DNA of 32,000 nucleotides from Candidatus Methanoperedens sp. Lineage in GTDB: Archaea; Halobacteriota; Methanosarcinia; Methanosarcinales; Methanoperedenaceae. The position numbers and the translations under genes are program-made. The DNA is taken from NCBI GenBank assembly GCA_027460535.1, contig JAPZAR010000009.1, positions 30,001-62,000 on the forward strand. The letters are read 5' to 3'. The notes under the pieces are model-generated. The model made no database searches and was not told the DNA's origin. It worked only from the letters and a program-made list of their open reading frames with translations. This document shows positions 1 through 32,000 of this stretch, in pieces. Every line of letters starts with the position of its first letter. Within the stretch, counting starts at the first letter, position 1.

Positions 1-559
1 ACGATCCCTGTTATTTTGAAAGGAGTAGAATTCATAATGTTCCCCGGATATGCACTCAAATGAACGAGATCTCCCTTTCCAACTCCCAGCAACTTTGATA
101 GCTTCCCGTTAACTTCGACTTCATGCGTCCAGTCATTCCCGTAGAAATGAGGATCTCCCGGCGTTAGAGCCTCCTGCGAAAAGGTGTCGGAACCATCAGG
201 AATGACACCCATGCCCAGAACCATTTTAGGTTCTTTTTTTGCAGCATAAAGCACTTTATTAAGGACAGGGTCAGCAGACTTCACATCAGGAGATGACTTT
301 ATTTCATCGATCCTCTGGTGAGCATTGCCGAGCATGGTCTTCTCAGAATTCGTTACCGGGTCAAGAACACTTGAACCCGCAGGTATTATCCAGAAATTCG
401 TTTGTTTATCAATGACGGCATTATTTTCCTGGTTCAGGCCAACAGCGACAGATACCAGTAAAATGGCAAAAGCCACGGATACCCCAATGGCAAGGAGGGT
501 CAGCATGGTTCTTGATCTTCGGTTCAATAAGTTCAAGAAGGCTATCTTAACGAACGTCA
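1..559 (-). CDS. ABC transporter permease, FtsX/MacB-like (N-terminal part; gene runs off the window start)
   Basis: Absent from the ORF track because it is open to position 1. Manual minus-strand translation from GTG 559-557 gives [69 protein letters not shown]...[10 protein letters not shown], with no stop. A basic stretch plus TM1 followed by a long non-hydrophobic domain matches the MacB/FtsX N-terminal layout. It overlaps the upstream ATPase gene by 13 nt. Confidence 0.7.
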
Positions 560-1245
560 CTGATTATTCTCCCATCCATGATCTTTATTATGCGGGCCGG
601 AATTCTTGAGAGGCTCTCATCATGGGTCACCACTATCGTGGTCTTACCATATTTTTTATTCAGCTCAATGAGCAGATCTATTATCCTGTTTCCCATGATG
701 CTGTCCAGTTCCCCTGTCGGCTCATCTGCCAGGATTAACGGGGGATCGTTCGCCAGAGCCCTTGCAATGGCCACCCTTTGCTGCTCCCCTCCGCTGAGCT
801 GACCCGGCCTGTGGTTTGCCCGGTTCGAAAGCCCCACGGATTCCAGGAGGGATAAAACCCTCTCCTTTCTTGCATTTTTGGGTATTTTTGCCTCTTTCAT
901 GGGCAGCTCAATGTTTTCATATGCCGTCAGGGTAGGCAGAAGATAAAAATGCTGGAATACGAAGCCAAGAGCATGAAGCCTCAGGTTTGCAAGCCTGTCC
1001 GCACTCAGATTCGCGGTATCGGTACCATTTATCTTTACGCTGCCCGATGACGGGACGTCCACGCATCCTATGATGTGCAGCAGGGTGGACTTCCCCGAAC
1101 CACTGGAACCCTGTACCACGACAAATTCACCCTCTTCGACCTCAAGATCGATGCCGCGAAGTGCCTCGATAACTACCTCCCCTACTCGATACTGTCTATG
1201 AATGTTAGTAATCTGGACAATTTTTCTTGACATGTGCATCCTCAT
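547..1245 (-). CDS. ABC transporter ATP-binding protein (MacB/LolD/FtsE-like subfamily)
   Basis: Walker [13 protein letters not shown] signature LSGGEQQR, Walker [14 protein letters not shown]-loop VVTHD. The real start may be the third ATG (1233), which has GAGGA 6 nt upstream. Confidence 0.95.
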
Positions 1246-1323
1246 TATAATTATTATTATTTTATATAGAAAATATTATATGTTAATAGGACGTATTATA
1301 GATTACGGTAAAGGTGGAGTCAC
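1246..1323. promoter_or_regulatory. AT-rich divergent intergenic region between the ABC operon and the surface-protein operon
   Basis: 78 bp, almost all A/T. It contains a TATA-like 'ttttatatag' (1261-1270) and an SD-like 'aaggtggag' 5 nt before ATG 1324. Promoter function is inferred from position only. Confidence 0.35.
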
Positions 1324-3579
1324 ATGATCAACAAAGAAATAAATATAATTAGGTATCCGGTTCTGGGTGTGTTATTGGTTTTGATAGTAATTTCGGCCTT
1401 CCCTGCAAGCGCAGGGATAAACTTCAATTTTACCAATGTGACACCCCGCAATTACACGATACCGGATGCGGTATTGAATACGCCCAATTTTGTAAGATTG
1501 ACCGGGGGCGATATAACGGTGCCCTCAATAGACCTTAGTCTTTCTATTGACAAAACTCTGACGAGCGGGAACAGGAGTCTTGTTCTGAAGGCTGGTCCCT
1601 TTGTTAATAAAATCACGACCTTACCGCCGCAGAAAGTCTATATCGTGTCCGGAACTACGATATCAGGAGGTAAGGCAGCAGTTAAGTATACCATAGATGC
1701 CCCATCTTTTCCAAATACCATGGTCAATGTGTCCATATATAAACAGATCAGCGGAAACTTGCCATTTTTCTCGGATTTTTCAATTGCTTTATTGAATTTG
1801 GCTGATTTAAAGGATACATGGAATAACAACACAAAAGTAATGGATGAGTTACTGGACACAGTTTTTAACGATTTAAACAATGTAAGCAAGATGCCAATAA
1901 AGCTGGGTGGAAGCGGGAATTCCGAATCTATAACACAGAACCTGCCTGCAGGAAATTATCTGATAATGGTTACAAACGGCACCGATCCGAAGAAGATCAT
2001 TACATGGAACATCATTAAAGTAATGCCTTTCAATTCAGCCATCACGGTAGGGGACGACTCAGGCTTTGCTCCTCAAGGACTGGATTTGGATGTCAACATT
2101 TCACTTTCAGGCGCTCCCCCCGGAAGTTATACTTACATTACAAGCATAATCAATAGCAGCGATTACAGAATTAACATTGGCAAAATAAACATATCATGGA
2201 ATTCCTCTGGAACACTTGCCAATTCAGCCACTGTAAACGGCACATTACTTGATTCAGCAACTGCTCTTACCGACATAATACCGCGCTCCAATATCTCAAG
2301 GACGACAACAGGTTCTACATCAGCCATATTGAAATTAAAAACGGGATCGCTCCCGACCGGAAGCTATTTTGTCAATACGGTTGTTTTCAACAACACCAAC
2401 CTCTCGGTCGCGTTCGATCAAACTCTATTGACACTTCAGCCCACAACAACGACGCCCATCCTGACCATAAATGGCTCGGGATACTTGACTGATAATTTGA
2501 CCATTCCGACGCCAGATGCGAATATTACAGTGAACATTAGAAATGGTACAAGAGCAACGCTTAATGGGCTTCCGATATCGAGTACAACCGCATTTTCACT
2601 GCCATCTGTCAATCCAACATTAGTGAATGCCGCATCAGCTTCGAACCTGAGATTCCTTGGCAAGAATGTGACGCTCCTGCCCGCAGGGGCAATATTCACT
2701 CCATATATTCTGATAACGTTCAACTATTCACAATCTGATGTTCCGCCTGGAGTTGGAGAGGGTGGGATAGATGCATATACATACAATGGTTCTACTAATT
2801 TGTGGGAAGCACTGGTAATTGACTCAAAAGGGACTTATACTGGGGGGGGTAAATTCATCACAGTAAGAGTGACTCACTTCTCAACATTTGCCCTTCTGGG
2901 AACTTCAGCGTCAGCACCAAGGGGCGGCGGTGGCGGAAGCGGCACGGCTACAGGAGGGGGAGGTGTAGTGACGGGAGAACCTTTTGACAACATAGCAAAG
3001 GCAGAAACGCAGGATAGAGACCTTATTTCTAACACCCCCATAACATATTCGTTCACTACTCCTGATCTCGGCGTCTATCAAGTAGCGGTTACCAGCACAA
3101 ATAATGAGAGCTCGATATCATTGAGAGCAGAATTATTGAAAGGCACATCCAAACTCGTGACCGTGTCGCCTCCGGGAACATTATATAAGAATATAAATAT
3201 GTGGGTAGGCACACAGCGGATAAAGGAAGTCCTGGTCAGATTCAAGGTTGATAACACCTGGATCAGCAGCAACAATGTTGCATCTGGTGATGTCATTTTG
3301 CTCAAGTGGGATGGAAGCAAATGGGTGCAGCTTGAGACAGCTGAAAAGACAAAGGATAGCGGATATACATACTATGAGGCAAAGACGGACACCCTCTCGA
3401 TATTCGCAATAAGCGGCATCAAAGGGGTTGAAGCACCCACAGCAACACCTGGCGCAGCAATTACGCCAGCTGGAGCCACCCCCACAACTACGGCCACCCC
3501 CAAGACCCCCGGATTTGAGACAATATCAGCCCTTGCAGGAATGCTGGCAATAGCGTACCTGCTTAGAAGAGAAGATTAA
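1324..3579 (+). CDS. Secreted surface glycoprotein with PGF-pre-PGF domain and PGF-CTERM archaeosortase sorting signal
   Basis: N-terminal signal/TM (VLGVLLVLIVISAFPASA). I count 24 N-X-S/T sequons. Gly linker GGGGGSGTATGGGG, then a ~150-aa pre-PGF domain (GEPFDNI...LSIFAISG). A Thr/Pro-rich linker follows, then the C-terminal PGFETISALAGMLAIAYLLRRED (PGF motif + TM + basic tail). Confidence 0.9.
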   Translation: MINKEINIIRYPVLGVLLVLIVISAFPASAGINFNFTNVTPRNYTIPDAVLNTPNFVRLTGGDITVPSIDLSLSIDKTLTSGNRSLVLKAGPFVNKITTLPPQKVYIVSGTTISGGKAAVKYTIDAPSFPNTMVNVSIYKQISGNLPFFSDFSIALLNLADLKDTWNNNTKVMDELLDTVFNDLNNVSKMPIKLGGSGNSESITQNLPAGNYLIMVTNGTDPKKIITWNIIKVMPFNSAITVGDDSGFAPQGLDLDVNISLSGAPPGSYTYITSIINSSDYRINIGKINISWNSSGTLANSATVNGTLLDSATALTDIIPRSNISRTTTGSTSAILKLKTGSLPTGSYFVNTVVFNNTNLSVAFDQTLLTLQPTTTTPILTINGSGYLTDNLTIPTPDANITVNIRNGTRATLNGLPISSTTAFSLPSVNPTLVNAASASNLRFLGKNVTLLPAGAIFTPYILITFNYSQSDVPPGVGEGGIDAYTYNGSTNLWEALVIDSKGTYTGGGKFITVRVTHFSTFALLGTSASAPRGGGGGSGTATGGGGVVTGEPFDNIAKAETQDRDLISNTPITYSFTTPDLGVYQVAVTSTNNESSISLRAELLKGTSKLVTVSPPGTLYKNINMWVGTQRIKEVLVRFKVDNTWISSNNVASGDVILLKWDGSKWVQLETAEKTKDSGYTYYEAKTDTLSIFAISGIKGVEAPTATPGAAITPAGATPTTTATPKTPGFETISALAGMLAIAYLLRRED

Positions 3580-3606
3580 TCTTCTCTCACTTTCTTTTTA
3601 TTTTTT
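3569..3606 (+). terminator. Hairpin overlapping the stop codon plus oligo-T tract
   Basis: Perfect palindrome gagaagatt/aatcttctc (3569-3586) spans the TAA at 3577-3579. It is followed by the T-rich 'tttctttttatttttt' (3591-3606). Archaeal termination typically uses oligo-T. The next ATG (3607) follows immediately, so termination may be partial. Confidence 0.45.
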
Positions 3607-4401
3607 ATGCGGCTTTTGCAATTCTTTTTGATAATGATTTTGATGTCAGGTACGGCTGCAGCAAATAATGCAGTGATTACCCTTGGCAAGACGATCGACG
3701 TCCCTGACAGGACGGTCAGTTTTGAAAACCAGACCTTTGAGATCACTGACATAGGGAATTACAGGACGAACCAGGATATCAGTTTCACTGTGGATGCACC
3801 AGGTACAGATGAAATGCTTGTTGTGCTCTATGACCGCGACAAGATATCGACATGGTTCAAGCGATTCTATAATACGAGCGGCAGGGTTGTTGCGACGATA
3901 CCTGGAAACAAGACAAGCGAGGCAGGCACATACGTTTTTGCGGTTTCCTATCAAAGGAATATCATTGGAGCAATACCGGTGGTAATATCCGATTATGACC
4001 TCTCGGTGTCGCCCAAAAGCAGGAAAGTGACGGCAGGCAAGCCTCTGGACGTGGAAGTGAAGATCAATAAGAACGGTGTCCCAGTGAGTGTGGACGGCAC
4101 TGTAAAGGTCGTCCTTGTAAGGGGAAGCTCATCCATCGATGCGAATGCCACGGCTTCTGGGACAGGAATTTATGAGGCGCATATCAATATACCCCTGCCC
4201 ATGAATGGGACATACTCGCTCTATTCTGCAATAACGACGGAGCGGAAGGTTTACATGAACTACCCAGAGATGACGGGGGTGGAGAACGGCGGGATTGTAG
4301 AGATACTGCCGCCTTCCGCTGAAAAGACACCATTCTTAAACGGGATAGTAGCAATGATTATACTTCTTGCCGTTGTATTGCTCAAGAGGAAGAAGTTATG
4401 A
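3607..4401 (+). CDS. Secreted surface protein, paralog of the N-terminal ectodomain of 4398-5798, with a simple C-terminal TM anchor
   Basis: Signal peptide MRLLQFFLIMILMSGTAAA. Aligns by eye with the next gene (ITLGKTIDVPDRTVSFENQTFEITDIGNYRTN vs ITFDKSITVPAKDFNWQNSTFTVTNVGNYKLN; YDLSVSPKSRKVTAGKPLDVEVKINKNGVPV vs YDLTVTPDRTQATAGSTIKVTVQVAKNGIPV). Ends in the TM IVAMIILLAVVLL + KRKKL. ATGA overlap with the next gene. Confidence 0.8.
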   Translation: MRLLQFFLIMILMSGTAAANNAVITLGKTIDVPDRTVSFENQTFEITDIGNYRTNQDISFTVDAPGTDEMLVVLYDRDKISTWFKRFYNTSGRVVATIPGNKTSEAGTYVFAVSYQRNIIGAIPVVISDYDLSVSPKSRKVTAGKPLDVEVKINKNGVPVSVDGTVKVVLVRGSSSIDANATASGTGIYEAHINIPLPMNGTYSLYSAITTERKVYMNYPEMTGVENGGIVEILPPSAEKTPFLNGIVAMIILLAVVLLKRKKL

Positions 4402-5798
4402 AAGTGCAGGTATTGATAGCATTCATTTTATTTGGCTCGTTCGCTGCAAGCGCGGCGGGGACAGCAACGATAACGTTTGATAAATCGATCACCGTTCCGG
4501 CCAAGGATTTCAACTGGCAGAACAGCACTTTTACCGTGACCAATGTCGGGAATTATAAATTGAATGATCCGATCACTGTAACGATTACTTCCGGTGAGGC
4601 AGGTATGAGAGTAATTCTTTACAATGCAGATAGGCTCAGTGAGTGGAGTAATCCAGTCGATATTCCAGGCGGGCAAATATCCCTAACGATTCCTTCTAAT
4701 ACTGTTTCTGCTTCCGGTATTTATGGTATTGTCATATCGAGCCAGGGCTATGTCATTGGAGCCAACCCGGTAATTATTTCTGAATATGATTTGACTGTAA
4801 CGCCAGATAGGACTCAAGCAACCGCGGGAAGCACAATCAAGGTCACGGTTCAGGTAGCCAAGAATGGGATTCCGGTAAATATAGCACCGAATAATATTAT
4901 AAAGGTAGAGTTCGTGCTTGGTTCAACGAGTACGTATTCCGGAGGCAATGCAATGGCAACAGCGACGGGAACTTATGAAGCGAATGTCCAGATACCGACT
5001 TCTGGCGATTATCGATTGTTTGCGGCAATTACAACAAATCAGAATATTTCCGGCTACCCAGAACTCATAGGTGCAGGCGACGGCGGGGCTATTAAAATTA
5101 CAGCTCTATCTTCTGGCGGTGGGATCAGCGGCGGCGGTGGTGGAGGTAGCGGGTCTTCAGGTGAAGAGTTCAAGAACATTGAATCCAGCGAAGCCTATGA
5201 AAAATATATATCAAAAGATGTACCGATCTCATATGTGTTCAGGCAGTCAAGCAATCCTGTCAGCGAGATAGTAATAACGGGAAATAACAATGCTGGCGAT
5301 ACAACTGTAAAAACTGAGATACTCCGCGGCACCTCCACCTTAGTGAAAAGCCCGGCGCCGGGTACGACTTATAAGAACATCAATATCCAGGTCGGCACCT
5401 CCGGATTTGCTAATCCGAAGAATATCAAAGCAGGCATAATAAAGTTCAAGGTTGAGAATTCATGGCTTGGAGATAACAGCCTCGCAGGCAGTGATATAAA
5501 ATTGGTCAGGTGGGATGGGAGCATGTGGGCTGATCTGGAAACAACTGAAACAAATAAGAATGGCACATACACATACTTTGAAGCTAAAACCCAATCTTTT
5601 TCGAGCTTCGCAATAATCGGAGTGAAATCCCAGGCAGCAACCACAGAGACCGCCCAACCCGTACCCACAGCCACCGCTTTTACTCCAGAGGCAACTGAAA
5701 CGGGGACAACCCAGAAAGTGACCCCAGGATTTGAGACAGCTTTATTTTCAATAGCACTGCTGATTGCCTCGTTCCTCAGAGATAGAATTATTAAATGA
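4398..5798 (+). CDS. Secreted surface protein with PGF-pre-PGF domain and PGF-CTERM signal
   Basis: Signal peptide, then an ectodomain paralogous to 3607-4401. Linker GGGISGGGGGGSGSSG, then a pre-PGF domain (GEEFKNIESSEAY...FSSFAIIG). A T/P/E-rich linker precedes the C-terminal PGFETALFSIALLIASFLRDRIIK. Confidence 0.9.
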   Translation: MKVQVLIAFILFGSFAASAAGTATITFDKSITVPAKDFNWQNSTFTVTNVGNYKLNDPITVTITSGEAGMRVILYNADRLSEWSNPVDIPGGQISLTIPSNTVSASGIYGIVISSQGYVIGANPVIISEYDLTVTPDRTQATAGSTIKVTVQVAKNGIPVNIAPNNIIKVEFVLGSTSTYSGGNAMATATGTYEANVQIPTSGDYRLFAAITTNQNISGYPELIGAGDGGAIKITALSSGGGISGGGGGGSGSSGEEFKNIESSEAYEKYISKDVPISYVFRQSSNPVSEIVITGNNNAGDTTVKTEILRGTSTLVKSPAPGTTYKNINIQVGTSGFANPKNIKAGIIKFKVENSWLGDNSLAGSDIKLVRWDGSMWADLETTETNKNGTYTYFEAKTQSFSSFAIIGVKSQAATTETAQPVPTATAFTPEATETGTTQKVTPGFETALFSIALLIASFLRDRIIK

Positions 5799-6008
5799 AA
5801 CGGGAATGACAAGAGAATGGATTGCTGGTATTTTGTGTCGGATATGAGCGCCTGATCTTCAGCATTCCAGGATGAGTTCGACCTTTTCTGGCTTTTCATG
5901 AGGTATAAACCATCTCCTACCTATGGCATCCTAGTTGGCTCCCGCACCTTGCACATCTCCGTGCATAAATTAAATATGACATCGTTGTATTAATTTACAG
6001 CGTCAATA

Positions 6009-8036
6009 TTATCTCCTCCCGTTCCTCTCAAGCATCCTTTGCAGAGTCTCCTTCTTGTACCAGACAACAAGCCCGATGAATGTGAGCAGGGAAACAATGT
6101 ATCCAAAGAGAAACGTATCAAACCGCCTGTAATAAATCGTCCCCATCTCTGCATGATAGACTGCATAGGATCCATTGACCATCGATGTCCGCCCTTCAAG
6201 TTCCCAGTAATCAGAGTCCATATTGGGAGGCACAAATACTATATATCCTTCCCCTGCTTCCTCATGGAATTTCACAGGTGAAGCCTGGGTATATGATATG
6301 GGCTTAAGGTCGGTAGAGTTCTGCTGGTCGATTTTATCAGCCTGATAGAAGCGCGAGACTGTGTGCTTATTTTCAAAGATATAGAAGTTATCTGTCTCCT
6401 TTTTCAGGACAAGATCGGTCTGGTTGAAGAGGAAGAAGTATTGTTTAAAGTCCACTTCTTTTGTCAGAATTATATATTTGACGTTGAGCGGTACCATAAA
6501 TTTACCAAAATTGCTTAATCCGTCCTTGTTTTGGAGCAAGTTTTGGATGTATCCGGAAACCGGGCTCATGGAGGAACTGTATACCCCCGCTTCCATATTA
6601 TCTCCCTGTATCACGGGTTTGTCGAAAAATACCTGGGCGGGGTTGGCAAGCCTTTTCTGAGGGGTCGGAAGCCACTTGAAGTCCATGTAAAGATGCCAGG
6701 GCAGGAAAAGCACATTGAAGTCCTGTTTATCGAGGTTAAGAAAATCATTCACCTCGTACCAGTCTTCCGGATAGTCAGCAGGTTTCAGCTGCCCCCAGAA
6801 GCCATTGAACATGGTGAAAGAATAAATGAAAGGCGTGGCGATCGCAATAGCAATTATAATCCATGCCCCTATCTTTTTAGAAGTGCCTGCGCTGCCTTTG
6901 TATCTGGCTATTTCGGCCACTCCGAGCCCACCAAGGTAAGCGTATGCCAATACCAGAAGCGCTTCAAATTTCTGCGGCTCCCTGAAGCCTTTAAAGAAGA
7001 ATACGTTGTTAAAAAGGAACTCAAATATCCTTTCAAAGGGACCAGAAATACCTGTGGCGAGGATTGCTGCCAGCACTGCCAGAGCGCCGAAAGCTTTGAC
7101 ATAAACGCCACGTGCCGGATGCTTATAATTCGAAGTAAAACCGTGAACTGCCAGGAATAGTATGAATATGAAGAAAATATACCAGTAGGGCAGGAGGTCT
7201 TTTGCATAAATATAACCCACACGCCAGAATCCGTACATGGAAGCTGTGGTGAAAAGAGTATTAAAATTGATGTCCTGCCTGGTCGTAAAGGTATAAAGAT
7301 CTGAATTCGTTATCTCGCCAAGTGGAGCTGAACTTCCACTAAAACTTGGGACTAGCCAATAGGAATTGAGAATAAGCAAGAAAAGGAGAACAAGCGCGGC
7401 ATATTTTGACAAATCTATTTTTTTTCTGGCTTCTATTACGGCCATGAGAAAAAAAATACCAAAAACGATCAATAAGAGAAATGGGGTATGAGTTTCCAGG
7501 GCAAATACAAAAGTTAATAGAAAGGCTACATATACAGCCCTTTTAGTGGAGGGAGATGCAAAAAAATCCATAAAACCCTTTATGACAAAGGGTGTGACCG
7601 CATAAGCTAGAAGAAGCAGCCAATGCCCTGCCAGAAATCTGACGTAAACAAAAGGATTTATCATGTACAGAAAACCGGCAAAATACCTTCCTATCCCCCA
7701 TTCTTCAGGGCAAAGCTTATATGCTGATATTCCGGACAGAAAAAAGATAATGAAAAAAATTAATTTTTGAATAACCTCCGCTGAAAACATAATATTGAGA
7801 AAATCAAGGAAGGCAAATAAAGGTAAGACCGAAAAATAATTTGTCAATCCATAAAACCAATTGGATACATGAAACGCATTCTCGGTGAAGACTGTATCAA
7901 GGGTAAGAATGTAACCCTTCGAAAGAAAGCCCCAAATTAATATCAATGAAATAGCGGAGAATACAAGGTGGGGGAATGAACTTTTAGAAAATAGATTTCT
8001 CTTCAACCTGAGAATAGAATCCATCCAGTGTACCAT
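6009..8036 (-). CDS. Large polytopic membrane protein, GT-C-fold glycosyltransferase-like (AftD/DUF3367- or YfhO-like layout)
   Basis: About 450 aa of repeated TM helices, then a ~200-aa soluble domain and one C-terminal TM (FLFGYIVSLLTFIGLVVWY). Shares N-terminal motifs with 11481-14516 (KGYILTLDTVF vs KGYLIASADVDF after TM1; KLIFFIIFFLSGISAYKL vs KLTFIFWFTLSGLSMYFL). Family assignment is from memory of that architecture, not a search. Confidence 0.6.
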   Translation of the reverse strand: MVHWMDSILRLKRNLFSKSSFPHLVFSAISLILIWGFLSKGYILTLDTVFTENAFHVSNWFYGLTNYFSVLPLFAFLDFLNIMFSAEVIQKLIFFIIFFLSGISAYKLCPEEWGIGRYFAGFLYMINPFVYVRFLAGHWLLLLAYAVTPFVIKGFMDFFASPSTKRAVYVAFLLTFVFALETHTPFLLLIVFGIFFLMAVIEARKKIDLSKYAALVLLFLLILNSYWLVPSFSGSSAPLGEITNSDLYTFTTRQDINFNTLFTTASMYGFWRVGYIYAKDLLPYWYIFFIFILFLAVHGFTSNYKHPARGVYVKAFGALAVLAAILATGISGPFERIFEFLFNNVFFFKGFREPQKFEALLVLAYAYLGGLGVAEIARYKGSAGTSKKIGAWIIIAIAIATPFIYSFTMFNGFWGQLKPADYPEDWYEVNDFLNLDKQDFNVLFLPWHLYMDFKWLPTPQKRLANPAQVFFDKPVIQGDNMEAGVYSSSMSPVSGYIQNLLQNKDGLSNFGKFMVPLNVKYIILTKEVDFKQYFFLFNQTDLVLKKETDNFYIFENKHTVSRFYQADKIDQQNSTDLKPISYTQASPVKFHEEAGEGYIVFVPPNMDSDYWELEGRTSMVNGSYAVYHAEMGTIYYRRFDTFLFGYIVSLLTFIGLVVWYKKETLQRMLERNGRR

Positions 8037-8127
8037 TCCATTAGAACTGTTCTACAATAACTATAAAGTTAACGATGCAGTGACCCCAAGAGCCCTTTCA
8101 GGAATAAGAATTTATCACGTTTAAGCG

Positions 8128-9627
8128 TCATCCTTTGAAAAGCCATTTCAGACTTTCCACATCTTTCATGATCTTTTCCAGTATTTCACTCTTGCCAAAT
8201 CCTGCCAGGAACATTCTTACGTCTTCACCATCCAGCAGCCTGAAACTGAACAGGATCACAGTATATGCAGCAAAACCAGCAAGAAGGTCCAGAAATGTCA
8301 ACAACTTCGTGCCACTGGGAAACATGAAGATAATCGCTCCAAACAAGATAAAAGCCAGAAGGATTTTTAAAGTTTTTGTCAACTCAAATTCAAGAAATCC
8401 GCATTTTAAATATACTCCCGTAAGTCCAAGGAGACCGGCTGCGCAGGCTATCGTGGTGGAAGCTGCTGCGCCAATGATGCCGTATCTTGGCACCAGGAAA
8501 AACAGGGCGATCACATCAACAGCTATGGAGAGCATGAGGATTATCGCAGGTACCCTTGGGCGATGCATGGCCTGAAAAATGCCTACAAGCGCGGTTATGA
8601 CTGTAAAGAAAGCCATCCCGACAGCCAGTATACCCAATGCGCCGGACGCAGCGGCATAGGTGGGAGGGAAAACCAGTGATATCATGGAAGAAGGAATCAC
8701 AAAAAGGGCTATGCAGACAGGACATATCATCAGGACGGTATATTTCAGGGTTTTGTTGGAATAGTTGCTGTTGGTGGATGAATACCTTGAGATATAGGGG
8801 AACATGGCACCCATCAGGGCCCCGGCTGCGAAGACAGGAAGCTCGGCAAGGATGAGGGCGCTGCGGTAATAGCCCGTGAGGGTATCCGAGAGAACCTTTT
8901 CGCTCAGGAACTTCACCCCGAGTATATCAAGGTTCATGAGCAGGGTCATAAAAAAAGTGCCGACGAACAATGGGAATGCAAATGAGTAAATCCTCCTGCT
9001 TTCCCATCCGCCCGTCTTCCAGAACTTAAAATCCCGGGTAAAGATAAGCGATAGCAAAAGCCCTGCTGCAGTGCTGGCGATAAGCCCGGAAAATGCCCCG
9101 AAAGCTCCATAACCCAATAAAACAAGAAGAACTGCGAAAACCAGTTTGGTAGCGACTGTGGTTATACTGACCAACCCGAACTTTTTGAACCGGAACATCC
9201 CCTGGAGCGCACTTGTATAGACCCCTCCCACCGCTGAAATAATAAGTGCGATGATGATGAACAATACAAAAGGCCTGTATGTGCTGTCAAGACGTATTAG
9301 CCCGGATGCGTATAAACCATAGAATAAGAAAGATACGGGCAAAGCGATACCAAGGTTCCCCACAAGCGAGCTTTTAAAAACCCTGTGTTTTACGTCGTCT
9401 CCGATACCTTCGGATAAGAATTTCGCTACAGCCAATGGAAAAGCCGAACTAACGAATAATGAAAGGATGGTAAGAAAAGATATTGCCACACCGAGTATAC
9501 CGTATTGCTGGGGTGTCAGCAGCCATCCCATGACTATGTTATACGTATAGTTGAGGAATGCTCCGATTGCAAAGACAATCAGCATCAGCAGAGTGTCTTT
9601 TGAAGGATTTGCCAAACCAGATATCAC
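8128..9627 (-). CDS. Oligosaccharide/polysaccharide flippase, MOP superfamily (Wzx / AglR-like)
   Basis: 499 aa, hydrophobic throughout (about 12-14 TM). The N-terminus (NIVMGWLLTPQQYGILGVAISFLTIL) resembles polysaccharide-biosynthesis-protein flippases. The track start is GTG (9627-9625). Confidence 0.75.
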   Translation of the reverse strand: MISGLANPSKDTLLMLIVFAIGAFLNYTYNIVMGWLLTPQQYGILGVAISFLTILSLFVSSAFPLAVAKFLSEGIGDDVKHRVFKSSLVGNLGIALPVSFLFYGLYASGLIRLDSTYRPFVLFIIIALIISAVGGVYTSALQGMFRFKKFGLVSITTVATKLVFAVLLVLLGYGAFGAFSGLIASTAAGLLLSLIFTRDFKFWKTGGWESRRIYSFAFPLFVGTFFMTLLMNLDILGVKFLSEKVLSDTLTGYYRSALILAELPVFAAGALMGAMFPYISRYSSTNSNYSNKTLKYTVLMICPVCIALFVIPSSMISLVFPPTYAAASGALGILAVGMAFFTVITALVGIFQAMHRPRVPAIILMLSIAVDVIALFFLVPRYGIIGAAASTTIACAAGLLGLTGVYLKCGFLEFELTKTLKILLAFILFGAIIFMFPSGTKLLTFLDLLAGFAAYTVILFSFRLLDGEDVRMFLAGFGKSEILEKIMKDVESLKWLFKG

Positions 9628-9814
9628 CTGCTGCTGTTGATAGAGGTGATATTAGATATAGGCTTTTGTGGTTATCCCATAATTTATCATAGGTTTGGGT
9701 AGGCAAATGCTTGAAGGGCGTGGCGAAATAACATATATCTATTTGTAATTATTAAATTTCTGGCTTAGAATAAATAATTGACCTTTCGTTTTTGCCCGCG
9801 TTATTTGCTTATTT

Positions 9815-10798
9815 TTAAGAGCGTCCTCTAGTAAAAACATGCAGAGCAAAGAACCCAAAAATAACCAGAATCAAGTCGTAGATATACCCTGTAACGACCA
9901 ACCAGTTTATCATCAGGCCATAGATCAGGGATATTATAAAGAAAAGAGAGAGGAGGATAACAACATTTCTGGACACATCCGCAATCACTGGAGATTCTTT
10001 TTCTAAATTATTCTGTCGCAGATGCTTAGTATATGGCATTTTGATGTGGGGCATGTTAATTTTGGGCAGATTAATTTGGGGCATTTTGATAAAGGGTATG
10101 TTAGTATGTGGTATGTTGATATGGAATATTTTAATTTTGGGCAGGTTGATATGAGGTATCTCAATGTTGGGTATGTTAATACGGGGTATTCTGAGATTCC
10201 CCACCTTTTGAGTCAATACTTTTATCCCTTGTATAAGCCGTATCATCGAGCCTGAAATTTGCGTCTCTATTAAACCCAATCTCTGCAATGTACTTTCCGG
10301 CAGCGAAAGCTCAAAAAAGCGAATCGTTACACCTATTACCAAAAGGTAATAGGCATAGATCGCCAGATTTTCTGCCCGGGGCTCATCACCCATGGCAAGC
10401 GTAACAGCGGTTGCTGCAAGAAGCAGGAGTGCCAGGAAAATGGGGTAGTTTGAGGGGGGCCAGTCTTTCATCTCACTTCTGCTCCATGAAGATGTATCAC
10501 TACATAGTACACGATAAGCGTTCTCACGGTAAGCATAAAGTTCCACTCCAGAACAAGGAACATGAGGTATGAAGCGCTCAGAAATATCTTTATCAGCCAT
10601 ACAAATTATGGACGGGCCGCGCATGAGAAGCCAGTCCAGCCTCGAATAATGCTCGCGCGCCATTATGAGCCAGAAACCCACACCTGCAAGCAACATACCC
10701 TTAATTGTCATTTCATCTTTTCCTGCAACCAACTCACACCGGAAATCGCAGATGACGGTGACAAGATCAAGCGGCAGGCTCCAGCTCCTAGGATGCAT
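9815..10798 (-). CDS. Membrane protein of unknown function carrying 11 tandem pentapeptide repeats x-I-(N/K)-(I/L/M)-P
   Basis: The ORF track extends to a TTG at 10837. ATG 10798 has GGAG 4 nt upstream and is preferred; ATG 10711 is also possible. TM helices flank a loop reading NLRIP RINIP NIEIP HINLP KIKIF HINIP HTNIP FIKMP QINLP KINMP HIKMP. No recognisable family. Confidence 0.6.
   Translation of the reverse strand: MHPRSWSLPLDLVTVICDFRCELVAGKDEMTIKGMLLAGVGFWLIMAREHYSRLDWLLMRGPSIICMADKDISERFIPHVPCSGVELYAYRENAYRVLCSDTSSWSRSEMKDWPPSNYPIFLALLLLAATAVTLAMGDEPRAENLAIYAYYLLVIGVTIRFFELSLPESTLQRLGLIETQISGSMIRLIQGIKVLTQKVGNLRIPRINIPNIEIPHINLPKIKIFHINIPHTNIPFIKMPQINLPKINMPHIKMPYTKHLRQNNLEKESPVIADVSRNVVILLSLFFIISLIYGLMINWLVVTGYIYDLILVIFGFFALHVFTRGRS
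10028..10198. repeat. Imperfect 15-bp tandem repeat, about 11 units, in frame inside CDS 9815-10798
   Basis: Plus-strand units such as gcatgttaattttgg / gcagattaatttggg / gcattttgataaagg / gtatgttagtatgtg / gtatgttgatatgga recur with a 15-nt period. They encode the pentapeptide repeat on the minus strand. Confidence 0.85.
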
Positions 10799-11480
10799 GT
10801 GGCTCCGTACAGAGAGCGCAGCCACAATTCCTATCAAGGAGCATCATCAACTGCGGGTACAGTGCATACGAAACTACCCTGGACGGAATGACCTCCCTTG
10901 CTGAGGGCTTATACTCGCCTCTCAGTCTCTTTTTTCAAAGAACTTGCCAATAATAATAATTTACCACGACATGAAAAATTCATAAATAAGATTTAGGTTT
11001 AAATCAGACATATGGTTTTATAAAAAAAAGGAATATACAGGGTATAGCATGAATTATTCAGATGAAATAAAGAAAATATCATTAAATGTATTCTTATTTT
11101 TATCAGCCATTTCTTTATTTCTTTATATCTACAAAGGGACAAACCCATACGCTTTAGAAGGATTGGAAGAAAGGATGCTGGCGGCATCCCGGGTGATGTG
11201 GACAATACCTTCCTTTTACCTGAACGTTCGATCGTCAGAGATACATTATATCCTCCATTTTTTATTGTTGCAACTACATCTTGCATAAATATTATTTTAA
11301 AATTATTAATTCTTATAAAAGTGTCTGTTTTATTATTTTCTGCTATTTTCTAATGGTTAGAGGCATTTATATAATATAATTGTGACCTTTTTCAACCACA
11401 TTATAAGATATATTTTGATATATTAATATCAAAAAAAATAATTAATGAAATAATCAAAAAAATAGCTTTCTTATCTGATT

Positions 11481-14400
11481 TCATAATAAATCATTTTTCT
11501 TAGCTTTATTTCTTCTCCAATTCCAAATACAATAACCTACAACGGAAATAAATGTAATTCCAGAAATGACAAGTCCAATATAAAAGTAAGACTGTGGTTT
11601 GAAGTAAAGTACTACCGTGAAGTTTTCACCCATGCTGAGTTCTTGCGAATCAATATACCAAGAATTAGCGTAACCATTTGCCATGAAATGATTTTCATCT
11701 GGCAAGGATTTCTTAAATAAATAAGATACATCACTTGGAGTAAATTTCATATCATGTTTAGCTTCTTTCACTTTTGTATTTTCGTAGCTTTTAATTATAT
11801 CATTAGGTTCAGAGTTTTTATCTTCAATGTAAGCTTTCCACTGAGGGTCATATGACTCTGAAAATACTAAGACAAATGGTTTGGATGTGTTAACATGGAC
11901 TTTGTATTTTGTGGGATTAATTTCTTGGAATGTTATATCAAATTTATTATTTTGGTTTGTATGAAATACATCACTTATATTTGAATATTTATCAGGGTTA
12001 TCAAATGAACAGAAATTCAACTCCTTATTGCTTTGAGCTACCAACAATGTTACAGTTTTATTGACCAAATGGTTTATTTGAATTATTACTTTTTGATTTG
12101 CGGGAATTATGGCTGGGTAAGTCACTTCTTTTGTGGTCATTCCCATCCAACCAGTTTCCCAAAATATTCCATTGACGTCAGATGCCGGTTTTCCATCTGC
12201 ATATATGCCATTTATTTGTAGAGGTTCTGACCCATTTCTTATATAGATATGTGTTGAATTTATTGAGAACCACATAGGTGGAGTCCACCACGATGGGAAT
12301 ATATAGGGACTGTCCTTTATGGATGAAATAACAAACATATCGGGATCAACTTTACTTTTTACATTGATAATCCCTTTTTTCCCAATATATGATCTGGCAG
12401 CATATTTATCCGCCATCATAGTCCAATCAATTGGTTTATCTATTCCGTTATACACTGGAATAACGATTCTCTGCTCGGACGAATTGCATGTTCGGTATTT
12501 AGAAATGTTCAGTACAAAATTATTCTGCTCTTTAAGAATCTCTGAAAAGAAAAAAACTGATTGGGGACTAAAATCATTATCCGATACTAAGGGAATTAAT
12601 GACTCAATACTTCCGTTGATATATATGGGGCCTGTGGTTGCATAAATATGGGGAACAAAATAATCATTTCTGTAGAAATCCCACTTTCCAAATGTTTTTT
12701 CTAGATGAATTCCTTTTTGAAAACTCAATCTTGATTCTATGAATTCAGGAGAATCAACATCTCCATAAAAATCGTATCTGAAATCATTACGCTGCAATAA
12801 ATACCTAACATTTAGTAACCCAAGAATTTTTGCTGTATTAGGAGTTAAGTTATTATAAATAGCATTGATACTTAACCGATGCATATTATCAATCGGACGA
12901 GGCTGTATATAACCTTCTCCATAGGATCTGAAAAGCATTCCCTTATTATTAAATAATTGATTCGAAATATCTCCTACGCCACCAAATCCCCAATCATATA
13001 CATTTGTCCTATCATCAGGAAGTAAGATTATTTTGAATTCCTCTTCATTGGAATTCATCCATTCTGATGCTTCAAAAATATATTGGGGAAAGTTAATATG
13101 ATAACCTAAATCAAATTTCTGGTGAAAACCAACATCGCCTTCAGAACTTGGAAACATATCGCCAAATACAAGAGGATAAGTATAGATTATATTTGAAAGA
13201 AGAATCAATCCTATGAATAAGATTGGAAAATTTATTTTGATTTTTAGCAATGAAAATTTTATATCATAATTACCGCTATGTTTCTGTAAATATTCATAAA
13301 TCTTGCTGCATGCAACGCCAATCAAGAATGAATATCCCAAAGCGATGAGAATTCCAAATTTCTGCCATGGTGCTCGATATATCCAGAATCCGGGTATATT
13401 TTCAAACATCCAAGAGTATAGCTCTCCAAAAGGGGGATGAATTCCTTTCCCTAGAAAGAGAGCTATGACAGTTGTAAAGGTGAAAAATATAACATAACGG
13501 TTTCTTGAAAATAAGACTGCAGAAAAAGCTAAAATAGGTATGAAAAAACTAAAAGCAATCAATATAGCATCTGTTTGATAAGATTGAAAATAAGGATTAT
13601 AAAGTTCACCACCCCACGAATCAAACCAAAAAACCTGCCCAAACTGTCTGAATATGTTTAAAAATCCATTATATTTGCTAGTATATTCCAATAAATTAGT
13701 GGAACTGTACACTTCCATAGCCTTAGAAGTTGAGGTTAAATCAGAGTCTAATACGAAATTTCCAATAGGAATTATCCAAAACATAGCTATTAAAAAGAAA
13801 ATTAAGAAAAATAATGCTGAGAATCTAATGCTATGAAAAATGTTCTCTTTATCCTTTCTTATGATTAATTTAGATAGATAAAAAATAAAAAATAATATTA
13901 ACATAAGAAACAAAGCTCCTAACATAGGGGGTTGAAACCCTGTGCCAGAAGCAATTATAGAGAAAATACAGATGGGCATAGCAGCTTGTTTATACGATAT
14001 TCTTTCTTCTAAACCTCCTATAAACAATCCCAACAATGAAGGTATAATTACAACACCCGTAAGTTCGCCTATTTTTGCCATTTCCCATGCATAAACTTGA
14101 TAGAAATTAAACATATAAAAAATAACAGCAGTTATTCGCATTATTCTTTCTTTGATTTCTCTGTGATTAATAAGCTGTGACATGAGAAAATACATTGAAA
14201 GTCCTGAGAGGGTGAACCAAAAAATAAATGTTAATTTTTCTGTGGTGATTAAATCGAATCCCAATATATTATGAAATAAAGCTTGCAAACTGGTAAAAAA
14301 TTCAGCTGATATATCTGATGAGCGATCAGTCCCACCAAGAATACCTGTATTCCAAACGTATAAACGTTGTATAAAGCGTTGAAGAGGATTAAATGGGAAA

Positions 14401-14516
14401 TCCACATCAGCACTTGCTATTAAATAGCCTTTGAACCAAAGCAAAGGAGTTAATCCTAGCAGAATTATTAACATTAGTTCATTATTTTCGGCCCAAAATA
14501 CTTTAATCGATTTCAT
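11481..14516 (-). CDS. Giant polytopic membrane protein, GT-C-fold glycosyltransferase-like (AftD/DUF3367-like)
   Basis: 1011 aa: ~450 aa of TM helices, a ~520-aa soluble domain and a final TM (FYIGLVISGITFISVVGYCIW). The first loop ADVDFPFNPLQRFIQRLYVWNTGILGG resembles the acidic first-loop motif of AftD-type GT-C enzymes. The C-terminal FVLVFSESYDPQWKAYIED...ANGYANSWYI...VVLYFKPQ pattern is typical of that family and of YfhO. This is recollection, not a search. Confidence 0.6.
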   Translation of the reverse strand: MKSIKVFWAENNELMLIILLGLTPLLWFKGYLIASADVDFPFNPLQRFIQRLYVWNTGILGGTDRSSDISAEFFTSLQALFHNILGFDLITTEKLTFIFWFTLSGLSMYFLMSQLINHREIKERIMRITAVIFYMFNFYQVYAWEMAKIGELTGVVIIPSLLGLFIGGLEERISYKQAAMPICIFSIIASGTGFQPPMLGALFLMLILFFIFYLSKLIIRKDKENIFHSIRFSALFFLIFFLIAMFWIIPIGNFVLDSDLTSTSKAMEVYSSTNLLEYTSKYNGFLNIFRQFGQVFWFDSWGGELYNPYFQSYQTDAILIAFSFFIPILAFSAVLFSRNRYVIFFTFTTVIALFLGKGIHPPFGELYSWMFENIPGFWIYRAPWQKFGILIALGYSFLIGVACSKIYEYLQKHSGNYDIKFSLLKIKINFPILFIGLILLSNIIYTYPLVFGDMFPSSEGDVGFHQKFDLGYHINFPQYIFEASEWMNSNEEEFKIILLPDDRTNVYDWGFGGVGDISNQLFNNKGMLFRSYGEGYIQPRPIDNMHRLSINAIYNNLTPNTAKILGLLNVRYLLQRNDFRYDFYGDVDSPEFIESRLSFQKGIHLEKTFGKWDFYRNDYFVPHIYATTGPIYINGSIESLIPLVSDNDFSPQSVFFFSEILKEQNNFVLNISKYRTCNSSEQRIVIPVYNGIDKPIDWTMMADKYAARSYIGKKGIINVKSKVDPDMFVISSIKDSPYIFPSWWTPPMWFSINSTHIYIRNGSEPLQINGIYADGKPASDVNGIFWETGWMGMTTKEVTYPAIIPANQKVIIQINHLVNKTVTLLVAQSNKELNFCSFDNPDKYSNISDVFHTNQNNKFDITFQEINPTKYKVHVNTSKPFVLVFSESYDPQWKAYIEDKNSEPNDIIKSYENTKVKEAKHDMKFTPSDVSYLFKKSLPDENHFMANGYANSWYIDSQELSMGENFTVVLYFKPQSYFYIGLVISGITFISVVGYCIWNWRRNKAKKNDLL

Positions 14517-14527
14517 GGTTTTTTCCC

Positions 14528-15322
14528 TTAGAGTATGCAGCCGTTCTTTATCTTTTTAGCAATAATTACAATACGACTTCCTCTCATTAGCTTCGGCAAA
14601 CATAACACTAAAATTTTATATAAACTATTTTTGATTTCGTACAGAATCAATCTGCTAATTGATAGTGATTTAACATTATTCATCTGGAAATGATTTGTAT
14701 CAATAAATAGTATGTTATAATTTAATTTTTTAAGAATATACATATAAGTATTTACGGAATGAGCCACCTCATTTGGGGTAGCTAGTCTATGATTGATAAT
14801 ATAATCTTTTCCAAATATAGATGTCAAATATACTCTCATCAAACCAAACAGTTTATTTACTGGGTTAGATCCATTAGGTTCTATAATTATGAGAAACCCA
14901 TCATGTTTGATCCATTCACTCAAATTATAAAAAACCTTGTCGATTAATGGAAAATGATGCAGAATAAAAGGACATAATATTAATTCAAATTGATCTTTGT
15001 CAAATATATTTTCATCTTCCAAATCATTAGTTATTGCATGATAATTCTGGGTTGGAGGTTCATTAGCTAGTTTAACCATTTCTGGAGTGATATCTACTCC
15101 TGTTATCTTCAAATTTGGATTTAGATTTAGAAGAAACTTTCCAAATATTCCAATACCACAACCAGCTTCTAAAACTTTATATTTTTTATATTTAATTTTG
15201 GGAATATATTTAATGAGAACTTTCCTGAGATAATCAAAGTATTCTTTATCATATTCTGTTGGTTCTTCGAGAACGCCCCTAAAAAATTCTCGTTCATAAG
15301 ATTTATTTTGTAATGTCTTCAT
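14528..15322 (-). CDS. Class I SAM-dependent methyltransferase
   Basis: Motif I VLEAGCGIGIFG, followed by ITGVDITPEMV and LILCPFILHHFP (Methyltransf_11/25-like). Its stop lies 11 nt upstream of the GT-C gene start. Confidence 0.85.
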   Translation of the reverse strand: MKTLQNKSYEREFFRGVLEEPTEYDKEYFDYLRKVLIKYIPKIKYKKYKVLEAGCGIGIFGKFLLNLNPNLKITGVDITPEMVKLANEPPTQNYHAITNDLEDENIFDKDQFELILCPFILHHFPLIDKVFYNLSEWIKHDGFLIIIEPNGSNPVNKLFGLMRVYLTSIFGKDYIINHRLATPNEVAHSVNTYMYILKKLNYNILFIDTNHFQMNNVKSLSISRLILYEIKNSLYKILVLCLPKLMRGSRIVIIAKKIKNGCIL

Positions 15323-15456
15323 TTAATATCAACCTAGTAGTAAAATTATGTTTTATCGTTTGATATTCGAGTAATTTTTTCTGAAAATTTGAAATTGAGC
15401 TAAGATATATTTATCTAATTATGAAATTATTAATATTTCTGAAGCAATATATTCGA

Positions 15457-16650
15457 TTAGTGTCCTTTCATATTCATTGGATTTTCATTTTTGATCAATT
15501 TGTTGAATATCTCAAACTCTTTGTTTGATATTAGATCCCAATCATATTGTTGAATACCATTAAACCCTTTTAATCCAAGTTCAGCGCATAAATCCGTATC
15601 ATAAAGAAGATCATTCACAATTACTGCAAATTTAGATATATCGAATAATTCTACCGTTTTTAGTCCATCTTTGAAAATACGATATGTCGGTAAATCATAT
15701 GCAACAACCGGTAATTTGCAGGCCATCGCTTCACAAACTGCAATTCCCCATCCTTCTTCATGGCTGGGAGTAATAAATATCCTACTCTGCTTCATTATTT
15801 CAATACATTCCTTATGGCTTTTAGCTCCGGCGAGTTCTATAGATGTCATTAATCCCTCCCCCTTGATAGACGCTTTTAGCTCATTTTCATATTCTTTAAG
15901 TCCTCCACCTACGACAATTAATTTGGCATTTATATTACTCTTGACAACTCCTTTCCATATGGGAACTATATCGTGCAAACCCTTACTTGGACGTAGTCCA
16001 CCTACAAAACAAGCATCATAAATTATATCATTTTTTGTATTATTTATATCATCTATAAATTTTAGATTCACCCCATTAGAGATCATTTCAACAGAATATT
16101 TTGAATGAAAAAGTTTAGCTATTTTTTCCCCCATTGCAGAATCGTATACAAAGACTTTATCGGCATTATTTTTAATCAACCTATAACTTAGTTTTTGCAT
16201 TATTGAAGATAAAAAGCTAACAAAAAAATCAATGGGTTTATTTTGATTAATCCCTACTAAATGATGTGTCATAGCAATCCATTTTGTGCGGTTAATTTTA
16301 TGGTATATTAATGCTGGGATAATATCACATATATAATCTGAATCAGTATAACATATATCACATTTTGGTAAACGCGGAACAATGAAAAATGAAAATATTG
16401 TAGAGATGAAATATGCCTCGATTCGATCATAGATTCCAGATTCTATCTTCTTGAAAATAGACGCTGGAAGAATATGGTATATCACTTCTAATCCCATAGA
16501 TCGGCAAGCTTTGAATCCACCAATGGTAGTAAGAAAATGAATTTCACATCCCATTCTTTGCAACCTTTTTGCGATTTCTATAGTTCTAATTAAACTTCCC
16601 CCTACCCCACCCGATAAACCATTTCCGTTAGCGATATATAATATTTTCAT
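15457..16650 (-). CDS. Glycosyltransferase, GT-B fold, family 4-like
   Basis: The track starts at GTG 16659; ATG 16650 (MKILYIANGNG) is more typical. The EX7E motif EGWGIAVCE is followed by AMACKLPVVAYD. N-terminal GGVGGSLIR. Confidence 0.85.
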   Translation of the reverse strand: MKILYIANGNGLSGGVGGSLIRTIEIAKRLQRMGCEIHFLTTIGGFKACRSMGLEVIYHILPASIFKKIESGIYDRIEAYFISTIFSFFIVPRLPKCDICYTDSDYICDIIPALIYHKINRTKWIAMTHHLVGINQNKPIDFFVSFLSSIMQKLSYRLIKNNADKVFVYDSAMGEKIAKLFHSKYSVEMISNGVNLKFIDDINNTKNDIIYDACFVGGLRPSKGLHDIVPIWKGVVKSNINAKLIVVGGGLKEYENELKASIKGEGLMTSIELAGAKSHKECIEIMKQSRIFITPSHEEGWGIAVCEAMACKLPVVAYDLPTYRIFKDGLKTVELFDISKFAVIVNDLLYDTDLCAELGLKGFNGIQQYDWDLISNKEFEIFNKLIKNENPMNMKGH

Positions 16651-16727
16651 TTTAACCACTTGAATATAGTTTTACAAAACGCCTTCTAATAATCATTACT
16701 TCTCTATTCTATGGAAATTGCAAATAT

Positions 16728-18158
16728 TTATTTAGAATATGTAGTTTCCCTTAATTTTTCAAATACCATACATAATTGTAGCCCATTTTTGGCATCTTTT
16801 TGTTTCAAATCGATTTTTTCTAAATTCCACCATAAAGAAGAGTCTGGTTTGTTAATCTCCGGAATAAATCTCGATAAAACAATTTGAATTATTTTAACTA
16901 GATGCCCACTATAGAATATATTTTTGATATCAAAACCATGATTTTTAAATTTTATGCCTAATTGTTCCTCACTATAGTGTCTTAAATGTCCTATTTTCTT
17001 GTCATGAAGATAATATGGCAGCCAAAAAATAGGAAGAATTCTTTTATATGCATTAGGGACTATGATTACAATTTTTGCTTGAATCTTTGATACCCTGGCC
17101 ATATCCTCTATGGCTTTACAATCATTCGGCAGATGCTCTAAAACTGCTATTGAGCTAATTTTAGAAAACACTTTTTTTTTAAATGGCAGATATTCTGCTG
17201 AACCCACAATAAAATGACATACTTCATCGTTATTCAATATTTGTTCTGCAAAATTTTTTGCTTTTTTAACACCTTGCAGTGAGATATCGATACCCACTGA
17301 TACACAACCTCTTTGCGCAGCTTCTATAACAGTATAGCCAGAACCACCAATCCCGATATCAAGATAGTAACTTGAGTTTTCTCCATTCATATCTAGCATG
17401 GCGCATATCCTCCGAAGGTAACTGAGTCTCCAATTCTCCAGATGATATTTTTTATAATTTTTGTATTCGTTATCAAAATATTTTTTTTGAAAATTATATT
17501 GATTATTGATATTAATATTAGCAGAAGAATTAAATCTGTTCTTTATAAAAATCATATTGTAAGATAGATAATTCTTTAAGACAGGTATAATTTCCAAAAT
17601 ATTCTCAAATTTTTGTATTATGTTTAATAAGAATATATTTCTCAATGGATACACATGTGCTTCAAAAGATATAATTTTATAATTTTCAAAATAACCGCCG
17701 ACCAAATTTCTAAATTTATCCTTTGAAAAATGCTTATGACCTCTAAGTAAAGTTAAGTGAATATAATTCAGTACGTGATATCTATTAGGTTCTATTAAAA
17801 CAATAACCCCAGTTTTCTTTGTAACGCGACTCATTTCCTTCAGTGCATCATTGTAATGCAAAACATGATGTAAGGCATCTTTCTCAATAACAACATCATA
17901 TATATTATTGCGAAATGGGAGATTGGATGCATCGGCTATCAAAAAATCTAAATTACAATTTTTTATCTTATTCCAATCATCAAACTTTTTAATGTCAATA
18001 CAGATTAGTTTTGATTTTTCTGATAATATCTGATCGAGATTTCCTTTACCACATCCAATATCTAATATCAAAAAGTTGTCTTTCAGTTCAATATTCAAAT
18101 TATATACTATCTTATTATAATAACATTCTTCCGAATATTTGAACATTTTTTTCCGCAT
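16728..18158 (-). CDS. Fused double class I SAM-methyltransferase (two MTase domains in one polypeptide)
   Basis: Domain 1: ILDIGCGKGNL ... ADASNLPF ... KDALHHV. Domain 2: YLDIGIGGSGYTVIEAAQRG ... GIDIS ... GSAEYLPF ... AVLEHLP. Its ATG directly abuts the TAA of the upstream rSAM gene (18159/18158). Confidence 0.8.
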   Translation of the reverse strand: MRKKMFKYSEECYYNKIVYNLNIELKDNFLILDIGCGKGNLDQILSEKSKLICIDIKKFDDWNKIKNCNLDFLIADASNLPFRNNIYDVVIEKDALHHVLHYNDALKEMSRVTKKTGVIVLIEPNRYHVLNYIHLTLLRGHKHFSKDKFRNLVGGYFENYKIISFEAHVYPLRNIFLLNIIQKFENILEIIPVLKNYLSYNMIFIKNRFNSSANININNQYNFQKKYFDNEYKNYKKYHLENWRLSYLRRICAMLDMNGENSSYYLDIGIGGSGYTVIEAAQRGCVSVGIDISLQGVKKAKNFAEQILNNDEVCHFIVGSAEYLPFKKKVFSKISSIAVLEHLPNDCKAIEDMARVSKIQAKIVIIVPNAYKRILPIFWLPYYLHDKKIGHLRHYSEEQLGIKFKNHGFDIKNIFYSGHLVKIIQIVLSRFIPEINKPDSSLWWNLEKIDLKQKDAKNGLQLCMVFEKLRETTYSK

Positions 18159-19565
18159 TTATATTCTAAGCAATGCTCTTAACTTTACCATGGAATTTTT
18201 GGCGCCTTGCGACTTCAAAAGGTGAAGAGTATTCAATATATTTTTTGAGCTAGTATATACTTTCAAATATGCCCTCTTTTGCAGAGCTACCAACTTTTTT
18301 TGATCTACACCCGCCAATTCCAGCGTTTTACCAGTTTGTTTGCTGTAATCGGACCAATTTTCAGATAATAATCGCAAACCTCCTTCACCCGTCCTCGCCA
18401 TGTCAGCAATTCTTGTTCCTGGGAAGGGGACCAGTATTGCAAAATTTGGATTGAATGCATCGAGTTGTGAGGCAAAATTAATAGTCTCCTTAATAGTCTT
18501 TTCAGTTTCATAAGGTAATCCGATGATAAAACATGCTCCTGCTTTGATACCGGCTTCTTTAGTCTTTTTAACAGTTTCCTGAATTAATCTTAGGTTCGTC
18601 TTTTTTCCAATCTTATTTAATATTTCCTCGTTCCCACTTTCAACCCCATATCCTATCACTGTACAACCTGCCTCTTTCATCTTCTTCAATAAGTCAACGT
18701 CATTCATCAAGTCAACTCTTCCACCTGTTTCCCATGTGATCCTCCTATGAAGTCCTCTTTTTATCAGTTCATCACATGTTTCTACTGCAATTCTCTTATT
18801 GATGCCAAAACTTCCCTCTACAAAATGTACCTTTGTTGCCCCAAAAAAATTTAAATTGCTTTCTATTTCATCAACTATTCTTTTGGCTGTTTTAAATCGG
18901 ACACTTCCCCCAAAAGTTCTATAACAAAAAATACAGTCAAAAGGGCATCCCCTTGCACCTTCTACGGGTAACTCCAAGCCTTCAATATGCTCTCCTGTTG
19001 GACTAAATTTTCTATATTTTTCAAGATTAAAAAGATTCCATGCTGGATATGGTAATTCATTTATATCTTTTATTAGTTCCCTTTTTTCGGTTCTGATGAT
19101 TTTATTATAGTTTTTAAATATTATACCTTTGACACAATCGAATTTTTTATTTGATTCAATTGCTTCAACAAGTTCCAAGCATGTCTTTTCTCCTTCTCCA
19201 ATAATACCAAAATCAAAAAAATTAAACTCTTTCATGGTTCTCTCGGGAATTGCGGAGATATGCGGTCCACCGATTATGCAATAAGTATTAGGAAGAACTC
19301 TTTTGATTTCACGGCACATAATATCTGCGTCAATTATCTCCTCTGTATAAGCATTAATCCCAATCACATCGGGATCTAATCCTTTTAGTGTTTCGCAGAG
19401 TTCAACCAGCGAATAGTTTTCGATAACTGGATCAATTATTTTGACATTATAATTCTCTTGCAAAACCGCTGCGATACTTGCCAAACCCACTCTCGGAAAT
19501 GTAGAACTACTTTGAATCTTATCGGATATTGTGTCTCTCAGAGGATTCATAAAAATAATATTCAT
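18159..19565 (-). CDS. B12-binding-domain radical SAM enzyme (COG1032-type)
   Basis: Canonical cluster motif GCPFDCIFC (CX3CX2C). The N-terminal Rossmann-like B12-binding segment reads DVIGINAYT ... IIGGPHISA. FIIGLPYET motif present. The track starts at ATG 19586, but ATG 19565 has GGAGG (19575-19571) at 5-nt spacing and lies 1 nt after the epimerase stop, so it is preferred. Confidence 0.85.
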   Translation of the reverse strand: MNIIFMNPLRDTISDKIQSSSTFPRVGLASIAAVLQENYNVKIIDPVIENYSLVELCETLKGLDPDVIGINAYTEEIIDADIMCREIKRVLPNTYCIIGGPHISAIPERTMKEFNFFDFGIIGEGEKTCLELVEAIESNKKFDCVKGIIFKNYNKIIRTEKRELIKDINELPYPAWNLFNLEKYRKFSPTGEHIEGLELPVEGARGCPFDCIFCYRTFGGSVRFKTAKRIVDEIESNLNFFGATKVHFVEGSFGINKRIAVETCDELIKRGLHRRITWETGGRVDLMNDVDLLKKMKEAGCTVIGYGVESGNEEILNKIGKKTNLRLIQETVKKTKEAGIKAGACFIIGLPYETEKTIKETINFASQLDAFNPNFAILVPFPGTRIADMARTGEGGLRLLSENWSDYSKQTGKTLELAGVDQKKLVALQKRAYLKVYTSSKNILNTLHLLKSQGAKNSMVKLRALLRI

Positions 19566-19566
19566 T

Positions 19567-20598
19567 TTAGCCTCCTTTCTTGACATCTTCTACCCATCCC
19601 AAAAGCCGCTTAATTCCCTCCCTATGCCCCACCTCTGGCGCCCATTTCAGCACTTCTCTAGCCTTCGAAATATCCGAAACGTAAACCTTCTGATCACTGG
19701 GGCGCCAGTCCGCAAAATTTATTTTCGAGCGATGGCCGGTCAATTCCTCTAGAAGATCCAGAAGCTCCAGTAACGATATAGTATTCTCTTGTCCACCACC
19801 AATATTCAAAACTGCGCTGCTGTTTAGATTCAAGAAGGCATCATATGCTTTTACTAGATCTTCCACGTAAAGCACATCCCTCACCTGCTTTCCATCTCCA
19901 TAAATCGTGATAGGTTTCCGAAATATTGTTGAAATTGCGAACCACGCAACCCAGCCTTGATCTTCGACGCCAAACTGCCTTGTGCCATAAATACAGCTCA
20001 TTCTGAAGACGCCTGAATTAAGCCCATAAAGATGCCCATAATCTTGACAGTAAATATCACCAGTTAACTTTGAGCAACCATATGGTGTATGTTCACACCG
20101 ATCTATCGCAAAAGACTCTGAAATCCCATTCTTAAATTTATCCTCAAATACATACCGTTTTTCTTTTTCCATTACTTTAATCGCATTTACATTGTCGCCA
20201 TATACCTTGTTCGTAGAACAATATACAACTGCCTCAACATCAGAAGTCCTTGCAGCCTCCATTACATTAAATGTGCCTAGAGCATTTACCTCAAAATCCG
20301 TTTTCGGATCAACTACCGATGTAGTAACTGCAGTCTGCGCAGCAGTATGTATGATCGCATCCGCACTCTTTGCAGCTTCTTTTAGTTCTTCTAAGTCTCT
20401 AATGTCTCCTTTGATTAATTTCACATTTTTAATATTCTTTAAGTAATTCCAGTTATATGCGGTATCGATAGAATCCTTTCTAAGAAGTTCTCCCCTAGAA
20501 AGGTTATCATAGCACACAACCTCATTTCCTTTTCTTGCAAAATATTCTGCAGCATGGCTGCCAACAAAACCTGCTCCACCTGTTATTAGTATTTTCAT
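19567..20598 (-). CDS. NAD-dependent sugar-nucleotide epimerase/dehydratase (extended SDR; CDP-paratose 2-epimerase-like subfamily)
   Basis: GGAGFVGSH Rossmann motif and catalytic YGCSK (YxxxK). Blocks STNKVYGD, DQGWVAWF, GDGKQVRDVLYVEDL, NIGGGQENTISLLEL and RPSDQKVYVSDI match my recollection of Salmonella RfbE. The subfamily call is less certain than the SDR call. Confidence 0.85.
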   Translation of the reverse strand: MKILITGGAGFVGSHAAEYFARKGNEVVCYDNLSRGELLRKDSIDTAYNWNYLKNIKNVKLIKGDIRDLEELKEAAKSADAIIHTAAQTAVTTSVVDPKTDFEVNALGTFNVMEAARTSDVEAVVYCSTNKVYGDNVNAIKVMEKEKRYVFEDKFKNGISESFAIDRCEHTPYGCSKLTGDIYCQDYGHLYGLNSGVFRMSCIYGTRQFGVEDQGWVAWFAISTIFRKPITIYGDGKQVRDVLYVEDLVKAYDAFLNLNSSAVLNIGGGQENTISLLELLDLLEELTGHRSKINFADWRPSDQKVYVSDISKAREVLKWAPEVGHREGIKRLLGWVEDVKKGG

Positions 20599-20652
20599 CG
20601 TATCACATTTATTTAATTTTTATTCATATATTATTAATTAATTGCCCACAAT

Positions 20653-21798
20653 TTAAACGTCATTTAAATTTCGCATGAAAATTTCGTTATAATCAAATTG
20701 TTTTATGTATTTGGTTGCATTTATAGAATATTCTTTTAGAATGTCTTCATTTTCTATCAATTCTATTATTGCGCTTTTTATACTTTCCACATTATTTCTA
20801 ATTATTTTCCCACAATGGCATCGCTCAATTTCATGGGCATTATAAGGTATGTCAGTTAATAGAACAGGCAATCCCATCGCAAAATATGTCTTTAACTTCG
20901 TGGGATCGGCATAGTATGTAAAGGAGGCTTTTCCATTATCATACATAGCAACAGCGATATGTGATTTTCCTAATATTTTATTTAATTCTTTGGAATCGTA
21001 TATCGGTCCCCTGAATTCAACATATTTATCAATCTCCAAATGATATGCCAATTTTTTTAATTCCGTCTCATATTCGCCATTTCCAATTATAATAAAATTA
21101 AAGTCTCTAATTTTGTTGGTTATTTCAGGTATAGCCTTTAAAACTAGTTGAACTCCTTGTTTTTCCAGTAAATGCCCGACAAAAATCAATGTTTTTCTTC
21201 CATACTTTTTATTTATTTGTGGCAGATCTTCTAGCCAAACTCCTATCGGAACAACTTTCTGTTTATTATATTTTTCAGTTGGCATATTGTTGTATTTTCC
21301 CCTACCTTCAGCCATTCTTGGGGATAGATTCCATGTCTGATCACAATATCTTACACATATTTTGTCTATAGAATGATATATTTTATTCAAAAATTTATTA
21401 TTAAATCTGATAGGTGCATAGTCTATGGTGTAAAAAACAACTTTTTCACATTTACCAGCCCATTTAAGTGACAACGCACTCAAAGCATTAAAGCCTCCAC
21501 ATCCTACAATTAGATCGAATTTGTTTTTATTGAAAAAAATTCCAAAAAAAGAATAGAAGAAATCTTTAATGTATATGATAGTGTCTGGAAATAATTTGTA
21601 ATCTAAGCATTCGATAATATTCTCTTTGTTCTTATTAAATTCAGTGAAAGTTGTCTTTCTATCCGGCAAAGAAGAAAAACTATGTTGTACCAGTAACACG
21701 TACCGAGTATTGTTTTTCTTCAAAAATCTGTAAAGATCTTGACCAGCGCCGGTGAAGAGATGATGGGTTATAATAGCATACTTTTTATCAAATAACAT
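20653..21798 (-). CDS. Glycosyltransferase, GT-B fold (GT4-like, divergent)
   Basis: C-terminal domain pattern FVGHLLEKQGVQLVLKAIPEI ... IIIGNGEYETELKKLA ... VEFRGPIY ... TYFAMGLPVLLTD. The first Glu of the usual EX7E is not obvious. GAGGT SD 6 nt upstream; only 3 nt separate it from the upstream GT2 stop. Confidence 0.7.
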   Translation of the reverse strand: MLFDKKYAIITHHLFTGAGQDLYRFLKKNNTRYVLLVQHSFSSLPDRKTTFTEFNKNKENIIECLDYKLFPDTIIYIKDFFYSFFGIFFNKNKFDLIVGCGGFNALSALSLKWAGKCEKVVFYTIDYAPIRFNNKFLNKIYHSIDKICVRYCDQTWNLSPRMAEGRGKYNNMPTEKYNKQKVVPIGVWLEDLPQINKKYGRKTLIFVGHLLEKQGVQLVLKAIPEITNKIRDFNFIIIGNGEYETELKKLAYHLEIDKYVEFRGPIYDSKELNKILGKSHIAVAMYDNGKASFTYYADPTKLKTYFAMGLPVLLTDIPYNAHEIERCHCGKIIRNNVESIKSAIIELIENEDILKEYSINATKYIKQFDYNEIFMRNLNDV

Positions 21799-21801
21799 TC
21801 T

Positions 21802-22815
21802 TTACCTCTGTACCCATCCACTCCTATTCTCTTCTTCTACATGTATAGTATTCTTTATCAGGCCCCATGCGTACACGCCCATGGTTATCCAGCACGCCAG
21901 AATATGAAACCACCACGCTCTGTCCTGCTTCTGCCAGTAACCTCTCGAAACTTGAGAAACCAGCGGAAGAATAGTTATCGTATAAATAATGAATTTCAAC
22001 AGTTTCAGTTTGCCAAGACTTCCCCATGGATACTTCCTAAGCTTCAGCTTTTTATAATATGCGTAGTCCTTAATCCTTCGCCTTTGCTTCTTAATGAAAG
22101 TAAAAACATCCCCTGAAAAAAGATGCACAATCCCCACCTTGACTTTCGCAAACTTATTCTTTTTCTGCGTGATCAGTTCATAAACAATATCGATATCAAA
22201 CAGGTAATCACCCCTGGAACAATCCATTAGCGCCTCCCGCCTCACAAGGAACCCGTTCGCGCCTATGGTTGGCAGCTTCTTATCATCAAGTTCGATCTTA
22301 ATATAATTCCCCTTATCTTCCTGGATCACTGGCATCTCAGTCCATTTATTGGTTACCATGCACATCCTGTCATAATTTCCCAGGAATAAGCACAGCGGGT
22401 CGTTCATCCCGAGCATGGCGCAGTATCGCGTAATATACCCATCCTCCTTTCGATACGTGTAATAAAGCGGCTCAGTCCCTGCGATCTCCCTGTCCTGGAA
22501 CGGTTCAGTCATACGGGAAAGCCAGTCCCTTGAAGGAAGGATATTGTCCGAATCTATGAGAGCGATGATCTCATTTTTGGTATGTTTCACACCCGCGGCT
22601 TTGCCAGCTTCACCTGTTTTAAGAGGATTTGTATAGATCTTATCAGTGTATTTTTGAGCTATTTCAAGTGTGCTGTCAGTAGAGCCGCCGTCTGCAATGA
22701 TGATCTCAGTTTCACCTGCATATACTTGAATCATAATGCTGTCAAGGCATAGAGAAATGGTCCTTGCTGAGTTATATGTCGGAATAACGATGCTTATAGA
22801 GGGTGATTTTTGCAT
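21802..22815 (-). CDS. Glycosyltransferase family 2 with C-terminal TM helices
   Basis: The track ORF starts at TTG 22929. ATG 22815 gives the typical GT2 N-terminus MQKSPSISIVIPTYNSA. ADGGSTDST and the DxD motif DSDNIL are present. C-terminal TMs: FIIYTITILPLVSQV, WWFHILACWITMGVYAWGLI. Confidence 0.8.
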   Translation of the reverse strand: MQKSPSISIVIPTYNSARTISLCLDSIMIQVYAGETEIIIADGGSTDSTLEIAQKYTDKIYTNPLKTGEAGKAAGVKHTKNEIIALIDSDNILPSRDWLSRMTEPFQDREIAGTEPLYYTYRKEDGYITRYCAMLGMNDPLCLFLGNYDRMCMVTNKWTEMPVIQEDKGNYIKIELDDKKLPTIGANGFLVRREALMDCSRGDYLFDIDIVYELITQKKNKFAKVKVGIVHLFSGDVFTFIKKQRRRIKDYAYYKKLKLRKYPWGSLGKLKLLKFIIYTITILPLVSQVSRGYWQKQDRAWWFHILACWITMGVYAWGLIKNTIHVEEENRSGWVQR

Positions 22816-22988
22816 ATCTTTATTTTTCTCTTTTATTACATTCTTAATAGATAATAATGGTGCATGGGTTTCTAGCTGAAGAATAACGGTCCGCATAAAA
22901 CACAATTTCTGTTCCATATTGTGTAGCAAATATTATAAGCTCCGCTACCTCTGCACGGCCTTTTATCATAGCACTAGCTCAATACAAC

Positions 22989-23348
22989 CTAGCTGAGTAA
23001 CGGTTTGATCGTGTTTTCCTGAAGATTGCAATATCTCTTAAGCGACGCCAGGAACATTTTTTCCTGTGCAAATCCTGTTGACCAGTAGGGGTCCTCAAAA
23101 CCCTCTTTGCTGCTTAATTCATTGATTATGAGCCTTACCTGGGCATCCGAGATGCGAAAACTCCTGCGAATTTTTGAGAGTATGTTTATATAATGCCCGA
23201 TTTTCATCGGCATGTCGTCTGATATGTTTTTGACTGCTCCGCAATGTATGCAGTATGGATGCGATTTAAGGCCGTATACCTCCTCCCTTGAAATGTGAGG
23301 CAGCCAGACTTTCTCTTTGCTTCCACAGCTTTTATGTTCGCATTTCAT
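22989..23348 (-). CDS. Small Zn-ribbon protein of unknown function
   Basis: 119 aa. Four Cys arranged C3-x4-C8 ... C33-x2-C36 (KCEHKSCG ... YCIHCG), then a ~70-aa predicted helical C-terminal part. AGAGGA SD about 8 nt upstream; 27 nt downstream of the rSAM stop. Confidence 0.6.
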   Translation of the reverse strand: MKCEHKSCGSKEKVWLPHISREEVYGLKSHPYCIHCGAVKNISDDMPMKIGHYINILSKIRRSFRISDAQVRLIINELSSKEGFEDPYWSTGFAQEKMFLASLKRYCNLQENTIKPLLS

Positions 23349-23375
23349 TTTTGAATCCTCTTTTATGGTACCAGA

Positions 23376-24842
23376 TTAAGAATCACACTTTTCCTTATTC
23401 GAGAAATCAGTCAGATGTCCTGTGACTGCACTCACGCCCCTTTTTATAAATTTCAGGTCATCTATATTCCTGATGGACAGCAATCTTCGCAGGATGTAAC
23501 CAGGTGTGATAAATACCTTGTATAGTTCCTGTGTTAACTCTTTAATCTCCTGTTCGGTTATCGGACACTTCATAACTGCCTCACGCATATCGAATCTATC
23601 CCAGTCTTCGGTTACAAGCCAGCCATTTTCCTTGCATTCCCTGTAAAGAGGAGTTCCTGGATAGGGGATAACGATGGTTGCCTGAAGCGTATCGGCCCAT
23701 CCTTTTTTGAAAATCTCCTGGGCAAGTTTAACAGTCTGCAGAGCATCTGTTTTCGTCTCCCATGGATACCCGAGCATCACTGTTAAATGCGGGTCAAGCC
23801 CTGCCTTTTTAGCCATCATGCATGCATTTGGAATATCTTCCACTTTTGTACCTTTATTAATTCTGTCAAGCGTACCCTGGTTCGCAGACTCAACACCGTA
23901 GAGTATGAACCTGAATCCAGCATTTGCCATCAGGTCATATTCTTCCTGCATGAGGGCATTCACGCGCATGTTACAGTGGATATTTATTTTTTTATTATAT
24001 CCTCTCTCTATCATGCCAGTGCAGAAATCATGAAGCCAATTACCCACTGGAAAAGTACCTGTATCATCCATTATCTCCTTCACTTTATATTTCTCAATAA
24101 GCATACCTATTTCATCAAGCAGTTTTTCCGGAGTTCTTGCCCTGAAGGATGGATAAGTAGTAGTCCATGAGCAGAAAGTGCATTTTGCATGCCAGCAGTC
24201 TCTTCCGACCATGGTATAGGTGCCTGGTGTCCTTTTATAATTGCCATTTTTTTCGCTGTAGAGCTTCCATTTTGTCAGATCACGGTCAATGAAGGGCAGT
24301 TCATTCAGATCATGGTCAAGCTTGAATAATCCTGAATTCTTTATGGTTCCATCTTTCCTGTACCATATCCCTGGTTCTAACTTCACACCTTTTGCTAGAT
24401 GATCTGCAAGATTTAGCAGGAGGAAATCATAATCCCCCCCTGTGAGTATGAAATCGGCCTCACAGTTCTCCATAGATTCTTGCGGGAGCGCAGTCGCATG
24501 ATCTCCTGCGAGAACAATCCTTGTATCAGGACTCTTGCGCTTTATATCATCGATAATATTCCAATGTCTTTTGACCACTGGAGTTTTTGTCTCTATGGCG
24601 ATTACATCCGGTTCTTGCATTAGAATATCATTGCGCCACTTCTCATAAGTCTTATTTTCCGCGATCCCGTCGTCCCAGATGACCTGATAGCCGCTTCCTT
24701 TCAATAGAGTAGCAGCATAAGCAGGAACCATGGGGTAGATATAAGTAGGATTATTAAACCATTGGAACTGCCTGTTTTGGGCCAGCAATGGGGTACCCTT
24801 TGGGCTTTCAATCGGAGGATATGATATTGAAATTTTCATCAT
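23376..24842 (-). CDS. B12-binding-domain radical SAM enzyme with non-canonical CX4CX2C motif
   Basis: N-terminal Rossmann-like segment (PDVIAIETKT ... IVLAGDHATA). Cluster motif GRDCWHAKCTFC, which is C-x4-C-x2-C. VMLGYPWET motif present. The start overlaps the upstream GT2 stop (TAATG at 24842). Confidence 0.85.
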   Translation of the reverse strand: MMKISISYPPIESPKGTPLLAQNRQFQWFNNPTYIYPMVPAYAATLLKGSGYQVIWDDGIAENKTYEKWRNDILMQEPDVIAIETKTPVVKRHWNIIDDIKRKSPDTRIVLAGDHATALPQESMENCEADFILTGGDYDFLLLNLADHLAKGVKLEPGIWYRKDGTIKNSGLFKLDHDLNELPFIDRDLTKWKLYSEKNGNYKRTPGTYTMVGRDCWHAKCTFCSWTTTYPSFRARTPEKLLDEIGMLIEKYKVKEIMDDTGTFPVGNWLHDFCTGMIERGYNKKINIHCNMRVNALMQEEYDLMANAGFRFILYGVESANQGTLDRINKGTKVEDIPNACMMAKKAGLDPHLTVMLGYPWETKTDALQTVKLAQEIFKKGWADTLQATIVIPYPGTPLYRECKENGWLVTEDWDRFDMREAVMKCPITEQEIKELTQELYKVFITPGYILRRLLSIRNIDDLKFIKRGVSAVTGHLTDFSNKEKCDS

Positions 24843-25801
24843 TATCTCTCCAGTTCCCCAACTGTCAGGCCGCGAATAAAATATACACCATATGCAATGT
24901 GTGTTGCAATTGTTCCTGTAAATACCAGAGGTAAATATCGCAGATCTTTTCCATAAGCAGTTGCCATTAAAGAAACTGCAAACGTTGCAAACAGGTATAA
25001 AAACAGTATAGAAATATAGGCAAGAAAAATGGAATTATTCATTAACGGGAAAGCAATGCCAAATATTAAGAAAAGGACAAACATTGAAGGGATGAAATAG
25101 TTCACACGGAGGGACGTTTCAGGGAATTTTTTCGCAAAAAAGCCTCGATGGAGGCCGAACCTGGATACCTGCGCCAGATGCTTCGCAAATAATGGTCTTC
25201 GATGATGGAAGACGATTACCTCAGGGGATTCGATCATCTTTTTCCCGAGCTTCTTTATTCCAAGACATATCAACGTATCCTCCCCAGGCCAGTATTTCTC
25301 ATCCCATCCGGCAATCTCTTCGAGAACTGATCTCCTGGCAATGAAATTACATGAATGAATATCGTCGGATTCGCGGGATTTCCCGGTATTGTACCTGTCA
25401 GCAAGGCCACCTACCATGAAAGAAGAAAGAACATATCCCCCTGCCTTCTGTAGAATAGTATCCCTCGGTGGCGTCACTCCCGGGCCTCCCACCGCTGCGA
25501 TATCGGGGCAAGCGAAATATTTAACTGCATTAATGAGCCAGTCCTTTCTCGGATACGCATCGGAATCGATAAAAGCCAGAAATTCGCCAGTTGAGTTTTT
25601 GAGTCCGATATTTCTCTTTCGGCCAGGGGAAACTCCACCCGTTGAAATTATTTTTACATCGTCAATTGAATTCGAACCGTTGTCTGGTAAGACGATTATT
25701 TCAAAGTTTTCATAATCGAGCTCCATACATTCGTGGATACACTCTAAGGTGAGGGCATCTACATCGTTACAAGGGATTATTATGGAAATTTCAATATTCA
25801 T
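24842..25801 (-). CDS. Glycosyltransferase family 2 with three C-terminal TM helices
   Basis: ISIIIPCND, DxD motif DSDAYP, and conserved GGPG / GEDT blocks. C-terminal TMs: YFIPSMFVLFLIFGIAFPLM, IFLAYISILFLYLFATFAVSLMA, LPLVFTGTIATHIAYGVYFI. GGAGA SD 6 nt upstream. Confidence 0.85.
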   Translation of the reverse strand: MNIEISIIIPCNDVDALTLECIHECMELDYENFEIIVLPDNGSNSIDDVKIISTGGVSPGRKRNIGLKNSTGEFLAFIDSDAYPRKDWLINAVKYFACPDIAAVGGPGVTPPRDTILQKAGGYVLSSFMVGGLADRYNTGKSRESDDIHSCNFIARRSVLEEIAGWDEKYWPGEDTLICLGIKKLGKKMIESPEVIVFHHRRPLFAKHLAQVSRFGLHRGFFAKKFPETSLRVNYFIPSMFVLFLIFGIAFPLMNNSIFLAYISILFLYLFATFAVSLMATAYGKDLRYLPLVFTGTIATHIAYGVYFIRGLTVGELER

Positions 25802-25927
25802 TCAATTCTCCATTCTGACGAAGCACTCCAAATTTACCCACTGTTCAGCATTCTCATGGGTGAATATCTCTGCTCCGCCCGCTGCAGGATTCTTGATGTC
25901 ACGCCAGTTGTAAAAAAGTATTCTCAT
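25802..25927 (-). pseudogene. Remnant of a GT4 glycosyltransferase gene (first ~31 codons retained, then out-of-context tail and stop)
   Basis: Below the ORF-track size cutoff. Manual translation gives MRILFYNWRDIKNPAAGGAEIFTHENAEQWVNLECFVRMEN*. The first ~31 residues match the characteristic N-terminus of many archaeal/bacterial GT-B (GT4) enzymes (M.ILF.NWRDI.NP.AGGAE..THE.A..WV). The normal ~350-aa remainder is missing. It fills the gap between two GT2 genes exactly: 2 nt after one stop, and its TGA abuts the next ATG. Confidence 0.6.
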
Positions 25928-25929
25928 AT

Positions 25930-26868
25930 TCATTTCTCGAATTTTCTTGCAAGGGATTCGTAAGGTAAGGTTAAAATAACTATTACAAAACTCAAAGCGA
26001 ATAGGGCAATCAAACTTCTTGATTCAATTCCTGGTAATAAGAAGGGATCAATAAACTGTTTGTAAAGGTATATCCCGGATATTGAAACCATGAGCATGAT
26101 AGTTGAGTCTCGAATAATCCTTGAATAGTACTGCAAGAAACCGAATCGGCCTGCTACTGCAACTGTATCGAGAAAGATGTTGGTGATAACCTTAATATTT
26201 ATCCTTCCCCACCCCTTTCTTGTGAATTTCAAAATTATGGGCGCTTCCACGATCTTATAACCGAAACGCCTGGCATACGCCAATAACTCCACATCAAAGG
26301 CGTACCTCTTCACGCGCATCAGCGGAAAGACCTTTTGCAGGACTTCCCTCCTCATTAATTTGAAGCCAGCCTGAGTATCCCGGATTTCCAATTGCAGAAG
26401 CAATCGGAGTATGATATTGTACATCTTACTTAAGAATTTTCTAATAAGTGGATAGTATTCTATGGTGGAGAGGGGATGTCTCTTACTTCCCACAACGATA
26501 TCTGCATGGTATTTTTTCATGTACTCTAATAGAATGCTTATCTGCTTTGGATCAAGTTCCATGTCTGCATCAAGAAAAGTGACGAGGTCTCTTGTTGCAA
26601 ATTTCAATCCGTATCTTATGGCATTTCCTTTGCCCATGTTGTGCTTAACTTGCACGACATTGACATTGTCAAATCTTTTTGAAGTGGCTTCCTCATAAGT
26701 ATTGTCAGTGGATCCATCATCTACAACTATTATTTCATGATCCACTCCGAGCTCTGTGAAGAGATCTTTCACATGCATTATTGTTTTAAGAATGTGTCCT
26801 TCTTCGTTGTAAGCCGGAATAATTACCGACAGCTTATCATTTTTCATATTTGACTTTCCACTTTTCAT
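25930..26868 (-). CDS. Glycosyltransferase family 2, polyprenyl(dolichyl)-phosphate hexose synthase-like (DPM1/GtrB/AglJ-type architecture)
   Basis: LSVIIPAYNEE, VVDDGSTDNT, GKGNAIRYG and the DxD motif FLDADMELDP, followed by two C-terminal TMs (IMLMVSISGIYLY, LIALFALSFVIVILTL). The sugar specificity cannot be read from sequence. Confidence 0.8.
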   Translation of the reverse strand: MKSGKSNMKNDKLSVIIPAYNEEGHILKTIMHVKDLFTELGVDHEIIVVDDGSTDNTYEEATSKRFDNVNVVQVKHNMGKGNAIRYGLKFATRDLVTFLDADMELDPKQISILLEYMKKYHADIVVGSKRHPLSTIEYYPLIRKFLSKMYNIILRLLLQLEIRDTQAGFKLMRREVLQKVFPLMRVKRYAFDVELLAYARRFGYKIVEAPIILKFTRKGWGRINIKVITNIFLDTVAVAGRFGFLQYYSRIIRDSTIMLMVSISGIYLYKQFIDPFLLPGIESRSLIALFALSFVIVILTLPYESLARKFEK

Positions 26869-27169
26869 GAACTATACCGTTGCCGATATAAACTGGAATA
26901 ATCATTCATTAACCTGCCGTCTATTGATTTGCGAACAACAAGATAACGATAATATGTAATAATTCCAATTGTATTCTCTCTTTTTCCCGTTTCTGACCAC
27001 CGATCTCTCATGCCAACGCTATTTACAAATAGTAAGATATTTATAGTTTATGCATCATTGCAGTATTGAAGGATTAACCAGTGGTGGATATCCTATTGAG
27101 AATGAGATAAATCACCAAGTGGCGAAGAGAATCTCTGCCTATTATAATAAGAATAAGGAGGAAATACTA

Positions 27170-28957
27170 ATGGTGGATGGAAAAAAAAGAAAAGGATCTT
27201 TGATAGCAAGTACAGTTATCACAATGATCATTGTAACGATGTTGATTTTTTCGGGACCGATCGCGCAGGCGTTACTGGTCACGTTGAATGCCGATAAGAC
27301 CTCGGTACAGATCGGAGAGGCGGCGGAGAACAAGATCACGTTCACAACATGGGTGAATTTATCGAGACCAGATAATACAGTCCCGATACAGCGCGTTTTC
27401 CTGAATTTATCTGGCAATTCCCCAAGATCTTTTTCATTCGATCTGAATGGAAATGACATCCGTGGTACTGCTTTCCCAAGCGAAATAACCATAGCTTCTC
27501 CAGGAGGGGACCCCTGGGGGGGAGGTAATTTTGGAACAGGGTATGGATATGATTTTAATACCGGGGTGGGATATAATTTCGGCTATGGATATGGATACGG
27601 TGACGGGACAAATCCGCTGAATAGATCATTCATTATTACCCTTAATACATCAATGATGTTTGACGGAAGTTATACATCAAAGACCAATGTATATGCTGCG
27701 GGCAGCAGCTTGGCGCAAGGATTTACATCGACACCATTCAGTTTCACCCTCACACCGAGGATGATAAATACGACCGTTGGGTCATTCCCGGCAAATACAA
27801 CACAGGACTCAGGAATTATCCCTTCCCCGATCGGGAATATCCAGTACATAGTGACAAGCAATAGTACGACGATCCCTGTGATGATCAACGTGACCGTGTC
27901 GGTTCAAGCCCCATCGGGGTCAACAGACATCACTTCGTTCACTTCCGGTGCTATTCCTAACATTTACTTCAATATCTCGGTGAGCAACCCTGCCTGGTTC
28001 GCGAACATTTCCAATATCCAGTTCAGGGGATATTATAATGCGTCAAATATCCCATCAACTGTGGCGGAGAGCACGCTTCGGCCATACAGGTTCGCAACAA
28101 ATTGGCAGAGGCTGGATTGCGGTGCGGGCGAAATATGCGCTCCAACAATCGGGCTCACTGACGGTGCGATCCTCTATGCAGCCGGTGTGAATACAACAGG
28201 TGATTACGTCTGGGCGAACCTCAGCAGATTGTCAACCTTCGGTATCGCAGGTACAGTATCAGTATCAGCACCATCAGGCGGCAGCAGTGGCGGAACCGGA
28301 GGCGGGGGCGGTGTAGTTTCAGGCGAGCCTTTTGCCAACATAGTAAAGTCAGAAACACATGACATGGATCTGGTTTCCAACGCTCCGGTTAAATACACAT
28401 TCACAACCCCCGAGATCGGTATATATCAGGTAGTTGTCACGAATAAGGAGAGTGAAAACGGTATTTCCCTGAGAGCAGAAATTCTCAAAGGCACATCGAA
28501 ACTTGTGGCAGCCAACCCGCCAGGAACCGTATATAAGAATGTTAACCTGTGGATCGGTACACAGCGTGTAAATAGTGTTCTCATCAGGTTCAAGGTCGAC
28601 AACACATGGCTTACCAATAACAATGTGGCAGCCGGTGATGTCAAGCTGCTCAAGTGGGATGGAAGCCAGTGGACACAGCTTGATACTGCACAGACGACCG
28701 CGGATAGCGCGAGTACCTCCTACGAGGCAAAGTCCAGCACCTTGTCGATATTCGCGATAAGCAGTACAAAGGGAGTCGCAGTGCCAGGCGGAACTGCAGC
28801 AGGTGCAACGCCAACAGCAGCAACACCAGGTGCGACAACGCCAGCAGCTTCTCCTACCGCGACTGCCACGAAGGCACCAGGATTTGAAATGGTAACCAGC
28901 CTGGCCGCATTAACAGTGCTGATTACCGTCTTCCTGAGAGATAGAAAGAGAAGATGA
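27170..28957 (+). CDS. Secreted surface glycoprotein with Gly/Tyr-rich segment, PGF-pre-PGF domain and PGF-CTERM signal (close paralog of 1324-3579 in its C-terminal third)
   Basis: The track ORF starts at 27050. In-frame ATG 27170 has AAGGAGG 8 nt upstream and gives MVDGKKRKGSLIASTVITMIIVTMLIF (basic + TM signal-anchor). I count 13 N-X-S/T sequons. Linker SGGSSGGTGGGGG, then a pre-PGF domain (GEPFANIVKSETHD...LSIFAISS). An A/T/P-rich linker precedes PGFEMVTSLAALTVLITVFLRDRKRR. Confidence 0.9.
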   Translation: MVDGKKRKGSLIASTVITMIIVTMLIFSGPIAQALLVTLNADKTSVQIGEAAENKITFTTWVNLSRPDNTVPIQRVFLNLSGNSPRSFSFDLNGNDIRGTAFPSEITIASPGGDPWGGGNFGTGYGYDFNTGVGYNFGYGYGYGDGTNPLNRSFIITLNTSMMFDGSYTSKTNVYAAGSSLAQGFTSTPFSFTLTPRMINTTVGSFPANTTQDSGIIPSPIGNIQYIVTSNSTTIPVMINVTVSVQAPSGSTDITSFTSGAIPNIYFNISVSNPAWFANISNIQFRGYYNASNIPSTVAESTLRPYRFATNWQRLDCGAGEICAPTIGLTDGAILYAAGVNTTGDYVWANLSRLSTFGIAGTVSVSAPSGGSSGGTGGGGGVVSGEPFANIVKSETHDMDLVSNAPVKYTFTTPEIGIYQVVVTNKESENGISLRAEILKGTSKLVAANPPGTVYKNVNLWIGTQRVNSVLIRFKVDNTWLTNNNVAAGDVKLLKWDGSQWTQLDTAQTTADSASTSYEAKSSTLSIFAISSTKGVAVPGGTAAGATPTAATPGATTPAASPTATATKAPGFEMVTSLAALTVLITVFLRDRKRR

Positions 28958-28985
28958 GCAATCATCTTCTTTCTTTTTTTATTTT
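28949..28985 (+). terminator. Hairpin overlapping the stop codon plus oligo-T tract
   Basis: 9-bp stem agaagatga (28949-28957) / tcatcttct (28962-28970) with a 4-nt loop, followed by ttctttttttatttt (28971-28985). This is the same design as the terminator after the paralog at 3569-3606. Confidence 0.55.
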
Positions 28986-29041
28986 AATCATTAAATTATT
29001 CAGTTATCCTTAAGTTATTTGGAGGCATTTATATGACCTAA

Positions 29042-29707
29042 ATGCAACTTGAAATAACTCAATTGTTCTCGATAATAGGTGAAGCTGTCGTATATTTCGT
29101 AATTTTTCTGTTAGCGATTGCAGTGCTGGGTTCGCTGCTTATTTTCTATTCCTTCAAGACAGAGAAGTTCATTTTCCCGGGTTTCATGCTTTTCTCTATC
29201 ACCATACTTGAAACCCTTGTCAAAGCCCTGTTCCGCCTCGTAGGTGCGGATGATTCCATCGTGGATGATGTAGGCATCGCCCTCAAGAACAAGATATCCC
29301 TTAAGAAATTCAGGAATACTCCGATCAACAGGAGGATGATATTCCTGCCCCAGTGCCTGAGAGCCATAGACTGCCCCTCAAAATTGAGCCCCGAAGGAAT
29401 GAAATGCATTGACTGCGGGAACTGCGAGGTCGGGAAAGCAAAGAAATGCGCCGAGGACCTGGGTTACAGGGTGTTCATCGTTCCGGGTTCAAGCTTCATA
29501 AAAAGGCTTGTGCGGAAACACAAACCATTCGCAGTACTTGGCGTGGGATGCATGACCGAAGTCAAAGCCGGGATTGAGATGTGCGAAAAAATGAAACTCT
29601 TTGGGGTAGGTCTCGTTCTTGATAAAGCCGGGTGCGTTTCCACAGTGCTTGACTGGGATAGATTCTATGAGTTCATAGAATTTGATGACACGGCAATTTC
29701 TTCCTAA
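29042..29707 (+). CDS. Cys-rich membrane protein, DUF116-like
   Basis: Two N-terminal TMs, then a C-terminal domain with clustered Cys (LPQCLRAIDCPSKLSPEGMKCIDCGNCEVGKAKKCAE ... VLGVGC ... AGC) and FIVPGSSF. The overall pattern matches my recollection of the DUF116 family. Function unknown. Confidence 0.6.
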   Translation: MQLEITQLFSIIGEAVVYFVIFLLAIAVLGSLLIFYSFKTEKFIFPGFMLFSITILETLVKALFRLVGADDSIVDDVGIALKNKISLKKFRNTPINRRMIFLPQCLRAIDCPSKLSPEGMKCIDCGNCEVGKAKKCAEDLGYRVFIVPGSSFIKRLVRKHKPFAVLGVGCMTEVKAGIEMCEKMKLFGVGLVLDKAGCVSTVLDWDRFYEFIEFDDTAISS

Positions 29708-29876
29708 ATTATCCCTGCAAATCCATGAATCCATAAACAAACTGAAAAAGGATTTTTAGCATATCTGCGTGTTATCTGCGATTCTTATCCAATAGTTCCT
29801 GAGGGTAATTTCGGACATCCGCGGCGCCAGATTTTAATAATTATAACGTCATAATAACTGCTATTCAAATCCGAAC

Positions 29877-29907
29877 TTTTATTAACAGGCATCTTGATGT
29901 TTAGCAC
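29877..29907 (+). promoter_or_regulatory. Possible archaeal TATA box with geometry for a leaderless or short-leader mfnA transcript
   Basis: TATA-like 'ttttattaa' (29877-29885) is centred about 27 nt upstream of ATG 29908. No SD-like sequence lies in between. The call rests on position and sequence only. Confidence 0.3.
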
Positions 29908-31041
29908 ATGGACCAAAAAGGGCTCCCGCAGAAAGAAGTGCTTTCCTTCCTGGATTCGGCAAGGCAAAAGGACACTTCATATGACAGGGTTCTGAGCTCT
30001 ATGTGCACACGACCTCATCAAATAGCTGTAGAAGCCCATATGCGATTCATAGAATCAAATCTTGGCGACTTTGGCTTATTCCCAGGAACAAAAGAGCTTG
30101 AAGAAAAAGTGATCAGCATCATGGGAAGCCTGCTTGGCGATCCTAATGCTTGCGGTTATATAACAACAGGCGGTACCGAATCCAACATTCAGGCGCTAAG
30201 AGCGATCAGGAACCTCGCGAAAAAAAGCCATCCGAATGTGGTTATTCCTTCTTCAGCCCATTTCTCATTCGACAAAATAGCTGACCTTCTTGGTATTGAG
30301 TTAAGAAAAGCCGGATTGGATGGGGAATTCAAGGTCGATGTCAATCGTGCGGAGAGCCTCATCGATGAGAAAACAATAGCGCTCGTTGGTATTGCAGGTT
30401 CGACCGAGTTCGGGCAAATCGACCCGGTTGATGAACTTTCAGACCTCGCTTTATCTCATGATATTTTCCTTCATGTGGATGCCGCATTCGGTGGATTTGT
30501 AATACCTTTTCTTGATAAAAAATACGATTTCGATTTTTCAGTGGGGGGTGTGACCTCGATGACCGCCGACCCACACAAGATGGGTATGTCAACAATACCA
30601 GCAGGAGGCCTTCTCTTCAAAGAAGATGCGTGCCTTCTGCCTCTTGAAATAGATACACCTTACCTCACCATAAGGGCGCAACACTCACTCACTGGAACGA
30701 GAAGCGGTGCAGCAGTGGCGGCAGCTTATGCTGTGATGACGTACCTTGGCAGGGAGGGTTATAGCAAGATCGTGGGGAGATGCATGAAAATGACCCGGAG
30801 GCTCGTCGAAGGAGTTGAAGAATTTGGGATCAAGCCTCTCATCGATCCTGTAATGAATATAGTAGCTCTGGATGTGCCTAATCTGGAAGAGGTCAGAAAA
30901 GATATGAGGGCAAAAGGCTGGTATACTTCGATAACAAGATCTCCGAAAGCAATGAGGTTGATAATGATGCCCCACCTGCGCGAAGACACCCTTGAAATGT
31001 TCATTACAGATCTTGGGGCATGTGTTAATAAGGTCACATAG
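29908..31041 (+). CDS. mfnA: L-tyrosine/L-aspartate decarboxylase MfnA (PLP-dependent; methanofuran / beta-alanine biosynthesis)
   Basis: Collinear blocks match my recollection of M. jannaschii MfnA: SSMCT, NLGDFGLFPGTKELEEK, TGGTESNIQALRA, SAHFSFDK, GIAGSTEFGQID, HVDAAFGGFVIPFLDKKY, the PLP-lysine motif DPHKMG, PAGGLLFK, TPYLT, LTGTRSG, YLGREGYSKIV, NIVALD and MRLIMMPH. Confidence 0.93.
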   Translation: MDQKGLPQKEVLSFLDSARQKDTSYDRVLSSMCTRPHQIAVEAHMRFIESNLGDFGLFPGTKELEEKVISIMGSLLGDPNACGYITTGGTESNIQALRAIRNLAKKSHPNVVIPSSAHFSFDKIADLLGIELRKAGLDGEFKVDVNRAESLIDEKTIALVGIAGSTEFGQIDPVDELSDLALSHDIFLHVDAAFGGFVIPFLDKKYDFDFSVGGVTSMTADPHKMGMSTIPAGGLLFKEDACLLPLEIDTPYLTIRAQHSLTGTRSGAAVAAAYAVMTYLGREGYSKIVGRCMKMTRRLVEGVEEFGIKPLIDPVMNIVALDVPNLEEVRKDMRAKGWYTSITRSPKAMRLIMMPHLREDTLEMFITDLGACVNKVT

Positions 31042-31210
31042 CCCTCATAATTAAAATTGTACTGCTTTTGGGCTTGAGTTTTTTATAACCCGCTTCAAAG
31101 TCTTTTTTGCACCGAAAAGTCTTATCATTATAATAACTATTATTATTATTTTTTAATTGCGATAAATTTATTTAGCTTAAGGTTTTAATAGATTAATAGT
31201 GGTGTGACGA

Positions 31211-31546
31211 ATGTCCAACAGGATCATAGATGACGGCCAGAGCGAAAACCAATCAAATTATCTGAAATATGTCCTTTTATTCGGGATTGTATTCACTGCC
31301 CTTCAGGTATCTGACCTGACCCTGACCCAGCACAGCCTTAAAAATCCAAATATAAGAGAGCTAAATCCCCTGTATGACCAGGACTGGTTCGTTCCTTTCA
31401 AACTAACCATGGTTTTCCTAATAATGGGTACGATGTACAGACAGCCGGGCAGGAACCAGGGAATAGCTAAGAAAGCAATGTCAGGAATTATTATTATGTA
31501 CCTGTTTATTAACCTGAACAACCTGTATTTCGTACTATCAGTGTAG
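31211..31546 (+). CDS. Small integral membrane protein, DUF5658-like
   Basis: 111 aa with 3 predicted TMs. The first-TM motif ALQVSDLTLTQHSL...RELNPLY resembles the D..T......E.NP signature I associate with DUF5658. GGTG SD-like sequence upstream. Confidence 0.55.
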   Translation: MSNRIIDDGQSENQSNYLKYVLLFGIVFTALQVSDLTLTQHSLKNPNIRELNPLYDQDWFVPFKLTMVFLIMGTMYRQPGRNQGIAKKAMSGIIIMYLFINLNNLYFVLSV

Positions 31547-31862
31547 TTCAGCTTTTACAGCTTCGGTTATCGAAGGCAACACGTTGCAAGCTTTTGCTCA
31601 CATGAGAATCCTGTGGGAGCATGTATGATGTCAAACGAAGAGACGTGCAATATTATAACACAGCTATGGCGGGTTTATTGAAATAACTTTATTGTAGTTA
31701 ATACAATAGTCTCCTGACAGACCTCGCATTAGTTTACAAGGAAAATCCTGGCACTAGATATAGTATTTGTTTTTCTTTTCTTCAGTGCATTCAAATATCA
31801 GACATCTTCTTCAGCCCTGAGTAGTTTACTATTGTTACGCTACCAGGTTCTCAAGTACACAA

Positions 31863-32000
31863 TCATTCTTTTTCTCCTTTTTCATACCCCGAGCCCCGAT
31901 GGATTATCTCTCTGGCTTTATCATAAGACTTTCTTGCTTCCTCGTATTCCCCTAATTTATAAAGATCAAAACCTTTGTTATACCAGGCACTGGCATATTC
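31863..32000 (-). CDS. TPR-repeat protein, C-terminal 45 codons (gene runs off the window end)
   Basis: Manual minus-strand translation from 32000 gives EYASAWYNKGFDLYKLGEYEEARKSYDKAREIIHRGSGYEKGEKE*, with TGA at 31865-31863. The W..G......G.YEEA...Y.KA.EI pattern is a textbook TPR unit. Confidence 0.6.
   Translation of the reverse strand, partial: EYASAWYNKGFDLYKLGEYEEARKSYDKAREIIHRGSGYEKGEKE

Follow-up and report, generated by a model that had tools for sequence, protein, structure and literature searches.

rSAM1, a gene in a window of 32,000 nucleotides from a contig of Candidatus Methanoperedens sp., may well encode a cobalamin-type radical SAM enzyme with an accessory tailoring role in a surface-glycan operon of low GC content whose last gene is that of an AftD-like GT-C glycosyltransferase, a reading to which we give about even confidence. 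By analogy, sugar C-methylation is the most likely of the reactions predicted for it. The first-pass annotation had suggested that rSAM1 could be the middle step of a chain running from an SDR-type epimerase to a double methyltransferase; a dedicated chain was not supported, as a contiguous SDR-rSAM-methyltransferase order was confined to the window's own contig and the trio is not a conserved unit.

Operon organization and gene junctions

The SDR gene (SDR343; 19567..20598, minus strand, 343 aa), rSAM1 (18159..19565, minus strand, 468 aa, with a radical SAM and a B12-binding domain) and the double class I SAM methyltransferase (16728..18158, minus strand, 476 aa) are plausibly interior genes of a surface-glycan operon of about 15 kb that lies on one strand between 26868 and 11481. 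The first gene of this same-strand cluster is a polyprenyl-phosphate sugar synthase-like GT2 of Dpm1/ArnC/AglJ type (25930..26868, minus strand; Glycos_transf_2, 125 bits), whose NCBIfam matches to PgfS, PpgS, ArnC-type and AglJ all remained under the cut-off. A GT4 glycosyltransferase (20653..21798, minus strand, 381 aa; Glycos_transf_1, 74 bits) begins the low-GC module, which extends from 21798 to 10838 with 28-41% GC as against 42-50% in the genes outside. Beyond the double methyltransferase follow a second GT4 (15457..16659, minus strand, 400 aa, or 397 aa from ATG 16650; Glycos_transf_1, 87.6 bits) and a third class I methyltransferase (14528..15322, minus strand, 264 aa; matches to Methyltransf_12, _31 and _25).

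The product of the final gene (11481..14516, minus strand), whose stop codon is followed by runs of T7 and T8, is a 1011-aa AftD-like membrane glycosyltransferase of the GT-C class that has an external domain rich in beta structure. It matched PF11847 at a sub-threshold score, and this domain is present in many of its 78 homologues. Foldseek searches with its AF2 model (pLDDT 82.4) detected AftD (6W98) at an E-value of 3e-15, followed by STT3, AglB, AftA, PglB and ArnT, so that the GT4 and GT-C neighbours noticed at first reading are borne out.

On examination of the junctions, both couplings described by the first-pass annotation were confirmed. The SDR343 reading frame ends on the minus strand in GTC AAG AAA GGA GGC TAA (V K K G G *); the stop codon occupies 19569-19567, and one spacer base (19566) separates it from the rSAM1 ATG at 19565-19563. 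Within these final codons lies a GGAGG Shine-Dalgarno-like motif for rSAM1 (19571..19575, minus strand), five bases 5' of the ATG and the sole full GGAGG at Shine-Dalgarno spacing among the operon genes; since GGAGG occurs only 30 times per 32 kb on the minus strand, chance placement at this spacing is unlikely. The rSAM1 orthologue with 84% identity (L003) has AGGAG at unchanged spacing, although its upstream gene is not an SDR. An alternative in-frame rSAM1 start further upstream (ATG 19586) would create a 20-nt overlap with SDR343; the start at 19565 is favoured by orthologue N-termini (MKIVFVN, MGIVLTT, MKVCLMN) and by the deposited 468-aa product.

Downstream, the rSAM1 TAA (18161-18159) directly abuts the ATG of the double methyltransferase (18158-18156). 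Other gene-caller starts give products of 472 aa (ATG 18146) or 456 aa, and in the orthologue with 76% identity the reading frame opens at the site that corresponds to 18158, 2 nt past the rSAM stop of that locus. Such tight junctions are commonplace throughout this operon, with intergenic gaps of -1, 27, 92, 3, 54, 1, 0, 77, 134 and 11 nt, and rSAM1 orthologues in other loci are packed equally tightly against any upstream gene. In the preferred reading of rSAM1 as an accessory enzyme, the close spacing of the three genes would reflect operon packing and reinitiation rather than a dedicated three-enzyme nucleotide-sugar pathway.

The epimerase homologue and the double methyltransferase

SDR343 carries Epimerase/GDP_Man_Dehyd domains (Pfam Epimerase, 165.6 bits) and by homology is an extended SDR of the NAD-dependent NDP-hexose type, related to the CDP-tyvelose 2-epimerase TyvE. 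Its closest known relatives are the CDP-tyvelose 2-epimerases TaTyvE of Thermodesulfatator atlanticus (PDB 9RL0; 284 bits, 46% identity over the full length) and RfbE of Salmonella, with PDB 1ORR matched at 249 bits, which substantiates the earlier description of a CDP-tyvelose/paratose 2-epimerase-like protein. GxxGxxG, the TNK segment and YxxxK are retained, as are equivalents of the TaTyvE catalytic triad and of Asn125, Gln205, Arg237 and Arg299; SDR343 is therefore probably an NDP-hexose C2 epimerase, judging from its residues. Unlike the CDP-tyvelose systems, however, it has no CDP-3,6-dideoxyhexose pathway genes nearby, and the VAM segment reads TAV. The absence of such genes near SDR343 makes a CDP-glucose/mannose-like substrate, as for TaTyvE, more likely. 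Domain searches found neither a nucleotidyltransferase nor a CDP-glucose 4,6-dehydratase in the window.

The two-domain nature of the methyltransferase also stands, with two intact class I domains recognised as Methyltransf_11 stretches (N-terminal at about 17514-18158, C-terminal at about 16728-17513, minus strand). The two halves share 24% identity, and each contains motif I (DIGCGKG and DIGIGGSG). A search of 5.8 billion proteins found two full-length double methyltransferases only, and in L026, a locus that has a related module without rSAM1, the overlapping neighbours MT212 and MT299 match the two halves at 162 and 313 bits. The protein is a fusion, specific to its lineage, of two class I methyltransferases whose counterparts in related clusters are separate overlapping genes. 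In four proteins a relative of the C-terminal half is joined to GT4. Orthologues of the second GT4 occur at the equivalent position in L003 and L026, and in L028 the orthologue is fused to the C-type methyltransferase.

Genomic context of rSAM1 orthologues

The context survey covered 33 non-redundant rSAM1 orthologue loci. All 33 lie in glycosyltransferase-rich glycan clusters, and no homologue was therefore seen outside a sugar context. GT4 was found in 19 loci, GT2 in 18, Dpm1-like GT2 in 13, and GT-C-like or other large membrane proteins in 13. The gene upstream of rSAM1 is most often a GT4 (about 14 of about 30 loci with a visible upstream gene), either of the 381-aa type (L003, L015, L018, L044 and L045) or of other types (L007-L012, L019, L022 and L030). 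Cassettes of the order GT2-GT4-rSAM1-GT2 with a Dpm1-like GT2 (L008-L012 and L030) were seen with overlapping genes in Patescibacteria, CPR3, Chloroflexota and Bathyarchaeia. Patescibacteria are usually unable to make cobalamin, and the presence of rSAM1 orthologues among them counts against the cobalamin reading.

In seven loci the upstream gene encodes a nucleotide-sugar enzyme: an SDR in the window and L038, DegT in L005 and L021, a sugar-1-phosphate nucleotidyltransferase with an 11-nt gap in L036 and L037, and one of these three kinds in L039. A TyvE-like SDR lies less than 6 kb from rSAM1 in 8 of the 33 loci and directly upstream in L038 (637 bits). Taken together, these neighbours may indicate a nucleotide-sugar substrate. 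They would favour the proposal of a stepwise route in which a single nucleotide-activated hexose passes from SDR343 to rSAM1 and on to the double methyltransferase, giving an epimerised, C- and O-methylated NDP-sugar for the GT4 and GT-C enzymes, as would the junctions of 1 nt and 0 nt and the persistence of the rSAM1-methyltransferase coupling in the 84% relative.

Nevertheless, we regard this NDP-sugar chain as unlikely. In the same 84% relative a GT4 stands between SDR and rSAM1, and a near-identical SDR-GT4-MT-MT-GT4-GT-C module without rSAM is found in L026 and L028. The fusions of C-type methyltransferase to GT4 point to methylation at or after transfer, and O-methylation of sugars usually follows glycosyl transfer; the lack of a nucleotidyltransferase and a 4,6-dehydratase in the window also weighs against the chain. 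Furthermore, GenK and GenD1, the characterised class B sugar C-methylases, act on assembled glycosides and not on nucleotide sugars (PMC4340712).

Domains, fold and motifs of rSAM1

The class B architecture proposed for rSAM1 is supported by Pfam matches (PF02310, B12-binding, 65.9 bits against a cut-off of 32.1; PF04055, Radical_SAM, 92.4 bits) and by its AF2 model (pLDDT 91.6), for which Foldseek recovered TsrM, AprD4, MgmA, CysS, OxsB and TokK at E-values of 1e-19 to 1e-24. The predicted Rossmann-type cobalamin-binding domain (Pfam stretch, residues 28-139; 19149..19484, minus strand) includes a GG motif (G99-G100) and GEGE (123-126), which, like the Cys loop, are among the motifs defined for cobalamin-dependent radical SAM enzymes (PMC9204698). 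In the alignment of 33 family sequences, T74, G99, H102, E124, G125 and E126 are each present in 33/33 and G100 in 32/33. The CxxxCxxC [4Fe-4S] motif (C207, C211 and C214; 18924..18947, minus strand) lies in a loop reading RGCPFDCIFC-YR, and its cysteines and R205 are invariant (33/33). The Cys+2 residue, counted from the last Cys, is Arg or Lys in 28 of the 33 sequences, and an aromatic residue is conserved at the predicted lower-axial position. In the downstream cobalamin motif the canonical Ser/Thr is replaced by Asn in rSAM1 and by Pro in 14 of 33 aligned relatives. As judged from sequence and model, rSAM1 shares its fold and the GG, GE and Cys-loop motifs with cobalamin-dependent radical SAM enzymes, and carries most but not all of the class B sequence motifs. 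A second radical SAM protein in the window is without GG and GE and provides an internal contrast; a Ca. Methanoperedens protein is among the members of its 90%-identity cluster.

In profile searches with rSAM1 no curated NCBIfam family cut-off was reached, all scores being far under the thresholds. The best matches were BchE (187 bits, cut-off 481), ApyD and HpnJ (151, cut-off 578), the top-scoring ones being non-methylases. The family is an uncharacterised one tied to glycan clusters.

These matches, which count against a C-methylase, lend some weight to the alternative that rSAM1 catalyses another radical sugar reaction with cobalamin optional. Jointly, 1,2-diol dehydration (as in AprD4, where the SDR would then reduce the ketone), contraction of a ring or formation of a carbocycle (as in OxsB and HpnJ) and epimerisation seem doubtful, though some evidence agrees with them: the family's radical SAM core scores highest, among PDB profile matches, with the sugar diol dehydratase AprD4 (146 bits), and the Cys+2 residue of rSAM1 is Arg, as in the non-methylating OxsB (R323), while TokK has Trp. 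The Ser/Thr to Asn replacement is a further point against a cobalamin-type C-methylase. Class B has non-methylating members, and some lookalikes, AprD4 among them, bind no cobalamin (PMC12931638), and the AprD4 diol dehydratase partners the NADPH reductase AprD3 (PMC5461906). On the other hand, the family profile aligned the N domains of the cobalamin binders OxsB, TsrM, CysS, TokK and MgmA and failed to align that of AprD4 (score -0.5). GG and GEGE are invariant but for the single G100 exception, and the AprD4 model NF033070 scored 82 against a cut-off of 500. SDR343 has the epimerase-type TyvE residues and is not a conserved partner, and methylation is the commonest class B reaction (PMC11659888).

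Proposed role

In the preferred reading, that of a tailoring C-methylase, the Dpm1-like GT2 and the GT4s would build a sugar or oligosaccharide on a polyprenyl phosphate carrier at the cytoplasmic side, with a 2-epimerised donor, e.g. CDP-mannose, supplied by SDR343. The 5'-deoxyadenosyl radical of rSAM1 would take hydrogen from an unactivated sugar carbon, which would then, most likely, receive a methyl group from methylcobalamin as in GenK/GenD1-type C-methylation, and the three class I methyltransferase domains could O-methylate hydroxyls. Wzx (8128-9627) would flip the product for transfer by the GT-C outside the cell. By analogy, a lipid-linked glycan is a more likely rSAM1 substrate than a nucleotide sugar, and rSAM1 would bring an accessory tailoring reaction to a module that can function in its absence too. 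Precedent exists for C-methylation of a sugar following glycosyl transfer (PMC4340712).

Action on lipid, for instance methylation or cyclisation of the polyprenyl/dolichyl carrier or of an anchoring glycolipid, is very improbable in spite of the 13 of 33 loci with a linked polyprenyl-phosphate sugar synthase-like GT2, a CDP-alcohol phosphatidyltransferase gene that in one locus (L007) overlaps the stop codon of rSAM1 and weak sub-cut-off NCBIfam matches to HpnR and the ladderane lipid rSAM, as these score lower than BchE or MgmA, lipid-biosynthesis genes are not consistently linked, and glycosyltransferases and sugar-modifying enzymes dominate every locus (n=33). Precedents for B12-radical SAM enzymes that act on lipids include HpnP, HpnR and the GDGT ring synthases.

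Comparison with known systems

GenD1 and GenK, cobalamin-dependent radical SAM enzymes that C-methylate sugars in the gentamicin pathway, are found alongside GenD2, GenS2 and GenN in a sugar-tailoring set that also has GT4-type glycosyltransferases. The DegT and GFO/IDH/MocA genes of some rSAM1 orthologue loci, such as L005, can be likened to GenS2 and GenD2. Like the window, the gentamicin set combines a B12-type radical SAM protein with an NAD(P)-dependent oxidoreductase and class I SAM methyltransferases (PMC4340712). The likeness lies in gene context and predicted reaction rather than in close sequence; rSAM1 has 468 aa and CxxxCxxC while GenD1 is of about 77 kDa with Cx4Cx2C (PMC4340712); moreover, GenD1 and GenK belong to an actinomycete antibiotic cluster, whereas rSAM1 belongs to an archaeal cell-surface glycan operon, with orthologues in CPR bacteria.

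The structurally characterised class I B12-radical SAM enzymes TsrM, TokK, CysS, OxsB and MgmA/QCMT share with the rSAM1 model an N-terminal five-stranded Rossmann domain and a TIM-barrel radical SAM domain (Foldseek TM-scores 0.67-0.76 at 16-20% identity); however, TokK and CysS have large C-terminal domains that rSAM1 lacks. Lower-axial candidates are Tyr/Phe73 or Glu75 in rSAM1, as compared to Trp76 in TokK and Arg69 in TsrM. AprD4/AprD3, which remove the C3' hydroxyl of aminoglycosides, resemble the window in that AprD4 acts on a sugar and an oxidoreductase gene adjoins rSAM1, although SDR343, unlike AprD3, is an epimerase-type homologue and not a conserved neighbour. Finally, mycobacterial AftD and the shorter 1011-aa protein, which are about 11% identical and are likened by predicted structure, have in common the GT-C transmembrane fold and a large external beta-rich domain.

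Class assignment of the radical SAM protein

On its motifs and modelled fold, rSAM1 (468 aa; 18159-19565, minus strand) is classed with the cobalamin-dependent (class B) radical SAM enzymes, and cobalamin binding is predicted. Pfam recognised two domains, B12-binding (PF02310, 65.9 bits where 32.1 is required) and Radical_SAM (PF04055, 92.4 bits), the former also being found on 120/120 rSAM1 homologues among the matches listed. The AF2 model (pLDDT 91.6) places a Rossmann domain ahead of a TIM barrel, with strands and helices alternating in Rossmann-type fashion over residues 2-137. In Foldseek searches TsrM, AprD4, MgmA, CysS, OxsB and TokK scored nearly alike; the fold is therefore right, however, it does not tell cobalamin binders apart from AprD4, an enzyme that does not bind cobalamin (PMC12931638). 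For the cobalamin question the sequence evidence is more telling than the fold match. The true cobalamin binders OxsB, TsrM, CysS, TokK and MgmA align with the profile of the rSAM1 family in their N domains, AprD4 in its radical SAM core only and not in its N domain.

The motifs of the class, as defined by Bridwell-Rabb and co-workers, are GG, GE, the Cys-loop and a downstream motif; the Gly-Gly on β4 and the Gly-Glu at α5 serve the tail of base-off cobalamin, and the downstream motif G-x-S/T-x-X in the β3-α3 loop provides the lower-face residue (PMC9204698). Among 33 sequences of the rSAM1 family, G99 was found in 33/33 and G100 in 32/33, and of the segment G123-E124-G125-E126 at α5 the residues E124, G125 and E126 were each found in 33/33. 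The cysteines of the CxxxCxxC motif (C207, C211 and C214) are invariant (33/33), as is the preceding R205 (33/33), equivalent to R204 of TokK; the residue at Cys+2 is Arg as in OxsB, where TokK has Trp. The downstream motif reads G69-I-N71-A-Y73-T74, with P, T or N at position 71, Y or F at position 73 in 22/33 and an invariant T74, and its canonical Ser/Thr is absent from most close relatives. For the lower-axial residue the registers conflict (Y73 versus E75), the alignments with TsrM and TokK being two positions apart. Unlike rSAM1, the second radical SAM protein of the window, rSAM2, has neither GG nor GE, which shows that rSAM1 has specifically retained these motifs. The predicted cobalamin-binding residues and fold on which the first-pass annotation had made its B12-dependent reading depend are present, in the form of the Rossmann domain and the GG and GEGE motifs.

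None of the curated whole-protein cut-offs of NCBIfam for BchE, HpnJ, ApyD, PhpK, MgmA, BzaD, HpnR and AprD4 was reached by rSAM1 (scores against cut-offs: BchE 186.7/481, ApyD 154.5/750, HpnJ 151.1/578, MgmA 117.9/360 and AprD4 82.2/500). It may be that rSAM1 dehydrates its substrate like AprD4, or rearranges it like OxsB and HpnJ. C-methylation would be the most likely chemistry: methylation is the commonest class B reaction (PMC11659888), rSAM1 retains the cobalamin motifs, and its predicted lower-face residue is, like that of radical methylases, aromatic.

Genomic context of rSAM1 orthologues

Homologue look-ups and two collection scans yielded 33 non-redundant loci with rSAM1 orthologues, from Bathyarchaeia, Patescibacteria/CPR3, Chloroflexota, Thermodesulfobacteriota, Nitrospirae, Pelotomaculum, Spirochaetia and Omnitrophota. 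In both scans the search relied on two peptide patterns, so the set of loci is skewed towards relatives with about 36 % identity or more, and the genome-collection scan was built from 16 closer sequences. All of the loci (33/33) are glycan loci, so that the sugar context which the first-pass annotation had expected of the homologues is seen throughout. Neighbours were typed by phmmer against the window proteins and a few added queries, and families without a query may be missed in the following counts. Within 6 kb of rSAM1 we found GT4 in 19 loci, GT2 in 18, extended SDR in 17, Dpm1-like GT2 in 13, a GT-C-like or large membrane protein in 13, class I methyltransferase in 11, further B12-radical SAM paralogues in 9, TyvE-like SDR (at least 200 bits) in 8, DegT in 7 and nucleotidyltransferase in 4. 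Directly upstream of rSAM1, about 14 loci have a GT4 gene, seven a gene for a nucleotide-sugar enzyme and three one for a membrane protein; more rarely this position is taken by rSAM2 (two loci) or a methyltransferase (two loci). A cassette of overlapping genes in the order Dpm1-like GT2-GT4-rSAM1-GT2 recurs in L008-L012 and L030.

In several loci, from Thermodesulfobacteriota, Nitrospirae and metagenome contigs, three to four B12-radical SAM paralogues lie adjacent or nearly so, directly after GT4-rSAM1 (L015 9911-14299, L018 9983-16971, L044 5986-10295 and L045 2621-8645), so that a single glycan may undergo several radical modifications. Another locus encodes a 672-aa fusion of GT2, Radical_SAM and SPASM domains (L005 13115-15133), in a cluster that also holds orthologues of rSAM1 and rSAM2, DegT, ATP-grasp, a HAD hydrolase and a GFO/IDH/MocA oxidoreductase.

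The epimerase, radical SAM and methyltransferase genes had been read as a chain that could make a multiply C-/O-methylated, epimerised nucleotide sugar. Of this reading the sequence observation and the sugar context stand, but the trio as a conserved pathway unit does not: contiguous SDR-rSAM1-methyltransferase genes were found nowhere but in the contig of the window itself. In the locus of the 84 %-identical rSAM1 orthologue the order is SDR-GT4-rSAM1-double methyltransferase-methyltransferase-GT4-GT-C. The loci L026 and L028 hold SDR-GT4-methyltransferase-methyltransferase-GT4-membrane protein without rSAM1, their methyltransferases being separate overlapping genes or, for the C-type, fused to GT4; rSAM1 therefore looks like an accessory addition to a GT4/methyltransferase/GT-C module.

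Operon layout and gene junctions

The genes form a one-strand run from 26868 down to 11481 (minus strand), in the order Dpm1-like GT2, GT2, rSAM2, a 119-aa ORF, GT2, GT4, SDR343, rSAM1, double methyltransferase, GT4, methyltransferase and a 1011-aa membrane protein. Beyond it, still on the minus strand, come a 340-aa ORF, Wzx and a second GT-C-like protein, and runs of T7 and T8 follow the gene of the 1011-aa protein.

The ORF of SDR343 ends in AAG AAA GGA GGC TAA, with its stop at 19569-19567, and the single base 19566 separates it from the rSAM1 ATG at 19565; the GGAGG contained in these last codons (19575-19571, minus strand) lies five bases upstream of that ATG. At the other end, the rSAM1 TAA (18161-18159, minus strand) directly abuts the methyltransferase ATG at 18158. 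These junctions are as the first-pass annotation had described them. Although a longer rSAM1 ORF is possible from an ATG at 19586, the start at 19565 is favoured because the N-termini of orthologues and the deposited 468-aa product agree with it. The minus strand has 30 copies of GGAGG in 32 kb, and an AGGAG is kept at the same spacing in the 84 % orthologue; on its rarity and conservation the Shine-Dalgarno motif of rSAM1 is therefore real. The start of the methyltransferase has no such motif, and translation there probably proceeds by reinitiation. The gene callers placed this start downstream of 18158, however, a 76 %-identical orthologue starts at the equivalent of 18158, 2 nt past its own rSAM stop. 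Tight spacing is usual in this operon (gaps of -1, 27, 92, 3, 54, 1, 0, 77, 134 and 11 nt) and equally usual around rSAM1 orthologues elsewhere.

Partner enzymes

By residue tests SDR343 (19567-20598, minus strand) is placed in the CDP-tyvelose 2-epimerase (TyvE) family of extended SDRs. It matches TaTyvE (9RL0), which interconverts CDP-glucose and CDP-mannose, over the full length (284 bits, 46 % identity); its score against 1ORR is 249 bits. Its segments GGAGFVGS, STNKVYG, YGCSK, KQVRD and WRPSDQK align with TaTyvE residues whose roles have been defined (PMC13098431). The GxxGxxG motif, the Thr-Tyr-Lys triad, TNK with Asn125, the CDP-binding Arg237 and Arg299, YxxxK and the equivalent of Gln205 are all kept, the sole change being VAM to TAV. 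Among the 23 scanned window ORFs of at least 100 aa, no cytidylyltransferase, CDP-glucose 4,6-dehydratase, E1/E3 or paratose synthase was found above the Pfam threshold.

The double methyltransferase (16728-18158, minus strand) comprises, by motif tests, two predicted class I SAM-dependent methyltransferase domains. Pfam identified two Methyltransf_11 stretches, and motif I is intact in each half, with LDIGCGKG followed by an acidic post-I CIDIK in one and LDIGIGGSG followed by GIDIS in the other; the two halves share 24 % identity. Only two full-length double methyltransferases were found among 5.8 billion sequences. The remaining matches are single-domain proteins that share 50-56 % identity with one of the halves, which phmmer mapping shows to be the C half; a Trm112-like domain is present in some of them, and a fusion to GT4 in four. 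The double protein is a recent fusion and part of the GT4/methyltransferase/GT-C module. The natural fusions of the C-type methyltransferase with GT4 (P0156, P0167, P0183 and P0185; for example L028 5856-7835) physically tie methylation to glycosyl transfer.

The 1011-aa protein (11481-14516, minus strand) is, on its AF2 model (pLDDT 82.4), a predicted AftD-like GT-C with a multi-helix membrane fold and an external domain. AftD was the best Foldseek match (3e-15), followed by STT3, AglB, AftA, PglB and ArnT, and PF11847 is found on many of its homologues.

The low-GC island and neighbouring genes

The stretch 10838-21798, which spans the first GT4 to the GT-C together with an AT-rich spacer of 643 nt, has 28-41 % GC against 42-50 % for the genes outside it, and this module is shared with the related contigs L003 and L026. 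It resembles a glycan cassette that is exchanged horizontally and varies between strains. A search for island borders found no tRNA genes in the whole window. Separate insertion of the SDR and rSAM1 genes was unsupported by per-gene GC, L003 showing the same pattern.

Upstream of the island, rSAM2 (488 aa, 23376-24842) overlaps by one base the stop of its GT2 neighbour, GT2_319 (319 aa), the pair extending over 23376-25801 (minus strand). The pair is kept in many loci (L005, L015, L017, L026, L039 and L043), and Ca. Methanoperedens has it at 90 % identity or more; a protein of Ca. Methanoperedens nitroreducens belongs to the 90 %-identity cluster of rSAM2. rSAM2 has a Cx4Cx2C motif and is HpnJ-like at 162 bits, under the cut-off. 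An identification of the pair as HpnI/HpnJ found no support, GT2_319 having no HpnI match and MftF as its best (90 bits, under the cut-off). rSAM2 may remodel the sugar attached by GT2_319. The 119-aa ORF after rSAM2 (22989-23348, minus strand) has no Pfam match and a Cys/His-rich N-terminus, recurs in another glycan locus (L038 3386-3760, 191 bits) and may be a small metal-binding partner.

Elsewhere in the window, a 751-aa protein (1324-3579, plus strand) with a PGF-CTERM archaeosortase signal is likely to be a glycoprotein of the cell surface and may be an acceptor for the glycan of this locus. An MfnA-like decarboxylase is also encoded. Together with the membership of the rSAM2 cluster, these two proteins mark the host as a Methanoperedens-like archaeon.

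Proposed role and implications

Since SAM-dependent enzymes act in the cytoplasm, tailoring would take place on a nucleotide sugar or on a lipid-linked intermediate. rSAM1 may act on a nucleotide sugar, before glycosyl transfer, and the nucleotidyltransferase, DegT and TyvE-like neighbours are consistent with this in a minority of the loci. We favour tailoring by rSAM1 at the lipid-linked stage because of the linkage of GT4 to rSAM1, the Dpm1-like cassette, the methyltransferase-GT4 fusions and the precedent of GenK and GenD1, for which methylation comes after glycosyl transfer (PMC4340712). That the operon ends in a GT-C implies a polyprenyl-linked donor.

The rSAM1 family, with members in Methanoperedens, Bathyarchaeia, Patescibacteria/CPR, Chloroflexota, Nitrospirota and Thermodesulfobacteriota, is distinct and conserved, and its genes lie in operons for surface glycans in uncultured archaea, among them ANME-2d methane oxidisers, and in CPR bacteria. 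We tentatively suggest, as a possibility short of an even chance, that it is a widespread cobalamin-dependent radical SAM family that C-methylates or radically remodels the sugars of lipid-linked surface glycans. If this is true, C-branched or chain-extended sugars are predicted on the surfaces of methane-oxidising archaea. C-methylation of envelope sugars would explain the alkylation of unactivated sugar carbons in surface glycans, would make rSAM1 a genetic marker of unusual sugars and would render surface-glycan structure cobalamin-dependent; Methanoperedens-like archaea make cobamides. With the GT4, the Dpm1-like GT2 and the TyvE-like SDR as defined partners, rSAM1 is a clear candidate for in vitro reconstitution.

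Our search of the literature found no study of a B12-radical SAM enzyme in surface glycans. Were the proposed role correct, the rSAM1 family would give primary envelope glycan synthesis its first assigned class B enzyme; to our knowledge, sugar tailoring by class B radical SAM enzymes is known only from antibiotic pathways, GenK and GenD1 being examples.

Follow-up and report, generated by a model that had tools for sequence, protein, structure and literature searches.

The window analysed is the whole 32,000-nt stretch of Methanoperedens DNA, and the four open reading frames (ORFs) that the earlier note had grouped together, GT2A, rSAM, p119 and GT2B, were all confirmed as real and lie co-directionally on its minus strand. 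These genes and their neighbours are arranged as follows.

25930-26868, minus strand: GT2up, a small GT2 resembling DPMS, GtrB, ArnC and AglJ, with a C-terminal membrane anchor (Pfam, structural relatives)
25802-25927, minus strand: ORF of 41 codons (MRILFYNWRDIKNPAAGGAEIF...) resembling a GT4 N-terminus (sequence comparison with locus L004)
24842-25801, minus strand: GT2A, 319 residues, synthase-type membrane GT2 (Pfam, alignment, AF2/Foldseek)
23376-24842, minus strand: rSAM, 488 residues, class-B radical-SAM enzyme with B12-binding domain (Pfam, NCBIfam, AF2/Foldseek)
22989-23348, minus strand: p119, 119 residues, Zn-ribbon-like Cys/His pattern and helical C-terminal half (homologue alignment)
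21802-22815, minus strand: GT2B, 337 residues from the ATG; the listed ORF reaches a TTG at 22929 (Pfam, homologue alignments)
6009-21798, minus strand: downstream remainder of the co-directional glycan cluster (Pfam and NCBIfam scans), comprising the next ten entries
20653-21798, minus strand: GT4 (Pfam/NCBIfam)
19567-20598, minus strand: SDR epimerase/dehydratase (Pfam/NCBIfam)
18159-19586, minus strand: second B12-rSAM (Pfam/NCBIfam)
16728-18158, minus strand: tandem methyltransferase (Pfam/NCBIfam)
15457-16659, minus strand: GT4 (Pfam/NCBIfam)
14528-15322, minus strand: methyltransferase (Pfam/NCBIfam)
11481-14516, minus strand: GT-C-like membrane protein, 1011 residues (Pfam/NCBIfam)
9815-10837, minus strand: ORF of 340 residues, no Pfam match (Pfam scan)
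8128-9627, minus strand: Wzx-type flippase (Pfam/NCBIfam)
6009-8036, minus strand: GT-C-like protein, 675 residues (Pfam/NCBIfam)

The tight coupling ascribed to all four genes holds for the first three. GT2A ends in ...GAGAGATAA, and its stop codon overlaps the ATG of rSAM by 1 nt (TAATG at 24842). This ATG is immediately followed by another, and since the homologues begin with MKI, the true start of rSAM may be 24839. The rSAM stop and the p119 start are separated by 27 nt (23349-23375), with the SD sequence AGAGGA located 8 nt upstream of the p119 ATG. However, the homologues of GT2B align only from about residue 41-44 of the TTG-started ORF, which indicates that the real start is the ATG at 22815 and leaves a gap of 173 nt after p119. 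The 41-codon ORF adjoining the GT2A start is too short for a Pfam match; it is 74% identical over 31 residues to the beginning of a 79-residue ORF at the same place in L004, and is probably the remnant of a GT4 glycosyltransferase gene. The GC content is as low as about 0.30 in the part of the window from 11 to 22 kb. The window also carries PGF-CTERM surface proteins. Together with the DPMS/GtrB/ArnC-like GT2, the Wzx flippase and the GT-C-like proteins, these place the genes in a lipid-carrier surface-glycan context, which supports the lipid-linked pathway supposed earlier.

Pfam assigns GT2A and GT2B alike to Glycos_transf_2, and GT2A also matches Glyco_trans_2_3. The DSD..DW-type block previously noticed in both proteins is indeed common to them (FIDSDAYPRKDW in GT2A and LIDSDNILPSRDW in GT2B), the overall identity being only 28% over 140 residues. 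The invariant residues of GT2A (alignment A3) are those of the motifs D40, D79-x-D81, G-E174-D175-T and Q211-x-x-R-F. Three C-terminal membrane helices are predicted in GT2A, whereas only one hydrophobic segment of GT2B exceeds a crude threshold, so that the proposed ending in multiple transmembrane helices is supported for GT2A but less so for GT2B. The AF2 model of GT2A (pLDDT 85.8) has PcManGT (PDB 6yv7), hyaluronan synthase and BcsA as its best Foldseek matches. GT2B (Glycos_transf_2, 73 bits) possesses the motif D126-S-D128 and a hydrophobic C-terminus. The nearest solved relative of GT2up (Glycos_transf_2, 125 bits) is the Pyrococcus Dol-P-Man synthase 5mlz (80 bits, near full length), followed by GtrB 5ekp and ArnC; GT2up is probably the primer of the lipid carrier.

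The radical-SAM enzyme matches Pfam Radical_SAM with 61 bits and B12-binding with 29.2 bits, just below the cut-off of 32.1. Its AF2 model (pLDDT 73) shows the two-domain class-B fold, in support of the B12-binding-type N-terminal domain described earlier, and Foldseek matches it to MgmA, TsrM, AprD4, OxsB, CysS and TokK. Cobalamin is probably used, although the B12-binding score lies under the cut-off and AprD4 has the same fold without using cobalamin. The Fe-S motif CWHAKCTFC (C216-x4-C221-x2-C224) exceeds the CPFDCIFC of the window's second rSAM by one residue, and 13 close homologues all keep RDCWxxxCxFC unchanged. The motif is indeed CX4CX2C, but it is less unusual than had been thought, for OxsB and GenD1 have it as well and relatives have spacers of between CX3 and CX7. 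Inteins are located inside this cysteine motif in some members of the family. More than 6000 homologues were found at E ≤ 1e-10, the best 120 all being at least 63% identical. The top NCBIfam match is HpnJ, aligned over the full length with 162 bits (E 1.9e-47) against an equivalog cut-off of 577.6; the identification of rSAM as HpnJ was rejected on this score. No NCBIfam model reaches its cut-off, no curated family or publication describing the rSAM family was found, and the family goes unmentioned in recent reviews of B12-rSAM and of lipid rSAM enzymes, in keeping with the earlier view that the pathway is undescribed.

The comparison took in 83 related loci of Bacteria and Archaea, spread over more than 20 phyla, with rSAM identities of 56-84%. 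In 70 of the 73 informative loci, a GT2A orthologue is found upstream of rSAM and co-directional with it, an arrangement far beyond chance; in 56 it is directly adjacent. The coupling of a membrane GT2 to a class-B rSAM is thus well founded. Hundreds of species, bacterial as well as archaeal, carry the pair, including candidate-phyla-radiation (CPR) bacteria, Dehalococcoidia, spirochaetes, Firmicutes, Bathyarchaeia, DPANN archaea and Methanocaldococcus. A GT2 of the Glyco_trans_2_3 type also adjoins remoter rSAM relatives, which are 48% and 45% identical and have CX3 and CX7 motifs. In contrast, the proposed four-gene module dissolved when its co-occurrence was checked, only the pairing of GT2A with rSAM being constant. 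GT2B orthologues (at least 200 bits) were found in 26 of the 83 loci, mostly just downstream of rSAM. Judged by conservation, the functional unit is the GT2A-rSAM pair and not the four genes. GT2up orthologues are located 1-5 kb upstream of rSAM in 50 of the 83 loci, and the Wzx-type flippase family is present in 41. Also recurrent near the pair are DegT aminotransferases, GT-C-like proteins, SDRs (directly downstream of rSAM in about 12 loci) and UDP-glucose dehydrogenase (UGDH; directly upstream of GT2A in about 8-12).

The p119 pattern, C-x-H-x2-C ... H-x2-C-x2-C, is partly in line with the Zn-ribbon assigned to it earlier: C3, C8, C33, C36 and H5 are invariant in 24 of 24 homologues and H30 is kept in nearly all, but neither Pfam nor NCBIfam gives a match. 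These 24 were the only homologues found, all from Methanoperedens or other Methanosarcinales. No tblastn match was obtained in any of the 83 loci, and weak homologues occur only in the Methanolobus and Methanosarcinaceae loci L003 and L006. The position of the gene varies; in L086 it lies outside any glycan cluster, and in one genome among toxin-antitoxin genes. Since p119 is confined to Methanosarcinales (including Methanoperedens) and changes its position, it is best regarded as a lineage-restricted accessory gene rather than a conserved member of a module.

On which substrate does the pair act, and with what chemistry? The recurrence of the pair across Bacteria and Archaea means that it is no speciality of methanogen-type archaea. 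A substrate of a pair found in both domains, CPR and DPANN included, must be common to both, which counts against archaeol, one of the acceptors considered earlier, or any other domain-specific lipid. A sugar on a polyprenyl phosphate carrier would fit this distribution and a domain-specific membrane lipid would not; an archaeol- or hopanoid-specific pathway is unlikely.

We propose, with slightly more confidence than doubt, that GT2A and rSAM form a two-enzyme glycan-tailoring cassette in a Wzx-dependent pathway for polyprenyl-phosphate-linked surface glycans. By homology, GT2up would charge dolichyl phosphate with the first sugar, and the membrane-embedded, synthase-type GT2A would add the next one at the cytoplasmic face of the membrane. 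From the conserved adjacency and the translational coupling we infer that the soluble class-B rSAM modifies the sugar installed by GT2A while it is still lipid-linked, presumably by means of a 5′-deoxyadenosyl radical derived from [4Fe-4S]/SAM and probably with cobalamin. The glycan may then be extended by GT2B, or by another GT2 in other genomes, before the Wzx flippase and the GT-C-like proteins would bring about its export and its attachment to surface proteins or polymers. As to the chemistry, cobalamin-dependent C-methylation of an unactivated sugar carbon is our leading guess, held a little short of an even chance; class-B enzymes are documented to C-methylate sugars (GenK, GenD1, MoeK5). 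A lesser possibility is that the sugar is oxidised, epimerised or dehydrated, with an SDR step to follow, and a radical rearrangement or ring contraction is somewhat less probable still. Among the points against this reading, the nearest characterised HMM of rSAM, HpnJ, represents a presumed ring-contraction enzyme and no methylase, and the window lacks a Wzx between GT2up and GT2A, where many other loci have it, its flippase lying about 15 kb away. The pair probably makes an undescribed sugar modification, in bacteria and archaea alike.

Adjacency would also be compatible with rSAM acting before GT2A. Its substrate would then be a nucleotide sugar, for instance one derived from UDP-hexuronate or UDP-hexose, with GT2A as a transferase dedicated to the unusual donor. 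The UGDH beside GT2A and the SDR beside rSAM are the pattern expected of nucleotide-sugar synthesis, rSAM has no predicted membrane segment, and pairs of a dedicated transferase and a tailoring enzyme are common in glycan clusters. We nevertheless consider this unlikely: the UGDH, SDR and aminotransferase genes vary by locus whereas the membrane GT2A is constant, no UGDH lies beside the pair in the window, and the sugar-modifying class-B enzymes that reviews list as characterised are not known to work on NDP-sugars, their substrates being assembled or lipid-linked intermediates.

The motifs of GT2A may likewise suit an oligomer or polymer and not only a single sugar. The complete set D, DxD, ED and QxxR(F) and the matches to hyaluronan synthase and BcsA would be expected of a processive synthase of a β-linked oligo- or polysaccharide whose nascent chain is modified by rSAM, as with alginate, PNAG and cellulose synthases. 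But three C-terminal helices are too few for a translocation channel, the top structural match, PcManGT, belongs to the minimal cellulose-synthase-like enzymes and is linked to the assembly of N-glycans, and a Wzx flippase and a carrier-priming GT2 travel with the pair, fitting stepwise assembly; a processive GT2A is improbable. We give an equally low probability to glycosylation of a membrane lipid, with archaeol, GDGT or dolichol as the end product, and ring contraction of the sugar to a carbocyclic head group, on the HpnI/HpnJ or calditol-synthase model that the earlier note had followed. Besides the full-length HpnJ match, eight of 79 rSAM representatives at about 30% identity match this model at E ≤ 1e-90, some GT2A homologues show a weak Glyco_transf_21 match, and OxsB, which contracts a ring, is also CX4CX2C. 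However, the second, unrelated rSAM of the window scores 151 bits against HpnJ, close to the 162 of rSAM; HpnI gives GT2A no match whatever and GT2B only 14.9 bits; and no HpnK-like deacetylase was seen among the scanned ORFs of the window. Moreover, the pair is found in both domains and in CPR and DPANN organisms, with membrane lipids that differ or are scavenged, and Wzx, GT-C and DPMS-like neighbours are typical of exported glycans, not of lipid head groups. That rSAM merely sits within a glycan island and modifies, for example, a peptide or RNA, as its weak HMM similarity to RiPP rSAMs (ApyD, 102 bits) and the adjoining small Cys-rich p119 might suggest, is strongly disfavoured by the pairing kept in 70 of 73 loci of two domains, the lack of p119 in almost all loci and the lack of recurrent precursor-peptide or RNA-modification genes in the neighbourhoods.

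Among known systems, OxsB (PDB 5ul4), the B12-rSAM of oxetanocin ring contraction, shares the class-B fold and the motif spacing with rSAM, but is only 17% identical, has 729 residues with extra domains, acts on a nucleotide and was not retrieved by sequence search of the PDB. HpnI/HpnJ, of the pathway from bacteriohopanetetrol glucosamine to a cyclitol ether, likewise combine a membrane-acting GT2 with a class-B rSAM; the present pair differs in its HMM scores, in having exported-glycan neighbours instead of HpnK and hopanoid genes, and in occurring also in archaea and hopanoid-free bacteria. No structure matches the GT2A model better than PcManGT of Pyrobaculum calidifontis (E 6.6e-15, 20% identity). 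Like other minimal cellulose-synthase-like GT2s, it consists of a GT-A domain and a few membrane helices, although the TM-score is only 0.52-0.58 and PcManGT has no known rSAM partner. GenK, GenD1 and MoeK5, likened to rSAM by class-B membership only, act on a sugar carbon within an already assembled glycoside; the substrate of MoeK5 is a lipid-linked uronic-acid unit, and UGDH or SDR genes flank the GT2A-rSAM pair in some related loci. These enzymes, however, belong to actinomycete antibiotic clusters. In the Dol-P N-glycan assembly of Haloferax (AglJ, AglG, AglI, AglE, AglP, flippase, AglB), the first step is the priming of dolichyl phosphate by a DPMS-like GT2; other GT2s then extend the glycan, a tailoring enzyme alters one sugar, and the product is flipped and then transferred by a GT-C enzyme. 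GT2up and GT2A match AglJ and AglG weakly, with 66 and 34 bits, scores well short of the equivalog cut-offs. Tailoring there is the task of the class-I methyltransferase AglP, whereas here it would be that of a radical-SAM enzyme, in a cassette that is bacterial as well.

The four ORFs of the module are all present, co-directional as the earlier note had described, and lie on the minus strand:

24842–25801, minus strand: GT2A, a GT2 glycosyltransferase of 319 aa (Pfam Glycos_transf_2)
23376–24842, minus strand: rSAM, a class-B (B12-binding-domain type) radical-SAM enzyme of 488 aa (Pfam Radical_SAM and B12-binding)
22989–23348, minus strand: p119, a 119-aa four-cysteine ORF with no Pfam hit
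21802–22929 as listed with a TTG start, minus strand: GT2B, a second GT2 glycosyltransferase (Pfam Glycos_transf_2)

The reported TAATG overlap was found at 24842, where the TAA of GT2A overlaps the ATG of rSAM, and the 27-nt spacer between rSAM and p119 is present with AGAGGA within it. The DSD..P..DW block said to be shared by the two glycosyltransferases occurs in both GT2A and GT2B, which elsewhere have just 28% identity over 140 residues. Homologues of GT2B align from residue ~41–44 of the TTG-started ORF, and its start was corrected to the ATG at 22815, giving a protein of 337 aa. With this start the gap between p119 and GT2B is 173 nt, so the tight coupling claimed for all four genes holds for GT2A, rSAM and p119, but not for GT2B.

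Upstream of GT2A lie a further glycosyltransferase and a short ORF:

25930–26868, just upstream of GT2A: GT2up, a small DPMS/GtrB/ArnC-like GT2
25802–25927, minus strand: a 41-codon ORF (MRILFYNWRDIKNPAAGGAEIF...) in the spacer between GT2up and GT2A, ending directly at the GT2A start

The best solved relative of GT2up is the Pyrococcus Dol-P-Man synthase 5mlz (80 bits, residues 9–282), followed by 5ekp and ArnC; GT2up has a single strong hydrophobic segment at its C-terminus, and every NCBIfam equivalog scored far under its cut-off. The 41-codon ORF resembles the N-terminus of a GT4 glycosyltransferase and has 74% identity to the start of a truncated 79-aa ORF at the same place in a related locus, L004 (472–711). 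Probably it is what remains of an old rearrangement at a site where other genomes have a Wzx gene.

rSAM belongs to the radical SAM superfamily, with 61.2 bits on PF04055 (Radical_SAM) against a cut-off of 29.5. The B12-binding-type N-domain proposed for it was borne out: PF02310 (B12-binding) scores 29.2 bits, slightly under its cut-off of 32.1, and is a precomputed hit in most homologues, while the AF2 model (pLDDT 73) is matched by Foldseek to MgmA, TsrM, AprD4, OxsB, CysS and TokK across both domains. Each of these matches is 13–18% identical, and AprD4 has the same fold yet does not use cobalamin; the model-based matches establish a class-B architecture and nothing beyond it. Sequence searches of the PDB, single and profile, returned only partial and functionally uninformative matches to MgmA (9ccb) and AprD4 (6fd2).

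C216, C221 and C224 of rSAM do not vary among close homologues and are retained in at least 90% of 79 wider relatives, with the spacing CX4CX2C rather than CX3CX2C. RDCWxxxCxFC is invariant among close homologues, and the first spacer ranges from CX3 to CX7 in representatives at 36–56% identity. CX4CX2C has already been documented for OxsB (PMC9204698) and GenD1 (PMC4340712). Hence the triad that the earlier note called unusual is a genuine family trait, but one with precedent in these two enzymes and not diagnostic of chemistry. C274 and C290 were considered as family-specific cysteines and rejected, being conserved in wider class-B relatives also.

More than 6000 proteins match rSAM at E ≤ 1e-10, the top 120 each at least 63% identical, and 33,904 match at E ≤ 1e-3 in a library of 50%-identity representatives. 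The homologues are named merely ‘radical SAM protein’ or similar. In NCBIfam, no model reached its cut-off with rSAM, the best being HpnJ and then BchE at 122 bits, and tblastn against plasmid and phage collections gave no match. A literature search found no publication on this family, and recent reviews of B12-dependent and of lipid-modifying radical-SAM enzymes do not mention it. We rate rSAM as a member of a large uncharacterised family, and as a putative class-B tailoring enzyme in a glycan pathway.

Representatives of 890–972 aa were considered as GT2–rSAM fusions, which would have been Rosetta-stone evidence, and were rejected as such, being intein-containing rSAMs instead. In the family members P0145, P0147, P0148, P0152, P0153 and P0177, the intein lies within the [4Fe-4S] cysteine motif and has a Hint splicing domain, mostly together with a LAGLIDADG homing endonuclease. 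It is placed directly before the third cysteine (C224 equivalent) in five of the six and before the second (C221) in P0147; the catalytic motif has two independent intein insertion points. The rSAM gene of the window itself has no intein, and a literature search found no paper on inteins in this motif.

Homologues of GT2A are as widespread as those of rSAM (4425 at E ≤ 1e-10). D40, D79, D81, E174, D175 and Q211 are invariant in 37 of them, with QVSRF as consensus, and the motif set D, DxD, ED and QxxR(W/F) is that of the synthase-type inverting GT2s, which places GT2A among these. In its AF2 model (pLDDT 85.8), a GT-A domain leads into long C-terminal helices, three being predicted, and the Foldseek matches are PcManGT (6yv7), a membrane mannosyltransferase of Pyrobaculum calidifontis, hyaluronan synthases (HAS) and BcsA. 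Judging from these modelled helices and matches, GT2A would work at the membrane, on a membrane-bound acceptor.

One genome per species was scanned for related loci. At least 584 species genomes matched, and the best 80 loci were kept, making with three fetched earlier a set of 83, in which rSAM is 56–84% identical. Among the best 80, 22 are archaeal (Methanoperedens, ANME-2, Methanosarcinaceae, Methanocaldococcus indicus, Bathyarchaeia, Woesearchaeota, Micrarchaeota and others) and 58 bacterial (Dehalococcoidia; the CPR groups Saccharibacteria, Parcubacteria and Berkelbacteria; Treponema and other spirochaetes; Lachnospiraceae, Clostridium, Succinivibrio, Elusimicrobia, Nitrospinae, Thermodesulfobacteriota, Planctomycetia and others). 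Methanocaldococcus indicus SL43 is the sole isolate among these 80. Across the 83 loci, the family at 56% identity or more covers over 20 phyla of both domains.

Orthologues of the neighbouring genes were scored by tblastn, at no less than 150 bits for GT2A and 200 bits for GT2B, and GT2A was judged where at least 1.1 kb lay upstream. A GT2A orthologue (36–65% identity) was found in 70 of the 73 loci with such a flank, co-directional with rSAM in every case and its immediate neighbour in 56. Of the 83 loci, 50 have a GT2up-like small GT2 and 26 a GT2B orthologue, many others having a different GT2 of ~285 aa in that place, and p119 was found by tblastn in none of the 83. The co-occurrence proposed for the four genes thus stands for GT2A and rSAM, but not for GT2B and p119. 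By clustering of neighbour genes, a Wzx-type flippase family occurs in 41 loci, SDRs in 43, DegT aminotransferases in 21 and UDP-glucose dehydrogenase in 13, frequently directly upstream of GT2A; the usual order is small GT2, Wzx, GT2A, rSAM, then GT2B or another GT2. Distant relatives of rSAM (48% identity with CX3 and 45% with CX7) also adjoin a Glyco_trans_2_3 GT2, and one distant relative lies in a cluster with PMT- and YfhO-type GT-C enzymes. From these counts, the typical order and the distant relatives, it follows that the conserved unit is the GT2A–rSAM pair in lipid-carrier-based glycan clusters. What survives of the proposed lipid-linked sugar remodelling module is therefore a cross-domain cassette in such clusters, and not a four-gene, methanogen-type lipid pathway.

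Several other genes recur beside the pair. In a number of bacterial loci (L001, L007, L009, L021, L029, L040 and L049) the gene next upstream of GT2A encodes UDP-glucose 6-dehydrogenase, and an SDR is often immediately downstream of rSAM; both neighbours hint that the sugar handled by the pair may be a hexuronic acid or a derivative. In the window, there is no UDP-glucose 6-dehydrogenase beside the pair. In 14 loci, among them those of Methanocaldococcus indicus and CPR bacteria, the place between rSAM and GT2B that p119 fills in the window is taken by a YdjM-like membrane protein of ~140–150 aa; three of the 14 are given here:

L003, 10961–11395: YdjM-like membrane protein
L026, 11477–11896: YdjM-like membrane protein
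L021, 11570–12016: YdjM-like membrane protein

This protein, which is absent from the window, matches YdjM (PF04307) weakly, and its H, DxDH, HxxE and HxxxD motifs are conserved. It could be a further component of the module, for example a membrane hydrolase.

Only 24 homologues of p119 were found, all from Methanoperedens or related Methanosarcinales, with C3, C8, C33, C36 and H5 invariant and H30 nearly so. This Cys/His pattern would be compatible with a zinc ribbon; Pfam and NCBIfam gave no match even at E ≤ 1. The window and L087 have p119 between rSAM and GT2B, L084 and L085 have it between the small GT2 and GT2A, and in L086 (Methanosarcinaceae, 6001–7765) a 50%-identical homologue sits amid PIN/MqsA-type toxin-antitoxin genes, far from glycan genes. 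By sequence reading, the p119 slot of L019, from another Methanoperedens, holds an SDR and an apparent BrnT/BrnA-type toxin-antitoxin pair (12540–13096). Given this variable position and slot content, p119 is an accessory gene and not a conserved partner of rSAM, and may be part of a mobile pool of small genes instead of serving glycan synthesis. An HMM of the 24 sequences was run against the small ORFs following rSAM in other loci, and matched only Methanolobus p111 (E 2e-4) and, weakly, a Methanosarcinaceae ORF; the remaining small ORFs were rejected as p119 homologues and are of the different YdjM-like family. A role of p119 as RiPP precursor or rSAM partner was likewise rejected, since p119 is narrowly distributed and its position varies.

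In the window, the four genes form the upstream end of a co-directional glycan cluster of ~21 kb. Downstream there are a GT4, an SDR epimerase/dehydratase, a second B12-rSAM with 25% identity to the first, three methyltransferase domains and another GT4, and still further downstream a 1011-aa GT-C-like membrane protein, a Wzx/MurJ-type flippase and a 675-aa GT-C-like protein.

18159–19586, minus strand: second class-B rSAM, with CX3CX2C; best HMM BchE at 187 bits, under its cut-off

Directly after the second rSAM comes a 476-aa protein with two class-I methyltransferase domains (16728–19586, minus strand, for both genes), and homologues of the second rSAM are present in ~15 of the 83 loci. Several methyl groups may be present on the glycan. 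GC content is 0.28–0.38, mostly ~0.30, at ~11–22 kb, compared with 0.42–0.47 across most of the remaining window, and the drop begins right after GT2B. The low-GC block (11000–22000), with its GT4, SDR, second B12-rSAM, methyltransferases and GT-C-like protein, has the appearance of a glycan island, either acquired horizontally or hypervariable, joined to the conserved cassette. A sigma-70 promoter/terminator scan, which is unsuited to an archaeon, gave no enrichment. Two large proteins of secreted or surface type flank the cluster:

1324–3579, plus strand: surface-type protein with a PGF-CTERM archaeal sorting signal (Pfam hit)
27050–28957, plus strand: large surface-type ORF, no Pfam hit, with a hydrophobic PGF-like C-terminal membrane tail

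Numerous N-x-S/T motifs were seen by eye in the latter, and both proteins are candidate acceptors of the glycan.

What, then, is the substrate of the pair, and what does rSAM do to it? The pair is ~60% identical between Bacteria and Archaea and is also found in CPR bacteria and DPANN archaea, which, as far as we know, are often unable to make their own lipids, so all of these organisms must share the substrate. This agrees with a sugar on a polyprenyl-phosphate carrier, but not with archaeol, GDGT or hopanoids. Since the genes that recur beside the pair suit a glycan assembled step by step on a lipid carrier and then exported, we favour a model in which GT2up would prime the lipid carrier, GT2A would add a sugar, rSAM would tailor that sugar, GT2B would extend the glycan, and Wzx together with the GT-C-like proteins would export and attach it. 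Gene content and its conservation are what was observed; this substrate, the succession of steps and the chemistry are inferred, and among possible chemistries C-methylation is given the highest weight. Ring contraction, as in HpnJ or OxsB, is a possible alternative, as is an oxidation coupled to the frequently adjacent SDR; C-methylation is the reading we prefer. A wider proposal, which we put forward tentatively and think rather unlikely, is that the pair installs a chemically new sugar (for example C-methyl-branched, ring-rearranged or carbocyclic) on polyprenyl-phosphate-linked surface glycans and has spread horizontally among hundreds of anaerobic lineages of Bacteria and Archaea. If true, a widespread glycan modification, CPR and DPANN included, has so far escaped structural description.

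Class-B radical-SAM enzymes carry out some of biology's hardest C–H functionalisations, and to our knowledge carbohydrates are substrates of very few of them. That a glycan cluster contains a B12-rSAM is unsurprising in itself; the cassette is well defined and very widespread. The rSAM family, matched in at least 584 species genomes, is uncharacterised and unusually conserved, at 56% identity or more in over 20 phyla, and its constancy with one type of membrane glycosyltransferase makes the pair a concrete two-gene target for heterologous expression. Solving rSAM would define a new surface-glycan step (N-glycan, S-layer or envelope polysaccharide) in anaerobes, among them the methane oxidiser Methanoperedens, Bathyarchaeia, rumen and gut spirochaetes and Firmicutes, and also the episymbiotic groups CPR and DPANN, the envelopes of which have, as far as we know, hardly been described. 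It would also give a function to a protein now named only ‘radical SAM protein’.

Among known systems, the earlier note had taken HpnI/HpnJ as the logic of the module. HpnJ is represented by the equivalog TIGR03471 (whole-protein cut-off 577.6 bits) and HpnI by TIGR03472 (cut-off 310). rSAM scores 162.2 bits (E 1.9e-47) on the former, far from its cut-off, and the unrelated second rSAM scores 151 bits, so the similarity to HpnJ is largely generic to class B. Eight of 79 full-length representatives, all ~30% identical to rSAM, match the HpnJ model at E ≤ 1e-90 (best 5.9e-141), which makes HpnJ-like proteins neighbours of rSAM in sequence space and not the same family. No HpnI was found beside rSAM, GT2A having no hit at E ≤ 0.01 and GT2B scoring 14.9 bits; as for a hopanoid context (a hopanoid-producing host, HpnK deacetylase), the host is Candidatus Methanoperedens, for which the identical rSAM protein is on record, and no such domains occur among the scanned ORFs of the window. 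Every test of membership in that pathway came out negative, and the likeness of HpnI/HpnJ to the GT2A–rSAM module is one of architecture. By description, the module resembles sugar C-methylation of the GenD1/MoeK5 type, and CX4CX2C is common to rSAM and GenD1. Its recurrent neighbours follow the same logic as Dol-P-based N-glycan assembly in Haloferax and the Gtr/Arn-type systems, in which a glycan is built up stepwise on a lipid carrier and then exported.
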